A stretch of 64,000 nt of DNA from Phycisphaeraceae bacterium (GCA_963674705.1 OY771506.1:480001-544000), one strand, 5' to 3'. Shown: positions 1 to 64,000, counted from the stretch's first letter. Program-made: numbers and translations. The notes: generated from the letters alone by a model not told the origin.

Positions 1-1
1 C

Positions 2-115
2 AACAGCAACCTGCGCATCAACGATATCGGCGAGCGAGAGATGGCGCTATGCAACTTCGACCTGATCGCGCCGCTGGAAGCGGGGAAGTCGATATCGGAT
101 TGGGCGAAAGGGTGA
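2..115 (+). CDS. 3' end of an unknown CDS truncated by the window edge
   Basis: Open frame from base 2 (NSNLRINDIGEREMALCNFDLIAPLEAGKSISDWAKG*) with GC-rich third positions, ending TGA at 113-115. Confidence 0.5.
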   Translation, partial: NSNLRINDIGEREMALCNFDLIAPLEAGKSISDWAKG

Positions 116-142
116 GTTGGGGTGTGGGAATTATATTTCTGT

Positions 143-185
143 TTCCCAACGCCGGTCCTGAGCGCAGCGAAGGGGCGGGTATCTT
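143..185 (+). repeat. Dispersed 43-bp REP-like repeat, copy 1
   Basis: TTCCCAACGCCGGTCCTGAGCGCAGCGAAGGGGCGGGTATCTT matches the reverse complement of 24689-24731 at 40/43 positions. Confidence 0.8.
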
Positions 186-209
186 TGGGCGTGTGGTGCA
201 GGCATTTAT

Positions 210-238
210 AAAAGAAAAACCCGACCAAGATGGTCGGG
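210..238 (-). terminator. Rho-independent terminator
   Basis: Minus strand CCCGACCA-TCT-TGGTCGGG followed by TTTTTCTTTT, downstream of CDS 338-1120. Confidence 0.7.
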
Positions 239-337
239 CTATGTGTGGTTGCAGGTAATTGTTGAAGCGACTGGATCGGCTGCATCCCCCCCACTTCTTT
301 ATTGTAACTTCATACCTCTAACTTCAGCATTCAGCCC

Positions 338-1120
338 TTACTTAATCCCCATCTTATTGAGGTTTTCAAGGCTGATCTTGAGGCTGTCGAATGGGTCGAG
401 GTCGCCGTTGTCGCGTTCGATGAGGTACCACTTGACGCCGGCGGCTCTGCAGGCTTCGAGGATGGCGGGCCAGTTGAGGTTGCCGGCGCCGACTTCACAC
501 ATCTTGTGGCCGTCCTTGGGATGGATGGTCATGTCCTTGACGTGGACGGCGGGGATGCGGCCGGAGACGCGCTTGATCCACTCGGCCGGGTCGCCGCCGC
601 CATGCGCGACCCAGTAGGTGTCGATCTCAAACCAGATTCGTTGATCGAGGTTGTTGATGAGCTTGGTGATCGGTGCGCGTTCGATGCCGATCTGATCGGG
701 CGAGCCGAACGGGGCCCATTCGTGGCTGTGGTTGTGATAGCCGACGAGGAGGCCGGCGTCGTTGAGTTTTTTGGTTGCGGCGTTGAAGTCCTTGATGAAC
801 TGATCCCACGCCGGTTCATCCGCACCGCCGAAGCCGAAGCCGCCGAGCGCGGTCAGTTCGCAGCCGAGGATTTTGTGTTCTTCGAGCAGCGCCTCGGGCT
901 GGTCGCGCATCTGGTCCATGCTGCGGTGCGTCGCGGCGCAGACGAGGCCGTTGTCGTCGAGGATTTTCTTGAGTTCTTTCGGATCGATCGGGCCGAGCGC
1001 CGAAGCCTGCACCGCACCGAAGCCGATCTTGCTGAGCTTTTCGCAGGTCTTTGCGATATCCGCGGGGGTCTTGCAGTGATCGCGGAGCGTGTACATCTGG
1101 GCGCCGATTTGGGTAGTCAT
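338..1120 (-). CDS. Sugar phosphate isomerase/epimerase (AP_endonuc_2 TIM barrel)
   Basis: GAQMYTLRD start; YHNHSHE, EIDTYW, HVKD, EVGAGNLNW and LIERD metal-binding motifs. Confidence 0.85.
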   Translation of the reverse strand: MTTQIGAQMYTLRDHCKTPADIAKTCEKLSKIGFGAVQASALGPIDPKELKKILDDNGLVCAATHRSMDQMRDQPEALLEEHKILGCELTALGGFGFGGADEPAWDQFIKDFNAATKKLNDAGLLVGYHNHSHEWAPFGSPDQIGIERAPITKLINNLDQRIWFEIDTYWVAHGGGDPAEWIKRVSGRIPAVHVKDMTIHPKDGHKMCEVGAGNLNWPAILEACRAAGVKWYLIERDNGDLDPFDSLKISLENLNKMGIK

Positions 1121-1224
1121 GAGAGGCTCATCCTGGTGCGTGAGGGTTTGCAGGTTCGGCGGCCGAGGGACAGCACGCCGGGGGGTTATGCCCTCATCTT
1201 AGCAGATGATGAAGCTGACTCCAG

Positions 1225-3525
1225 TTAACGGGTGCGGGCGCGATGTAACGAAACCTTGCAGATTCCGAGCGTCAGCAGGAGGCCGAAGGTGGCGGGTTCG
1301 GGGATGTTGGCGGTGTTCGTCGGGGGCGTGCCGGCGTTCCAGTTGCCGAGGACAATGTCAAGATCGTCAAGACCGACGAAGTTGTCGCCGCTCGGGTCGG
1401 CCGGATTGCCGGTGGGGACGGTCTGGTTCCAACTGCTGAGCACGAGGTCCAGATCATCGAGGCCGACGAAGCCGTCACCATTCAGATCGCCGATGAGCGG
1501 CTCGAACAGCGCGTTGAGTTGCTCATCTGACAAACTGGAAGATAAGTGCAGCACAAAGGCGTCGAAGTCGGTGTAGTGTTCGCGCATGGCGATGCGGAAT
1601 TCGAGCGGCAGACCGACGTGGCTTTCGGTGATGACGAAGGTTTGGCCGACTTCCCAGTTATAGACGCCGTTGGATGAAAGCGTTTGCGTCTGGTCGGGAT
1701 CAACATTGAAGTCGCTTGGCGTGTAGATACTGTCGGAGCTGGTATCAAAACCACGGGCGCGGTAGTAGGCGGTATAGGTGCCGGGCTGCGAGAAGGTGAT
1801 GTCGTAGACGGCGATGGCGTCGTGAGCATCTGCGGGCAGATCGACGCGGTCGCCGGCCGGGGCTCGCATGCTCTTGCCGCCGAGCGCATCTGCGGTGACC
1901 TGTTCGATCCACGTATCGCCGTCACCGCTTGGGTCCAGCAGGTACGCATAATCTTCAGCCTGGATCGCACAACCAAAACCGTAACACCCCCCACTACCTG
2001 TGCCCGGATCATTATTCATCCAGTCGGGGCCGACGTCTTCGGATTCAAGCGGGACGCGAACGATCGTGGCGGTTGAAAATTCATCAGCGCCGACATCGAA
2101 GATGCCGATGCGTGCCTGGCCGTCCATGTCATCGAAGAGGTAGCTGCTGTAGTCGCCCGCGCCGTTGTTGATCGCGGGGCTGGTGGATAAGGGTCGCCAT
2201 AGCCCGTCGCCGTTGAGCGCGAGCTGGGGATTGACAACGGTGATGCCGGTTGCGCCGGCTTTGGGACCAAGTGATGCGCCATAGGCGATGTTGCCTTCCC
2301 ACGTCCAGCCAACGCCTTCATTGCCTTCAAAGAGCGGGTCGTTTGTGCTGTAGATCAGGTTGTTTGCAATGGTGACGTTTTGGGCGAGCAGGTAGCGATC
2401 GGTGGTGTTGTATCCATCATCGAAGGTGATCGCGGCCTCGTTGACATCAACGATCGTATTGTGCGCGATCAGCGCGTTCTTGACCTGGTAGTAACCGCTG
2501 GTGGGCGAATCAACGAGCCCTGCGGTGATAGAGATCGCACCGCCGGCCCGGCCGTCGAGTTCGGCGAAGTAGTTGTTGATGATCGTGTGGTCTTCGCCGA
2601 TCACACGGACGCCGCCTGATTTATCTTTGCCTTCGCCGAGGAAGAAGTTGCTTTCGACGGTAGCGGCAAAGCCGTGGCGGAGCGTCAGTGTGCCGGCCGA
2701 TTCGCGGAAGGTGTTGTATCGGTAGGTATTGCCGCCGGTCTTGTTGGAGATGATTTCGATCTCACCGTCGGAGCGTTCGAAGAGGTTATTTTCGACAACG
2801 ACGTTGGATTCGGAGTCGACATAGTCGCTGGTGCCGATGCGGATGGTTTCAAAGCCGTTCGTGTCTGAAGGATTAATCGGTGCAGGACGGCTGAAGTAGT
2901 TGCTGTCGATACGGTGGCTGCTGGTTGTGCCATCGGCCCAATCGACAACGGTGACGCCGGAGTGGTTCTGTCCGGAGAAGTAGTTGTGGTCGACGCGGTT
3001 GTTGTCGCCGTAGAGCGAGACCCAGAAGTAACGTGTGTCGACGTCGTCGGGGTTGTAGTCGACGATGGCGGTGTTGGTGAGTCGGGAGTTATGCGAAACG
3101 CCGTTGCTGCCTTTGAAACGGATGATGTGTTGCCCCGCGGCAAGTGCGCCGCCGGAAAAGTTCAGGCCATCGACGACAAGATAGTCGCCGGAGATGCTGA
3201 GTGTGGAACTGCCGTTAAGCGTGACGCCGCCGGGCGTTTGCGGGCGGAGGGTGATGGGATTGACGGAGTTGCCGTCACCTGCAAAATCGATGTGCTGATC
3301 GGTCCAGACGCCGTCGGCCATGATGATGGTGTCGCCGGGGCTGGCGGCATTCATCGCGGTCGTGATGTCAGACGCGTTGTAGACGAGGTAGTCGGTAGCA
3401 TAGATTGTCGTCGATGCGCCGAGCAGCACGCATGATGCAAGCAGTACGGATGCAGCGCGGGTATAAACGCTTTGCGAACGGAAAAGATCAAGCGTCACAG
3501 ACTTCCTCCTCGTGCTCCACTTCAA
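1225..3525 (-). CDS. PL6 polysaccharide lyase (alginate lyase/chondroitinase B-like) with CBM-like domain, dockerin-like cassette and PEP-CTERM
   Basis: Signal peptide; NGFETIRIGTS, GEIEIISNK and GTLTLRHG PL6 motifs; AED-initiated beta-sandwich; GDLNGDGFVGLDDLD repeats; IPEPA followed by a hydrophobic and basic tail. Confidence 0.88.
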   Translation of the reverse strand: MKWSTRRKSVTLDLFRSQSVYTRAASVLLASCVLLGASTTIYATDYLVYNASDITTAMNAASPGDTIIMADGVWTDQHIDFAGDGNSVNPITLRPQTPGGVTLNGSSTLSISGDYLVVDGLNFSGGALAAGQHIIRFKGSNGVSHNSRLTNTAIVDYNPDDVDTRYFWVSLYGDNNRVDHNYFSGQNHSGVTVVDWADGTTSSHRIDSNYFSRPAPINPSDTNGFETIRIGTSDYVDSESNVVVENNLFERSDGEIEIISNKTGGNTYRYNTFRESAGTLTLRHGFAATVESNFFLGEGKDKSGGVRVIGEDHTIINNYFAELDGRAGGAISITAGLVDSPTSGYYQVKNALIAHNTIVDVNEAAITFDDGYNTTDRYLLAQNVTIANNLIYSTNDPLFEGNEGVGWTWEGNIAYGASLGPKAGATGITVVNPQLALNGDGLWRPLSTSPAINNGAGDYSSYLFDDMDGQARIGIFDVGADEFSTATIVRVPLESEDVGPDWMNNDPGTGSGGCYGFGCAIQAEDYAYLLDPSGDGDTWIEQVTADALGGKSMRAPAGDRVDLPADAHDAIAVYDITFSQPGTYTAYYRARGFDTSSDSIYTPSDFNVDPDQTQTLSSNGVYNWEVGQTFVITESHVGLPLEFRIAMREHYTDFDAFVLHLSSSLSDEQLNALFEPLIGDLNGDGFVGLDDLDLVLSSWNQTVPTGNPADPSGDNFVGLDDLDIVLGNWNAGTPPTNTANIPEPATFGLLLTLGICKVSLHRARTR

Positions 3526-3537
3526 TCGTGGCGAGCA

Positions 3538-4590
3538 TCAAACTTTTGCGGCGGCCCGGCCGACCTCTTCGGGCGGGACCAGTCTCGGTTCAACCAGTGC
3601 GACCGAGCGCAGCGGTGCGTGCGGATTTTCCATACGCCAGATGAGTTGATCGACGGCACGCGCACCGATCACTTCCGGGCGAACATCAATCGTCGCAGGC
3701 TTGGGATTCAATCCGGCGAGGATGACGTTGTTGTCGCATGAGATCACAGCGATGTCGCGGCCTGGCTCGACGCCACGGTCGCGCAATGAACGGTAGACCT
3801 TGATCGCCAGCGGGTCGCGCGGGACGAACAAACCGGTGGGCCTGGGCGATAAGTCAATGAGCCTGCCGATCAGCATGTCGATGTATTCCTGCGAATCCTG
3901 CTGCTCTTGGCTCATCTTGTCCGAGTCCGGATCGCTGAGCACGGTGGCGGAACTGATGCCGGCATCGTTGGCCCATTCGACAAACGACTGGGCACGCACC
4001 TCGAAACCGATGTGCGTCGTGTTGCAGTGCAGGCAGGCGATGTGGCGGTGGCCCCGATCGATCAGGTACTCGGCGGCGACGCGACCGATGGCCTGGTTAT
4101 CCGGCGCGACACGGTCGCCCCAGTAACCGCGCTTGCGACGCTGGCTGAGCATCCAGACAGTCGGGTAGAGCTTGAGTGTTTCGGCCATCTTCGGGCTGGG
4201 CGGGTAGCCGTGCATGAGCAGGCCGTCGACCTGGCCATGCGCGACGGTCGGGGGGAGCCTGCCGGAGTCCGAGAGCCTGCCGACGATCATATTGAAACCG
4301 CGTTCAGCGAGGACATCTTCGGCGGCATGCAGCACACCGGCGGTGATCGGGGCGACGACGAGCGCGGGGTCGGTGCCGACGAAGAGCAGTGCGATGTTGC
4401 CGGTTTTAACGCCGGTGCGTGATTTGGGCTTGGGTCCACGGCGCTTGGCCGGGGGTGTGTAGTTCAGCCGTTTCATGGCGTCGCGGACCTTGCGGGTGAG
4501 GTCGTGACTGACCCCTGGCCGGTCGTTGATGACCCGCGAGACCGTGGCGTGCGAGACGCCCGCCAGCTTGGCGACTTCGGAGATGGACAT
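3538..4590 (-). CDS. LacI-family transcriptional regulator
   Basis: SISEVAKLAGVSHATVSRVIN HTH plus periplasmic-binding-protein-like effector domain. Confidence 0.93.
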   Translation of the reverse strand: MSISEVAKLAGVSHATVSRVINDRPGVSHDLTRKVRDAMKRLNYTPPAKRRGPKPKSRTGVKTGNIALLFVGTDPALVVAPITAGVLHAAEDVLAERGFNMIVGRLSDSGRLPPTVAHGQVDGLLMHGYPPSPKMAETLKLYPTVWMLSQRRKRGYWGDRVAPDNQAIGRVAAEYLIDRGHRHIACLHCNTTHIGFEVRAQSFVEWANDAGISSATVLSDPDSDKMSQEQQDSQEYIDMLIGRLIDLSPRPTGLFVPRDPLAIKVYRSLRDRGVEPGRDIAVISCDNNVILAGLNPKPATIDVRPEVIGARAVDQLIWRMENPHAPLRSVALVEPRLVPPEEVGRAAAKV

Positions 4591-4835
4591 GGTGGTATTC
4601 TACGCTAAGGGTGTTTAATTTACAATGATATTTTTCAATATTTCAAGGCGATATTGCGAATACAAAATGCTTTTAAACAGATACTTATGTTATTTTAGGA
4701 AAATAAGTTTTTGCTGCATGTTTGAAAGTTTCTTGAACATTAATCTGAAATACAGTAAGATGCCTTTTACATTTGAAGCCTTGAAACAGCCTCTATTTAT
4801 ACCTCACATTGTGTGAGTTGATGGGAGCACACTGT
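4591..4835. promoter_or_regulatory. AT-rich divergent promoter region (lacI / AKR operon)
   Basis: Strongly AT-rich gap between divergent genes with several TTGAA half-sites; partly alignable with 18595-18863. Confidence 0.6.
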
Positions 4836-5849
4836 ATGACCACCATGAATCCGATGTCGTCCGGGTCGCGTCAGATCCCGGGGATCGACCTGCCGGTTTC
4901 CCGGGTTGCCTTGGGCTGCATGTCCATCGTCGCCAGTGAGACGTACGGCGGGGTCGGTGAGGAGCAGGCGATACAGACGGTGCGGTCGGCGATCGATAAC
5001 GGCATCACCCTGCTGGACACCGCGCCGGCATACGGCAACGGCGAGTCGGAACAGCTCGTCGGCAAAGCGATCAAGGGTCAGCGCGACCAGATTATCCTCG
5101 CCACCAAGGCCAGCGGTAAAACACTCTCGGCGGAGGAGATCGTCAGCGACTGCGAAGTCAGCCTGAGGCGTTTGCAGACCGATGTGATCGACCTGTATCA
5201 GATCCACTGGAACCGCCGACTGGTGCCCGCCGAGGAAACGATGAAGGCGATGGACAGCCTGGTATCCAGCGGGAAGGTGCGGGCGATCGGCGTGTGCAAC
5301 TATGGGCCGAAGGACCTGAACGAAGCGATATCACTGACAACGCTACAGACGAACCAGGTCGCGTACAACATGATTTTCCGCGCGATCGAGTTTGAGATCA
5401 CGGACATATGCAGGGAAAATAATATCGGTATCTTGTGCTATTCACCGATCGCGCAGGGCCTGCTCACCGGGCGTTACGCCAACGCGGACGAGGTGCCCGT
5501 AGGCCGGCAACGTACGCTGCACTTCAGCGGTGAGCGTGAATTAGCGCGTCACGGCCAGCCCGGCTGCGAAGCCGAGACGTTTGAAGCGATTGCGAAGATC
5601 AAGCAGGTCTGCGATGATCTGGGCGAGTCGATGGCACGTGTGTCGCTGGCGTGGTGTTTGCACCAACCGGGCGTAATGTCTGTCCTTGCCGGCGCCAGTC
5701 GACCGGAACAGGTGAAGCAGAATGTGGATGCAAGCGAGTTGAGCTTGTCTGAAGACGTGTTATCGCGTCTCGACCGTGCGACGGCCGAGGTGAAGTCCAT
5801 CTTAGGCCCGATCCCCGATATGTGGGCAGCCGAATCGCGTATTCGCTGA
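4836..5849 (+). CDS. Aldo/keto reductase
   Basis: LDTAPAYGNGESE, ILATK, IDLYQIHW, GKVRAIGVCN and YSPIAQGLLTG motifs; start chosen after a GGAG RBS. Confidence 0.92.
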   Translation: MTTMNPMSSGSRQIPGIDLPVSRVALGCMSIVASETYGGVGEEQAIQTVRSAIDNGITLLDTAPAYGNGESEQLVGKAIKGQRDQIILATKASGKTLSAEEIVSDCEVSLRRLQTDVIDLYQIHWNRRLVPAEETMKAMDSLVSSGKVRAIGVCNYGPKDLNEAISLTTLQTNQVAYNMIFRAIEFEITDICRENNIGILCYSPIAQGLLTGRYANADEVPVGRQRTLHFSGERELARHGQPGCEAETFEAIAKIKQVCDDLGESMARVSLAWCLHQPGVMSVLAGASRPEQVKQNVDASELSLSEDVLSRLDRATAEVKSILGPIPDMWAAESRIR

Positions 5850-5889
5850 GATCTGATGAGGGTGACGGGCACCCAGGAGTAAGAAGCCC

Positions 5890-6942
5890 ATGGCAGAGGG
5901 TAATGGTTCGAGGCTGAAGGTAGGGATCGCGGGGCTTGGACGCAGTGGCTGGAGCATTCACGCTCAAGCATTGATGACGATGGCGGACCATTACCAGGTG
6001 GTGGCGGTCGCCGATGCAGATCAATCCAGGCTCGATGAGGCAAAGGACGCGTTCGGCTGCCGAACATACCTGGACTTTAGCGCGCTATTAGATGATAAGG
6101 ATATGGACATCCTTGTTGTCGCTTCGCCGAACCTGTTTCATGTCGAGCATTCGATGACCGCGATGCGCAACGGGATGCACGTGGTATGTGAAAAGCCGAT
6201 GGCGCTTGGCACAGAAGATGCCGACGCGGCGATTGCTTGTGCGAAGGAGACCGGCCGCGTCCTCGCGCCGTTCCAGAACCGCCGGTTCGAGCCGCATCTA
6301 TTGAAAGTCAAAGAAATCATCGATTCGGGCCTGCTCGGCAGGATCATCCAGGTCCGGCTGTGCTGGCATCAGTTCACGCGGCGGTGGGACTGGCAGACGC
6401 TTAAAGAGTTCGGCGGTGGGTCGCTATTCAATAACGGCGCACACCTGACCGACCAGGCGATGGTGTTCCTCGGTGAAGATGCGCCGGAGCCCGAGATATT
6501 TGTCGATCTGCAAAAAGTGCTGACCTGCGGCGACGCGGAAGACCACGTCAAGATCGTGCTCAAAGCAGAAGGTCGGCCGACCATCGATCTGGAACTGACC
6601 AGCGCCAGCGCATTCCCGTTGGACCGCTGGCACGTGATGGGAACGTGCGGCGGGTTGCGCGGCGACCTGAAAACGCTCGAGTGGAAGTGGGTCGACTGGG
6701 CGACGATGCCTAAACGCACGGTCGAACGCGTCCCCATGCCCGACCGCAGCTACAACAACGAAGACATCAACTGGCAGACGGCTTCGTGGACGAAACCCGC
6801 GGATTATCCGGGCGAAGCGGTGATGTTCTACCGCAATCTTTACCAGGTGATTCGCCACGGCGATGCGCTGTTCGTCACGCCCAAGAGTGTGCGTCAACAG
6901 ATCGCGGTGCTCGAACGTTGCCGACGGGCATGCCCGGTCTGA
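5890..6942 (+). CDS. Gfo/Idh/MocA oxidoreductase
   Basis: GIAGLGRSG Rossmann motif, CEKP, FQNRRF, GGGSLFNNGAH. Confidence 0.9.
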   Translation: MAEGNGSRLKVGIAGLGRSGWSIHAQALMTMADHYQVVAVADADQSRLDEAKDAFGCRTYLDFSALLDDKDMDILVVASPNLFHVEHSMTAMRNGMHVVCEKPMALGTEDADAAIACAKETGRVLAPFQNRRFEPHLLKVKEIIDSGLLGRIIQVRLCWHQFTRRWDWQTLKEFGGGSLFNNGAHLTDQAMVFLGEDAPEPEIFVDLQKVLTCGDAEDHVKIVLKAEGRPTIDLELTSASAFPLDRWHVMGTCGGLRGDLKTLEWKWVDWATMPKRTVERVPMPDRSYNNEDINWQTASWTKPADYPGEAVMFYRNLYQVIRHGDALFVTPKSVRQQIAVLERCRRACPV

Positions 6943-6987
6943 TCGCTTAGCCGGAACGTTTGCGTTGTTTAGACCGACACGCTTGAT

Positions 6988-7062
6988 GTCATCCCCGCGC
7001 AGGCGGGGATCCACGTACCGGGGTTGATTGGGCGCGTGGATTCCCGCGTGCGCGGGAATGAC
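6988..7062. repeat. REP doublet (GTCAT.CCCGCG.AGGCGGG.ATCC type)
   Basis: GTCATCCCCGCGCAGGCGGGGATCCACG (6988-7015) is inverted against CGTGGATTCCCGCGTGCGCGGGAATGAC (7035-7062); each arm is itself a hairpin. Confidence 0.85.
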
Positions 7063-7117
7063 GGACAGGTGGTTCTTAGCGGGCAACAGCGTAAATGTGT
7101 TTTCGCAAATGGAGGCC

Positions 7118-7972
7118 ATGATGTTTAAGAGCCTGATGGCCGACATGGTCGGTATCGATGTGCAGCCGGCGGGTACGATCGATCTGGCGCAGCGTTACGG
7201 CTTTACGGGCGTGGACCTTCGGCTTGATAAACACGAAGCAGTTGTGCGCGAAACCGGGGCGGATGTCTTAAAAAAACAGATCGCGGACGCGGGTTTGCGG
7301 ACGGGATATTGCTCGCTGTTGCCGGGGAAGATTTCCTGTGAAAAGCCGATGTGGGAAGCAGGCTTGAAGCGTTTACCGGCGCTGGCTGCGCTGGCGGAAG
7401 CACTTGGGTACACGCGGACGTATGCGGTGGTTTTACCGTTCGATGATGAACTGGATTACCAGGCTTTTTTTGATCTGCACCTGAAGCGATTGAACGAAGC
7501 GGCGCCGGTGCTGGCGGATCATGGGTTGTCGCTGGCGCTCGAGTATGTGAGTCCCGTGACGCGACGGGCCGGGCATAAGCATCCGTTTATCTACAACCTG
7601 CAAGGCATGCGAGAATTGTGTCGTGCTTCGGGACACAAAAACGTCGGCGTGATGGTTGATAGCTTTCACTGGCACTGCGCGGGCGAGACGGTGGCGGACC
7701 TTGAAGCGCTAACCGAGGATGAAGTGATCGTCGTACATGTCAACGACCTGATCGCAGGTAGGCCGGTGAATGAACAACTCGTGACCGAACGGGCGCTGCC
7801 ATGCGAGACGGGCGTGATCGATCTTGCGGGATTTATGAAAGCGCTGAAGCGCATCGGTTTTACCGGGCCGGTGACCGCGGAGCCGACGCACCCGAAGTGG
7901 AAACAGACGGACAGCACGCAAGCGATCGAAGCACTGACCGCGTCGATGGATCGGTTGATGGGGTTGGCTTGA
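7118..7972 (+). CDS. Sugar phosphate isomerase/epimerase (TIM barrel)
   Basis: GGAGG RBS; LALEY, DSFHW, VHVND, RALPCETGVID and TAEP motifs. Confidence 0.85.
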   Translation: MMFKSLMADMVGIDVQPAGTIDLAQRYGFTGVDLRLDKHEAVVRETGADVLKKQIADAGLRTGYCSLLPGKISCEKPMWEAGLKRLPALAALAEALGYTRTYAVVLPFDDELDYQAFFDLHLKRLNEAAPVLADHGLSLALEYVSPVTRRAGHKHPFIYNLQGMRELCRASGHKNVGVMVDSFHWHCAGETVADLEALTEDEVIVVHVNDLIAGRPVNEQLVTERALPCETGVIDLAGFMKALKRIGFTGPVTAEPTHPKWKQTDSTQAIEALTASMDRLMGLA

Positions 7973-8033
7973 TTCTATCTTGACCTGCAACCAACAGGCT
8001 CTGCAAGAATACTTCATATAACGTGAACAAGAT

Positions 8034-9022
8034 TAGCCACGGATAAACACCGATAAACACGGATGGGCATTCATACAAACGCCGCCCATCCCTAACGGAC
8101 ATCTAATATAAGTTATATTTGATGTCCTACAGCAAGCTCATCGCAAAGCACAGTTCTTGCTCCCTCTACCCTGGGAGGCCCCCGGATGTGGCCCACGCGG
8201 GGGCCGTTTGTCATTGTGTGATCTGATTTTACTGCGCTCGGCGCGGATATTCCTTGCGTAAACACTCTTAAATCCTTAGCCGCTAGCTGCCAGCTCGCGC
8301 GCCGAGCGACCGTGATATTCAATAAGACAAACCATACTGTCGCGCGGTTTCTTGGTAGGCGCGCAAGCTGGTAGATCGCGGCTATTGGGAGGAAGTGACG
8401 ATTGAGGCGGTACGGTCGGCGATACGCTAAGCATCTACTCTTATCCGTGTTCATCCGTGGCTGCGCTCGGCGCGGGTCTCCTGACCTCGCCGTTATACCG
8501 GACCGAAGGTCTCCCGAATCAAGATATGTGCGCTGAATGTGAACAACAACATGCCCATGCAGGAGACAAAACAACAGGTTTGGAGACCTGCGGTCACAAA
8601 ATCGGCGGGGTCGGGAGACCCGCGCCGAGCGAGGGATGGCTCATTCATACAAATGTCGCCCGCACCGCAAGACATCTAATATAACTTATATTTAATGTCT
8701 TACGGCAAGTTCTTCGTAAGGCACGGCTCTTACCACCACTGCACTTGGAAGCCCCAGGGTGAGGGTTATTTGTCTTTGTGTTCACGGTTTGTATATGAAC
8801 GCCCAATCAACCCGGCCCTCATCCTAACCTTCTCCCGAGGGGAGAAGGGACCGGACCCAACCGATCACGCGCACGGCGCATTTCTTCTGCGTTGAGCAAA
8901 CATCCTTAGCCGCAAGCTGGCAGCTTGCGGCTATTGAGAGAAGAAGACAACTGTGTACGCACGGTCAGTAGTACGTCAGTCATCAACTCTTATCTGTGTT
9001 CATCCGTGTTCATCTGTGGCTA
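8034..9022. repeat. Non-coding mosaic of two degenerate ~400-bp units with nested palindromic repeats
   Basis: Direct repeats 8061-8160 and 8634-8733; inverted decamer-repeat ends 8034-8064 and 8992-9022; inverted pair 8464-8514 and 8582-8631; no credible ORF. Confidence 0.8.
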
Positions 9023-9041
9023 AACAATTTCCACACATAAA

Positions 9042-11846
9042 TCATCGACGACGAAGCAACGGCAATCCAACCGTCAAGCAGATCATGATCGTGGCGGGTT
9101 CGGGGATGGTGGCGTTGTTGTTCGAGGGGGTGCCGGCGTTCCAGTTGCTTAGGATGATATCCAGGTCGTCGAGACCGACGAAACCGTCGTTTGACGGATC
9201 GCCATCCGCCAGACTTCCGGGGGTGACGTTCTGGTTCCAATGGTTAAGGACGATGTCCAGATCGTCGAGGCCGACGAAGCCGTCACCGTTGAGGTCGCCG
9301 GCCAGTGCGTCGATGAATGTTGCACGCAAGACTTCCCCGTTACCACCAGCAACAACAGAAAGCTCCCACATGGCAAGGTCGTCGCCGTCGATAGTGGGTG
9401 TGCCGATGATCGATGCACCGGTCAGTAGATCGAATGTTTGATTCGCGGCGGGGAGATAGCCGTCGAGCAGGTCGAGGTCGATTGTTGCATCGGTAAGGTC
9501 CGCATCGGCGGCGACGTCGAGCAGACTTGCGCCGGTGTTATCGATGCCGAAGGCGAGAACTGCGCTGCCGTGCGTATCGAGATCCGCCAACACATCGAGG
9601 TCCGCGGTGGGTTCAAGACGCAAGGTGCTGTTGCTGATGCTAATCGAGTTGACCGCGTCGACCGCGGAGTCGACCGTGATCGTCCCGCCGGCATCGAGGA
9701 TTACATCGGCTGCGCCCGCGCCTTTATCGGTAAGTACGGTGATCGCAACGATCGCCCAGTCGACGCCGGTGTCGTCGTTGATGTTGACGCTGAGCTGACT
9801 GTCGTTGTTGAGGATGGGCAGGAGCGTGTCTGTGCCGAGGTCGATCATGCCGACGAAAGTGTCGGTCGTGTTGACTTGCGTGTCCCAACCCATCGCGGCG
9901 TAACTCATCTGCCCCGCGCCGTCGATCTTGACGAAGTCGGTATCGACCAGGCCTCCGGTACCCTTCAGCGCCATAGCCATCCAGCCGTGCACGACGACAT
10001 CGCCCGGATCGAGCACGAACTGCTGGGTGAACGCGACGTTCTGGTTGCCTGCCAGATCATCGAAGCCGGTGATGGGGTTGGCGCTACTGCCGAGGATCTC
10101 AGCTTCAAAGTCAGGATCGACATAGGTGTTGTCCACGCTGGAGGAGCCATCGTTTACATAATCATCAATGTCGCCAACAAGGTATTCACGCACTTCAACG
10201 GATCGCGCGAGCGGGGTAGCGCGTTCGTACCAGCCTTGGGTGTCCTGCCAATTACCATCACCGCCCGACCAGTGGTATGTGTTAACATCATCGCTGTCGG
10301 CGACCTGCGATTCGTAGAGGCTTGGGATGTCTTCGATCGCGGTGCCGTGCGAGTCGTAGTAGCCGGAGGGTTGCGGGCCGAACTCGGTATCTTCGACGAT
10401 CGTGCCGGTGGAGCCGATGAGCCAGTTTTGTGCGGTCGGGGGGTTCTGCACGATGAAAGAATCTGCTTGCGAGTTCCAGATGACCATGTTCGCGCCTGAC
10501 CAGCCGTGACGTGTGCCGAGTGTCTCCCGGTTGCGGACGTTAATGCCATCCGTTCCCTGATAGCTGATATTGTCGAAGAGCGTGCCGGTCGCCCAGCGCT
10601 GATGCGGTCCAGAGTCTGAGTTTGAGTTGGTCGCGGTGCAGTCGTAGAAGACGTTTGGTCCTGCGGGACGTGTGCTGTTGTTGACGAAGTCATGTCGACC
10701 GCTGTCGGCGGAGCAGTTGGTGACATAGCCGTAGGAACCGGAGAGGTCGTAGGTGTAGCGTCTGCCGCCGGTGATAATGCTGATGGGGCTGTAGCTGATG
10801 GCGTTGTCGACGGTGACGTACTTGGAGCTTGGGTTGGCGACGACGGTGGAGTCACCGAAGTGGACGGCTGCGATATCACGGACCCACACATTCATCGCGC
10901 GATCTGCTGTGAGTGAGGTTCCGCCGATGAAGATGAATTCCCAGGCGTGGTCCTCATCGGTCGGGCTGTCGTAGTCGCTGTCGCCGCGAAGGTTTTCGAT
11001 GCCGACGTTTTCGACGACGCCGCTCCATGTGTACTTCTTGACGGTGCCGCCGCCGTATTGCTGTTCGAAACTGTTGGCCAGCGGGGCATCGATGAAGATG
11101 CGGTCGCCTTCGATGCGTGTGATGGTGCGTTCGTAGCGGAGGTTCATCGTGTTGGGCACCCAGGCCGGGTCTTCGCCGATCGGATCGCCCATGCCGATGT
11201 CATCAATCCATTCCTGCGTGCTGGGTCGTTCGATACGGATGGTGTCGCCGACGCTGAATGCACTTGCGCTGTTGATTCGGAAGCTGGTCGCTCCGACGGG
11301 GACGGTCTTGTCGATCATGTTGTAGGTCGAGCCAATGAGCGACTGGCTGCCGTTGCCTTCGATGCGGATCAGCGGGCGTTGGTTCATGCCTTCCGCACCG
11401 ACGGTGCGGCCGTGCAGGATCGTGCCGGAGCCTTCGCGCCCTTCGCCGCGCAGGACGATGCCGCTGGCGTTGATGTTGAGTTGTGAATAGATGTCGTACG
11501 TGCCGGCCTGCAGGAGGATCGCGCCGCGGTAGCCATCGGCGCCGATGGGCATGGCGGCGAGGGTGTTGATGGCGTTCTGAATCTGCGTGGTGTCGTCGCC
11601 GGCGACGGGTGAGAGTACGATGACGTTCTGGATGTTGTTCGGGATGGCGGCCGAGCCCTGGCCCATGTAACCGGCACCGGTGAAGTCCATGACGCGGTCG
11701 CCCTGCGCGTCGGGCGTGTAGATCAGCCGGCCGGTTTCGCCGCGCTGGACCCACTGGCTTGTCTGCGCATGAACGGACAGCGGCGCAAGGCTTGTGCAAG
11801 CAGCCAAAGCGACAGCAACGATCCCGAAACGGGCGACCTTATCCAT
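9042..11846 (-). CDS. Secreted right-handed beta-helix (pectate-lyase-3-like) protein with dockerin-like cassette and PEP-CTERM
   Basis: Signal peptide after a GGAGG RBS; DFTGAGY, GDDTTQIQNAI, GAILLQAGTY, SGIVLRGEG and HQRWATGTLFDN; C-terminal IPEPAT...RRR. Confidence 0.8.
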   Translation of the reverse strand: MDKVARFGIVAVALAACTSLAPLSVHAQTSQWVQRGETGRLIYTPDAQGDRVMDFTGAGYMGQGSAAIPNNIQNVIVLSPVAGDDTTQIQNAINTLAAMPIGADGYRGAILLQAGTYDIYSQLNINASGIVLRGEGREGSGTILHGRTVGAEGMNQRPLIRIEGNGSQSLIGSTYNMIDKTVPVGATSFRINSASAFSVGDTIRIERPSTQEWIDDIGMGDPIGEDPAWVPNTMNLRYERTITRIEGDRIFIDAPLANSFEQQYGGGTVKKYTWSGVVENVGIENLRGDSDYDSPTDEDHAWEFIFIGGTSLTADRAMNVWVRDIAAVHFGDSTVVANPSSKYVTVDNAISYSPISIITGGRRYTYDLSGSYGYVTNCSADSGRHDFVNNSTRPAGPNVFYDCTATNSNSDSGPHQRWATGTLFDNISYQGTDGINVRNRETLGTRHGWSGANMVIWNSQADSFIVQNPPTAQNWLIGSTGTIVEDTEFGPQPSGYYDSHGTAIEDIPSLYESQVADSDDVNTYHWSGGDGNWQDTQGWYERATPLARSVEVREYLVGDIDDYVNDGSSSVDNTYVDPDFEAEILGSSANPITGFDDLAGNQNVAFTQQFVLDPGDVVVHGWMAMALKGTGGLVDTDFVKIDGAGQMSYAAMGWDTQVNTTDTFVGMIDLGTDTLLPILNNDSQLSVNINDDTGVDWAIVAITVLTDKGAGAADVILDAGGTITVDSAVDAVNSISISNSTLRLEPTADLDVLADLDTHGSAVLAFGIDNTGASLLDVAADADLTDATIDLDLLDGYLPAANQTFDLLTGASIIGTPTIDGDDLAMWELSVVAGGNGEVLRATFIDALAGDLNGDGFVGLDDLDIVLNHWNQNVTPGSLADGDPSNDGFVGLDDLDIILSNWNAGTPSNNNATIPEPATIMICLTVGLPLLRRR

Positions 11847-11871
11847 CTTCTCCTCCTTAGCAGGTCCGGGC

Positions 11872-13698
11872 CTACTTCTGCGCGTCTTGAGACAATTCTC
11901 CCATAAGAACCCGATCCGGCAAGGGTTTTTTATCATCTTTCGCGATTTGCTTGCCCGGATTTCGCATTCCCACCCATGCCATCAAAATACCGATCCCCGC
12001 TACAAATCCACCAACCGCGAGGATACACAACCGGCCCGAGGCGGGGTTAGGCAGCACCACCAGCGTGCCGATGAAGAAGCCGACGACGATGGCGAAGCCG
12101 CCGATGATCTTGAGCTGGCTGGCGTCGTTTGCCTGGCCGACTTCCTTCTCAAAATCGACCGGCGTGTGCATGGTGGTAAAGAAGTGGTCCACCTGCGCGC
12201 GATACTGCACAGTCGCGGTCTTCCAGAACGGCATGGTCAGCAGGAACGAACCGATACCCACGGTACAGCCATAAGCGATCTTCTCCTGGTAAGACCAGAC
12301 GCCACCGACATCGAAAAACGCCAATAAGGACGGGATGAGCGTAGCCCCCACTGCAAAGATGGCGGACCACCACGGCGCGCGTTTGATGAATAGCGCCAGG
12401 ATCATCGGTATGGCCATGGGCATGGCAAGCAGCGCGCCGATATCGAGCATCCATTCAAAGATGCCTTTGCCGTTCGACGCGGCGAAGTACAGGGACAGAC
12501 CTATGATCAAAACCCCGAAGATGAGCGAAAACACCTGGCCGAGGATAAAGAGTTTGCGTTCGTCTTCGGATGGTTTGATACCGATGAGGTTACAAAGCGG
12601 TGGGTATGCGTCGCGGATGAATATCGCGGCGTTGCGATTGAGGCCCGAGTCCATACTGCTCATCGTCGCGGCGAACATGGCGACAACCATCAGGCCCGTC
12701 ATGCCGGTCGGCAACAGGTTAATCGCGGCCACGGCGTAGGCGGATTCGGCCGGCTTGGGCAGGCTGGTGTTGGCCATGACAACGTCGGGGTAAAGCAGGC
12801 GAGCCGTCATGGGTGGGATGAACCAGACAGACATGCCAACGACCATCAAGACACAACCGAGTAGCGCCGCTTTGCGTGCGCTCCAGCCATCTTTCACGCC
12901 GAAGTACTTCTGCGACTCGGTCATCGTGATATAGCAGATTGATTTGTAGACAAGCGTGGCGATGCCAAAGGCAACCGTGTAGTCGCGGGCCGTGGCGAAA
13001 CGTCCGGGCTTATTGAATAGCGCGAAGTCCTCGGTGAGGCCGTGGCTGTGGACGCTCTCAAAGAAGCTGCCGACACCGCCGAAGTGCAGGATGCACAGTA
13101 TCGCGAGCGCGAACGTCAAGGGCATGAGGATGAGGCTCTGCAGGAAGTCCGTCGCCATCACGGCCCACGAACCGCCGGACACGGAGTAGATCAGTACCAC
13201 CAGGCCCAGCACGACGATCACTGCCTGCAGGTTGAAGCCGAACACGACGGCCGCAAAGATCGCGGCACCGTTCAGCCATAAACCCGCCTGCAGCAGATTC
13301 ACCATCATGTTCATCCAGGCGTAGAACTGCTGTGTCGATTTGCCGAAGCGCATTTTGATGACTTCGGGCGCGGTGATGCATCTAAGCTGGCGGAACCACG
13401 GCGCGAAGAAGATGGCGGTGAGCAGGAAGCCCAGGGCATTGCCGATGAAGATGATCATCACCGACCAGCCGGCCTCGAACGCGGCGCCGGCAGAGGCGGT
13501 AAAAGTAAAGGCGCTGAACGCCGTCATAAATGCGCTGGAGCCGACCAGCCACCACGTGCCTTTACAGCCGTTGCGGAAGTAGTCGCTGACGTTTGAGTTG
13601 AACTTGCGGAAGACGAACCCGACCGATACGAGGATCAGCAGGTACGCCCCGATCACGATGTACTCGATGGTCCGCTGGTCGATGGCGCTATCCGGCAT
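11872..13698 (-). CDS. Sodium:solute symporter (SSS) family transporter
   Basis: Many TM helices; DYFRNG, WWLVGSSAFM, GGSWAVMATDFLQ and AATMSSMDSGLN motifs. Confidence 0.9.
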   Translation of the reverse strand: MPDSAIDQRTIEYIVIGAYLLILVSVGFVFRKFNSNVSDYFRNGCKGTWWLVGSSAFMTAFSAFTFTASAGAAFEAGWSVMIIFIGNALGFLLTAIFFAPWFRQLRCITAPEVIKMRFGKSTQQFYAWMNMMVNLLQAGLWLNGAAIFAAVVFGFNLQAVIVVLGLVVLIYSVSGGSWAVMATDFLQSLILMPLTFALAILCILHFGGVGSFFESVHSHGLTEDFALFNKPGRFATARDYTVAFGIATLVYKSICYITMTESQKYFGVKDGWSARKAALLGCVLMVVGMSVWFIPPMTARLLYPDVVMANTSLPKPAESAYAVAAINLLPTGMTGLMVVAMFAATMSSMDSGLNRNAAIFIRDAYPPLCNLIGIKPSEDERKLFILGQVFSLIFGVLIIGLSLYFAASNGKGIFEWMLDIGALLAMPMAIPMILALFIKRAPWWSAIFAVGATLIPSLLAFFDVGGVWSYQEKIAYGCTVGIGSFLLTMPFWKTATVQYRAQVDHFFTTMHTPVDFEKEVGQANDASQLKIIGGFAIVVGFFIGTLVVLPNPASGRLCILAVGGFVAGIGILMAWVGMRNPGKQIAKDDKKPLPDRVLMGELSQDAQK

Positions 13699-13753
13699 GA
13701 GAACGGTCCTGTCGCTTTATCAATACTACTGGCTTAACTTCAGGCCGTACCGA

Positions 13754-14617
13754 TCAATCCATCGAGTCGTCGTAGACCAACTCACGGCTGCCATCCGGAT
13801 CGCGCATGGCAATTGCAGATTCTTCTTTATCTGAACCCGCAACATGACCATCGATAAACAGCACGTTCATTTTGTCGCCCTGGTGGCGTTGCGGATCACC
13901 GGTGTTCCAAGGCGAAAGGCCGTCCGCGCCAACCGGCTTGGATGTATTTCTGATCCAGCCAATACCGTTTGAGCCGATCCTTCTTGGACTTAGATGCCAC
14001 TCATTGCTGTCGGCACAAAGCCCACGTTGCGATGCACCGGGCGAATCGTTGTAGCGGTACCATTCGGTATATGGCGACGGGCTGTCGCTTACGTACCGTT
14101 CCGGGAAGTATTGCGGATCATCGTTGCCGGGGATATTCGGGTCTTCCCGGCCGATCAGGTAGCGGTTCATTCCGAAACCATACTTATCGCTGGTGACACC
14201 TTCGGTCTTCACATCAAGATAATCAGGGCAAGTAAATGTCTCATTGAAGAATTCACTGCGCTGATTCGTACTCGATCGTTTATCATCCACCATGATGTTT
14301 GCCAAAATCTCAAACCACATGATGTTGCTGGTTTGATAAGAGCCGCCCGGTATATTCAGCTTCTTGGCAAGCCCGACGTTCCATGAGTTGTCTTTGCGTC
14401 GGATCGTTTGTGCAAGGGGCACGATATAGTCATCACCTTCGGTTCCATAGGACACATGCGCGACGCCGACTTGTCGCATGTTGCTGGCGCAGGCAATACG
14501 TCTGGCTGCGGACCGGGCGGCGCCCAATGCCGGCAGGAGGATGCCGACCAGCAGCGCGATGATCGAGATAACCACGAGTAGTTCGATCAGGGTGAAGCCC
14601 TTATGTTTGACGGACAT
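13754..14617 (-). CDS. Prepilin-type N-terminal cleavage/methylation protein with H-X9-DG-type C-terminus (DUF1559-like)
   Basis: [29 protein letters not shown]...C.SNMRQ; C-terminal [15 protein letters not shown]. Confidence 0.92.
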
Positions 14618-14684
14618 GGCGAGTCTCCAAGTTGCGGTGTAACCGTAGTAGTCGTTGTGTTGTCGCCGAAAGTTCGACGTTTTT

Positions 14685-14717
14685 AAAGCGGCCGCTCACA
14701 ATCAAGCGGGCGACCGC
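14685..14717 (-). terminator. Stem-loop or weak terminator after a PEP-CTERM gene
   Basis: Minus strand GCGGTCGCCC...GAGCGGCCGC followed by TTT. Confidence 0.45.
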
Positions 14718-14733
14718 GGAGGATCGAGACAGA

Positions 14734-16182
14734 TCAGCGTTTACGTCGGAGGGATGCGAGGGTACCGAAGCCGATCAGCGCCAGTGATGCCGGCTCGGGG
14801 ACGGCTGCCGCAGGCGGTGTGCCGGCGTTCCAGTTGTTGAGCACGATGTCCAGGTCATCCAGGCCGACGAAGCCGTCGCCGGAAGGATCGGCCGCTTCAT
14901 TGGCAGGCGGCACGCTCTGGTTCCACGCGCTGAGGATGATGTCCAGGTCGTCCAGACCGACGAAGCCGTCACCGTTCAGGTCGCCGGGGATAGCGACCGA
15001 GGCTTCAAAGACTTCAACCATAAAGTTGTCGATGATCAGGTCGTAGTCGTCCTCGCCGTAGGTGGAGGAGCTGGAGTTACGGATGGCAAAGTAATCCCAG
15101 TTATCGCTCTGGATGCCGCCGGAGCCGGGGATGCTGCCATCGTTAAGCGATTCCTCACCGCCGAATGAGTAGGTTAAGCCGTCGGTGAGGTTTACCACGG
15201 TGTAGGTAGCATAGATGCTGTCGGCAGTGCGTTCGAGTGTCAGTGAAAGGTTGTAGACCTTGTCGAAGTTCAGCGCGGTGAAGTTGGGGTTTTCTGAATC
15301 GGGGGAAGTGACAAAGTCATTATCAGAGCCGCCCAGGAATGCGGCCGTCGGGCCGTTCACTTCCTCGTAGATGCGTGGTCCACCATCGGTACTCTCCCCA
15401 CCGTCCTGGGGAACGTCGGCGAAGGCCTTGATGCGAGTGAACCAACCGGCATCACCGTTGGCGCCTGCGCCGCCGATGTCGCCCTGGAACTGACCGTCAT
15501 CCTCACCCCATACCGCTGCGGTAGGAATGCCGGTGTTCAGATCAGGCGCCCCGGCAAAGGGATTCGTCTGCCCGAGCTGATTGTCAGTGTCTTGATAGAT
15601 ACCCCATCGCAGGTCAGCCTTCTGATCAGACGGTGTGCTATCGGTGTTGAGGTTGGGCGAACCGAGCCAGAACCGCATATCGAAACTGACCTTGACCTGA
15701 TCGCCGACGTTGGGCCCCAGCGCCACATTCTGGCCGAAGAAACCAACCGTTGAGGCGCCGCGTCCCTTGGAGTTCAGGGACAGGGCCAGGCCGGAGTCGA
15801 TTGCGACCGCGTCGGGCATCGCGCCGGCAGAATCGTCGACAATTCGAGTGTGGAATTTGGCATCGTATTCACCGCTGGTCGTGCCGGGGCTGCTGGTCCA
15901 GCCACGGGTGCCGACCCAGACCAGGCCGGTATCCAGCGCGTCTTCCGCCGCGGTGACTTCGGTCACCAGGGAGCCGGGGAAGTACGGCGATTCGTAGGTA
16001 TCGATCGTGCCGTTGGCACTGGCATCGGTATCGTACTTATCGATCACACCATCGTTGTTGCGGTCGGCGTCGCCGAAGCCGTCGGAGACGACGACGGTGG
16101 CGAATGCCGGAGCTGCGGCGATCGTCAGGGCCAGCGATGCGCCTGCGATCCCAAGGTTTATCTGCTGCTTGCGTTTCATCAT
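14734..16182 (-). CDS. PEP-CTERM surface protein with an uncharacterised domain and dockerin-like cassette
   Basis: Signal peptide (APAFA); VPEPASLALIGFGTLASLRRKR; paralogous to 16291-17469. Confidence 0.85.
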   Translation of the reverse strand: MMKRKQQINLGIAGASLALTIAAAPAFATVVVSDGFGDADRNNDGVIDKYDTDASANGTIDTYESPYFPGSLVTEVTAAEDALDTGLVWVGTRGWTSSPGTTSGEYDAKFHTRIVDDSAGAMPDAVAIDSGLALSLNSKGRGASTVGFFGQNVALGPNVGDQVKVSFDMRFWLGSPNLNTDSTPSDQKADLRWGIYQDTDNQLGQTNPFAGAPDLNTGIPTAAVWGEDDGQFQGDIGGAGANGDAGWFTRIKAFADVPQDGGESTDGGPRIYEEVNGPTAAFLGGSDNDFVTSPDSENPNFTALNFDKVYNLSLTLERTADSIYATYTVVNLTDGLTYSFGGEESLNDGSIPGSGGIQSDNWDYFAIRNSSSSTYGEDDYDLIIDNFMVEVFEASVAIPGDLNGDGFVGLDDLDIILSAWNQSVPPANEAADPSGDGFVGLDDLDIVLNNWNAGTPPAAAVPEPASLALIGFGTLASLRRKR

Positions 16183-16290
16183 TGATCCTCCAACATCTCC
16201 AAGTAATTGCGTGTATTTAAGACACGTTTCGTTTCACAATGGCCGGCCGGGTGCATTCGACCGGGCCGGCCGGATTAAAGTTATGCCGTA

Positions 16291-17469
16291 TCAACGACGG
16301 CGGGATAGCATCACCAAACCACCCAGACCCAACAGGGCCAGACTCACCGGCTCGGGAACCGGAACCGATTCGACCGACACGTTGTCAATGATGTAGTCAT
16401 AGTCGCCGACCGAGTTGCGGAAGGCGATGTAGTTGAATGACTCGGGTGCCGGCAGCATGAACGCCGCGCCCGTCAGGCTGGCTGTAATGTCATCCTCCAG
16501 ACCCAACACACCATCCACATAGGAGCGGATAATCAGGCCGTCCACACCGCGCTCGATCTCCATCATGAGCGTATGTGGCGCGACGGGGATCTGATTGGTC
16601 GGATCGCTGGTCAGGTCGCCACCGATCTTCAAACCCGGACCGTCGGATGTTGGCGAGGCCACGGTTGCGACGTCACCGCCAGCACCCGGATCATTGCTGG
16701 TGCCGCTGCCCTCGAAGAACCGGCCGTTGTTGCTCGTGCCATTGATGCCGGCCAGGTTGTATTCGTAGTTGATACGCCCCGATGTCTCATCCGCAAGAGC
16801 GCCGATCTCAACACGCGACCAGAGACCCTTGTCGCCTTCAGCGCCGACGGGCGCATCAAACCAGTCGCCGTCGTTCTCGCCGGTGTCCGGCCCCCAAACG
16901 ATCGATGCCTGGCCCGAGCCGGAGTCGAGGCCTTCGTTAGCACTCATGCCGAACTCGTTATCGGTGTCCTGGAACAGGCCCCAGCGCAGCTCGCCGTTAG
17001 CGGGCGGCGGGGTTGGGTTGGTGGAATCGGTCCAGATGCGGAAGCTCAGTGAGACAACGACCTTGTCACCAAGGTTCGCCCCCAACTCGACCGGGGCACT
17101 GAAGAATCCGGCAAACGAACTGCCGGTGCCTTTGGATTCGACGCCCAGTGCGTAGCCGGTGCCCAGGCCGGCCGAGTCATCAATGATCTTGATGTTGGCT
17201 TTGGGGTCGCCGGTATTACTGCTGGTGAATCCGCGTGTGGCGGCCCAGATGATGCCGGTGTCTGCTGCATTCTCCGGCGAGGTGATCTCGATGCCGTCGA
17301 GCACATCATCCAGATTGGCGTCCGTGTCATAAATGGTGATCGCACCGTTGTTGTTACGATCGCCGTCGCCGAATCCATCCGTGATCGCGTACGACGACGA
17401 AGTGGCGAACGCTACGACTAGCGCTGCACCGGTTGGCAAGATGTACTTTGCTCCGTTTTTCATGATCAT
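16291..17469 (-). CDS. PEP-CTERM surface protein with an uncharacterised domain
   Basis: GGAGG RBS and signal peptide (SSYA); VPEPVSLALLGLGGLVMLSRRR; shares DGFGD.DRNN, DTG..W..TRG.TSS and LRWG..QDTDN blocks with 14734-16182. Confidence 0.85.
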   Translation of the reverse strand: MIMKNGAKYILPTGAALVVAFATSSSYAITDGFGDGDRNNNGAITIYDTDANLDDVLDGIEITSPENAADTGIIWAATRGFTSSNTGDPKANIKIIDDSAGLGTGYALGVESKGTGSSFAGFFSAPVELGANLGDKVVVSLSFRIWTDSTNPTPPPANGELRWGLFQDTDNEFGMSANEGLDSGSGQASIVWGPDTGENDGDWFDAPVGAEGDKGLWSRVEIGALADETSGRINYEYNLAGINGTSNNGRFFEGSGTSNDPGAGGDVATVASPTSDGPGLKIGGDLTSDPTNQIPVAPHTLMMEIERGVDGLIIRSYVDGVLGLEDDITASLTGAAFMLPAPESFNYIAFRNSVGDYDYIIDNVSVESVPVPEPVSLALLGLGGLVMLSRRR

Positions 17470-17556
17470 TTTCTCTTTCCTCCAATTGGTTTCGTGAATC
17501 GATCCTCCATCCGACATAAAAACCGTTCGACTCATCCCTGGCCTACAGAACGGCCA

Positions 17557-18594
17557 CTAAAATGACATTGACACATTCACCGCATCCCCGGGCACGAGCT
17601 TTGGCTCGACCGACGAGACGACGGTCACCGGGTCGTGCGGCTTGCGCACCCGTTGGATCAGGTGCTCGACGGCCTGACGGCCGATGACGTCCGGCCGCAG
17701 GTCGATGGTCGCCGGCTTGGGGTCCAGGCCGGCGAGTAAGGGTTCGTTGTTACAGGAAATCACTTCCACGTCCCGGCCCGGCTCGATGCCCTGGGCACGC
17801 AGCTCGTGGTAAACCATCACGGTCAGCGGATCACGCGGGACGAACAAGCCGGTCGGCAACTGCGGCATGTTTTTCATCTGCGTGACGAGTTGCTTGACCG
17901 CCTGCTCTTCAAAGTCGGCGACAAACGGTGTGGACTGATCTACTCGGCCGTCGACGATGACATGCGCCTCTGCACCGCCGGCTTTCGCTGCTTCGCTAAA
18001 GGCGCGGGTTCGTGCTTCGTAGCCGAGGTGATCGGGTGAAAGATTTAACAGCCCCAGATGCTTGTGGCCTCGCGATATGAGGTATTCGGCCGCCATCTTG
18101 CCGATCGCTTCGTTGTCCGGCTCAATGCGGTCGCCCCAGTAGCCGCGTGCGCTGCGTGGGCTGAGCAGCCAGACACAGGGGAACTTCGCGAGGCGTGACT
18201 GGTGCTTGCGAGGTGGCGGGAAGCCGTAGAGTAAAAGGCCATCGACCCGGCCATTGGCGACGTTGGGCGGCAGCCTGCCGGAGTCATTGAGTTTGCCGAG
18301 GATCAGGTTGAAGCCGTGATCGGCCAGCGCATCTTCCACGGCATGCAGCACGGCTCCGGCGACCGGTGCCATCATCAGCGTCAGATCGGCGCCAATCATC
18401 AAGAGTGCAACGTTGCCGACGCGCGTATGACCGTTTGCATGGCGTCCTCGGCCGGATGGTGTGTACCCGATGTTCTGCATGGCTTGACGCACCAACTTGA
18501 CGCATTCGGGGGATACACCGGGCCGGTTATTGATGACCCGAGAGACGGTGGCGTGAGATACGCCGGCGAGTTTGGCAACCTCTACGATTGACAT
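17557..18594 (-). CDS. LacI-family transcriptional regulator (paralog of 3538-4590)
   Basis: SIVEVAKLAGVSHATVSRVIN HTH; shares GYWGDR and PTGLFVPRDPL motifs with the first LacI. Confidence 0.93.
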   Translation of the reverse strand: MSIVEVAKLAGVSHATVSRVINNRPGVSPECVKLVRQAMQNIGYTPSGRGRHANGHTRVGNVALLMIGADLTLMMAPVAGAVLHAVEDALADHGFNLILGKLNDSGRLPPNVANGRVDGLLLYGFPPPRKHQSRLAKFPCVWLLSPRSARGYWGDRIEPDNEAIGKMAAEYLISRGHKHLGLLNLSPDHLGYEARTRAFSEAAKAGGAEAHVIVDGRVDQSTPFVADFEEQAVKQLVTQMKNMPQLPTGLFVPRDPLTVMVYHELRAQGIEPGRDVEVISCNNEPLLAGLDPKPATIDLRPDVIGRQAVEHLIQRVRKPHDPVTVVSSVEPKLVPGDAVNVSMSF

Positions 18595-18863
18595 GGCACA
18601 CACATTAATACCACGGCGCAGCCGAATATACAAGGGAAATTTTCAGAGAAATACAAATTGATCTTAATGTACAATCAATTATTAAATAAAGAGTTACGTA
18701 TTGTACATGAAAATTCACCGCTAATTTTCTTGAAATTTAATTGTTATATGAACAGCCGATCGGTATGCTGAAAGGCGTCGAAGGGGCCACTTGAAAGCGT
18801 GTGGCAGATTGATCGAAAATCCCACTTGGAGCCCTGCTCAGGGCCAGTCACAAGGAGCGAAAC
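18595..18863. promoter_or_regulatory. AT-rich divergent promoter region (lacI / lyase)
   Basis: AT-rich gap between divergent genes; TTTCTTGAA..TTAAT block shared with 4591-4835. Confidence 0.6.
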
Positions 18864-20132
18864 GTGCCAGCGATGCAACGAATCAGCCGGGGCAAGGTCA
18901 TGCGGACTTGGCGATGGGTCTGCTGTGTGTTGGCGGTTGGTTGCCTGGGGTGCCAGGCCGTGCCGGTGGTGGCAGAGATGTCGGATGCGAATGCAGACCT
19001 GATTCTTTATGACGCCGAGGGAATCAGCCGGGTGAAGCAGAAGATCGCGGCCGGGGACGCCGAGTTGCTGGCTATTGTCAAAGATGTGGTCGAGCGAGGC
19101 GATGAGTCTTTAGAGGTTGAGCCGGTGTCGGTGACGGATAAGCCCATGACGCCGCCCAGCGGGGACAAGCACGACTACATGAGCATCGGCTCGTACTGGT
19201 GGCCGAATCCCGATACGCCGGATGGCAAGCCCTACATCCGACGCGACGGCGAATTCAATCCCGAACGTGATAAGTACGATGTGACCAAACTCGACGTCGT
19301 CACAGGAGCGGTGCAAAAGCTGGCGCTGGCGTATGAATTCACGGGAGACGAACGCTATGCCAAACATGCCGTAAAGCACCTGCGTCACTTTTTTATCGAT
19401 CCGCAAACGCGGATGAATCCGAACCTTCAGTACAGCCAGTTCGTTCCGGGTCGAGATGAGGACGGCCGAAAATCCGGCATCATCGAGACGGTGCGGCTGC
19501 GTTTCCTGCCTGATTCGATCACGCTGCTCAAAGATTCGCCGAACATGACCGATGCGGACTTCAAGGCGTTGCAGAAGTGGTTCGCGGATTACGTGCATTG
19601 GCTGCAAACCAGCGAGAACGGGATCGGTGAATCAGAAAGTGAAAACAACCACGGCACATGGTATATGCAGCAGGTCGTGTTGTTTTCGCTGTTTGCCGAC
19701 GATAAAGAAACCGCGCGTGACGTACTCGACAAGGTCCCGGCCCGTATCGCCAGTCAGTACGAGCCGGACGGCAGCCAGCCCTTGGAAAACGAACGCACGC
19801 GCAGCCTGCATTACTGCGACTTCAACAACCGCGCGATGATGGACCTGGCACGCATGGGCGAATCGCTTGGTTACGATTTGTGGAATTACGAATCGGAGGA
19901 TGGCCGGAGTTTGAAGAAGGGTTATGCATTGCTGGTGCCTTACATGACCGGCACGAACAAGACGCCTTGGCCGCACAAGCAGATTGACGAACCGAAGTAT
20001 CACTGGTTTGCCCAGAGTTTGCGATGGGCGGCCAACGGCTTTGACAATTCGGAATACGAAGCGGCGATCGACCTGCTGCCTGATCGGTTCGAGACAAACA
20101 ACTGGATCGAGCTGGTGGTACCGGCTCAGTAA
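18864..20132 (+). CDS. Alginate_lyase-domain protein (PL38-like alginate/glucuronan lyase), secreted
   Basis: PPSGDKHDYMSIGSYWWPNP..DGKPYIRRDG, RMNPNLQYSQ and NNHGTWY motifs; hydrophobic N-terminus; AGGAG RBS before GTG. Confidence 0.88.
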   Translation: MPAMQRISRGKVMRTWRWVCCVLAVGCLGCQAVPVVAEMSDANADLILYDAEGISRVKQKIAAGDAELLAIVKDVVERGDESLEVEPVSVTDKPMTPPSGDKHDYMSIGSYWWPNPDTPDGKPYIRRDGEFNPERDKYDVTKLDVVTGAVQKLALAYEFTGDERYAKHAVKHLRHFFIDPQTRMNPNLQYSQFVPGRDEDGRKSGIIETVRLRFLPDSITLLKDSPNMTDADFKALQKWFADYVHWLQTSENGIGESESENNHGTWYMQQVVLFSLFADDKETARDVLDKVPARIASQYEPDGSQPLENERTRSLHYCDFNNRAMMDLARMGESLGYDLWNYESEDGRSLKKGYALLVPYMTGTNKTPWPHKQIDEPKYHWFAQSLRWAANGFDNSEYEAAIDLLPDRFETNNWIELVVPAQ

Positions 20133-20983
20133 GCCAACTCAAACTCAAACTGTTTGCCGACGTGGCAAGCCTGCCAGCGGTCGGGGAATTGTGACCAGAG
20201 CCAGGCCTTAGGCGTGGGGCCGGTGCAGTGTGCGGGCACGAGCATTTGCACATCAAGCTCGCGTAGCGCCCGGCCTGTCTGTTCGATGCGGTGCTCTGAT
20301 GCGTTGACCAGGTGCATGCCGCCGATGACCGCGTGGATGGGTTGGTTATCTGTCAGGCGGCGTACGTGGTTGAGCGTGTTGATGACGCCGGCGTGGGCGC
20401 AGCCGAGGATGACAACCGTGCCGAGTGGTGTATTAAAGAAGATCGATTGATCGTCGAGGATCGGATCGGGTTGCGTGGCTTCTTTGTCGAGGAAGAACGG
20501 GCCGCCGACGTCTTCGTAATCGGTATCGCGCGGAACGGGGCCGGTGACATGGATGCCATCGGTGATCGAGGTCGGCTTGTCCGTCCAGATCAGCTCATCG
20601 ACGTGCTTTTTGAGCATGGGTTCGTCAATGCCTGACGGGACACCGATATCTTCGACCAGGCCGGTGTCTTTCTTGCGGCCGTAATGCTTGATAAGCGAGG
20701 CGGGATGCAGGTACATCTGTGGTATGCGCATCGCTTGCAGCAAACCCGGCAGGCCTCCGGTGTGATCGTAATGCCCGTGCGATAGCACAACGGCGTCGAG
20801 TTCAGAAAGATGACACTTCAATTGCTCGGCGTTGTGCCGAAGGACTTCGTATCTTTGACCGGTATCGAACAGCACTTTATGCGTATCGGTTTCGATCCAG
20901 TACGACAATCCGTGCTCGGCTAATAAACCGACTTTGTAGGCGGTGTTTTCAATTAATACGGTGATGCGGATGTGGTTTTTCAT
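20126..20983 (-). CDS. MBL-fold metallo-hydrolase
   Basis: AEHGLS, LFDTG, LSHGHYDHTGG, GCAHAG, GGMHL and AHCTG motifs. Confidence 0.9.
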   Translation of the reverse strand: MKNHIRITVLIENTAYKVGLLAEHGLSYWIETDTHKVLFDTGQRYEVLRHNAEQLKCHLSELDAVVLSHGHYDHTGGLPGLLQAMRIPQMYLHPASLIKHYGRKKDTGLVEDIGVPSGIDEPMLKKHVDELIWTDKPTSITDGIHVTGPVPRDTDYEDVGGPFFLDKEATQPDPILDDQSIFFNTPLGTVVILGCAHAGVINTLNHVRRLTDNQPIHAVIGGMHLVNASEHRIEQTGRALRELDVQMLVPAHCTGPTPKAWLWSQFPDRWQACHVGKQFEFELAY

Positions 20984-21028
20984 GGCCTTAGCTTCGACAT
21001 TATGTCCGGGCAGGCCCGGGCTTATTCA

Positions 21029-21481
21029 TTAAATATGCTGATATATGACACGGAGCGGGACACCCAGTTTCTCTTCGGATACCTTCTTTTGATCGGGCTT
21101 CAATAGACCAATATGTGGATTCATGATACTTATCGCAAAGCGGCTGAAACCTTGTTCCCACTCGTAGTGAAGCTCTGCAAGTGTGTGATGCTCTCCACAA
21201 CAGGGCAACAGATAAGTATTCAACATAAACCCATCAGCGTAATCATCACTCATCCGAGATGACCACCATTTTACTTCAAGTTCTGCATGGCATGATGGGC
21301 ATTTAATCCATCCGAAGTTCTCTCCACAATCAAAGAATTCCACCGAGTCGTGTTCGATCAGCTCGATTTCGTCGGCATCAGGAGTGATGTGATTGAGGTA
21401 TTCAATTGCCGCTGCTTTCTGAATTTCATCAGGCAGGTATTGCGGGTCATGCGGGATGAGAATGATCTTGTTATCTGACAT
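21029..21481 (-). CDS. Hypothetical protein with putative Zn-ribbon (CPSC...CC)
   Basis: 150-aa ORF filling the gap between co-oriented genes; DCGEN..IKCPSC and LPCCG; lower GC than neighbours. Confidence 0.7.
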   Translation of the reverse strand: MSDNKIILIPHDPQYLPDEIQKAAAIEYLNHITPDADEIELIEHDSVEFFDCGENFGWIKCPSCHAELEVKWWSSRMSDDYADGFMLNTYLLPCCGEHHTLAELHYEWEQGFSRFAISIMNPHIGLLKPDQKKVSEEKLGVPLRVIYQHI

Positions 21482-21524
21482 TATGATCTGCGCAGCAATT
21501 AGAGTGAATCCATGGGATCTAGGA

Positions 21525-22163
21525 TTAACTACTGACTAGTTTCACCGCTTCCTTCACCAACGCTTCTACCTTATCAAACTCGCCGGCGTTGATGAGTTTG
21601 CGGTCGACCATCCAGCTACCGCCGCAGGCGTGGACGCTGGGGAGGGCCAGGTAGTCGGCGAGGTTTTTGGCGGAGACGCCGCCGGTGGGGATGAATTTGA
21701 CGTTGCTGTAGGGGGCGCTGAGGGCTTTGAGGGTTTTTGTGCCGCCGAAGGCTTCGGCCGGGAAGAATTTGAGGATGTTCAGGCCAAAACCGCAGGCGAG
21801 GTCAATGTCGGTCGGCGTGGCGATCCCCGGCGTGATGGGGATGTTTTGTTCGATGCAGTATTCGACGACGGGCGGGTTGGTGCCGGGGCTGACGATGAAG
21901 GTCGCGCCGGCGCCGATTGCTCGCTTGGCTTGCTCGACGGTGAGTACCGTGCCGGCCCCGACGAGCATGCCTTCCTGCTTGCTCATCAACCTGATCGATT
22001 CCTCGGCAGCGTCCGTGCGGAAAGTCACTTCAGCAACGGGCAACCCCCCACCGATCAGCGCTTCGCCTAACGGCTTCGCGGCGTCCACCGAATCCAACAC
22101 CACCACCGGCACAAGCTTGTGTCGACCTAGCGCTTCCAACACATTCACTGATCCGTCGGACAT
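21525..22163 (-). CDS. eda: KDPG/KHG aldolase
   Basis: EVTFRT, GAGTVL, FIVSPG, PGIATPTD, LKFFPAE and PTGGV motifs. Confidence 0.95.
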   Translation of the reverse strand: MSDGSVNVLEALGRHKLVPVVVLDSVDAAKPLGEALIGGGLPVAEVTFRTDAAEESIRLMSKQEGMLVGAGTVLTVEQAKRAIGAGATFIVSPGTNPPVVEYCIEQNIPITPGIATPTDIDLACGFGLNILKFFPAEAFGGTKTLKALSAPYSNVKFIPTGGVSAKNLADYLALPSVHACGGSWMVDRKLINAGEFDKVEALVKEAVKLVSS

Positions 22164-22216
22164 TATCTTTGCCTTTCATTACTCATGACGAATAATCAAC
22201 CAAAATCATAGGAGTA

Positions 22217-22373
22217 GCCACGAAAAGGCACAAAACACACAAAAGGATGCGTGTTAGAAGCACAGTTCACGCGAGTTGTGATTGATTGATACTTCATATT
22301 TTGTGTCTTCTGTGCCTTTTGGTGGCAAACCTCTTCTTAATATTATTTGCGTCCATTAGCGTTCATTTGCGGC
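22217..22373. repeat. Short-period inverted repeat element plus decamer tract
   Basis: GCCACGAAAAGGCACAAAACACACAAAA (22217-22244) is inverted against TTTTGTGTCTTCTGTGCCTTTTGGTGGC (22299-22326); then ATTTGCGTCC ATTAGCGTTC ATTTGCGGC (22345-22373). Confidence 0.7.
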
Positions 22374-22385
22374 GAAATAACGCAT

Positions 22386-23174
22386 TCATAACCGTGGCAT
22401 CGTCAGTCCGCCGTCTACCATCAGCAAACTGCCGGTAGCATAACTGAGTTCGCCGCGTGCTAATACAGCTACCGCTCTGCCGACATCTTCGGGTGTGCCC
22501 CAACGCGAGTCGACGGTTAAGCCTTCAGCGATCAGCTTGTCGTATTTTTCGATGACGCCGGCGGTCATGTCGGTCTTGATGATGCCGGGGCGTACCTCGT
22601 AGACACTGACGCCGAACTCGGCCATGCGTGCAGCCCAGAGTTGGGTTGCCATCGCGATGCCCGCCTTGCTGATGCAGTAGTCGCCGCGGTTGACCGAGAC
22701 GACCGTCGCACTGATCGACGAGACATTGACGATCGATCCCCGAAAGCTGTTATCCGCGCGGTATTGCTCGGCCATCCAGTTGGCGACGAGTTGCGTCAGG
22801 AAGTACGGCCCTTTGAGGTTGATACTGATCAGGCGGTCGAAGCTCTCTTCACTTGCATCAAGGATGTCGGCCCGTTCGTTCGGCGCAACGCCGGCGTTGT
22901 TGACAAGCACATCCAGTCGGCCGAAGTGGCTGCGGATATCGTCGACCATCTGCTTGCGACCGGCGCTGTCGGCGACGTCGGCGCGGCAGTACAAAACGTC
23001 GGCGCCGATAGCGCGGAGTGCGTTGAGTGGTTCTGCGACATCGGCTTCTTCGCGTCGGCCGTTGACGGCGAGGTTGAAGCCGTCCTCGGCAAGGCGTTTG
23101 GAGATACCGAAGCCGATCCCGCGCGTTCCGCCGGTGACGAGTGCGACAGGTTTGGTGTTTTTCTGCTCGCTCAT
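22386..23174 (-). CDS. SDR-family oxidoreductase
   Basis: TGGTRGIG, NNAG, YCISK (YxxxK) and PGIIKTDM motifs. Confidence 0.92.
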   Translation of the reverse strand: MSEQKNTKPVALVTGGTRGIGFGISKRLAEDGFNLAVNGRREEADVAEPLNALRAIGADVLYCRADVADSAGRKQMVDDIRSHFGRLDVLVNNAGVAPNERADILDASEESFDRLISINLKGPYFLTQLVANWMAEQYRADNSFRGSIVNVSSISATVVSVNRGDYCISKAGIAMATQLWAARMAEFGVSVYEVRPGIIKTDMTAGVIEKYDKLIAEGLTVDSRWGTPEDVGRAVAVLARGELSYATGSLLMVDGGLTMPRL

Positions 23175-23193
23175 CGCGTGCTCCGTTTATCGA

Positions 23194-24603
23194 TCAAAGA
23201 AAGAACTTCAGGTAAGGGCCTTTGCCGGCCATGCGGTGGATCAGCAGGGCCAGTTCGAGCAGGTGATAATCGCCCCACAGGCTGGACTCGCTGTGCGAAA
23301 CCTTCGAGCCCTTGGGCACGTGGTCCCAATGGTTGGGCCAGTGGTAGATCGAATGCAGCAGCAGGCCTTGATGGTCGCGCTTCGTTGACAGGTACGGCTC
23401 ATCGAACAGTGTGCTGGCGACAGTGAGACCCGCCTGGTAATACGGCTTGCCTTTGCCGGTCTTGCCGAGGTAGTTGCCAAGACGGATCAATCCTTGGGCG
23501 GCGATCGCAGAGGCGGAAGCGTCGACGGGTTCGTAGTCGTTATAAGGATTGGCGTTCTTAGCTTGCCAATCGCCCAGCTTGTGCAATCCGGGTGCGCCGT
23601 CGTCCCAGTAGGTGATGCCGTCGAGCGTGGAGACGTCTTTGATGTAGTGGTCGCAGGTGTCTTTGGCGTTGCGTACGTAGACTTTGATGATGTCGGGCTT
23701 CGCTAAGCCGCAAGCGGCTTTGAAGGCTGGGGCGGGGATGGTTTTGAAGAATTCGAGTTCTTCCGCGTAACCGAGCATGGCCCAGGCTAGGCCGCGCGTC
23801 CAGGTGCTGAACGGGCTGTAGCCTTGTTGTGTTGACCGGGCGCGGAAAGCGCCGTCGTTGCGGTTGAACGTGCCTTCGTGTGCGGTACGGCCTCGCACAT
23901 CATAAGTATGTTCGCTGTCACCATGAAAAACTATGTATTGACTGGTAGTCAGGCCGTGGAGGACTGATCGCTTCAGAAGATTCGCGGAGCGGTCACCCTC
24001 GTGCATCAGGTTGTGGCCGAGTTGCCAGGCGACACCGAGGATGCGTGTCGTTCGCATGGTATCGATGAACAGCGAGTGCGGGCCGTTGAATGAGTAGATG
24101 TAGCCAAGCGCGGGTGAATTGGCGGAGTGTTTGGACTTCACCTGTGCGGTGCCGGACCATCGTGCGGCCTGGACCGCGCCGGAGGCAGCGATGGCGTTGG
24201 CGTAGACGACTTCTTCCCAGTCATCCCCGGATGGCTTCATACGTTTTTCCTTTAAGAGGCGCAGCAGGTTGCCGTAGGTCGAGAGGTTGTTGAAGCCGTG
24301 ATCGTGCACACCTGTGTGTGTGACGTGCGGAAGCATGTTTTCGATCGTGCGTTTTTTACCGAGCTGGATGAGCTTGTCATCATCAAGCCCGTCACCGGCA
24401 AGGATCATGCAGCCGTACTGGAAGCCCTGGGTCCACTCGGTCCATCCGCGTGTGGCGTATTTGCCTTCGACGGTGAAGACGGGGGTTCCCTTGGCCGGGT
24501 CCCAGGTTTTATCGATCGCGCGGGCTTTGCAAGCGGCGAGTTCGAAGACGCGCCGGGTTTTGGTTTGCAGCGAGGCGGGCTTGAGTGTGTTGTCGATCTT
24601 CAT
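23194..24603 (-). CDS. GH88-like unsaturated glucuronyl hydrolase
   Basis: WTQGF, HDHGF, IDTM, QGYS..STWTRGLAWA, DASASAIAA and WGDY motifs. Confidence 0.82.
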   Translation of the reverse strand: MKIDNTLKPASLQTKTRRVFELAACKARAIDKTWDPAKGTPVFTVEGKYATRGWTEWTQGFQYGCMILAGDGLDDDKLIQLGKKRTIENMLPHVTHTGVHDHGFNNLSTYGNLLRLLKEKRMKPSGDDWEEVVYANAIAASGAVQAARWSGTAQVKSKHSANSPALGYIYSFNGPHSLFIDTMRTTRILGVAWQLGHNLMHEGDRSANLLKRSVLHGLTTSQYIVFHGDSEHTYDVRGRTAHEGTFNRNDGAFRARSTQQGYSPFSTWTRGLAWAMLGYAEELEFFKTIPAPAFKAACGLAKPDIIKVYVRNAKDTCDHYIKDVSTLDGITYWDDGAPGLHKLGDWQAKNANPYNDYEPVDASASAIAAQGLIRLGNYLGKTGKGKPYYQAGLTVASTLFDEPYLSTKRDHQGLLLHSIYHWPNHWDHVPKGSKVSHSESSLWGDYHLLELALLIHRMAGKGPYLKFFL

Positions 24604-24688
24604 GGGGTTTAGCTTTGATGTTTAATGTTTGATGTTGAGTGTTCAATCTGGCATCGTGGGCGCGATCGTATGGATTATTGTGTGCTCG

Positions 24689-24731
24689 AAGATACCCGGA
24701 CCTTCGCTTCGCTCAGGACCGGCGTTGGGAA
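24689..24731 (-). repeat. Dispersed 43-bp REP-like repeat, copy 2
   Basis: Reverse complement is 40/43 identical to 143-185; flanked by two heptamer tracts. Confidence 0.8.
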
Positions 24732-24868
24732 GTAGAGCCATTAGCCCTTAGCTGTTAGCCATTAGCAATACAATCACCCGATACCCCACACAAAGTGTGC
24801 CAGAAGTAGGGGCTGAATACAAGCGCCGGATGTATTGAATCAGTGTCTATTTTGGCTAAGATGGGGTT

Positions 24869-25759
24869 ATGTCCAGCCAGCCGCCCCAGGTTGATCGCCC
24901 CGCCGCAGACGAAGTCGCTGTAGGCGATCTGTGTGCGAAGCTGTTCAGTGAACCGGCCCGCCTGGATCAGGCGGTGACGCATGCGATCGATCATCGGCTG
25001 TACATCGGGCCGCACGCCCATAAGGACCTGTTGCAACTGGACCTGATCAGCGGCTGCGAGGGTAGTTGCCTTATCGAGGGGCAGTGGCAGCGGATCAGCG
25101 GGTTGACGGCGATGACGACGTACCCGGGCGTGGAACATGGCTATGAACTGGTGCCGCACGATGCCGGGGCGCGTGTATTTAACATCCGCATGCGCGTCCG
25201 TCCGAACTGGCCGGCCATCAGCAATCAGACGCTGCAGTCTTGGACGACATCGCTGGACCCCGGGCGGGGTTTGATCCCGGTGATGCGTTTATTGACGGAA
25301 AACGGCACGTTAGGCGGGTCCAGACCCGCATTGGTGACATCGCATCTGGCGGAGGCGATCTGTCTTTGGCCGCGCACGAGCCAGGGGCCCGGGGACATGC
25401 CGCCGGGCTTTTCGATCGCGTCGATCCGGGACAAAGACCACGAACTTGCCGACGCGATCTCGCGGATCCATGGCGATGCGAGCAAGCCTCCGACGCTGGA
25501 TGAACTGGCGGAAGTCTCGCATATGTCACCGCGTCATTTTGCCCGGCGGTTCGAGACGCTGCTGGGCTGCACACCCCACGCCTACATCACCGCCAGGCGG
25601 TTCGCCCGGGCCCGGGAGCTACTGCTGCAGCAGCAACTTAAGACCAACCAGATCGCCGAGATGCTGGGTTTCAGCTCGCCTGCCACGTTCAGCCGGTGGT
25701 TCAGCCAGCACGCCGGGACCAGCCCCCGCCGCTATCGGCAGGACCCGCATGTGATGTAG
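24869..25759 (+). CDS. AraC-family transcriptional regulator
   Basis: C-terminal double HTH: TLDELAEVSHMSPRHFARRF...IAEMLGFSSPATFSRWF...GTSPRRYR. Confidence 0.9.
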   Translation: MSSQPPQVDRPAADEVAVGDLCAKLFSEPARLDQAVTHAIDHRLYIGPHAHKDLLQLDLISGCEGSCLIEGQWQRISGLTAMTTYPGVEHGYELVPHDAGARVFNIRMRVRPNWPAISNQTLQSWTTSLDPGRGLIPVMRLLTENGTLGGSRPALVTSHLAEAICLWPRTSQGPGDMPPGFSIASIRDKDHELADAISRIHGDASKPPTLDELAEVSHMSPRHFARRFETLLGCTPHAYITARRFARARELLLQQQLKTNQIAEMLGFSSPATFSRWFSQHAGTSPRRYRQDPHVM

Positions 25760-25904
25760 GCAAGACCCCTTTATTTGTCCACATTTGCAAAGAATCTGGT
25801 CCCCAATCGGGAAGGAAAACCGCCCGGAGTTAGGATACATTACCAAGCATCAGGGAACGTCCCCCCCTCACCAACCACGAAACACCAGCCACCGAACAAG
25901 CACC

Positions 25905-27077
25905 ATGAAAGAAACACGACGAATCGGCATCGTGATGAACGGCGTCACCGGACGCATGGGCACGAACCAGCACCTGATCCGCTCGGTCCTCGCGATCATC
26001 AAGCAGGGTGGCGTGAAGGTCAGCGATGACCTGACGCTCATGCCCGACCCGGTTCTGACAGGACGCAACGAGAACAAACTCAAAGCGTTGGCTAATGCGT
26101 ATGGGCCCGGAGTGATTGGCGAGCCGTTGAAGTGGACGACGGACGTCGAGGGCGCAGTCAATGATAAGAGCTGCGATATGTTCTTCGATGCGTCGGGCAC
26201 GTTGCAGCGTGCGAAGTTCGTGGAGATGGCAGCCAAGGCGGGCAAGCCGGTGTACTGCGAGAAGCCCACAGCGGTGACGACCGAAGAAGCGCTTCGGCTT
26301 GCCAAGCTCTGTGAAGATGCGGGGATCAAGAACGGTGTCGTGCAGGACAAACTATGGCTGCCGGGCCTGCGTAAGCTCAGAATGCTGCGCGATCGTGGAT
26401 TCTTCGGCAAGATCCTGTCGGTGCGCGGCAACTTCGGGTACTGGGTTTTCTCCGGACACATCGAAGATCAGCCTGCCCAGCGTCCAAGTTGGAACTATCG
26501 CGAGGAAGACGGCGGCGGGATCATGATCGATATGTTCTGCCACTGGGAGTATGTGATAAACAACCTGTTCGGGCCGATCGGTTCGCTGGTCGCGCTGGGT
26601 AATACCGACTTGCCTGAACGCATAAACGAGCAAGGTAAGCCATATAAGTGCACGGCCGACGACTCGGCTTACGCGATCTTCCAATTGAAGAACGGCATCA
26701 TCTGCCAGTTCAACAGCTCGTGGGTCACGCGTGTCCGTCGGGACGACCTGCTGACGATCCAGGTTGACGGCTCGCATGGTTCGGCGGTCGCGGGTTTGCG
26801 TGAATGCTGGGTGCAGAGCGGCGCGTACACACCAAGGCCCGTGTGGAACCCGGACATCCCGCAGCCGATCGACTTCTACGACGGTTGGCAGCAGGTGCCC
26901 AACAACACGGACTATGACAACGCATTCAAAGCCCAGTGGGAATTGTTCCTGCGGCACGTCGCGCTGGATGAGCCGTTCATCTGGACGCTGCGCAAGGGCG
27001 CGGCCGGCGTGCAGTTGGCGGAGCTGGGTATGAAGTCGTGGAAAGATAAGCAGTGGGTGGATGTGCCTGCGCTGTAA
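25905..27077 (+). CDS. Gfo/Idh/MocA oxidoreductase
   Basis: IVMNGVTGRMG, YCEKP, VQDKL and GGGIMIDMFCHW motifs. Confidence 0.9.
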   Translation: MKETRRIGIVMNGVTGRMGTNQHLIRSVLAIIKQGGVKVSDDLTLMPDPVLTGRNENKLKALANAYGPGVIGEPLKWTTDVEGAVNDKSCDMFFDASGTLQRAKFVEMAAKAGKPVYCEKPTAVTTEEALRLAKLCEDAGIKNGVVQDKLWLPGLRKLRMLRDRGFFGKILSVRGNFGYWVFSGHIEDQPAQRPSWNYREEDGGGIMIDMFCHWEYVINNLFGPIGSLVALGNTDLPERINEQGKPYKCTADDSAYAIFQLKNGIICQFNSSWVTRVRRDDLLTIQVDGSHGSAVAGLRECWVQSGAYTPRPVWNPDIPQPIDFYDGWQQVPNNTDYDNAFKAQWELFLRHVALDEPFIWTLRKGAAGVQLAELGMKSWKDKQWVDVPAL

Positions 27078-27101
27078 AACAACCAACCACAGAGAAAATC
27101 G

Positions 27102-27926
27102 ATGTCTCAATATCTTTCCCAACTCGCGATACACACGATGACGCATCGGCCGTGGACGCTTCGGCAGTGCGTGGACGCATTTATCAAGGCGGGTATCGGG
27201 GGGATCAGCGTCTGGCGTAACGTGATCGAGCCGGTCGGGATGCAGGAAGCCGGCGCGATCATTAAAGGCAGCGGATTGAAGGTGCCGGCACTAGTGCGCG
27301 GTGGATTTTTCCCGGCGGTTGATGCGAAAGATCGTCAGAATGTGGTCGACGAGAATCGCGTATGTATTGATGAAGCGGCGGCGATCGGCGCGGAGATGGT
27401 TGTGCTGGTGGTTGGCGCGGTGCCCGGGATGCCGATGGACGAGGCGCGCAAACATGTGGCGGACGGGATCGGGGCGGTGCTACCGCATGCGTTAGACCGT
27501 GGCGTGAAATTGGCGATCGAGCCGCTGCACCCGATGTATGCGGCCGACCGTTCGTGCATTAACCGGATGCGTGAAGCGCGTGAGATTTGTGAGAAACTTA
27601 AGAGCCGTATGCTCGGGATCGCGGTGGATGTTTACCACGTCTGGTGGGACCCTGACCTGAAGCAGGAGATCGAACTAGCGGGCAAGCAGCACACATTATT
27701 CGGCTATCACATCTGCGATTGGCGTATCACCTTGCGCGACATGCTCAACGACCGCGCGCTGATGGGCGATGGTTGCATCGATATCCCGACGATCAGCAAG
27801 TGGGTGCGTGATACCGGTTTCAACGGGCTTGATGAGGTCGAAGTCTTTTCGGACGAGTACTGGGCGATGGATCAGCGGGAATACCTCGACCTGATCATCG
27901 AGCGGTATCAAACATTGGATGCATGA
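27102..27926 (+). CDS. Sugar phosphate isomerase/epimerase (TIM barrel)
   Basis: LAIEPLHP, DVYHVWWD, HICDW, DRALMGDGCID and EVEVFS motifs. Confidence 0.88.
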   Translation: MSQYLSQLAIHTMTHRPWTLRQCVDAFIKAGIGGISVWRNVIEPVGMQEAGAIIKGSGLKVPALVRGGFFPAVDAKDRQNVVDENRVCIDEAAAIGAEMVVLVVGAVPGMPMDEARKHVADGIGAVLPHALDRGVKLAIEPLHPMYAADRSCINRMREAREICEKLKSRMLGIAVDVYHVWWDPDLKQEIELAGKQHTLFGYHICDWRITLRDMLNDRALMGDGCIDIPTISKWVRDTGFNGLDEVEVFSDEYWAMDQREYLDLIIERYQTLDA

Positions 27927-27941
27927 ACGGACCGCAACGAC

Positions 27942-28961
27942 ATGAAAACACTCACGCTTGAAAAGCCAGGCCAATGGCGAGTCTCGGACACACCCGAGCC
28001 TGATTCGCCGGGCGTGGGTGAGGCGATCGTGCGGGTTCATCGTGTCGGGATTTGCGGCACGGATATTCATGCACACAAGGGAACGCATCCGCTGTTTACG
28101 TACCCACGCATCCCGGGACATGAGTTGGGTGTGGAGGTCGTCGTGATTGGTGAGGGTGTAACTCACATCAAGCCCGGCGATCGTTGTGCGGTCGAACCTT
28201 ACATGACCTGTGGCACGTGCCCGGCCTGTAGAGCGGGGAAAACCAATTGCTGCACGACACTGGCGTGCCTGGGTGTGCAGACCGACGGCGGGATGCGGCA
28301 GCGCATCAACGTACCCGCCCACAAGCTGCATCCCTCGGAGAAACTCAGCTACGAAGCGCTCGCATTGGTGGAGACACTCGGCATCGGCAGGCATGCCGTA
28401 GAACGTGCGGCGGTGAAGCAAGGCGAGCGCGTCGCAGTCATCGGGCTTGGTCCGATCGGATTGACGGTCGCGGTGTTCGCACAGATCGCTGGGGCCGAAG
28501 TTGTCGGGATCGATATCAGTGCAGCACGCCTTGGTGCAGCAGAATCATTATTGAATATCCAGACGATGAAGCTGGATACAGAACAGGCGATCGACAAACA
28601 ATGGGCGCAAACCTTCGGCGAAGCGCCGGCGGCAGTGTTTGATGCGACGGGCAACCGCACATCGATGCAGAACGCGTTTGCCTTGCCGGTGCATGGTGGA
28701 CGGCTCGTGATGGTCGGGCTGGTGATCGGCGACCTGACATTCAGCGACCCGGATTTTCATCGCAAGGAAATGACGCTGCTTTCCAGCCGAAACGCTGTAG
28801 GCGAGGACTTTCGCGAGATCATCCGCTTGATCGAGGCCGGGCGTATCGACGTCGGATCTTGGATTACGCATACTTGCGAACTTGAACAACTGCCGGACAA
28901 ACTGGACGATTGGCTAAAACCCGATGCCGGGCTTATTAAAGGCATGGTGTCGGTCGTTTAA
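27942..28961 (+). CDS. Zn-dependent (MDR) sugar-acid dehydrogenase
   Basis: GICGTD, GHE, CGTCPAC......NCC, GLGPIG and SRNA motifs. Confidence 0.9.
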   Translation: MKTLTLEKPGQWRVSDTPEPDSPGVGEAIVRVHRVGICGTDIHAHKGTHPLFTYPRIPGHELGVEVVVIGEGVTHIKPGDRCAVEPYMTCGTCPACRAGKTNCCTTLACLGVQTDGGMRQRINVPAHKLHPSEKLSYEALALVETLGIGRHAVERAAVKQGERVAVIGLGPIGLTVAVFAQIAGAEVVGIDISAARLGAAESLLNIQTMKLDTEQAIDKQWAQTFGEAPAAVFDATGNRTSMQNAFALPVHGGRLVMVGLVIGDLTFSDPDFHRKEMTLLSSRNAVGEDFREIIRLIEAGRIDVGSWITHTCELEQLPDKLDDWLKPDAGLIKGMVSVV

Positions 28962-29025
28962 TGGGATTTGAATTAAGGCCATAATAATACCCGTAAAATG
29001 GGCTGAGAATTACAGGAGCTAACAC

Positions 29026-30120
29026 GTGTCATTGCCTCTCCGCGCCGAATCGGAATGTGAACTGGACCTGGTTTCGCTTGGTGAATGCATGGTGCGCCTG
29101 TCGCCGCCCGGCCACGGACGGATCGAGTTCGCCCCTTCGCTTGAAGTGCACGTCGGCGGCGGCGAGTACAACGTCGCCTACGCGCTGGCGCGCCTGGGCT
29201 TGCGCACCGGCTGGGTCGGCGCACTGGTCGACAACCCGGTCGGCAAGATCATCGCTAATCATGCAAGGGGTGGTTCGGTCGATATCAGCCACGCGCTGAC
29301 GCTGCCTTACGACGGCGTCGGCCGAGATGCGCGGATCGGGCTGAACTTCACCGAAGTCGGCGCGGGTGTGCGTGCGAGCGTCACGATGTATGACCGCGGC
29401 CACAGTGCAACCTCCAAGATGAAAGTCGGCGATGTTGATTGGGATGCGCTTTTTAACAAACGCGGCGTGCGCTGGCTGCACTCCGGCGGCATCTTCACCT
29501 GCCTAAGTGAATCGACGCGCGAAGTCGCCGCCGAGGCGCTCAAGGCAGCGCACAATGCCGGGACGATCGTTTCGTATGACCTGAACTTCCGCTCCAAGCT
29601 CTGGTCGAGTAAAGAAGCGATCAAGACGACCAAGCCGCTCGTGCAATACATCGACTGCCTGATCGGCAACGAGGAAGACTTCCAGAAGGTACTCGGTTAC
29701 GAGGTCGAGGGCGCGGAAGATGAAAACCTCAAGGAACTGCCGATCGAGAACTACAAGAAGATGGTCCGCCGGGTGGCGAAGGATTACCCGAACCTGAAGG
29801 TCATCGGTACGACGTTGCGCGAGGTTTTGAGCGCAAGCGAAAACAACTGGTCGGCCATCCTCTACTGGACCGAGACGGACACCTTCTATCAAGGCCCGAG
29901 CTTTGAACGGCTGATCATCGAAGACCGCGTAGGCGGCGGCGACGGCTTCGCCAGCGGTTTCGCCTACGGTTTCCTCACCGGCGCCGACCCACAGAAAGCC
30001 GTCAACCTCGGTACCACTCACGGCGCACTACTGCAGACCACACGCGGCGACACCTCACAGATCACGCTAAAGGAACTGCAACACGTCGCCGGCGGCGGCG
30101 GGGCGCGGATCGTGCGATAG
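29026..30120 (+). CDS. kdgK: 2-keto-3-deoxygluconate kinase (PfkB family)
   Basis: LGECMVRL, GGGEYNVA, YDLNFRSKLW, GNEED and DRVGGGDGF motifs; near eda and uxaC. Confidence 0.85.
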   Translation: MSLPLRAESECELDLVSLGECMVRLSPPGHGRIEFAPSLEVHVGGGEYNVAYALARLGLRTGWVGALVDNPVGKIIANHARGGSVDISHALTLPYDGVGRDARIGLNFTEVGAGVRASVTMYDRGHSATSKMKVGDVDWDALFNKRGVRWLHSGGIFTCLSESTREVAAEALKAAHNAGTIVSYDLNFRSKLWSSKEAIKTTKPLVQYIDCLIGNEEDFQKVLGYEVEGAEDENLKELPIENYKKMVRRVAKDYPNLKVIGTTLREVLSASENNWSAILYWTETDTFYQGPSFERLIIEDRVGGGDGFASGFAYGFLTGADPQKAVNLGTTHGALLQTTRGDTSQITLKELQHVAGGGGARIVR

Positions 30121-30254
30121 TCGATATATCTACCTTTAAATGCGGCGATTGAGGGTATTTTCATCCCAGGCCGGGACGATCTACAATAGATGGCTCGGGT
30201 GCCCGAGGGGCATCCTGTTATGGCATTCTTGAGACACCCCGGAGTCAATCCTGT

Positions 30255-31007
30255 ATGGCCGGTCATAGTAAATGGGCGAATATCAAGCACCGTAAAGGGC
30301 GTCAGGACGCCAAGCGGAGCAAGGTCTGGAGCAAGTGTTCACGGGCGATCATTATGGCCGCAAAGAACGGGGGCCCCGACCCGGATATGAACCTGTCGCT
30401 GCGGTACGCGATCGACGAGGCCAAAGCCCAGAACATGCCCAAGGACACAATCGAGAAAGCGATCGCGAAGGGCAGCGGTAAGGATGATTCAACGAATTAC
30501 GAGTCGGTCGTGTACGAGGGGTATGGCGCGGCGGGCGTCGCGGTCATGCTGGACTGCCTGACGGATAATAAGAACCGTACCGTGCCGGAGATCCGCAAGA
30601 TCTTCGAGAAGCACGGCGGGAACCTCGGCGCGTCCGGGTGCGTGGCGTACAACTTCAAATCCAAGGGTCAGCTTTTCGTCGCCAAGGAAGGAACCGAGGA
30701 AGAAACGGTGATGAACGCGGCGCTCGAGGCCGGTGCGGAGGATTTTGCCGATTCCGATGAGAGTTGGGAGATCACCTGCGAGCCTAGCGATTATGTAACA
30801 GTGCGCGAAGCGCTGGAGACTGGCGGCTTCACGATCGAGTCCGGCAGCGTGACGATGATCCCGCAGACCACGGTTGAATGCACGGGCAAGGACGCGCAAA
30901 AGGTCTTCAACCTGATGGAAGCCCTGGAAGATCATGACGATGTGCAGAAGGTACACGCGAACTTCGACATCCCGGACGATGAGATGGAAGCTTTGCAGCA
31001 GGGGTAG
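30255..31007 (+). CDS. yebC: YebC/PmpR family protein
   Basis: MAGHSKWANIKHRK, YEGYG, TDNKNRT and DDVQKV motifs. Confidence 0.96.
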   Translation: MAGHSKWANIKHRKGRQDAKRSKVWSKCSRAIIMAAKNGGPDPDMNLSLRYAIDEAKAQNMPKDTIEKAIAKGSGKDDSTNYESVVYEGYGAAGVAVMLDCLTDNKNRTVPEIRKIFEKHGGNLGASGCVAYNFKSKGQLFVAKEGTEEETVMNAALEAGAEDFADSDESWEITCEPSDYVTVREALETGGFTIESGSVTMIPQTTVECTGKDAQKVFNLMEALEDHDDVQKVHANFDIPDDEMEALQQG

Positions 31008-31207
31008 TTTTTGGCTTGAGGCCTGAGGCCTGAGGCTTGTAGATCATATATTTCAGGGGCACCAGGTAGGGTCTTTTATTGACTGCGACCAGATGCGCAT
31101 TTTTGGCATTCCGACCATGTCCATGAAACGCACACGGGACGAGACCGTCATTATTATGTTGAGCTATCGTTCGCGCATCAATCGACCTTTGCCCCCGGGA
31201 GCCTGAC

Positions 31208-32563
31208 ATGAATATCACTTTGCCGACCGCATCGAACCGAATCCTGGTTGCGTTTGTTGTTTTGTGTTTGTGTTTGGTGACGCCCGCCCTGGCGGTTCGG
31301 CCGACGGTGGTGGAGGCGGAGCCGGACAACGGAGCTAAAGATGTCGATCCGACGCTGCGGCAGATTGTGATCAAGTTCGATCAGGATATGAGCCAGCGGG
31401 GCCATTCGATCTGCGGCGGGGGCGAAACGTTCCCCAAACTCGTCGGCAAATCCCGATGGGCGAACCAGCGTACGTTCATCATGACCGTTCGGCTGGAACC
31501 CAATCACGATTACAACTTCAGCATCAACTGCCCGTCGGCGCAAAACTTCCGCAGCAAGGATGGCGAGTCGGTCGTGCCCTACCGTATCAGCTTCCGCACA
31601 GGCGTCGGCGAAGATGGCAAATCGGAGTTGTCACAAGCAGAACTCAACGAAGGTGCGATCGAGATTTTGCGTGAGATGATCGACCAGCAGTATTCGTATC
31701 GCGACCGGATGGGATTAGACTGGGACAAGCTGTTTGCCGACCATAAGAAAATGCTGGTGGATTCCACCACGCCCAAACGTTTTGCACAGATCGCCGGCGT
31801 GATGCTTGCGCATGCCGAGGATAAACATATCTGGCTGGATGCCGAGGGCGATCGGATCGGTGCTTATCCCGTGCCGGGCAAGCCGAACGCGAACGCTCAG
31901 CTACTGCCCAATCTTGTGCCGAACTACCAACAGAAAAGTGACATCGTCTACACCGGCGAATTCGAGGACGGCATCGGGTACCTGCGTATCGATTCCTGGT
32001 CGCCTAACGATCCCCGCGCCTACGAAGCGGTCTACCGTTACCTGGGTGAACACCCGGATGCGCCCGGGATTATCATCGATGTCAGGTTCAACGGCGGAGG
32101 CGGCGAAGACCTGGCGCAAGACCTCGCGGGCTGCTTTATCAGTGAACCTGTCGTCTATGCTAAAAATGTTTACCGCGATCCGAATTCGGAAACAGGCTAC
32201 ACCGATGTGCTTGAACGCACACTTTACCCCAACACGGGTCGGCCGCATTACGATGGTAAGATTGCTGTACTCAGCGGTAATGTCGTGATGAGTAGCTGCG
32301 AAGCGTTTATCCTGATGATGAAACAGGCACCTAATGCCAGCATCATCGGCGAACCCACCCGCGGCAGCTCCGGCAACCCAAGAAGCTACGACCTGGGCAA
32401 CGGCGTCACGGTCTACTTGCCATCCTGGAAGGCCATGCGGCCCGACGGCACAGTATTCGAAGGCGAAGGCATCCAACCCGACTTGCTTGTCGAAACACAA
32501 CTAAACGATTTTCAAAATGCCGACCCGGTCCTTGAAGCCGCACTAAAACACCTACGCAAATAA
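31208..32563 (+). CDS. Secreted S41 peptidase with N-terminal Ig-like (Big_5-type) domain
   Basis: Signal peptide; P.VV...P.NGA.DVDP Ig motif; IGYLRI, IIDVRFNGGG, SSCE, IIGEPTRG and EGEGIQPD. Confidence 0.85.
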   Translation: MNITLPTASNRILVAFVVLCLCLVTPALAVRPTVVEAEPDNGAKDVDPTLRQIVIKFDQDMSQRGHSICGGGETFPKLVGKSRWANQRTFIMTVRLEPNHDYNFSINCPSAQNFRSKDGESVVPYRISFRTGVGEDGKSELSQAELNEGAIEILREMIDQQYSYRDRMGLDWDKLFADHKKMLVDSTTPKRFAQIAGVMLAHAEDKHIWLDAEGDRIGAYPVPGKPNANAQLLPNLVPNYQQKSDIVYTGEFEDGIGYLRIDSWSPNDPRAYEAVYRYLGEHPDAPGIIIDVRFNGGGGEDLAQDLAGCFISEPVVYAKNVYRDPNSETGYTDVLERTLYPNTGRPHYDGKIAVLSGNVVMSSCEAFILMMKQAPNASIIGEPTRGSSGNPRSYDLGNGVTVYLPSWKAMRPDGTVFEGEGIQPDLLVETQLNDFQNADPVLEAALKHLRK

Positions 32564-32603
32564 AGGGTCTTACCCCACACCCTAAACCCTACACCCTATC
32601 TCA

Positions 32604-32891
32604 ATGCACCGACTCACCGCACACTTCACCGGCCGCGTCCAAGGCGTCGGCTTCCGATACACGACGACGAATGTCGCGCGCAATTACGCGGTGGCGGGTT
32701 ATGTCATGAATCTGCCCGACGGCCGAGTGCAACTTGTTGCCGAGGGCGACAAGAAAGAACTGAACGCACTACTCGCAGCGGTCAAGCAGGCCATGGGACG
32801 CAACATCACGGACACGAAGTCGGATATCACCGAGGCAAACGGTGAGTTTGGTGATCCGAATGATCCGAAATCATTTAACGTGCGCTATTGA
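32604..32891 (+). CDS. acyP: Acylphosphatase
   Basis: GRVQGVGFR and GYVMNLPDGRV motifs. Confidence 0.93.
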   Translation: MHRLTAHFTGRVQGVGFRYTTTNVARNYAVAGYVMNLPDGRVQLVAEGDKKELNALLAAVKQAMGRNITDTKSDITEANGEFGDPNDPKSFNVRY

Positions 32892-32916
32892 AAGCAAACC
32901 ACCGTTCACCATTTAT

Positions 32917-35457
32917 CTATTGTTTGCCGTACCTGTTCGCCACCTGCATCACCGAGCGTGCAGTCAAACCCTTCATCGTTAATTCAACATCCGAGTTGAT
33001 TATAAACGTCCGGACATCGCCGGGTAATAGTGTTACAGCCTGGTCGTCGATTGTCGCCTTGGGATCGAGTCGGTCGGGATAAAGGATGATGTCGCGTAAT
33101 AGTGTTTTGGCTCTGATAGTCAGGTGGTACGTTCCGCCATCACGTTCGAGTTCCGCTTCATATTCGGGGGCGGGATAGCTGATATCTTTGTCCCGCTGGA
33201 AGAACCAGAACGCACGTTTGTCGCCTAGTTCAGCGATAAGCATTGCATCTTTCTTTGCGAGCATGGTATCCGGGATATCAAAACGATAGGAGCTACGCGG
33301 CTCGATCGATACGGATTGTGCATGTCGGCCGAGTTCCTGACCTTCGATTGTCAATAACCTCACGACACATTCACCGGCCCACAGCTTATCGCAATCGTTG
33401 TGCATACAGGCAACCAAGGGCTTGACAGCGCTGACATTTTCAACAGCTTCCGGGGGCATGATGGTCAGCAAGCGATCGGCGAAGAAACGCCGGGTGGCGT
33501 ACCAGAGCGGCTTGGCTCGACCGTCGCCGTCGATCGCCGCCCAACTCGCGACGGGCCAGCAGTCATTTAATTGCCAGTACAACGCGCCGCTGTTGCGAGG
33601 CGACTGCGAGCGGAACCAACTGCAGCCGAGATCGAGCGCGCGTACCTGATTCAACTGCGCGAGATACCACCAGTTATCGAATTCATTCGCATCGACGTTG
33701 AAGCTGGCGGCGATCAGTCGGTCGGCCCGATCCTGACCGCCTGATTGTTTGTTGTGATGATGGATGGTTTCGGAATCCCATCGGCGTTCGTTTTCGGGGA
33801 CACTGCGAGCAAGTGTAGGCCAGGTCGGCGGGCCGTGGAACCCGAATTCGGAAGCGAAGAGCGGGCGATGCAGCAGGTAATTCATGTAATCCCCGTGCCC
33901 GTTCCAGACATCCCAGTGGTGGTTGTTGCCGACCTCTTCGCCATTAGGGTCGAGATCGGTCGAACCGGAGTACGGGCTGTTCGCCCAGTAGGGACGTGTC
34001 GGATCGATCTCGTGAATCAACTGCGGGAACATTTCAAGCCAGTAGCCCAGCCCCCAGCCTCGCGACTTGTCTTTCGCCGCCTTTTCCCATGCGGGCCCCC
34101 ACTTATACGCGGCCCAGATGCATTCGTTGCCGCCGTTCCACAACACCAGGCTCGGGTGTGACGAGAGGCGCGCAGCATGATAGCGCACTTCCTTTTCGAT
34201 CTCGCTTCGGATTGGATCGACTTCGGGGTAGAGCGCGCATGCGGTGAGAAGGTCCTGCCAGACAAGGATGCCCAGTTCATCGCAGACGTTGTAGAAGTCG
34301 TCCGATTCATACAGCCCGCCGCCCCAGACGCGCAGCATGTTCATATTCGCATCGCGCGCCTGCGTGATACGCTTACGGTAGCGGTCCGGCGTTACACGGT
34401 GCGGGAAACAATCGTCGGGGATCCAGTTTGCGCCTTTGCAGTAGACGCGCCGGCCGTTGATCTTGAAGTGGAATGTCGGTACGTTTGATTCGGCATCCTG
34501 CGTGACAAGCTCGACCGTGCGCAGGCCGATCCGCTTCTGGATGTGGTCAATCTTGTTGCCATTGGCATCAAGAAGCGTGATGCTCAATATGTATAACGGT
34601 TGTTTGCCATATCCGACGGGCCACCATAAGTCAGGACTATCAACCTTGATGGATGCGGTTGCCGTTTTGCCGGTCGTAGCATCTAACTGTGCGGAAGCGA
34701 CTTTTTCACCGCTCGGACCCGTCAATTCATATGCAATCTTGATCGCTTGCCCGCTGTCAGAACCCGCGGCCGCAAGCACATGCAGTGATATCTCGGCGGC
34801 GTTTTTGTCGGCGCTGATTACCAATGGGCGAACGGACTCAATCCGAGCAGTGCCCCACGCTTGAAGATAGATCGGCTGCCAGATGCCAGCGGTGATCAAC
34901 ACGGGGCCCCAGTCCCAGCCGAAGTTGCACGCGAGCTTGCGGATCATGTTGTAAGGCAACTGCGGATCGACACTCGCTCCGGCGTGCGGTAGCGCACCGA
35001 TCGTTTCACGCATCTGCTGCATGTACTGAACAGGCGGATCGAATGTGATGCTTAAGATGTTTCCCGTTTCTCGAAGCGATTGTTTAGTGGTGAACCGATG
35101 CGGGATGAACATGTTCGCGGATTCGCCGATCGGCTGACCGTTCAGTTCAATCCTGGCGACGGTGTCGAGCCCTTCACAGACAAGGTCGATGCATTCGCCG
35201 GCACATACATCAGAAGGCGCATCGAAAGTCGTCGAGTAACACCACTGCACATCGCGGATCCAGAGCTGATCGCGTTCGTTTAATCCGATGTACGGATCGG
35301 GTAGCAGGCCGGCCGCCATCAGGTCGGTATGCACGCAGCCCGGCACGGTCGCGGCAATGCCCTGACCGGCCAGGGCTTGCTTCAGGTCAGCCGGCACAGC
35401 ATCCAGCCCCCCCACCGCTGTCAAACGCCAATTCTTGTTCAATGCGTATTGCTTCAT
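32917..35457 (-). CDS. GH2 beta-mannosidase-like glycoside hydrolase
   Basis: VPGCVHTDL, GWDWGP, GANWIP, NMLRVWGGG, GNE, SEFG and YWQLND motifs; no signal peptide. Confidence 0.9.
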   Translation of the reverse strand: MKQYALNKNWRLTAVGGLDAVPADLKQALAGQGIAATVPGCVHTDLMAAGLLPDPYIGLNERDQLWIRDVQWCYSTTFDAPSDVCAGECIDLVCEGLDTVARIELNGQPIGESANMFIPHRFTTKQSLRETGNILSITFDPPVQYMQQMRETIGALPHAGASVDPQLPYNMIRKLACNFGWDWGPVLITAGIWQPIYLQAWGTARIESVRPLVISADKNAAEISLHVLAAAGSDSGQAIKIAYELTGPSGEKVASAQLDATTGKTATASIKVDSPDLWWPVGYGKQPLYILSITLLDANGNKIDHIQKRIGLRTVELVTQDAESNVPTFHFKINGRRVYCKGANWIPDDCFPHRVTPDRYRKRITQARDANMNMLRVWGGGLYESDDFYNVCDELGILVWQDLLTACALYPEVDPIRSEIEKEVRYHAARLSSHPSLVLWNGGNECIWAAYKWGPAWEKAAKDKSRGWGLGYWLEMFPQLIHEIDPTRPYWANSPYSGSTDLDPNGEEVGNNHHWDVWNGHGDYMNYLLHRPLFASEFGFHGPPTWPTLARSVPENERRWDSETIHHHNKQSGGQDRADRLIAASFNVDANEFDNWWYLAQLNQVRALDLGCSWFRSQSPRNSGALYWQLNDCWPVASWAAIDGDGRAKPLWYATRRFFADRLLTIMPPEAVENVSAVKPLVACMHNDCDKLWAGECVVRLLTIEGQELGRHAQSVSIEPRSSYRFDIPDTMLAKKDAMLIAELGDKRAFWFFQRDKDISYPAPEYEAELERDGGTYHLTIRAKTLLRDIILYPDRLDPKATIDDQAVTLLPGDVRTFIINSDVELTMKGLTARSVMQVANRYGKQ

Positions 35458-35656
35458 GTGTTCTAACTCAATTAAAAAAATGTCCCTCTTGCGAGCGAAC
35501 AATATACAGATAAATCTCTATCACAAAATAAGTCACCCAGACACCGGCTCGGTCCCGGGCAATCTGAGGCCGACACAAGATTTAACGGGTGCACTATCTT
35601 GCACGGTAGTGCAATATGTATTCAGCAGAGCTTGTTTTCTCGCAGCCTAAGAGCAG

Positions 35657-37093
35657 TTACCCGGCGTGCTTACCCTTCAGCGCCATCCCGAAGTAATCAC
35701 GGGCGTTGTTGAAGCAGATGTCTTCAACCATCGCGCCGATGTGATCGTAATCCGCAGGGAGACGGCCCGACTCGATGTCTGCGCCGAGTAAGTCGCAGAG
35801 CACGCGGCGGAAGTATTCGTGCCTGGGATAGGACATGAACGAACGCGAATCGGTCAGCATCCCGACAAATCGACTGAGCAGGCCGATGTTGGACAGCGCA
35901 TTCATCTGCCAGCGCATCGCTTCGTCCTGGTCAAGGAACCACCAGCCCGAGCCGTACTGCATACGTCCGGGTTCCGCTTTCCCGTTGGAGCCCGGCTGCT
36001 GGAAGTTGCCGACCATGGAAGCGAACAGGTAATTGTCCGCGGGGTTCAGGTTGTAAAGAATGGTTTTGGGCAGCGTGCCTCGGTCGGCGAGAGTGCCCAG
36101 GTATTTACTTAAGCCCTCGCCTTGCGGGTAGTCGCCTATCGAATCGTAGCCCGTATCCGGCCCAAGCTCGCGCAGCGCACGCAGGTTGTTGTTGCGCATC
36201 GCGCCAAGATGCAACTGCCTGACCCAGCCCCGGTCCGCATCGAAACCGGCCAGGTGCAGCATCATGTACATCACAAAACGTTCCGCTTCTTCTTTGGCAA
36301 CCTCATCGCCGTGACGGAGCTTGGCGAAGATAGTCTTCGCCTGGGCGTCCGTGCAATTGACTGCAGGCAAGTGCGTCAGCCCGTGGTCCGACAGCCGGCA
36401 GCCCGCGACGTGGAAGTATGTATGTCGTTGTTTGAGCGCGGAAAGAAATCCTTCAAGGTCGTTGCATGCCATGCCCGCCGCGTTGGCGATCCGGTCGACG
36501 TAGATGCTCCATGCATCCGGGTCGGCTGTGGCAAACGCACGGTCCGGGCGAAAGGCCGGATACACCGCGGTGTCTTTGAACTGACCTTCGTCGCGGATTC
36601 TTGCGTGCAACTTCAGGTTGTCCACCGGATCGTCCGTCGTGCAGATCAGCGCAACGTTGAACTTATCGAGTATCGCGGACACGGGCATCTGCTTGAGCTT
36701 CGCGTTGGCTTCATCCCAGATGTCTTTAGCGGTGTCGCCGTTGAGCGGGATATCGATGTCGAAGTAACGCTTCAGCTCGAGGTGGGTCCAGTGATAGAGC
36801 GGATTGCGCAAAGTCTTGGGTACGGTTTGCGCCCATGCGAGGAACTTATCGAAGGGGTCTGCAGTCCCGGTGATGAACTGCTCATCCACACCGTTGGCGC
36901 GCATTGCACGCCATTTGTAGTGGTCGCCCTCAAGCCAGACCTCGGCCAGGTCGGCAAAAACCCGGTTCTCCGCCAGGTCGTCCGGCGGCAGATGGCAGTG
37001 GTAGTCGTAAATAGGTCGGCCTTGTGCGTATTGGTGATACAGCTTGCGGGCCGCGTCCGTAGAAAACAGGAAGTCGTCGTGGAGAAATGGCAT
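35657..37093 (-). CDS. uxaC: Uronate (glucuronate) isomerase
   Basis: DYHCHL, GDHYKWRAMR, NPLYHWTHLEL, CTTDDP, GWWFLD and TDSRSFMSYPRHEYFRR motifs. Confidence 0.96.
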   Translation of the reverse strand: MPFLHDDFLFSTDAARKLYHQYAQGRPIYDYHCHLPPDDLAENRVFADLAEVWLEGDHYKWRAMRANGVDEQFITGTADPFDKFLAWAQTVPKTLRNPLYHWTHLELKRYFDIDIPLNGDTAKDIWDEANAKLKQMPVSAILDKFNVALICTTDDPVDNLKLHARIRDEGQFKDTAVYPAFRPDRAFATADPDAWSIYVDRIANAAGMACNDLEGFLSALKQRHTYFHVAGCRLSDHGLTHLPAVNCTDAQAKTIFAKLRHGDEVAKEEAERFVMYMMLHLAGFDADRGWVRQLHLGAMRNNNLRALRELGPDTGYDSIGDYPQGEGLSKYLGTLADRGTLPKTILYNLNPADNYLFASMVGNFQQPGSNGKAEPGRMQYGSGWWFLDQDEAMRWQMNALSNIGLLSRFVGMLTDSRSFMSYPRHEYFRRVLCDLLGADIESGRLPADYDHIGAMVEDICFNNARDYFGMALKGKHAG

Positions 37094-37180
37094 GGGTATA
37101 TCCTAAATCATTCATCTAATCACAGCTACAGGAAAAAAGGGATCAGAATGCCTAACTTTTTAAAAAGTCTCCCCGAGGAT

Positions 37181-38545
37181 TCACTCAAAGTGGAATATGG
37201 GTGACGGTGTGTGAGCAGCTTTCATAGCATGACTCATGCGGTCAACAAGAGCTGGATGGTCGGCAGCCACGTCTTGCGCTTCACCAGGGTCAGTAGGCAG
37301 GTGGTAGAGTTCAATCGGGGCGTTACGGTTGGTGCCAACGTTCAAGCGAACAGCTTTCCAATCGCCTATCCGCACCGCCTGCTTCCCCCCCCTTTCATAA
37401 AACTCCCAGTAAAGGTATTCATGCTCTTGCTGTAATTCGTCTCGTCCAAGAAGCGTCGGGGCGATGGAGATGCCATCCAGGCCGGTAGGTGCTTCGGCGC
37501 CAGCCAGGTCTAAGGCGGTGGGGACAAAATCCCAAAACGCGGTCACCAGATCACTCTGCGTTCCAGCCGGAACTGTACCTGGCCACCAGGCGATCTGAGC
37601 GGTGCGGATACCGCCTTCATAAAGATCTCGCTTGCCCCCACGTAGCGGGCCGTTGGAGTTGAAGAACTCCGGGTCTGCCCCTCCCTCGAAGTGCGGGCCG
37701 TTGTCGGATGCGAAAATGACAAGCGTATTCTTATCGATATCCAATTCTTTGAGATGATCCAGGACACGGCCGACGGATTCATCAATAAAGGCAACCATAC
37801 CGGCATAAGCAGCACGTGGTTCGGGTTGGTGGTAATACCCCCCTTTCGTGTTCGGCGTCTCCTCGAACTTGCCCCTGAATGAAGCCATGTACTTATGAGG
37901 CACGGTCAGGTCGGCATGAGGCGGCGTAAGTGAAAGGTGCAGGAAGAACGGGCCTTGCTTGTTATCTGAGATCCATTGGATCGCATCTTCGACAAACAGT
38001 GCATTGGCATAGGTATCGCCAGTCATGCCTTGATTACCGGGCAGCTGGATCTTTTCACCATTCCGGTAAAGCATAGTAGGGTAGTTCCGGTGTGCCGCGC
38101 TGTGTGCGAGGAATCCGAAGTAGTGGTCGAAACCCTTGTCGTTAGGAAGTGTTGCATCCTCGGAGTTACAACCGAGGCCGGACTTGCCGATCATCGCGGT
38201 GTGATAGCCGAGGTTTTTCAGCCTTGATGCGATGGTGATGTCTTCGGGATCGCGTCTGAACTGGACCTTTCCGTTCCCACGCTGCCAGACATGGCCGGTG
38301 TGTTGCCCGGTAAGAAGTGTGGCACGGCTTGGCGCACAGACGGTGCTGCCGGAATAAGCCTGAGTAAAATGCATGCCCTGCTGCGCCATCTGATCCAGGC
38401 GCGGCGTTTGCCAGTGTTGCTGGCCCAGGCATGAAAGATCGTGCTGTCCCAGATCGTCAACGAGAATATAGATGATGTTTGGCTGATCGGCTGCGGCAGC
38501 AACCGTAGTCAGTATCAGGCAGATTAATGAGAATAAAAGGTACAT
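37181..38545 (-). CDS. S1 family sulfatase, secreted
   Basis: Signal peptide; PNIIYILVDDLG, CAPSRATLLTG, SDNG and GGKRDLYEGGIR motifs. Confidence 0.93.
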   Translation of the reverse strand: MYLLFSLICLILTTVAAAADQPNIIYILVDDLGQHDLSCLGQQHWQTPRLDQMAQQGMHFTQAYSGSTVCAPSRATLLTGQHTGHVWQRGNGKVQFRRDPEDITIASRLKNLGYHTAMIGKSGLGCNSEDATLPNDKGFDHYFGFLAHSAAHRNYPTMLYRNGEKIQLPGNQGMTGDTYANALFVEDAIQWISDNKQGPFFLHLSLTPPHADLTVPHKYMASFRGKFEETPNTKGGYYHQPEPRAAYAGMVAFIDESVGRVLDHLKELDIDKNTLVIFASDNGPHFEGGADPEFFNSNGPLRGGKRDLYEGGIRTAQIAWWPGTVPAGTQSDLVTAFWDFVPTALDLAGAEAPTGLDGISIAPTLLGRDELQQEHEYLYWEFYERGGKQAVRIGDWKAVRLNVGTNRNAPIELYHLPTDPGEAQDVAADHPALVDRMSHAMKAAHTPSPIFHFE

Positions 38546-38876
38546 GACATGAGCTTTCTACTGGATTACCGATGGCTGGATCGTATTGGCAGCATATGGT
38601 AATTCAACCGCTCAGGTGTGCGAGTTCTGCTCATCGTTATCAGGCCTCCCATGAGCGACAATCTCATATCGGTGTCTTCCGGGTGATCTCAGGCATCCTG
38701 ATTTATTAGCAGCCCTTCAATGCTTGATCCGTTTAATACGGCATAAATGCCGGGGTTGCCAGAAATAATATTCAACTGGCCAGGTTTTGGGCCCATTCTA
38801 GGGGACAAAAGACCTTGAGTTCGTTAACATCTGGACTTGCAAAATCTTTCCCTGTGGATCGTTGAGGAGCACTTGG

Positions 38877-40214
38877 ATGAGCAACGACCTTTCTGAATCG
38901 GCCCCGGTCGCTGGGTCGAAGAATTCTGCAGCCGTTCGGCTGAGCGTGATGATGTTTCTTCAGTATGCGGTGTGGGGGGTGTGGCTGCCGCTGTTATCGA
39001 GGTATCTGGGTGCGGGGGTTGAAGACGGCGGGCTTGGGTTCACCGGCGCACAGATCGGGTGGATCCTGGGGCTGGCCGGTTCGATCGGTGCGGTCACCGG
39101 GCCGTTCATTGCCGGGCAGGTCGCCGACCGGTACATGAACGCAGAAAGAGCGTTGGGCTTGCTGCTGTTTCTCGGCGGCATCGTGCAGTACATCCTGTCG
39201 CTGCAAACGTCGTATACCGCGTGGCTTGCTCTGTCGATCGTGTATTCGATTCTTTACATGCCGACTCTTGCACTGACCAACAGTGTCGCATTTGCGAACC
39301 TGGACGATCCGGAGCGGAAGTTCCCGCCGGTGCGTTCGCTGGGCACGATCGGCTGGATCGTCGCATCCGTGGCGTTCCCGTTGATCTGGATGAGTAAGCC
39401 GGATAGCATCACGATGTTGAAGGGATGGCCCTTTATTGGTGGTGATCCAAGCGATAATGCCACAGCCCAGATCGCGGTGGCTCTGCAAGTATCCGGTGTC
39501 GTGTCGATCATCTACGCGATCTACAGCGTCATCGTGCTGCCGAAGACCCCGCCAAAGAAAGATGTGCAGCACCCGCTGGCGTTTGCCGAGGCGTTCAGCC
39601 TGTTCAAGCGTTTGGACTTCACCGTCCTGACGATCGCGGCGTTGCTGATTTCCATGATCCACAACTGCTACTTCATCCGCACGGGGCCGTACCTGGTCGA
39701 GGCGGTCGGCTTCACGGACGACAAGATCGGACCGGTCATGGCGCTGGGTCAGATCAGCGAGATCGTCGTACTGGCTGTGTTGGGGCTGTTTATTAAGAAG
39801 CTGGGGTATAAATGGGTACTGACGCTAGGCGCATTGTCGTTCGCGTTGCGGTACGGCTTGTTCGCGTTTGTGCTCTCGGCCGACGTCCCGAGCAAAGCGA
39901 TCGTACAAGGCGCGATGCTGCTGCACGGCCTGAACTATGGCTTCTTCTTCGCGGGCTCGTTCCTCTTTGTCGAAAAAATCGCCTCGGTGGATATCCGCCA
40001 CTCGGCCCAGACCGTGTTCGGGATCATCATCCTGGGCATGGGCCCGGTGCTGGCCGGCTTCTACAACGGGAAGTTTGACAGATTTAAAGGTGTCCAGGAT
40101 CAGCAGTTATACGACGTATTCTGGTGGACACAGGCGGGTATCGCAGCGTTCGTGATGCTGATGATGCTGATCGCGTTCTGGCCACCCAAGGCAAAAAGTG
40201 ATGTAAGCAATTGA
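38877..40214 (+). CDS. MFS transporter (nucleoside:H+ symporter-like)
   Basis: RLSVMMFLQYAVWGVW, GQVADRY, YMPTLALTNS, FPPVRSLGTIGWI and GQISE motifs. Confidence 0.9.
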   Translation: MSNDLSESAPVAGSKNSAAVRLSVMMFLQYAVWGVWLPLLSRYLGAGVEDGGLGFTGAQIGWILGLAGSIGAVTGPFIAGQVADRYMNAERALGLLLFLGGIVQYILSLQTSYTAWLALSIVYSILYMPTLALTNSVAFANLDDPERKFPPVRSLGTIGWIVASVAFPLIWMSKPDSITMLKGWPFIGGDPSDNATAQIAVALQVSGVVSIIYAIYSVIVLPKTPPKKDVQHPLAFAEAFSLFKRLDFTVLTIAALLISMIHNCYFIRTGPYLVEAVGFTDDKIGPVMALGQISEIVVLAVLGLFIKKLGYKWVLTLGALSFALRYGLFAFVLSADVPSKAIVQGAMLLHGLNYGFFFAGSFLFVEKIASVDIRHSAQTVFGIIILGMGPVLAGFYNGKFDRFKGVQDQQLYDVFWWTQAGIAAFVMLMMLIAFWPPKAKSDVSN

Positions 40215-40384
40215 TAACAAAAAGCCTAGCGTACACACACCAACCGTGTAACGCATGGATACATAAGACGTATACTGCTGGCTTGGCTACGCACATTGGA
40301 AGGATCAAACACAAAGGCCCATCAATGTTTGAAGATAAAATGTTCGCTGGTTGTTTTGGCTTCCTGAATTGGAGGAATGGATTG

Positions 40385-41098
40385 ATGTTAAGCAAACTGA
40401 TGTTGTGTGCCGTAGTGCTGGTTGGCTGTGCGGGCATGCAAGCCGGGTCTGATGATGCACAGGCTCCGAATACGCTGACCAAGAAAGAAAAGACCGACGG
40501 CTGGGAGCTGTTGTTTGATGGCAAGTCGATGGATAAGTGGCGCGGCTATCAAAAAGAAGACATGCCCGAGGGCTGGGTGATCGAAGGCGACAGCATCGTC
40601 ATGACCGGTGGCGGCGGCGACATCGTCACACGCGAGCAGTTCGACAACTTCGAACTGAAACTGGAATGGAAGATCCAGGAAGGCGGTAACTCCGGCATCT
40701 TCTATCGCGCCAACGAAGACCATCCCCGCATCTATGAAAGCGCCCCCGAGATGCAGGTGCTGGATAACAACAAGCACAACGATGGTAAAAACACGCTGAC
40801 CAGTGCCGGTGCCAATTATGGCCTGATAGCCGCGGTTCGCGATGTGACCCGACCTATCGGCGAATTCAACGAGGTCATGATCCTTGTCAACGGCAATCAC
40901 GTTGAACATCACTTGAACGGCGTCAAGCTGCTCGAATACGAACTGGGCTCCGACGAATGGAAAGAACTGGTCGCTAAATCAAAGTTCAAGGACTGGCCCG
41001 ATTACGGCAAGTTATCAAAGGGCTACATCGGCCTGCAGGACCACGGCGACAAGGTCTGGTACCGCAACATTAAGATCCGTCGTCTGAACGAAAAATAA
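40385..41098 (+). CDS. DUF1080 (3-keto-disaccharide hydrolase family) secreted/lipoprotein
   Basis: Signal peptide with LVGC; NTLT..EK.DGWELLFDGK, NSGIFY, EMQVLD and GYIGLQDHG..VWYRNIKIR motifs. Confidence 0.9.
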   Translation: MLSKLMLCAVVLVGCAGMQAGSDDAQAPNTLTKKEKTDGWELLFDGKSMDKWRGYQKEDMPEGWVIEGDSIVMTGGGGDIVTREQFDNFELKLEWKIQEGGNSGIFYRANEDHPRIYESAPEMQVLDNNKHNDGKNTLTSAGANYGLIAAVRDVTRPIGEFNEVMILVNGNHVEHHLNGVKLLEYELGSDEWKELVAKSKFKDWPDYGKLSKGYIGLQDHGDKVWYRNIKIRRLNEK

Positions 41099-41136
41099 TC
41101 ACAGAAAAGCAATCACCTAATTTGGGAGTTTATATC

Positions 41137-42495
41137 GTGAGTTCACCTACCCCCCCCGCCGACCCCAAACAACCGTCCGGCCATTCACGCCGTGACTTCA
41201 TCGCACGCACGGCCGCGCTGGCCGGCAGCGCCGTCATTCTGGGCACCGCCGCTTCAAAATCCCAGGCCAAGATCGGCCTGCCCGACAAGGCGAAAATACC
41301 CAAGTCCGGCAAACGCGCCACGCTTGGACCGAATGACCCGATCAAGCTCGGTGTCATCGGTGTCGGCGGCATGGGCAGCGGACACGTGAACGCCTATCTC
41401 AACTTCGCACAAGAGAATCAGGAAAACGTCCAGATTGTCGCGCTGTGCGACGTATGCGAACCCCGATGGAACAACGCGCTGAACGCCTGTAAAGAAAAGC
41501 AGCCCGGCGTCGATGTCAAGACGTATACCAAGCACGAAGAACTGCTGGCACGTGATGATATCCACGGCGTGGTCGTCGCTACCACCGAACACTGGCACGG
41601 CCCGATCAGCATCGACGCGATCGAGGCCGGCAAAGACGTCTACTGCGAAAAGCCGATGACGCTCCGCCTGCCTGAGGCGTTACTGATGCGTGAAGTCTCC
41701 AAGGCCAACCCCGACATCATCGTGCAGGTCGGCACGCAGCAGATGATGCGGCCGAAGTTCACCGCCGCCCGCAAGCTGTTGGAAGAAGGCGCGATCGGTC
41801 AGCCCACGTTCTGCCAGACAAGTTATTGCCGCAACAACAAGGAAGGCGAATGGCTCTACTACGGTATCGACCCGTCATGGGAGCCGGGTGTGAACCTGGA
41901 CTGGGAACGCTGGTGCGGCCCGCTCGGTCACTATGACTGGAACCCGCGCCTGTACGCAAGCTGGCGCCGCTACAAGGACTTCTCCACCGGCATCATCGGC
42001 GACCTGCTGGTCCACGTGATGACCCCCATGATGTACGCGCTGCAGGCCGGCTGGCCGACACGCGTCGTCGCCTCCGGCGGGCACTACGTAGACAAGGCCA
42101 TGGAAAACCACGACCAGGTCAACATCAACGTCGAGTTCGAGAACGGCCCGACCATGGTCGTCGCCGGCTCAACGTCCAACGACATCGGCCTGCAGGAACT
42201 GATCCGCGGCCACAAGGCGGACATCTACCTCAACAGCCGTAACTGCGTGCTCCAGCCCGAGCGCGTTTATGTCGACGATGTCGACGCGCAGGAGATCATG
42301 GCTGAAGACATCGGCAACGATCAGAACGCCCTGCGTCGTGACTGGCTTAACAGCATCCGCACACGTAAGCCCAACCGCAGCCCGGTAGACCTGGCCGCAC
42401 AGGTCATGGTCATCGTAGACTTGGCGACCCGGTCGATGTGGGAAGGTCACGCCTACAAGTTCGACTCGAAGACACTGACCGCCGACAAGATCTGA
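41137..42495 (+). CDS. Tat-exported Gfo/Idh/MocA oxidoreductase
   Basis: SRRDFI twin-arginine signal; GVIGVGGMG, YCEKP, QVGTQ and WRRYKDFSTG motifs. Confidence 0.9.
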   Translation: MSSPTPPADPKQPSGHSRRDFIARTAALAGSAVILGTAASKSQAKIGLPDKAKIPKSGKRATLGPNDPIKLGVIGVGGMGSGHVNAYLNFAQENQENVQIVALCDVCEPRWNNALNACKEKQPGVDVKTYTKHEELLARDDIHGVVVATTEHWHGPISIDAIEAGKDVYCEKPMTLRLPEALLMREVSKANPDIIVQVGTQQMMRPKFTAARKLLEEGAIGQPTFCQTSYCRNNKEGEWLYYGIDPSWEPGVNLDWERWCGPLGHYDWNPRLYASWRRYKDFSTGIIGDLLVHVMTPMMYALQAGWPTRVVASGGHYVDKAMENHDQVNINVEFENGPTMVVAGSTSNDIGLQELIRGHKADIYLNSRNCVLQPERVYVDDVDAQEIMAEDIGNDQNALRRDWLNSIRTRKPNRSPVDLAAQVMVIVDLATRSMWEGHAYKFDSKTLTADKI

Positions 42496-42510
42496 TAAAG
42501 ATAAACCATA

Positions 42511-42546
42511 CGACCCCTTCCCCTGACAGGGCGGGGGTCGCTTTTT
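42511..42546 (+). terminator. Rho-independent terminator
   Basis: CGACCCC...GGGGTCG stem followed by CTTTTT immediately after the stop codon. Confidence 0.65.
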
Positions 42547-42563
42547 AGGCCTGTAGGAAACCG

Positions 42564-43490
42564 ATGCCGATCACACTTGCCACAAATGCGATGGGCACGC
42601 GCTTCGAGCTGGTGCTCGCCGGCGCTGCCCCGGAGAAACTGCGCCCGGCAGGTGAGGCTGCGCTGCACGAGATCGAAGAATGTCACCACCGGTTCAACCT
42701 GTTCGATCCGGGCAGTTGGCTGAACTCGATCAATCGACGCGCAACAGGTGAGGCTATCGCGTTGGACGACGAAACCTTCGACCTGCTGACGATGTGCCAA
42801 CAGGTTCACGAAGCATCTGAGGGTGCCTTCGACGTGACCGTCGCGCCACTCATGCAAGCATGGGGATTTCACGGCAATATTCATGGTGATGAACAAGCCA
42901 TCCTTGCCGCACAGAAGATGGTCGGGATGCAACACGTTCACCTTGACGCCTCAGCAAAAACCGTTCGCTTCACTCACCCCGGCATCACACTCGACCTCGG
43001 CGGCATCGCAAAAGGCTTTGCGATCGACATAGCGATACAAGTGCTTCGAGATTGCGGCGTACAATGCGCGTTATTGCACGGCGGGACAAGCACCGTCGCC
43101 GCGATCGCAGCGCCACCCGACGAAGATGGCTGGCGCGTTACTTTACGAACCTCGGCCGATAATTCGTCAAATCAACCGGCTCCGGTCGTTTGCCTGAAAG
43201 ACAACGCGATGTCCATCTCCGCCCCGCATGGCCGAACGATCCAATCCGACGGCAAAACTCTCGGCCACGTGCTGGACCCACGCACCCACAGACCCGCAGC
43301 CTGCGGACCGTTCGCCGCAGTCATCGCTGATTCGGCCTGCCTGACTGATGCGTGGTCGACCGCCCTTTTAGTCCTGGGTGAAGCGCCGCAAACAATACCC
43401 GACACAATTCACACGATCCTGCCCGAAACGATCGCTGATACAACATCAAACCATTCAACACCCACTCGGTTGGAGGCTATTTGCAGATGA
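42564..43490 (+). CDS. apbE: FAD:protein FMN transferase, no signal peptide
   Basis: AMGT, GAFDVTV.PL, LDLGGIAKG, GHVLDPRT and DAWSTAL motifs. Confidence 0.88.
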   Translation: MPITLATNAMGTRFELVLAGAAPEKLRPAGEAALHEIEECHHRFNLFDPGSWLNSINRRATGEAIALDDETFDLLTMCQQVHEASEGAFDVTVAPLMQAWGFHGNIHGDEQAILAAQKMVGMQHVHLDASAKTVRFTHPGITLDLGGIAKGFAIDIAIQVLRDCGVQCALLHGGTSTVAAIAAPPDEDGWRVTLRTSADNSSNQPAPVVCLKDNAMSISAPHGRTIQSDGKTLGHVLDPRTHRPAACGPFAAVIADSACLTDAWSTALLVLGEAPQTIPDTIHTILPETIADTTSNHSTPTRLEAICR

Positions 43491-44725
43491 GTGAGACAGA
43501 CCGACGTACATTCCTGAAACAAGCCGGCACCGCGATGGCGGCTGTATCTATTCTTCCCAGTCTGGCTTTCGCAGCCGATCTTGAACTGAATAAAGAGTTG
43601 CCCGTAGCCATCATCGGTATGGGTCGGCAAGGCCGCGCTATCGCCGGCGAACTTCAGAAGATCAAGGGCGTAAAGATCGTCGGCGTGTGCGATATTGACT
43701 CCGGTCGGCTTCGTTCAGGCGCACGCCGCGTAGCCGGTGTCACGCCATATGAAACGCACAGCAAGCTGCTGGCAGAAGCCAAGGATGTTTCCGCTGTCTT
43801 CATCGCTACGCCGACACACACGCACCGCGCGATTGCTGAAGACGCTATCGCCGCAGGCAAGCATGTTTACTGTGAAGCACCTATCGCTTCGACCGTCGAA
43901 GACTGCCAGGCCATGGCCACCGCCGCCCGCAACGCGTCCACCGTCTGCGTTGCCGGCCTGCTCGGCCGTAGCAACCCGATCTACCAACTGGCACGCACGT
44001 TTTACCGCTCCAACTCCGTGCGTGAACTGATCACGATGCGCGCCCAGGCCAACGAAAAGACCACCTGGCGCAACCCCGCCCCGACCCCGGAACGTGAAAG
44101 GGCCTTGAACTGGCGGCTGGACCCTGAACTTTCCATCGGCCTGGCGGGTGAACTCGGCACGCACCAGTTCGACGTGTTCCACTACTACCGGGATGAATAC
44201 CCCGTATCCGTGACCGGCCTCGGTTCGATCCAATTGCACAAGGACGGACGTAAGGTTGACGACACCATCAACGCACTGATCTCCTACGCCGACGGCACGG
44301 TCCTTGATTACGGCGCTACGCTCGGTAACTCACACGGCGGAACGCACGAAGTGTTCTACGGCTCTAACGCCGCCATCCAGCTCGCCTGGACGCATGGCTG
44401 GATGTTCAAGGAAGCCGACGCCCCGACACAAGGCTGGGAAGTCTACGCCAATCGTCAACGTTTCCACAATGAAGAAGGCATCACCCTCATCGCCGATGCG
44501 ACACAACTCGCCTCACAAGGCAAGCTCGAATCCGGCGTGGGCCTGCCGAATCCTTCTCTGTACTACGGGATCGCTGACTTCCTCAAGAGCGTGACCGAAA
44601 GTGAACCCGTCGTCACGTCCATGGCCGAAGGCGCACGCGCCACGATCGTCGGCATCCTCACCAACCAGGCGATTGTCACCGGCCAGACCGTAAAGATCGA
44701 TCCCGCAATGCTGGCTGGAGAATAA
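43487..44725 (+). CDS. Tat-exported Gfo/Idh/MocA oxidoreductase
   Basis: DRRTFLK signal; IIGMGRQG, IATPTHTH and YCEAP; ATGA overlap with apbE. Confidence 0.88.
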   Translation: MSETDRRTFLKQAGTAMAAVSILPSLAFAADLELNKELPVAIIGMGRQGRAIAGELQKIKGVKIVGVCDIDSGRLRSGARRVAGVTPYETHSKLLAEAKDVSAVFIATPTHTHRAIAEDAIAAGKHVYCEAPIASTVEDCQAMATAARNASTVCVAGLLGRSNPIYQLARTFYRSNSVRELITMRAQANEKTTWRNPAPTPERERALNWRLDPELSIGLAGELGTHQFDVFHYYRDEYPVSVTGLGSIQLHKDGRKVDDTINALISYADGTVLDYGATLGNSHGGTHEVFYGSNAAIQLAWTHGWMFKEADAPTQGWEVYANRQRFHNEEGITLIADATQLASQGKLESGVGLPNPSLYYGIADFLKSVTESEPVVTSMAEGARATIVGILTNQAIVTGQTVKIDPAMLAGE

Positions 44726-44728
44726 ACC

Positions 44729-45487
44729 GTGACACAGCCTTCATACCTAAGACCACTGGGCGTCACCGCAAGGCTTGGCCTGACCATTCTCGTGCTGACG
44801 CTGCTCGGTGGACTGACCGTGTCAGGTATTTACATGGCCTGGCATCATGAAAACCGTGACGAGCAGGCCGGCCTGACAATGGATGACATCCGCGGCCACT
44901 ACGCCGGTGTCAACAAACCCTCCCCACTGCTTCAAGCCCTTAAACGCAAGCACCCGGAGGAGCAGCCCGAGGCCTCACGACAGATCCTGATCGACTGGCT
45001 GACGGGCGACCGCATCAGCGAGGACTATGACAGTTTAGACCTCGGCGACCTTGCCCCCGCGGAAATTATCGCAAACGATTGCCTGGACTGTCACAGCCGA
45101 CAAAGCACGGGTGAGGGTACGTATGCCGAGTTGCCGCTGGATTACTTCGACGACATCCGTGACATCGCTTTTTCCAAGGATATCCGTCCGGTCGGAATGG
45201 AAGTGTTGGCCGCATCGACACACACACACGCGATCAGCCTGTCGATGTTGATCCTCGCCTCCAGCGGCCTGCTGTTACTGACCGGCTGGCCCCGGAAGCT
45301 GGTGAACCCCTTGATTCTGCTGACCGCACTGGGACTTGCGTGCGACTTATCCAGTTGGTGGATCGCACGTGTCTACCCGGGCATCGTTCCACTGATCGTC
45401 GCCGGCGGCTTCGTCTTCGCAGCGGGAACCGCACTATCGTTACTGATGGTCATAGGTGATCTTTGGCGCCCCGCAAAAAGCGACTGA
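44729..45487 (+). CDS. Membrane protein with a single CxxCH heme-c motif
   Basis: N-terminal TM, soluble region with CLDCH, then three hydrophobic helices preceded by HTH. Confidence 0.75.
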   Translation: MTQPSYLRPLGVTARLGLTILVLTLLGGLTVSGIYMAWHHENRDEQAGLTMDDIRGHYAGVNKPSPLLQALKRKHPEEQPEASRQILIDWLTGDRISEDYDSLDLGDLAPAEIIANDCLDCHSRQSTGEGTYAELPLDYFDDIRDIAFSKDIRPVGMEVLAASTHTHAISLSMLILASSGLLLLTGWPRKLVNPLILLTALGLACDLSSWWIARVYPGIVPLIVAGGFVFAAGTALSLLMVIGDLWRPAKSD

Positions 45488-45506
45488 CCATCTAACAAAT
45501 CACCCT

Positions 45507-45545
45507 AAAAAAGAAGCCCACGTTCGACGAACGTGGGCTTTTCAT
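45507..45545. terminator. Bidirectional terminator
   Basis: AAGCCCACGTTC-GAC-GAACGTGGGCTT perfect stem with A-run before and T-run after, between convergent genes. Confidence 0.85.
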
Positions 45546-45568
45546 TTAACACACAAACTGTACCTGCA

Positions 45569-46507
45569 TCACGCAAGCTCTTTTTTCACCCGCTCCAGCA
45601 GCGCCTTCGTCGCGGCGATACCTTCCATTTCACCAAGACGTGATCCTTCGTACTCAATACCAACCCAGTTGTGATAGCCGGCATCCAGCACGATCTTCAT
45701 CATCTTGAAGTAATCGGTCTTGGTTTCGTTGCCTTTATCATCAAAATCGTGTGTCTTGGCGGACACGGCTTTGGCGTAAGGCATCAGTTCGGTAACGCCT
45801 TTGTATCGATCGTAGACCTTGCCGTCACCAAGGTTGAAGTTGCCGAAGTCGGGCAATGTGCCCACGCGCGGATGGTTGGTCATTTTCATCACACCGGAGA
45901 GCCATTCACCGTTGGATGACAGACCGCCGTGGTTCTCGACGGTGACGTCGATGTCATAGCCATCGGCAAACTCGCATAGACGGCGCAGACCATCAGCGGC
46001 AAGTCGCTGCTGCTCTTGGTATTCACCTTCACTGGCGGCATTAACTCGGATGCAGTGGCAGCCGAGGAACTTCGCCGCTTCAACCCACTTGTAGTGATTC
46101 TCTACGGACTTGATACGTGCCGCTTCGTCGGGGTCGCCGATGCGGCCTTCCCCGTCGCACATGATCAGGACGCTTGTCACACCGAGGTCGGCCGCGCGGG
46201 ACTTCATCTCGCCGAGGTACTTCTCGTCTTTCGCCTTATCCTTGAAGAAGGAGTTGACGTATTCGACACCATCGATGCCGAATTCCTTCTTGGCAACGGA
46301 TGCAAAGTCGAGATTGTCCAGCTTCCCCTCGTAGAGGGCGCGGTGCAACGACCACTGCGCCAACGAAATCTTGAACAGGGCGGCCGTGTCGGGTTCGTCT
46401 TCGGCGTCATCTTCCTTGGCGTGTGCTTCAGGCACAACAAGCGAGGCGCCGGCGATTAACGCAGCGGATGAGCGGATAAAACCACGTCGGGTAATGGATC
46501 GGTTCAC
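45569..46507 (-). CDS. Tat-exported xylose-isomerase-like TIM barrel protein
   Basis: TRRGFI signal; [29 protein letters not shown] and GIEYEG motifs. Confidence 0.88.
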
Positions 46508-46564
46508 AGCAATGAGCTCCTATTGCGGTTTTTTTGATGTATCTGCCTTATTCTACCTTCACGA

Positions 46565-47890
46565 TCAGGCTCCGGGTACTGGAACCACCCCCTCCTCCGG
46601 CAGAGTCACGCCGCCGGACTCGAAGTCGGCCGCGGAGGGCGACAAGGCCAGGGCGTACCACTTGCTCTGCTTGTTCTCCGTCAGGTCTTCCCACGTGACC
46701 ATCTGCCCGGTATAAGCGGAGATCCGGCCCATGATCGCGGTCAGGGTGGACTCGGCGACCTGCTTGGCTTCGTTGAGCTTTTCGCCCTTCACGATCGCCG
46801 CCTGCAGGTCGACGTGCTCCTGCACGTAGGGGTTACTCGCTACCTGGACATCAGGCAAAGTGATCGGAGCCTTATCAAAACGAGCGATGCGTTTTTCATC
46901 CCAGACCCGGCCTTCGGTGCCGACGAAGTTGGTGTTGACCTGGTTGTAGCAATCGTTGATCTGCCGACACATCGAATGGATCGAGCAGTTATCCCCGTAA
47001 TTGAACTCGACGCTGAAGTTGTCATACATGTTACCGGTGACGCGGCGCTGCCGGCTGCCGAACCCGACCGCCGACTCGGGATGTCGGCCAATGAACCAGT
47101 TGGCCACGTCGATCTGGTGCACATGCTGCTCGACGATGTGGTCGCCGGAGGTTTCCAGGAAGCTGACCCAGTTGCGGATCATGTAGTCGGACGCCGATTC
47201 ACCGTCGTTGCGTTCCTTGTACCACAGACGATTCTGGCACCAGTAAATCTGACCGCCGAGGATCGTCCCGACCGCGCCATCCTTAATGGCTTGTGCATGT
47301 TTGATGTATCCAGCCTGGTGACGGCGCTGTGTGCCGGCGACGATATTCAATCCCTTGCTCTCAGCAAGTTCACCCAGGCTCATGACCTTCCGGCAACCGG
47401 GCGGGTCGACGGCCACAGGCTTCTCCATAAATACGTGCTTGCCCGCTTCAACAGCCGCCGCCAGATGCACGGGTCTGAAGTTCGGCGGGGTCGCAAGGAT
47501 CACAAGGTCGGCATCCGTCTGCATCAGTTGCTTGTAACCGGTCGGCCCGACAAAACAGTGATCGTCAGATACGCCGTATTCCTTGGCAACACCCTGGGCA
47601 CGATCGGCAAAGTAATCGCAGACCGCGATGCACTTGAGCTGGATGCCGTTGATCTCAGCGGCTTCCATCGCGTTCTTCAATGCGCCTTTACCGCGTCCAC
47701 CGCAACCAACCAGAGCGATCTTCAATGATCCGTCGCCCTGTGCGTACGCACTGGAACCCAGCCAGCCGGGCACCATGGTTAATGCGGCCGCTGCGGCGGT
47801 GCCTTGCAGGAAGGTACGGCGGGTTACGCCTGGTGTATCCGTAGACATGAATCCTGAATTATTCGTACTGTCGACTTGTCTATCGCTCAT
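46565..47890 (-). CDS. Tat-exported Gfo/Idh/MocA oxidoreductase
   Basis: TRRTFLQ signal; LVGCGGRG, ATPPNFR, FMEKP, GTQRRH and GDHIVEQHVH motifs. Confidence 0.9.
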   Translation of the reverse strand: MSDRQVDSTNNSGFMSTDTPGVTRRTFLQGTAAAAALTMVPGWLGSSAYAQGDGSLKIALVGCGGRGKGALKNAMEAAEINGIQLKCIAVCDYFADRAQGVAKEYGVSDDHCFVGPTGYKQLMQTDADLVILATPPNFRPVHLAAAVEAGKHVFMEKPVAVDPPGCRKVMSLGELAESKGLNIVAGTQRRHQAGYIKHAQAIKDGAVGTILGGQIYWCQNRLWYKERNDGESASDYMIRNWVSFLETSGDHIVEQHVHQIDVANWFIGRHPESAVGFGSRQRRVTGNMYDNFSVEFNYGDNCSIHSMCRQINDCYNQVNTNFVGTEGRVWDEKRIARFDKAPITLPDVQVASNPYVQEHVDLQAAIVKGEKLNEAKQVAESTLTAIMGRISAYTGQMVTWEDLTENKQSKWYALALSPSAADFESGGVTLPEEGVVPVPGA

Positions 47891-47917
47891 GTTCCGTTCC
47901 TTTCCTCACAAGTGCGT

Positions 47918-49492
47918 TTAATCGAGGCCTGTATTTTCATTCGGCGGCATCTCGCAAACAACACGGAAGCCGACCCATCTTGCATTTACATACCACCACT
48001 GGCTCTTGGGTTCGTTCGGATAATCGCGGTTCCATTCGTCCTGGTCTTCCACGATCCGCCCGACGATTAGCTCATTCAGCGGCGATTCGAAATGACCGCC
48101 GCGTACGACACGCTCATCGCCGGTGCCCGTGACCCACTCAGCCACGTTGCCGGCTAAATCATAGATGCCCAGGCTGTTCGGTTCACGTTTGCCGATCTGC
48201 GTCGTCGCCCAATCGCCGATATCGTCGTCCCAGGCGTTATCTGTATAGGTCGCAACCCGATCGGCCTGCTCGGTGGAAGCCGGAGGGGAAAGCTCGCCGC
48301 CCCCTGCCGTGACGACCCGCTCCCACTCCGCTTCGGTCGGCAGACGATACGTCCTGCCGGTCTGCTTACTTAGCCACTTGCAGTACAACTCCGCGGATAG
48401 CCGGGACATGCCCAGTGCAGGTCGGCGGTACATCCCGAAGTTGCGGTCGACCGTGCCATAAGGCGAACTCGGCCGCAGCTTCAACGCACGCTCTTCCCCG
48501 ACCTCGGCCTCATCCTCAAGGTCATTGCCCTGCACCCAGGGCATAAACTCGTCCCAGGTCACTTCGTGCTTACCGATATAGAACGCCTGACTGTTGCTGT
48601 CGGGTTCGGCAGGCACCAGCGCCATATCGAACTGGACCTGTGTGGTTGGGATCGTTTCCGTAAATGATTCAGGCCAATCGGTTGTATCGATCGTAGTATC
48701 GGTTGATGTAGTTTCGTTGCCATTGGTTGCAGATGTATTCTCAACAACCGTATCGCTTGATTCCGCAGCATCCAAGGGTACTTCGATCCGCAACCTGACC
48801 GCGACGTTGTCTGCGATGTCTTCATTGGTCAGCAGGAGACCCAATATGCCTTCTTCTTTCAGCTCAACATCAAATGCGTGACGGTCCAGGCTGAATTCGC
48901 TGCTAACGATGAGTAAGTTTTCGGTGTGTTCAATGGTGACCGGAAACTCGATGTGCTTGGTAATGCCGTTGAGTGTGAATTCACCGGAGACAACCGTGGT
49001 ATCCTTTGCAGCTTCATCCGTAGCATCATCGGCAGGCTTATCAATGAACCCGCCTTGGAAAGTTGCCCACGGATGCTGCTCCGGCCGAAAGAATCCCGCG
49101 GTTAACAGCGCCTCGGTAAGTTGATCGTGTTCAGACCAAAGCGAGTCGATCCGAGCTTTGGCATCGAGCCAACGCGGTCGGCTGGTCGACGCATCTATAC
49201 CAAGTGTTCCTTCGATTTCGCTATCGAATTTTCCGCTCCACCCGCCACGCACAACAAGTGTTTTCCCGGCGACGGTCTTGGCACATGAAAAACTGACCGT
49301 GGTGTTCTGCGCAGACAGATCAAGACGTCGGTCCGAATCATCTAAAAGTGTCGCAAAAGTGGGAGCTTTTGTGTCACCGATGTGCGCAGAGGTCATCACA
49401 CGGGCCTCATCGTGCGCATTGGGATATAGCACGTACGCTAAACCGGTAAGACCGATCAACATGACAAAAACAATGACAACTTTCTTCATCAT
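47918..49492 (-). CDS. Membrane-anchored YceI-like + FGE-sulfatase (SUMF1-fold) fusion
   Basis: N-terminal TM; YceI-like FF.PEQHP.ATF, GEFTLNGITK and FSLDR..F; FGE-fold HEVTWDEF, RLPTEAEWE, PN.LGIYDLAGNVAEW, RGG and GFR. Confidence 0.82.
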   Translation of the reverse strand: MMKKVVIVFVMLIGLTGLAYVLYPNAHDEARVMTSAHIGDTKAPTFATLLDDSDRRLDLSAQNTTVSFSCAKTVAGKTLVVRGGWSGKFDSEIEGTLGIDASTSRPRWLDAKARIDSLWSEHDQLTEALLTAGFFRPEQHPWATFQGGFIDKPADDATDEAAKDTTVVSGEFTLNGITKHIEFPVTIEHTENLLIVSSEFSLDRHAFDVELKEEGILGLLLTNEDIADNVAVRLRIEVPLDAAESSDTVVENTSATNGNETTSTDTTIDTTDWPESFTETIPTTQVQFDMALVPAEPDSNSQAFYIGKHEVTWDEFMPWVQGNDLEDEAEVGEERALKLRPSSPYGTVDRNFGMYRRPALGMSRLSAELYCKWLSKQTGRTYRLPTEAEWERVVTAGGGELSPPASTEQADRVATYTDNAWDDDIGDWATTQIGKREPNSLGIYDLAGNVAEWVTGTGDERVVRGGHFESPLNELIVGRIVEDQDEWNRDYPNEPKSQWWYVNARWVGFRVVCEMPPNENTGLD

Positions 49493-49568
49493 AAAACGTC
49501 GAGTGACCGATCCGAGGATGAATATTATTTCTGTTGTTGGGGGCCGAATCGAACATTACCATGTCGGC

Positions 49569-50555
49569 ATGTTCGATCGCTCCCCCGTTATCTACTTTCT
49601 GACGGCAATACTAGTGCTTGCCATGGTGAGCGTCAAAGAATCGCAAGCAGAGGCGCCAGAAATATTTAGTCCGCATTTGATCCGGGTCGAGGTCCGGCAA
49701 TCTCACATGGGGATGCCTGTTTTTCTGCGGGTTTATGCCGAAGATGAGGCGGCCGGACAACGTGCCTGCCAGGCAGCATTTAAGCGGATCGCCGAGTTAA
49801 ATATGGTGCTTTCGGATTACGAGCCGGACTCCGAATTATCTCGCTTATCCGCCGGTTCGGGAACTGGGAAGGTTCCGGTTTCGCCTGAATTATTAACGGT
49901 GCTGGTGCAGGCGAAAAGTATCGCTGAACAAACCGAAGGCCTGCTCGATCCTACTGCCGGGCCGGTGATTCGAGTTTGGCGCAAAGTCCGCACCACAAAA
50001 CAACTACCCGATCAAAACACGATCGCTGAAGCGCTTAAACACGTCGGTTATTCAAATCTGCGATTGGATGAATCCAAACGAGAAGTTGAACTGACGCTTG
50101 ATGATATGCGGCTCGATCTAGGTGCGATTGCCAAGGGACATGTTGGCGATGAAGCGATCAAGTGCTTACGCGAGTTGGGGTATCCGATCGCGATGTTCGA
50201 GGCGGGCGGCGATATGGTGTTCGGCGATCCGCCGCCGGGCGAAGAAGGCTGGCTGGTTAAGCCGGCATATGATGGGCTACCCGAGTTAAGGCTGGCCAAT
50301 ACGGCCGCGGCGATCTCCGGCAATACCGTGCAATTCGTCGAGATCGACGGCAAAAGCTACGGCCACATCATCGACCCGCGCACCGGGTACCCGATCACCA
50401 CGCGGCATGTCTGCCTGGTCGCCGCCGCCAGCGGCCTGTCGGCTGACCCATTAGCGACACTGGGTACGATTATGGATGAAACGGCATATTACAAACTACT
50501 GGAAGTACATTATCCTGACACCCGGGCGTGGATTGTTACACTAGAAGAGAATTGA
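49569..50555 (+). CDS. apbE: FAD:protein FMN transferase, secreted
   Basis: Signal peptide; LSDYEPDSELSRL, LDLGAIAKG, GGD and GHIIDPRTG motifs; start uncertain (49518 or 49569). Confidence 0.88.
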   Translation: MFDRSPVIYFLTAILVLAMVSVKESQAEAPEIFSPHLIRVEVRQSHMGMPVFLRVYAEDEAAGQRACQAAFKRIAELNMVLSDYEPDSELSRLSAGSGTGKVPVSPELLTVLVQAKSIAEQTEGLLDPTAGPVIRVWRKVRTTKQLPDQNTIAEALKHVGYSNLRLDESKREVELTLDDMRLDLGAIAKGHVGDEAIKCLRELGYPIAMFEAGGDMVFGDPPPGEEGWLVKPAYDGLPELRLANTAAAISGNTVQFVEIDGKSYGHIIDPRTGYPITTRHVCLVAAASGLSADPLATLGTIMDETAYYKLLEVHYPDTRAWIVTLEEN

Positions 50556-50577
50556 CTTACCACATGGAGCTTGCATC

Positions 50578-51528
50578 ATGATCGATCGTCGCAGTTTCAT
50601 CGCCGCCGGGCTGGCTTCCGCCGCCGGCATCACCGCCGCCGCCACCAATACCGCCCAGGGACAGGACACGAAAGAGGACAAGATGCCCAGCGAGTCATCA
50701 AACAGCGCAACGCCCTTCAAGATGAAGTACGCCCCCCACTTCGGCATGTTCAAGGAGCACGCGGGTGATGACCTGGTCGCACAATTGAAGTTTGCTAAAA
50801 GCGTCGGCTTCCACGCGTGGGAAGACAACGGCATGATGGGCCGCGACGTCGCCACACAGGAAAAGGTCGCTGCGGCCATGAGCGATCTTGGCATGGAGAT
50901 GGGTGTGTTCGTCGCACATGCTGAATGGCGTGAACCGATCTACGTCAAGGGTGGCGCTGATGCTCGCAAGAAGCTTCAGGATCAGATGCGCCAAGCGGTC
51001 GAAGTTGCCAAGCGTGTGAATGCGAAGTGGTGCACGGTCGTACCCGGGCCTTATGTGAACAACATGGAATGGGATTACCAGACAGCAAACGTCGTCGACT
51101 GCCTGCGTGCGATGGCGGAGATCTGCGAGCCTAGCGGTCTTGTCATGGTGCTTGAGCCGTTGAATCCATGGGCGAACCACCCGGGTATGTTCCTGAGCAA
51201 GGTGCCCCAAGCTTATGCGATCTGCGAAGCGGTCAACTCACCAAGCTGCAAGATTCTTGATGACCTGTATCACCAGCAAGTCACCGAGGGGAACCTGATC
51301 CCGAACATTGATATGGCATGGAAGCACATTGCGTATATCCAGCTTGGTGATAACCCCGGCCGAAAGGAACCCTGGACCGGCGAGATCAACTACCGCAACA
51401 TCTTTGCCCACCTCAACAAGAAAGGCTTCGACGGCATCATCGGCATGGAACACGGCCTAAGCCAAGGCGGTAAGGAAGGTGAGCAGAAGCTGATTGATGC
51501 GTATCGCAAGTGCGATGACTTTGCTTGA
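50578..51528 (+). CDS. Tat-exported hydroxypyruvate-isomerase-like TIM barrel protein
   Basis: DRRSFI signal; LEPLN, DLYHQQVTEGN, DNPGRKEP.TGEINY and GMEH motifs. Confidence 0.88.
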   Translation: MIDRRSFIAAGLASAAGITAAATNTAQGQDTKEDKMPSESSNSATPFKMKYAPHFGMFKEHAGDDLVAQLKFAKSVGFHAWEDNGMMGRDVATQEKVAAAMSDLGMEMGVFVAHAEWREPIYVKGGADARKKLQDQMRQAVEVAKRVNAKWCTVVPGPYVNNMEWDYQTANVVDCLRAMAEICEPSGLVMVLEPLNPWANHPGMFLSKVPQAYAICEAVNSPSCKILDDLYHQQVTEGNLIPNIDMAWKHIAYIQLGDNPGRKEPWTGEINYRNIFAHLNKKGFDGIIGMEHGLSQGGKEGEQKLIDAYRKCDDFA

Positions 51529-51541
51529 TTCACAATTGTGA

Positions 51542-52966
51542 TCAACCCACTGCTTTTATCGGGAACAACCTGCCAATCATGACTACCAGGCCGGACACGC
51601 CAACGGTAGTTAGTGCGCCAGCGACCGCCCAGTGTGTCTGTCCAGTGAAGTTGCCGTAGGCGAAGACAGGCAATCCGATGCCGATCGACATCAGGATGCC
51701 GTAGAACACTGCACGTTCGGGCAATCGTTGCCAGATCAGTGAGAACACGGTCGGCAGGAGCGTCGAGGCGCGGAGTGTGCCGTAGAAGAGGAACAGGTAC
51801 AGCACTTTCAAGCCGGGGGTATTCGCCAGCCCGATCCCGGCAAGCGCCAGTAACACCATACTGATGCGTGCATATCGAACGATCCTGCGGTCGTCGGCGA
51901 TATGGCTTTGCGACAGATCATGTCCGGCCAGGCTTGATATCGCACAGAGATTTGAGTCGAGTGTTGAGACCAGGCCCGACAGCAACATAAAGACGAAGGG
52001 GAACATTACCCATGCCGGGAGGTAGTGGCGGACAGCCAGAACGTTCACCTGTTCGTTGGCTTGTGTTTCCAGACCGCTACCACGTGCGACAAAACCCAGT
52101 ACCGATAGAGATAACGGGACTATCGCAAAGATTAACGCGCCAAGGATGAAAGCCGGGGCAACCCGTTTTTCCTTGATGCCGAACGCACGCTGCCAGAAGG
52201 ATTGATCCCCGAACGGCCCAGCCAGCAGACCAATCGTGACGGGGATGCCGAAGCTGTAAGAGATCCATGCTCCTTTACCTGTAAACAGACTATTGATATC
52301 ACCTTGCGGTCCATTTAATCCATCAAGTAATGATTGAGTGCCCGATTTCATTAATACCCAAGGCACAACGACCGCGCTGACTGCAAGGATCACGATCATC
52401 TGAACAAAGTCCGTCACGACCGAGGCGCGTAGGCCGTTTAATAACGAATAGAGCAGTGCGATACCGGCAAGCGAGAACGTAACCGACCAGAACGGCACGC
52501 CGCACAACAGCGATATCACTTTGCCGCCCGCGAGTAACTGCACCGCGAACGAACAGATCGCCAGGCCGCCGAGTTGGAAGCCATAAAGTATCTGTACGCG
52601 CTTGGAGTATCGGCTGCGCATGTAGTGCGATAGCGTGAAACCTTCGGGCAACAGCCGCCTCATACGCGCGGCGAAGAATGCAAAGATGATCAGACATGCA
52701 ACGTTCGGCACGGTAAACCAGAACAAGCCCACCCAGCCCTGGCTGTATGCACGCTCGCTTGCGATAAACAAGGCCGGCGCCCAGATCCACGTAGCTGCTA
52801 TTGAAAAAGCAGCGCCCCAAACGCCCAGCTTACGGCCCGCAACTAGGAATTGCTCCTTAGACAGAACATCATGTCGGCCCGACCACCATGCGAGTAATAG
52901 CATCAGCCCGCCATACGTCGCGACGATGCCCCAGCCTTGCAGGGTTGTCATTACCGGCTCATTCAC
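51542..52966 (-). CDS. Sodium:solute symporter (SSS) family transporter
   Basis: About 13 TM helices; FLVAGR, SIAATWIWAPAL, GLRASVVTD.VQ, DQSFWQRAF and STLDS motifs. Confidence 0.88.
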   Translation of the reverse strand: MNEPVMTTLQGWGIVATYGGLMLLLAWWSGRHDVLSKEQFLVAGRKLGVWGAAFSIAATWIWAPALFIASERAYSQGWVGLFWFTVPNVACLIIFAFFAARMRRLLPEGFTLSHYMRSRYSKRVQILYGFQLGGLAICSFAVQLLAGGKVISLLCGVPFWSVTFSLAGIALLYSLLNGLRASVVTDFVQMIVILAVSAVVVPWVLMKSGTQSLLDGLNGPQGDINSLFTGKGAWISYSFGIPVTIGLLAGPFGDQSFWQRAFGIKEKRVAPAFILGALIFAIVPLSLSVLGFVARGSGLETQANEQVNVLAVRHYLPAWVMFPFVFMLLSGLVSTLDSNLCAISSLAGHDLSQSHIADDRRIVRYARISMVLLALAGIGLANTPGLKVLYLFLFYGTLRASTLLPTVFSLIWQRLPERAVFYGILMSIGIGLPVFAYGNFTGQTHWAVAGALTTVGVSGLVVMIGRLFPIKAVG

Positions 52967-52975
52967 TTACGCACC

Positions 52976-54718
52976 TCATATCGCCTCCCCCTCCTCGACC
53001 ATCCGCCGCCATATCTCGAACGTGATTAACATCCATAAACGCAGGCCGTATCGACCCCTACCCTCTTCGGTTTCGTAGCTTAGTAATTGCTTGACACGTT
53101 CGGCATCGAAGATGCCACGATCTTTGATCCGTGTGGGGTGCAATATTTTGCGTGCGTAGCGTTTCATTTCGCCTTGGAACCAGAAGTGTACGGGGACGCG
53201 CATCCCGCTCTTAGGCCGATCGATCACACTCTTTGGTAGTTGATCACGATAAGCACGTTTGAGTACGACTTTCTCGATGCCGCGGTCCAGTTTCAAACGC
53301 GTCGGCATACGGAAGCTTAACGTGATCAAACGGTCATCAAACAGCGGAGACAACGGCGTGATCCCCCACGCCCCGAGCATGCGTTCGACCTTCGGCAGGA
53401 TCAGGTGTGCGCCCTTTAGCCTGATATTCGCTGCGGTCATTTTGTTCACGAACAGCAAAGGTTTCCGGCAATCAAAGAAGGGAGTCATCACACATTCAAG
53501 CGCTTCCGTGCGATCGAATTGAGAGCGAAACTCGGGCGAGAGCATCAGGTCGACTTCTTTGTATGCTCGCCTGTATGAAGCAAGGTAAGCACGTTCGCGG
53601 AATAGCGGATCGCGTTCGATCCCGCCGTACCAATGTTGAAGCAGCATAGGCAAGTTTTTTGGCCCGCCGAAGAGAGGATCGCCACCCTCGCCGTTGAATA
53701 CCCATCGTGACTCCTGTGATACACGCCGGCTCAATTCGAAGTTCGGCATCGTGATCGGGTCGCCGATCGGCTCATCGAGATGCCAGACCATCTGCCTAAG
53801 TCTTGGCAGGAAGTCGCGAGGCTCCATCAGCACCTCTTCATGATCTGTCCCGACTTGCTCAGCAACAGCGCGGGCAAATTCTAATTCGCTTGGATACTTC
53901 TTACCGAAGTGGATCGCGAAACTGCGGATCGGCTTATCCGTGAGGCGTTTGAGTTCGGCCGCGACCACACTCGAATCGATCCCACCGGAGAGGTAAACCG
54001 CAAATGGTTCGTTCACGGGCATGCGATCAGATACTGCTTGTGCGAATGTCTCGTGAAACCGTTTTATCCATGCTTCATCTTCGCTTGGCGGTGGTTGTTC
54101 TTCCGGTTCAGCCGATTCGAAGTGAAAGTAACGATTGAGCCCGACCCGGCCGTCTTCATGTATGGTCAGATAAAACCCGGCGGGTAACTCTTCGATATCG
54201 GCAAGCATTGTTGCTGCACCGGGCACGAAGCTGAAGGTGAGATACTGCGCTACCGCGCTTGGCCTGACCTTGCGCGGGAAGCCGGGCAACAACCAGATGC
54301 CTTTCGGTTCGCAGGCGAACAGGAAGCGCCCGGCATGTTTTGCGTAATAAACCGTCCGTGCTCCCGCGCCGTCACGGACAAGATGAAGCGTTCGACCATC
54401 CTGAATCGCAAGGACGAACGCACCGGATAAGTCTTCAACGAAGCCGATACCCTTTTGTTTGTAAAGGCGTATCAGGTCATGGGCAGGATTGTTTAAAAAC
54501 ACCTGTCCTGCAACACTGATCGTCAAGTCACCATCTTGATGAACGCCACAGACGCAACGCTGGCGATTCGACTCATCAAACAAGTCCATATAGCCAACGT
54601 GCGTATGGTGATGTTGCTGGTTGTAGACAGGATCTAGGCCACGGTGTTGCATGACCGAGGCCATCGCAGACAAGAGGCGGTCATCCGGTGAACCAACGTA
54701 ACCGAAAACGATGCTCAT
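52976..54718 (-). CDS. Asparagine-synthase-like ATP-dependent amide ligase lacking the N-terminal catalytic Cys
   Basis: GAFVLAI, VRDGAG.RTVYY, LSGGIDSS PP-loop, GEGGDPLFGG and RPKSG motifs; N-terminus is MSIVFG rather than MCGI. Confidence 0.88.
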   Translation of the reverse strand: MSIVFGYVGSPDDRLLSAMASVMQHRGLDPVYNQQHHHTHVGYMDLFDESNRQRCVCGVHQDGDLTISVAGQVFLNNPAHDLIRLYKQKGIGFVEDLSGAFVLAIQDGRTLHLVRDGAGARTVYYAKHAGRFLFACEPKGIWLLPGFPRKVRPSAVAQYLTFSFVPGAATMLADIEELPAGFYLTIHEDGRVGLNRYFHFESAEPEEQPPPSEDEAWIKRFHETFAQAVSDRMPVNEPFAVYLSGGIDSSVVAAELKRLTDKPIRSFAIHFGKKYPSELEFARAVAEQVGTDHEEVLMEPRDFLPRLRQMVWHLDEPIGDPITMPNFELSRRVSQESRWVFNGEGGDPLFGGPKNLPMLLQHWYGGIERDPLFRERAYLASYRRAYKEVDLMLSPEFRSQFDRTEALECVMTPFFDCRKPLLFVNKMTAANIRLKGAHLILPKVERMLGAWGITPLSPLFDDRLITLSFRMPTRLKLDRGIEKVVLKRAYRDQLPKSVIDRPKSGMRVPVHFWFQGEMKRYARKILHPTRIKDRGIFDAERVKQLLSYETEEGRGRYGLRLWMLITFEIWRRMVEEGEAI

Positions 54719-55191
54719 TCGCCCCCGTCCGATGTCGATTCAAGATAATGGAGCATGGCCTTTGCCTCAGGTGCAAGTGAGCCATCAGGGTGTTCCGCCA
54801 ATGATCGGAATCGCGCGACAGCCTCATCCGACTTGCCTTCCCACAGATCGATCATGGCAAGTTTGTACTCGCTCTTGTGGGCCTCGAGAGAGCCGGGATA
54901 TGTTTGGATAACGGATTCGAAAGCGGATCGTGCCGAGACAAGATCATCCATGCCAAGGTAAGCCTTGGCGATGAAAAACTGCGCCCGGCTGGCATCCGCA
55001 TGATTGGGATGCTGCTGCTGGAAGGTCTGCAGTTTCGGGATCGCCTCGGCGTATTTGCCTTGCGTAACTAACAGCCTGGCAGCATCGAACTCACGCGAAG
55101 CCTGACCGCCCCGCGGCTTTGCGCAGGCAGGAATGCTGACCATCATGAGTATCAGCAACAGTATGGATAGATAGTGTTTGTGATCAGCCAT
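54715..55191 (-). CDS. TPR (CpoB/BamD-like) putative lipoprotein
   Basis: Hydrophobic signal ending IPAC; TPR-like repeats (YAEAI..L..F..QHP, AQFFIAKAY, AFESVIQTYPGS); overlaps both neighbours. Confidence 0.78.
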   Translation of the reverse strand: MADHKHYLSILLLILMMVSIPACAKPRGGQASREFDAARLLVTQGKYAEAIPKLQTFQQQHPNHADASRAQFFIAKAYLGMDDLVSARSAFESVIQTYPGSLEAHKSEYKLAMIDLWEGKSDEAVARFRSLAEHPDGSLAPEAKAMLHYLESTSDGGE

Positions 55192-56161
55192 ATCCAAAGA
55201 ATCCTGATGAATCTTCTGCCATTGCACGGCGTTCCAACACTTCCTGGATCGCGACCTGTTCCATAATCGCTGGTGTGATCAATCCCGCCAGCGCTGCGGT
55301 TGGGATCATGCTGACCCTGTTGGCATACGACGGTTCTTTACGGTGTACCAATTTGAGCACACCGATATTCTGAGTATCTGATTCGTGCAATCCAAGATCC
55401 ATGATACGATCCATCGGCACGGTAATTGGCAGTTCATCTTGCATCGCACGACCGGATGGTGTCGCATCATGTAACAGGTAAACCGGTAAGTCATCACGTT
55501 CCAGCACCAACTGCTGTGCACGTTCGGTGATATACCACGGGTAGCCGGAGGCCGAGAGTACCAGGGCTTTCATCTCGGCGTGCATGTTGTTCAGGACAAA
55601 CTCATCGACCATCAGATCGTGCTGAACAATCAGGATACATTCCACGCCATAGTCGTAGATGTCGGGCTCCTCGTAATCGGGTGGTGGATCGTTCAGTCTC
55701 GGTTCGGTGATGAGTTTGTCCAGCGGACCGCGCTCGTCGATCCACTTTTTCAAGGCGTAATCCACAACCCTGCGCTTGGGCAAGTTGTATCGCAGGTGCC
55801 CAACGCCGATTAATCCCACCACCAGACTTATAAAGCAACCAAATACAAAACCCCCGATTGGTATTTGGCCGGTTAGAAATGTGATCCATACAAGATATAG
55901 AAGCCCGAGAGTAGCGATAATAATGGCAGCGATGCCGATGACAGGTCGCCTTTTACTTGCCCACAATCGGCAGCATGTGGTAAAGAACTGATCGGCGGTG
56001 AAGTAAGCAGTGTCGCCCCGGCTGGCGCGACGGACACAGGCGAGAAACTTCCCATCGGTCCAGCCGTCATGCGTATCGGGACGAAACAGGAACATGTAGC
56101 CACAGGAGCACAAGTTCCCTGCTTTCTTCTTATGATTCGTACCGCATGACGGACAACGCAT
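55184..56161 (-). CDS. Zn-ribbon + 2 TM + degenerate TOPRIM-like domain protein
   Basis: CPSC...CSCG; two hydrophobic helices; ILIVQHD, VLSASGYP, PVYLLHDATPSG and DLGL resemble the Topo VI-A/Spo11 TOPRIM pattern. Confidence 0.7.
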   Translation of the reverse strand: MRCPSCGTNHKKKAGNLCSCGYMFLFRPDTHDGWTDGKFLACVRRASRGDTAYFTADQFFTTCCRLWASKRRPVIGIAAIIIATLGLLYLVWITFLTGQIPIGGFVFGCFISLVVGLIGVGHLRYNLPKRRVVDYALKKWIDERGPLDKLITEPRLNDPPPDYEEPDIYDYGVECILIVQHDLMVDEFVLNNMHAEMKALVLSASGYPWYITERAQQLVLERDDLPVYLLHDATPSGRAMQDELPITVPMDRIMDLGLHESDTQNIGVLKLVHRKEPSYANRVSMIPTAALAGLITPAIMEQVAIQEVLERRAMAEDSSGFFGYG

Positions 56162-56235
56162 CGTTCACCCCCTTCCCGGATGATGCGGACAGTATACCGG
56201 ACATCAACAGGACGGGAGCCACAGCGAGGTCACGA

Positions 56236-59200
56236 TTATCTGGAAAGCATACGGATCTGCTCAAGGATGCCGGGGTCCTTGATCTGCTTATCTCTTGCTA
56301 ACAATAGCGTCTTGCTGATCACCTCGGCGGTCTTGGGATCGTCATCGGCAAAAGGCAGGAACAGCCGCCCGCGGTGCTGGCCGTGGACGGGCACGATGAA
56401 TAGCGAGCCACCCGGCATAACGTGCGTCACCGCGCTTCCCAGATGCAGAGAGTAGCTGGCATGGTCTCCTTTAATCAGTGCGTGATTGTTCTCGATCCGT
56501 ACGTTCTGCATATCAAGCACAGCTAGCGTCTCGCTCAACAGGTTGCTGCGCATTTCGACCGTCGATGCACTAGCCTCGGGATCCACGCCGCCGCGATGTG
56601 CGACCGAAACGACCAGATCGAGATCACGCATCACCTCGCTGAAAACAAGCGGCGGGATCTGTTCAAGCTCGATCGGCTGCCATTCACCGATGCGGGTGAA
56701 ACGGACATCATCAACTGTCAACCCGTCTATTTCCGCGGGGGTGTAGAAGCCTTCCTCGAATCCAAGCCAAACAGAAAGCTTCAGGTCGTGGAACGTCTTG
56801 CGAACACCTTCTTCGGGTAGCGTTATCCAGCCTCGCTTACCAAGCAGCGCCAATGCCTGACTTGGATTGACCTGCTGGCCGGTATAACGCCTGGATAGTG
56901 TTTTATCGTTGCGCTCGGTATCGGTCAGGATATACAGCTCGCGGAACAGTTGCTTGAACGGCTGAACACGTTCAGCGGAAAAACATTCGTGCTGCCACTT
57001 GGACCAATCACCACGCTGAAGCAGGTCATACGGATGGGCGATGTGAATCGCTTCTGTTTTTTTCACCGGCTCCTGTGAACCGCTATGATCGATCAGCAGT
57101 TTGCCCGCCTTTTGTGGGTAGCCCGCAATCCCTTCGCCGATGAATACCAATCGCTCGAGCATGGGCTTGATCAAAGGGTGTTGCATCAGATCGCCCAGTT
57201 CTTCGCCGGTGAAGCGTTCGCCGCGGCACATCATCTGCTCGAGCGACAAACGCATCCGCGAGACCTGACGCTTAAGAGATGTCTTTCGATCACACAGCGC
57301 TTTGATCTTACGGTCTTTCTTTGCAGCAGCGGGGATCGACTTTTGCGATTTGCCGGCTTTTTCTACAGCAATCTCTGGTTCACCCGCGTCGGTGATAAAC
57401 AAGCTGATCGTAGCCTGCCCCACCGATACAGAAACAGGTCCTTCGGCCAAGTCGCTGACGGCCGAGGCTTCCATCGCCCATTGCAGCCGCAACGGATCAG
57501 GATAGCCGGCCGTCCTTGCAAGATTGGCCTGGCCAATCTCGACAGATCGTTTTTCGCTCGCCTGCCGCATGCTGCCAAACTGTTTACTCGTGCGCAGGAA
57601 TTCCTGCATCAACTCGTATCGTTTGAACAGGTCACTCTTGCGCGCTTTACCTCGCGCAAGTGGAAGCAGGCCGATGGCACGCACCGCGTCCTTGTGGCGT
57701 TTGTCTTTGATGCGTTTGGTCAGTTCGGTCTTGGTAACGTTGCCGAGCATTGCGTCAGCGAAAAGCTGAGCGCGCTTGTGCCCGCCGGCCGAAGACGCGT
57801 TTTTAGCCGCGTCATAAACCTGATCCCATCGTTTCTTTTTCAGCGTGTTATAAGTTTGCTTGAACCACTCCACATCAACAGCACCATCAACCAGGTCCTG
57901 CCCATCCAAGGCGGTACGCTCAGAGATTTCACGGATCCAGGCTTCACGAACCTCCTGCTCGACAGACCACTGATCGTCCTTGGTATGTGCGTGCAGCCAC
58001 CACACCGCTTCCTCAAAGCCGGGCCAGCCTATTGCCAGTTCAATGATGCGGGCCCACTGCGGTGCGAACATCGCTGTTTCGATCCAACGCGACTCTGGGA
58101 TATCTGCTTGCTGAGCGAGTTCTTTGAATTGTTCAGCGGTATCTTCTTCAAGCGGACAGCAACAACGGATCAGATGGCTGAAGCTGGTTTTCTTGTCGTT
58201 GCCTTCATCACCGTAAAAGCTGCTAGAACGCAGGAAGGCTGTTTTGCCGAGGGCTTTGAGTAGCTTCACAAGGTAGTCTATGCCGGGGACACTGCTGATA
58301 TGTCCGGCGGGTTGGGTTGCGGCCGTCGGCTCGTCACCACGAACCAGTTCTACTTCGAGCACACGGTCGCGTACGCGCTCGACCAGTGGTTTGAGCCTTG
58401 GCGATGTTTTAAATATTGCGTGAGGTTTTCGTATTGTCAGTTCTCGCAGGATAGACACGTGCACATGTTTGTGTACATTGCCCGGCTCATCGAACTTCCA
58501 CGCGTCAAGCAGCAGTTCATATACGTCGTGCTCGTTCATAATATCCAAACGTAAGCCGTGCGCCAGCATTGTGGTGTCGACCGTGCTGCGAACCGAATAA
58601 TATGGCGTATGCCACCAGTACCGGTCAGGCTCTTTTATCTTCGCTTGCGCTTCGTCGTATTCAGCCTGTTCTTGTAACTTTTGGGGATCGATAAACGATT
58701 GTCCATCAGTATCGATCGGCCGATCCAGCCAGAGATAAAGACGGATAAGGCGGGCAAGTTGTGTATCGTTCCAGTCATCAGGATGTTGCATGTACTCGTT
58801 CTTCAGGGCATTGAGCCAGTAGAGACGCAATGATTTGTATGAACGCAGCAATGGGATAGGCCGTTCTTGACCGATCGTCGCCAAAGCGGTTTCCGCGATA
58901 TCCAGTTTGAGACCCAACGAATCAGGATGGGTGTGACGTGCTGCAAGCCATCCGATCACATCGGACATCACCGAGTAATACCGGGGCCTTTTCTTTGGAA
59001 GCAACTCTGCATTAAAGCCGGGATTCTGTTTAAACGTGTCATCGTCGGAAGTCAGTGCGCCACACATCACCGCGGCCCGCCACGAGTCCAGGCCATCTTC
59101 ATCACGCAGGTCTGCGGATCGGTTGGCGTACCAATCCTCCCATACCTCCGCGAGCGGAAAATCATCGATGGGCGTATTACTTACATATGCTTTTCGTGGC

Positions 59201-61239
59201 CACAATCTGTTGTCATGCCCTAACAAGTCTTCCTTCTGCACGCCCGACCAATCTTCAACGGCTACCCGTGTCTCACGGTGCTTGTGAATCAGGTCGTCGA
59301 TCGCGTGGTAATAAACTGACGCGGCCTTCGTCATCAATGGGACTTTATGATCCTTTAGCGGCTGCGGCTTATATAGTTGGCTGGCATCCATCAGGCCCAA
59401 CGCATCTTGCAATGTGGGCTTCGTACGCTCCACACCCAGCACCTTATCAAGCAGGCTTTGCTCGCTATCGGTGAGTTGATCGCCGTGCTCTGCGACGTAT
59501 GTCTCGGCACGTTCATAACACTCATCCGGCAGGCGCTTGAGCGGTTGCAATGAACTCATCAACTCGACACCCGCCAACCGCTGCTGCTTATTGCGCGACG
59601 CCAGCAAGCGATCGATGCTGGCCAAGACGCCGGGGTCATCCTGCTTCCGCAAGAGCTTAAGCAAACCCCGGCGCAGGTCTCCCGCTTTACGCGTCAACAA
59701 AGATTCCAGTTGCTCGAAGTCCTCGGTGACTTCATCAACTCTTTCAAGCTGCCCAAGGACTTGCATTCGTACAGAACTGCTTGCGTCACCAATGAGATCA
59801 AGCAACAACGCATGCGTACCGTCCCAAGCCAACTGTTCCTTGGTAAGCCGTCTGATGAAGTTCTCTCGCCCCGCCGGGCTCATCGACGGCACGATCTTCA
59901 AGAATCTCGGCCAGTCATGTTGTTCGGCAAATCGCCAAATAACATCGGTGACCATACCGCGACTGATCGTCAATTCCATCCAAGGCCAAAGGATCGGCTT
60001 GAGTTTGGTCGCTTTGACCGGCAGCCGTCCACTCGCCGCCTCAAGCTTGGAAAAGAGATTGACTCCCTTTGGTTTGGTATTCAGCCAGGTTTGGCATGCT
60101 GAAAAGGCAGCAAATATCAGCCTCGGGTCTTCATCATCCAGCACCGGGATCAGTGCATTGTGCGCCTCTTCCGTTGAGAGCATGATCAGCATCCACGCGG
60201 CAGCGAAGCGCACCTCTGGCTTGCGGTGTTTTAATAGCTTGTTCGCAGCCGGTAAAGCCTGATACGCATCACTGAAGCCGAGAGACCATAAGGCAAAATA
60301 AATATCTTCCGCGTCGTCTGACTTCAATGCCGCTTCGATCGATTCGGGTTTCTGTAAATAACCCAAAACCTTTTCGATGATAGATTTGATATATCCACCC
60401 GAAGCCGAATCCCAATTCAGTGCAAACCAGACATCCGCTGCACGCACGACCGATGCGAAGCGCGTCAGGTTCTGATCAAGAATAAGTTTGAGCATCCGTT
60501 TGAATGCTTCGGGGTGTGCCTGTTTGATCGGCTCCAGGATCGCCTGACGCAATCCCTCCTGACGTTGCGCAGCAAGCAGCAGTTTCTCGAGGTATTCCCA
60601 AGCATCAGGCCTGCCGCACCCCATTAAGGCGACTGTGACATGTTTGCCCATCTGCCCGATATCGTGGTCGCCGTTGGCAGAATCCACAAGTGTTTGAAAA
60701 ACGCGCTGCCCCTGGTCCCCCCCACCATCAATTGCAGCGGCAAGTAATTGACCGATACTTTCCGGCATGTAACAGGGAAGGTAAGGCGTCCACGCAGCAA
60801 GCCACTGTGCATCCTGATCAAATCCATCAAGCATGAGGCAGATCGATTGCAGCCACTTGGCTCGTACATGCAATGAATGTTCTGGATGCGACGGTGCACG
60901 GAACGGCATGGCAAGATACGCAGGCGTGTATGGCTGCTGTTTCAACTGCTGCCAACAACGTTCCATATGCGGCGCGAGTTTGGGGAAGATGTCGGCAAAA
61001 ATAGACAGCCGTTCCTCGGTCGACAACGCATCAAGCCGGTTTGCCTTTTCATCCATGTCCGGCTTGTGTGTGTGTGCCGAAAAAGGCACTAGCGACTTAC
61101 GCGTCTTTAAACCTGCAAGCCTATACATAATCTCGCGCTGAGCCTCGGGCTTCTTGGCCAGACGTGCTTCCACACGCTGCTCCCACTTCGGGTCCCGCAG
61201 CATGTTCAGCTTTTCTTGAGCCTGTTCATTACTCAGCAT
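56236..61239 (-). CDS. Large helical-repeat DUF4132-type protein (DUF5724/DUF4132 architecture)
   Basis: 1667 aa; AAQRQEGLRQAILE; HEAT-like repeats; IAHPYDL, VQPFKQLFRELY, FSEVMRDLDLVVSVAH and LPFADDDPKTAEVISK motifs. Confidence 0.82.
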   Translation of the reverse strand: MLSNEQAQEKLNMLRDPKWEQRVEARLAKKPEAQREIMYRLAGLKTRKSLVPFSAHTHKPDMDEKANRLDALSTEERLSIFADIFPKLAPHMERCWQQLKQQPYTPAYLAMPFRAPSHPEHSLHVRAKWLQSICLMLDGFDQDAQWLAAWTPYLPCYMPESIGQLLAAAIDGGGDQGQRVFQTLVDSANGDHDIGQMGKHVTVALMGCGRPDAWEYLEKLLLAAQRQEGLRQAILEPIKQAHPEAFKRMLKLILDQNLTRFASVVRAADVWFALNWDSASGGYIKSIIEKVLGYLQKPESIEAALKSDDAEDIYFALWSLGFSDAYQALPAANKLLKHRKPEVRFAAAWMLIMLSTEEAHNALIPVLDDEDPRLIFAAFSACQTWLNTKPKGVNLFSKLEAASGRLPVKATKLKPILWPWMELTISRGMVTDVIWRFAEQHDWPRFLKIVPSMSPAGRENFIRRLTKEQLAWDGTHALLLDLIGDASSSVRMQVLGQLERVDEVTEDFEQLESLLTRKAGDLRRGLLKLLRKQDDPGVLASIDRLLASRNKQQRLAGVELMSSLQPLKRLPDECYERAETYVAEHGDQLTDSEQSLLDKVLGVERTKPTLQDALGLMDASQLYKPQPLKDHKVPLMTKAASVYYHAIDDLIHKHRETRVAVEDWSGVQKEDLLGHDNRLWPRKAYVSNTPIDDFPLAEVWEDWYANRSADLRDEDGLDSWRAAVMCGALTSDDDTFKQNPGFNAELLPKKRPRYYSVMSDVIGWLAARHTHPDSLGLKLDIAETALATIGQERPIPLLRSYKSLRLYWLNALKNEYMQHPDDWNDTQLARLIRLYLWLDRPIDTDGQSFIDPQKLQEQAEYDEAQAKIKEPDRYWWHTPYYSVRSTVDTTMLAHGLRLDIMNEHDVYELLLDAWKFDEPGNVHKHVHVSILRELTIRKPHAIFKTSPRLKPLVERVRDRVLEVELVRGDEPTAATQPAGHISSVPGIDYLVKLLKALGKTAFLRSSSFYGDEGNDKKTSFSHLIRCCCPLEEDTAEQFKELAQQADIPESRWIETAMFAPQWARIIELAIGWPGFEEAVWWLHAHTKDDQWSVEQEVREAWIREISERTALDGQDLVDGAVDVEWFKQTYNTLKKKRWDQVYDAAKNASSAGGHKRAQLFADAMLGNVTKTELTKRIKDKRHKDAVRAIGLLPLARGKARKSDLFKRYELMQEFLRTSKQFGSMRQASEKRSVEIGQANLARTAGYPDPLRLQWAMEASAVSDLAEGPVSVSVGQATISLFITDAGEPEIAVEKAGKSQKSIPAAAKKDRKIKALCDRKTSLKRQVSRMRLSLEQMMCRGERFTGEELGDLMQHPLIKPMLERLVFIGEGIAGYPQKAGKLLIDHSGSQEPVKKTEAIHIAHPYDLLQRGDWSKWQHECFSAERVQPFKQLFRELYILTDTERNDKTLSRRYTGQQVNPSQALALLGKRGWITLPEEGVRKTFHDLKLSVWLGFEEGFYTPAEIDGLTVDDVRFTRIGEWQPIELEQIPPLVFSEVMRDLDLVVSVAHRGGVDPEASASTVEMRSNLLSETLAVLDMQNVRIENNHALIKGDHASYSLHLGSAVTHVMPGGSLFIVPVHGQHRGRLFLPFADDDPKTAEVISKTLLLARDKQIKDPGILEQIRMLSR

Positions 61240-61245
61240 GATGTA

Positions 61246-61680
61246 TTAACCACCGGCCAGCATGACCAGTCTGAGAAAGGTAACCCGGCTATCGGGCTTC
61301 ATATGAACCTCCGCGTCGAGGTCCCGGTATTCCTGATCGTCTACAATCACCAAATACAATCCGTCTTCAAACGATACCAGCGCGTTGTCGATTGCTTCAT
61401 CGACTTCGACCTGTTGATCGAGATCGCGACCGCCCGAATCAACCTTGCCTCGCGCTGCCTGCTCCCGGATCGCCCGCTCGGTCAGCACCCGAATAAAGCG
61501 GTTCTCCTCCTGGCGATTACGAAAAGCCTCCACCGTCTCAACCACGACCCGCGTGATCAGGTCGCGCAATGTGAACGGTTCGCCACGCGACAGAACGGGC
61601 GGTATCGGGATAGACCAGTCGTCCAGCAGTCGCTTTCGCCTGCCGATCGCCCGCGCGGAAATAGTAATGGTCCCGACCAT
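61246..61680 (-). CDS. Small protein with ubiquitin/MoaD-like C-terminus ending in di-glycine
   Basis: C-terminus YLVIVDDQEYRDLDAEVHMKPDSRVTFLRLVMLAGG*; stop codon 6 bp upstream of the DUF4132 gene. Confidence 0.72.
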   Translation of the reverse strand: MVGTITISARAIGRRKRLLDDWSIPIPPVLSRGEPFTLRDLITRVVVETVEAFRNRQEENRFIRVLTERAIREQAARGKVDSGGRDLDQQVEVDEAIDNALVSFEDGLYLVIVDDQEYRDLDAEVHMKPDSRVTFLRLVMLAGG

Positions 61681-61828
61681 GAAAACAGATTATACCGCCC
61701 CATCGGACACCGACACCGACCAGCGTCTTTCTAATACAACAAGGCCTTTACATGCGGCCCCACAGTCACCCCGGCAGAGCGTTTGCCCGACTTTTCTCAA
61801 GGCTTTATGATATTAACACTAACTCCCA

Positions 61829-61900
61829 GCGGGCGTAACTCAATGGTAGAGTGTCAGCCTTCCAAGCTGAATGTTGAGGGTTCGAGTCCCTTCGCCCGCT
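61829..61900 (+). tRNA. tRNA-Gly (anticodon TCC), CCA not encoded
   Basis: Acceptor stem GCGGGCG/CGCCCGC, D-arm ACTC..GAGT, anticodon arm TCAGC-CTTCCAA-GCTGA, T-arm GAGGG-TTCGAGT-CCCTT. Confidence 0.97.
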
Positions 61901-62061
61901 TTCCTGAATCTGTATGACGAACAACGCCTTGTGCTGCCAACCGGCGACACGAGGCGTCTTTGTTTCGCCCACGTCGCAAGTTACGATCAAGCCGTACAAT
62001 CCAGGCCAACGCCACCCGGTCGCCCACACGTGCCAACGTGTGCCACCGTCGGCCTACCGTC

Positions 62062-62113
62062 CGTGCAAGGATTCGTACAAGCGCCCGAAACCACGTGCAA
62101 GGTTTCGTGCAAG
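62062..62113 (+). repeat. Putative integrase arm-type sites
   Basis: CGTGCAAGGATTCGTACAAG (62062-62081) and CGTGCAAGGTTTCGTGCAAG (62094-62113): four CGTRCAAG units. Confidence 0.6.
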
Positions 62114-62123
62114 GACTGCTTGG

Positions 62124-63332
62124 TCAGATCAACTGCGAGAGGAACGTCTGGGCGGGCACTACGGTCGGTCCCTGCGGCTTGGCGAAGCAATCCGCATCGA
62201 CGTAATCCAAGTCGATGACCACCTGGAACGCAAAGGGCGCTTTGACCTGTTCCTGGTACGTTCGCAGGGCTGGGCTTAACGAAGTTTCGCTGTGTTTGAC
62301 CTCGACCAGGAACCACGGCTTGCCGTCACGAATCACGGCGAAATCGACCTCCCGTTTTTCCTTGTCACGCAGGTACGCCAACTGGAACTTGCCAAGCCCC
62401 AAGTCATTCCAGCCATCAACCGCCTTGAGCAGGTGGCAGCCGACAAATGTCTCGGCTCGACTGCCCTCTTCTTCGATTTCCGCCCAGTCACGCAAGAACC
62501 ACTTCGGTTCCTTGCGAAGCGAACGGGTGACGTTCTTGAACCACGGCTTGATCAGGAATCCGTGATGAAGGCTGCTGAGCGTTTCGACCCAACGTCGAAC
62601 CGTGTCCACTGATACCTGCACATCCTTGGCCAGATTGCTGAACGTGATCTGCGAGCCAGATCGGCTAGCAAGCATCCGAGCCAGCACGCTGATCTGGTCA
62701 ATCTGCTGAACCTGTGTCAGGTCACGAAGGTCTTCGCGCAGCAGTTGTTGGATGCGAAGCGTCTGCCATCGGCGACTGAAACGTGGATCGCGTTTGAGAT
62801 ACGGCTCTGGATATCCGCCATGCTGCCAGAGGGAGTCTAAGTCGGTTGCCTTGGGCTTCTTCGGCAAGCGGACAATCCGCTTGGGATCAGGAAGATCACG
62901 GTGGACGATCTCAGCCACCGAGAATGGGTGCATGTGGTAGAGGAAGTATCGACCCATCAAGCTGTCGCCGACGCGGCGGTATATGTCGAGTCGGCTTGAG
63001 CCGGTGACCAGCACGTGTACCCGGTCGGCATAGCTGTCATAAAAGCCCTTGAGGAACTGCTTCCATCGCATGTACTTGTGCAGTTCATCGAACAGTGCGA
63101 CCGGCAGCTTGTCCCGAAGACGGTCAAGGCCCAACTGCTTAGCCACGGCAGCAGGCCCGGCGAGTATGGCGGCCTGATCGTCCGTATTGTCCCAGTTGGC
63201 GTAGCTGTCGGCATGGTTACGGCAGGTGGTGGTCTTGCCGACCTGCCGAGGTCCACTCACCAAAGCCATCTGCCGGTGCTGCGTCAAGTGCTCCGCGAGG
63301 AAGCGGTCGTAGATGCGTGCGACGGGTTTCAT
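62124..63332 (-). CDS. ATP-binding protein, AAA_14 + DUF4143
   Basis: GPRQVGKTT Walker A, LFDE Walker B, VTGSS, GGYPE, wHTH-like segment and C-terminal REVDF...VEVK nuclease-like motif. Confidence 0.9.
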   Translation of the reverse strand: MKPVARIYDRFLAEHLTQHRQMALVSGPRQVGKTTTCRNHADSYANWDNTDDQAAILAGPAAVAKQLGLDRLRDKLPVALFDELHKYMRWKQFLKGFYDSYADRVHVLVTGSSRLDIYRRVGDSLMGRYFLYHMHPFSVAEIVHRDLPDPKRIVRLPKKPKATDLDSLWQHGGYPEPYLKRDPRFSRRWQTLRIQQLLREDLRDLTQVQQIDQISVLARMLASRSGSQITFSNLAKDVQVSVDTVRRWVETLSSLHHGFLIKPWFKNVTRSLRKEPKWFLRDWAEIEEEGSRAETFVGCHLLKAVDGWNDLGLGKFQLAYLRDKEKREVDFAVIRDGKPWFLVEVKHSETSLSPALRTYQEQVKAPFAFQVVIDLDYVDADCFAKPQGPTVVPAQTFLSQLI

Positions 63333-63335
63333 GCT

Positions 63336-63397
63336 GACCATTTTCGATAGTATCGTAAAATAGTCAAGACCAATTTACGATGGCCACGAAAATAGTC
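63336..63397. promoter_or_regulatory. Two tandem 30-bp imperfect palindromes (putative operators)
   Basis: GACCATTTTCGATAGTATCGTAAAATAGTC (63336-63365) and GACCAATTTACGATGGCCACGAAAATAGTC (63368-63397), directly upstream of the AAA gene. Confidence 0.65.
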
Positions 63398-63413
63398 GGA
63401 CCAAGATGAGGCC

Positions 63414-64000
63414 TCAGCCCGCCACGGAATGGGCCTTATCGGTCCCATTACCTGCAGGTGTACCAAAGGCAGGCAACGCCTCAACTGCCCCGGCCACATC
63501 GAGCAGTGCCGGGTCGGTATACACATTCATCGTGAGTTCGAGACTGCTGTGCCGCATCGCGGCCATGGCGACGCGCGGGGCGACACCTGCCCGGGCGAGA
63601 TGGGTGCCGAACGTGTGGCGAAGGGCGTGCAGATCAACCACCCGGTCGCGTTCGTCTCGCTTGGGGATGCTCGCGGCAGCAAGGTCGCGATCGAACACAC
63701 GGATCTTGTCCTTGGGCATTGGGAACAGATGTGTCTCGTGCCGAAGTGTCCTACCGGCGCGTGCGTGGAGGTTGTTTATGTATGTCCGTAACACTTCGAC
63801 CAGGTCCGCTCGTAACGGGATCATCGCACCGCGACCTGCCTTCTCGTCTTTGGCAAGTAGTTCCAGATACGGGTACTCCCCATCGAGATGGGTCTGGCCC
63901 ACAGTGATACTGGCCAGTTCGTTCTTGCGCAAGCCGGTGCAGATCATCATGCGATACATCAGCGCCCGTTGCCGACCGACGAACATCAAGGTGTCGATGC
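63414..64000 (-). CDS. Tyrosine recombinase/integrase, C-terminal catalytic part (5' truncated by the window)
   Basis: TGLR.NE, EKAGR, HALRH, MRHS and NVY catalytic residues; frame open to the window edge. Confidence 0.92.
   Translation of the reverse strand, partial: IDTLMFVGRQRALMYRMMICTGLRKNELASITVGQTHLDGEYPYLELLAKDEKAGRGAMIPLRADLVEVLRTYINNLHARAGRTLRHETHLFPMPKDKIRVFDRDLAAASIPKRDERDRVVDLHALRHTFGTHLARAGVAPRVAMAAMRHSSLELTMNVYTDPALLDVAGAVEALPAFGTPAGNGTDKAHSVAG

Follow-up and report, generated by a model that had tools for sequence, protein, structure and literature searches.

Do six adjacent, co-oriented genes in the genome of a Phycisphaeraceae bacterium make up one molecular system or more than one? 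The window, a stretch of 64,000 nucleotides (GCA_963674705.1 OY771506.1:480001-544000), carries six ORFs, all on the minus strand and separated by intergenic distances of 6, 74, -8, -4 and 9 bp, an arrangement that we reproduced as it had first been described. They encode, in order, a ubiquitin-like (Ubl) protein, a giant DUF4132 protein, a Zn-ribbon/TOPRIM membrane protein, a TPR lipoprotein, an AsnB-fold ligase and an SSS transporter. The original prediction read them as one tagging system, independent of E1, with AsnB activating the Ubl, and gave as its alternative two modules that part at the 74-bp gap. The alternative is right: the locus is two independent neighbouring modules, A (Ubl and DUF4132 protein) and B (the other four genes), and the boundary between them, at 56162..56235 (minus strand), is a slot that a bicupin gene fills in most other genomes. 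None of the TOPRIM, TPR, AsnB and SSS genes is present at any of 80 Ubl loci, the Ubl gene is found at 0 of 42 TOPRIM loci, and among 301 genomes of the phylum only G000 has both modules. A sister genome, 96% identical, retains module B, has no Ubl match and carries only an ~80-codon stub of the DUF4132 gene. All six genes are present in identical order in a second, close strain (~95% identical), so this lineage keeps the arrangement stably. The neighbourhood conservation check that had been proposed gave a divided answer, in that the TOPRIM-AsnB and Ubl-DUF4132 pairs recur and the pairing of A with B outside this lineage does not. A single system, with AsnB taking the place of E1 in conjugating the GG-ended Ubl, would fit the co-orientation, the short gaps, the order kept in the second strain and the lack of E1 or JAB genes nearby; the mutual absences, the sister genome with module B alone and the many Ubls that end in GA (below) make it very improbable.

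The first gene of module B in the window (55184..56161, minus strand) encodes a protein with a Zn ribbon (C3/C6/C18/C20), two predicted TM helices (residues 75–93 and 102–120), a degenerate topoisomerase VI-A-type TOPRIM domain and a GYG tail. Pfam PF21180 is found in 143 of 150 family members, HHalign relates the family to planctomycete topo VI-A with a probability of 89, and the structural model matches topo VI-A chains with Z scores of 8.9–9.0 (2zbk: rmsd 3.9, 141 residues aligned). The catalytic Glu column is E, Q or D in 70, 54 and 20 of the 150 members, respectively (Q180 in the window), and the second Asp of the DxD motif is kept in 14/150; as judged from the alignment, the metal site is degenerate and lacks the conserved Glu and DxD of the topo VI-A/Spo11/JetD nucleases. 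The membrane protein with a degenerate TOPRIM of the original prediction is therefore upheld by its two helices, its Pfam match and its lost metal acids. Topo VI-A, Spo11 and JetD have the same TOPRIM fold and sequence profile, but the module B protein differs from them in its degenerate metal acids and in its additional TM helices, Zn ribbon and [FY]G tail, and unlike Topo VI-A and JetD it has no topo VI-B or JetABC partner. Residues 25–71, compared in search of a winged-helix (5Y-CAP) domain, gave no significant HHalign match to 25 topo VI-A sequences (3 tried first), and a search of plasmids found no homologue of the TOPRIM protein. The C-terminal dipeptide, Y324-G325 in the window (55187..55192, minus strand), is the proposed AsnB acceptor; an [FY]G terminus is present in 27/27 and 133/143 sequences and in 38/40 complete genes, and residues 321–325 of the model have a pLDDT under 50, indicating a disordered tail. 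One locus (L020) contains AsnB and has lost the TOPRIM tail; another (L048) keeps the tail, and AsnB was not found in its genome.

The next gene (54715..55191, minus strand, start ATG at 55191) encodes a TPR lipoprotein with YbgF/BamD-like repeats and a lipoprotein-type Cys; it is optional, being present at 16/42 loci. It is followed by the adenylating ligase gene (52976..54718, minus strand). The synthetase motifs SGGxDS (S244-S249) and GEGGD (E344, D347) and K503 are invariant, the enzyme aligns to 1ct9, and the N-terminal Ntn domain is degenerate: as had been noticed, the glutaminase Cys is missing, in 25/25 cases, and position 2 is S, G, A, P or D. The protein scores below the asparagine synthetase cut-offs (224 vs 267 bits for TIGR01536, 126 vs 499 for NF006949) and below that for lasso cyclases (NF033535, 129 vs 525 bits), and has invariant motifs of its own, GGPKN, KGAHLILPK and RPKSGMRVP. 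Beta-lactam synthetase (1jgt), CarA (1q15) and the lasso cyclases likewise lack the glutaminase Cys and pair acyl-adenylate chemistry with an amine that does not come from the Ntn domain; the module B enzyme differs in its own motifs and in scores far under the family cut-offs, and no beta-lactam genes lie near module B, nor is a lasso protease B or RRE neighbour conserved in the 42 loci. TOPRIM and AsnB are coupled. They are in the same genome in 40/42 cases, with AsnB inside the TOPRIM locus in 32/42 and elsewhere in 8 of the remaining 10 genomes (in two genomes TPR-AsnB lies apart from cupin-TOPRIM), and strong matches to the two coincide, in 3 of 301 phylum genomes. Module B recurs in several phyla and is patchy and mobile-like in distribution (2/61 relatives, 3/301 phylum genomes); viral contigs contained no match to its AsnB subfamily or to its TOPRIM protein, and the module was not found in the open-access literature searched.

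The idea that AsnB adenylates a protein's C-terminal Gly can be kept, with the Ubl dropped as its target and the TOPRIM [FY]G tail as a likelier one. According to the available portions of two reports, the AS-like enzymes FzmA, PesC, TsrC and ScdTA modify peptide C-termini, with glutamine or glutamyl donors as the nitrogen source of FzmA and PesC, and ammonia also accepted by PesC (PMC13622209, PMC13060819). As far as those portions describe them, these enzymes resemble the module B ligase in having the AsnB fold with intact ATP-pyrophosphatase motifs, and, as proposed here for module B, in having as acceptor a conserved C-terminal carboxylate of the neighbouring gene's product. Again on those portions, FzmA and PesC act on short RiPP precursors and use glutamine or glutamyl nitrogen, whereas the candidate acceptor in module B is a 325-aa membrane protein and its AsnB lacks the Ntn Cys. 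No precursor peptide was noticed near module B among ORFs that were not very short.

The last gene of the window's module B (51542..52966, minus strand) encodes an SSS transporter of the subfamily found in phage IbrA/IbrB cassettes (phrog_20720), and stands in place of a cupin: module B usually opens with a bicupin gene (37 of 42 genomes). No SSS orthologue is present in the 37 cupin-bearing TOPRIM genomes; within the 42-genome set it is confined to G353 and G354, which lack the cupin, G000 likewise has the SSS and no cupin, and no tested genome has both. At least three TOPRIM genomes (G373, G390 and G393, incomplete or decayed) have neither orthologue, and G079 has TOPRIM-AsnB and no cupin match. 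Among 15 and 5 other genomes of the phyla of G354 and G372, respectively, there were no further SSS-type module B loci. The bacterial swap from cupin to SSS is known from three genomes, of which two are sisters; it could reflect one or two events, since the bacterial SSS sequences sit in neighbouring clades. We note that the gene upstream of TOPRIM had also been considered as a paralogue; it is the cupin, and the paralogue signal came from a frameshifted read-through in L042.

The same alternation is seen in phages, whose very common ParB-IbrA-IbrB cassette lies beside terminase (phrog_2302, phrog_2159, phrog_20720; IbrA is PAPS-reductase-like, DUF3440). Viral contigs yielded 445 cupin and 145 SSS stretches. 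Eighty viral loci retrieved by cupin contain no SSS and 76 IbrA genes, and eighty retrieved by the window's SSS (44–53% identity) contain no cupin and again 76 IbrA genes, so that cupin and SSS are together in 0/160 loci; these loci are redundant and dereplicate to 44 cupin and 23 SSS loci. The phage SSS often occupies the same slot as the cupin, after ParB, and 7 of the 80 phage cupin cassettes carry an additional, separate glutamine amidotransferase. Cupin and SSS are mutually exclusive, both in bacteria and in the phage cassette. The cupin was not found in annotated phages; the cassette's accessory genes are not treated in the available parts of PMC12839542 and PMC12323421, and Ibr terms do not occur in PMC12704722. 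Module B and the phage cassette have in common the same bicupin or SSS subfamily and a PP-loop adenylating enzyme; they differ in that module B is cellular and has AsnB rather than IbrA and a membrane TOPRIM rather than ParB, and IbrA, IbrB, a ParB-like gene and terminase are absent from all 42 TOPRIM loci. The cassette is usually annotated as sulfur metabolism, and its alternative accessory genes are now found in a cellular AsnB-ligase operon.

What might the cupin and transporter supply? Across 30 bacterial and 44 phage sequences the cupin keeps His148, 150, 188, 203 and 215 and Cys118 and 133 without exception. Its metal site is His-only, the usual Glu being replaced by Arg, and three Cys are conserved. 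PDB matches gave only weak, generic cupins and hence no substrate, the best bicupin matches being BacB and 5zbe (E about 1e-3). The nearest solved relative of the SSS is DUR3 (E 1e-17), a urea/polyamine symporter (PMC11840088, PMC5997356), with which it shares W93, W95 and D312; the urea hydrogen-bonding positions T98, Y117, Q124 and N305 are A, F, C and L in 52–56 of 56 sequences, and pairwise alignment also gives Y315F and W338F. Urea is an unlikely substrate because its hydrogen-bonding residues are replaced by non-polar ones. The cupin is found as well in small biosynthetic clusters of two Burkholderiaceae replicons, one of which has class II aaRS-like and GTP cyclohydrolase II-like genes adjoining it. 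These clusters would suit a module B that makes a free amide or lactam, with AsnB condensing the compound with another metabolite, the TOPRIM protein sensing, binding or exporting the product, and the [FY]G tail serving only for docking, as would the weak resemblance to BacB and 5zbe and the presence of beta-lactam synthetase and CarA, Cys-less AsnB-fold enzymes with small-molecule substrates, among the AsnB PDB matches. We consider it unlikely, given that an exporter, an acid-supplying enzyme or any other biosynthetic gene is conserved at 0/42 loci and that it leaves unexplained why a disordered terminal dipeptide is retained in over 90% of sequences.

Our preferred explanation, to which we give a probability of about 0.4 as a whole, is that the locus is two modules and that in module B AsnB joins a small amine to the [FY]G end of the TOPRIM protein. 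The amine would be imported by the SSS here and, it is predicted, made by the bicupin in most other genomes; the glutaminase-less AsnB would ligate it to the tail of the membrane-anchored Zn-ribbon/TOPRIM protein. The protein would then serve as a cytoplasmic sensor that binds nucleic acid without catalysing a reaction and is linked to the envelope; adding the amine would switch it, and the periplasmic TPR lipoprotein would be a partner where present. The parts differ in strength. That cupin and SSS supply one and the same compound is very probable, and bacterial module B and the phage cassette likely use one small molecule because both have the same either-or choice of these genes. That the compound is an amine nucleophile is somewhat better than an even bet; points for it are the Cys-less AsnB, the DUR3-like SSS and the glutamine amidotransferase of some phage cassettes. 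That the TOPRIM tail is the carboxylate activated falls a little short of even odds. The [FY]G end is highly conserved though disordered, and an aromatic-Gly end might just as well be a signal for protein binding or for proteolysis; FzmA and PesC, which have been characterised, in the portions available use glutamine or glutamyl nitrogen (PesC also ammonia) and short peptides. The sensor switch, with its optional lipoprotein, is put forward only weakly. If [FY]G is the acceptor, AsnB-type C-terminal modification would reach beyond short peptides and include a membrane protein. Because the compound is probably a nucleophile with one importer and one cupin, swap, uptake and metabolomic tests are direct, and module B offers a second, chemically better defined handle on the phage cassette's compound.

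The likeness to the phage cassette can be read in two other ways. Module B might modify a nucleic acid or nucleotide, as the phage cassette is presumed to do, the TOPRIM protein acting as the counterpart of ParB and presenting DNA or RNA at the membrane while AsnB adds the supplied compound to a base; both settings do combine a cupin or SSS with an adenylating PP-loop enzyme and with a fold associated with DNA (TOPRIM or ParB), and the distribution is mobile-like. But AsnB enzymes activate carboxylates, of which standard nucleobases have none, and this reading is rendered improbable too by the eroded Glu and DxD columns, by the winged-helix homology that was looked for and not found, and by PADLOC 2.0, which matched no curated defence system at the locus, its hits (E 0.0025 and 0.018) being no more than trivial. 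Or the shared compound might carry sulfur, the cupin being a C-S lyase or thiol dioxygenase and the PP-loop enzymes yielding a thioamide, tail thiocarboxylate or phosphorothioate. IbrA is PAPS-reductase/DndC-like, the cupin's His-only site with Arg and three Cys would suit such a role, and thiocarboxylates are classically carried on a C-terminal Gly; the SSS is nevertheless DUR3-like with an aromatic cage, some phage cassettes include a glutamine amidotransferase, and no desulfurase or rhodanese is conserved nearby, making sulfur a long shot.

Module A is a widespread two-gene unit. Its Ubl (61246..61680, minus strand) is, in an AlphaFold model with pLDDT 74, a beta-grasp protein with a long helical insert (~55 residues) and a C-terminal LAGG; structural Z scores are middling (best MOCS2A, Z 8.2, rmsd 4.0, 82 aligned), but the top matches are all beta-grasp and such chains dominate the list. 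Foldseek returned nothing at E under 0.001 for this model or that of the TOPRIM protein. The di-glycine end that had been noticed is real in the window and not strict in the family, where 68/120 members end in GG and 50/120 in GA. DUF4132 is the only conserved neighbour at 80 Ubl loci; E1 (ThiF), E2 and JAB genes are absent from the operon, as originally stated, and none is conserved beside the Ubl in those loci, while G000 (96.6% complete) has one, unlinked, ThiF and no Prok-JAB match. Bil, Bub and MoaD/ThiS also have a beta-grasp protein with C-terminal Gly-Gly; judging by the available part of the literature on them, module A differs in its lack of operonic E1, E2 and JAB, its common GA tails and its fixed partner DUF4132.

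That partner (56236..61239, minus strand), nearly always directly downstream of the Ubl, is indeed a giant of 1667 aa with DUF4132, in the domain order DUF5724(HEAT)-DUF4132-DUF7737; in the literature searched, 5 papers name DUF4132. At codon 1614 (56398..56400, minus strand) the DUF7737 column holds Cys in 27 of 38 related pairs, and in 27/27 of those the Ubl ends in GG; in these alignments the Cys covaries with the GG, which is new for module A, and the window copy has Phe. In relatives a covalent link from Ubl GG to the DUF7737 Cys is likely, and in the window non-covalent binding is likely because the column holds Phe. An E2 fold was looked for in DUF7737: a profile search of the PDB found no E2, and the ESM Atlas returned only DUF4132/DUF7737 clusters, with scores under 0.9 and no structure. 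The D. radiodurans counterpart of the pair is induced by DNA damage through DdrO/IrrE (10.1101/2021.07.07.451423). In this operon, drA0165-drA0166 of the DdrO regulon, a 1626-aa DUF4132 gene is directly preceded by a homologue of the Ubl (44% identity over 110 aa, matched to DRA0165 by gene position), as in module A; it combines GG with the DUF7737 Cys, where the window combines GG with Phe. The two proteins of module A probably act together in stress or DNA damage, with the Ubl bound to the DUF4132 scaffold, and the covariation offers a concrete test for the DNA-damage-induced pair. No RDRM or SOS box was found upstream of the window's Ubl, and the only box shared upstream of Ubl genes was GAAC-N4-GTTC, in 3/78, the window not among them. 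A wider scheme, which we hold to be distinctly doubtful, would have phages and bacteria share an undiscovered amine, phages adding it to DNA at packaging through IbrA/IbrB and bacteria to the TOPRIM [FY]G end. This would be a new type of C-terminal protein tag, through which the phage pathway might be sensed, sequestered or countered; the Ubl-DUF4132 pairs, for their part, would form an E1-free GG-to-Cys link within the DNA-damage response.

The locus had also been placed beside a tRNA integration site. A tRNA-Gly(TCC) gene is present at 61828..61901 on the plus strand, divergent from the six genes, and its 3' part (61857-61904) is the attL of a 33-kb island whose 48-bp att repeat recurs at genome position 575087. 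Since the island extends rightward from tRNA-Gly, the six genes are outside it, and the possibility that they belong to it is ruled out by the position of the att repeat. A promoter and terminator scan performed at chance level (8 vs 7.1 and 11 vs 10.3). A single perfect TATAAT motif at 61689..61694 (minus strand), 8 nt before the Ubl ATG, is a possible leaderless promoter.

The six minus-strand open reading frames and their intergenic gaps were confirmed by an ORF check to be as originally predicted, in a planctomycete genome of 5.54 Mb (G000). Pfam-type domain calls recognize DUF5724, HEAT, DUF4132 and DUF7737 in the giant 1667-aa protein and no family in the 144-aa ubiquitin-like protein (Ubl); these two genes are referred to here as module A. 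The other four, module B, give a weak topoisomerase VI-A TOPRIM match in the Zn-ribbon membrane protein, TPR in the lipoprotein, an Asn_synthase domain with a decayed GATase domain in the AsnB protein, and SSF in the SSS transporter. PADLOC found no meaningful match to known defence systems at the locus. Of the proposed adjacent tRNA integration site, the tRNA-Gly(TCC) gene does adjoin the locus, but it is on the opposite strand, and because its 3' part recurs as a 48-bp copy 33 kb further right, the att repeats enclose a 33 kb island (window 61857-64000 and G000:C1:541857-575134) that leaves the six genes outside.

The headline of the original prediction, a single six-gene system, fails, and its two-module alternative is borne out, since across 80 Ubl loci, 42 TOPRIM loci and 301 genomes the modules were not found together outside a narrow lineage. 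A search with the Ubl alignment gave 80 metagenome loci. DUF4132 follows Ubl in 60 of them; of the remaining 20, 18 lie on contigs that end 406 bp or less from Ubl and two are true exceptions. TOPRIM, TPR, AsnB and SSS were found in none of these 80, and at least 1 kb is present beyond 22 of the 24 full-length DUF4132 genes. The TOPRIM alignment in turn retrieved 42 genome loci (31 with at least 6 kb upstream), in which there is no Ubl; only one, in a sister genome, has a DUF4132 stub. That genome is 96% identical to and colinear with window 45190-56463 and retains about 80 codons of DUF4132; Ubl was not found in it. In module A's place (L008:3581-9740) it carries genes for a small Zn-binding protein, a C5 cytosine methylase, a Ser/Thr kinase and a DDE transposase, a block that cuts DUF4132 down to the stub. 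One sample of 301 genomes of the phylum contains Ubl in 20 genomes; strong matches to TOPRIM and to the AsnB subfamily are confined to the same three genomes, and G000 alone combines Ubl with module B. All six genes also sit together on a single contig of a second strain, about 95% identical; the arrangement is thus stable within this narrow lineage, and co-transcription is possible. Retention in that strain favours a six-gene Ubl system in which AsnB activates Ubl, but against the absence of each module from the other's loci (0/80 and 0/42) we regard this as hardly credible.

Module A is known already, as an unexplained pair. The same Ubl and DUF4132 pair is present in D. radiodurans, in which drA0165-drA0166 is described as an operon under DdrO control whose function is unknown and induction of DRA0166 by mitomycin C as IrrE-dependent (10.1101/2021.07.07.451423). 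In all 13 further Ubl loci from genomes the gene adjoins a DUF4132-DUF7737 gene, long or short, and no third conserved neighbour of the pair was found. The AlphaFold model of Ubl (pLDDT 74) has a beta-grasp fold interrupted by a long helical insert, and its structural matches are beta-grasp proteins, MOCS2A first (Z 8.2) and Urm1 among them. Of 120 homologue C-termini, 68 are GG and 50 GA. G000 has one ThiF gene, unlinked to the locus, and no Prok-JAB match, and a PDB profile search with DUF7737 gave no E2 match. Of 38 Ubl-DUF7737 pairs, 27 have Cys at DUF7737 column 1614, each with a Ubl that ends in GG; tails of the 11 others are 6 GG, 4 GA and 1 SG (Fisher p 9e-4, in a set where one locus is counted twice and kin are not independent). 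The window pair has Phe at this column and a GG tail. We infer that a GG-to-Cys covalent step probably occurs in many relatives and has relaxed in this sub-lineage. In a second Ubl subfamily (L339-L348) the tail is strictly LVGG and the partner is a shorter DUF4132-DUF7737 protein (720-1230 aa) in which the DUF7737 Cys is always present; at L077 one Ubl gene lies between two tandem DUF4132 copies. The SOS-box-like GAAC-N4-GTTC is found in 3 of 78 regions upstream of Ubl (L098, L099 and L124; 0.1 expected).

The module B TOPRIM family (573 representatives at E < 1e-30) is found in Planctomycetota, Verrucomicrobiota, Myxococcota, Bacteroidota and a few Proteobacteria, and is patchy (2/61 relatives). 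Its model has pLDDT 92.9 except in the last five residues. The fold resembles topoisomerase VI-A, without conservation of the catalytic Glu or of the second Asp of DxD. Two TM helices place the Zn ribbon, TOPRIM domain and tail on one side of the membrane, inferred to be the cytoplasmic one, and the C-terminus is [FY]G after a variable G/S/D-rich linker (27/27, 133/143 and 38/40 complete sequences). Of 61 genomes sampled from the class, 39 have topoisomerase VI-A itself (PF04406); it was not found in G000 and two other family members. AsnB follows TOPRIM in 32 of 42 loci and is elsewhere in 8 of the 10 remaining genomes; Cys2 is absent in 25/25, and the SGGxDS and GEGGD motifs are retained along with the catalytic Lys. 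The residue after GEGxD is an invariant Pro in this subfamily and Glu in E. coli AsnB, where it binds the aspartate amino group. The TPR lipoprotein is present in 16 of 42 loci.

The gene immediately upstream of TOPRIM encodes a 230-aa bicupin in 34 of 42 loci, and three more genomes have the bicupin elsewhere; none was found in G000. A close orthologue of the window SSS is present in only two of the 42 genomes, both without cupin, so that with G000 added SSS occurs in 0 of 37 cupin genomes versus 3 of 6 cupin-less ones. Two of these three are sisters, and the bacterial swap thus represents at most two events; at least three genomes have neither supplier in view. Viral stretches matched the cupin in 445 cases and the SSS in 145, and the best 80 of the former have no SSS and the best 80 of the latter no cupin (44 and 23 sequences, respectively, after dereplication of these two sets of 80), an exclusion independent of the bacterial one. 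IbrA is present in 76 of 80 of each set, mostly with IbrB and a ParB-like gene, and often beside terminase with the supplier in the same slot. IbrA being PAPS-reductase-like, sulfur chemistry comes to mind, but we hold it to be quite improbable. Bacterial and phage cupins share an invariant set of five His, two Cys and several acids; the bacterial sequences mostly cluster separately from the phage ones.

Two unrelated PP-loop enzymes are each accompanied by either an enzyme or an importer, which would most simply mean one common co-substrate, made or taken up. AsnB without glutaminase requires a nucleophile from outside, and it may ligate the one so supplied to the [FY]G C-terminus of TOPRIM. 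The SSS is nearest to DUR3, with the aromatic cage and D312 kept and the urea H-bond donors lost, which favours an amine other than urea as its predicted cargo; DUR3 relatives carry urea, polyamines or thiamine (PMC11840088, PMC5997356). No acid-supplying gene is conserved near module B loci, the obligatory AsnB partner TOPRIM has a conserved and disordered [FY]G end, and modification of peptide C-termini is known for AS-like enzymes (PMC13622209, PMC13060819); C-terminal ligation is therefore preferred, at a probability of about 40%. A free metabolite as the AsnB product is unlikely but comes next, followed by nucleic-acid modification as an improbable role, sulfur chemistry and last the six-gene Ubl model. 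Cases that run counter to the preferred model are L020, which has AsnB and no [FY]G tail, L048, which has the tail while AsnB was not found in its genome, and the genomes with neither supplier.

No account of the module B gene combination was found in the literature searched, and neither the module nor its connection with the phage cassette seems to have been described there; the available text of the sole candidate, PMC2922099, treats MetRS-linked cupins and never mentions TOPRIM. Even with the six-gene headline lost, the cupin/SSS swap brings an open question in phage biology within reach of direct tests.

Several further features are noted. A second PP-loop gene occurs in 12 of 80 cupin and 56 of 80 SSS phage loci (L209:8582-9957, L215:6837-8200, L224-L303), and a stand-alone Cys-bearing glutamine amidotransferase in 7 and 0 of 80, respectively. 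The same bicupin is found in other settings on two Burkholderiaceae replicons (L222:8568-12088, L223:8965-13228), one with class II aaRS-like and GTP cyclohydrolase II-like neighbours, the other with neighbours labelled by eye as methyltransferase-like, desaturase-like and AzlC/D-like. In a decayed module B (L335:5228-5985, genome G390) AsnB is intact and the TOPRIM gene, cut short at its N-terminal end, directly follows a cupin remnant. The tRNA-Gly island encloses an integrase (tyrosine type), a primase-polymerase (Prim-Pol/DUF3987) and sugar-catabolism genes, its content including AAA_14-DUF4143, GH88, GH115, a TRAP transporter, UxuA and a Fic protein; part of its left end has divergent, much deeper copies in two runs. 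About 30 tRNA genes are packed on one strand at G000:C1:622407-634804, about 80 kb right of the window. Window 1-45500 encodes polysaccharide/uronate catabolism (chondroitinase B-like and alginate lyases, GH2, UxaC, KDPG aldolase, sulfatase) and an SSS unrelated to that of module B; the large ORFs 9042-11936, 14734-16182, 16291-17535 and 23194-24603 have no strong Pfam match. At 47918-49492 (minus strand) a YceI domain is fused to a formylglycine-generating-enzyme-like domain, with an ApbE-like gene divergent from it.
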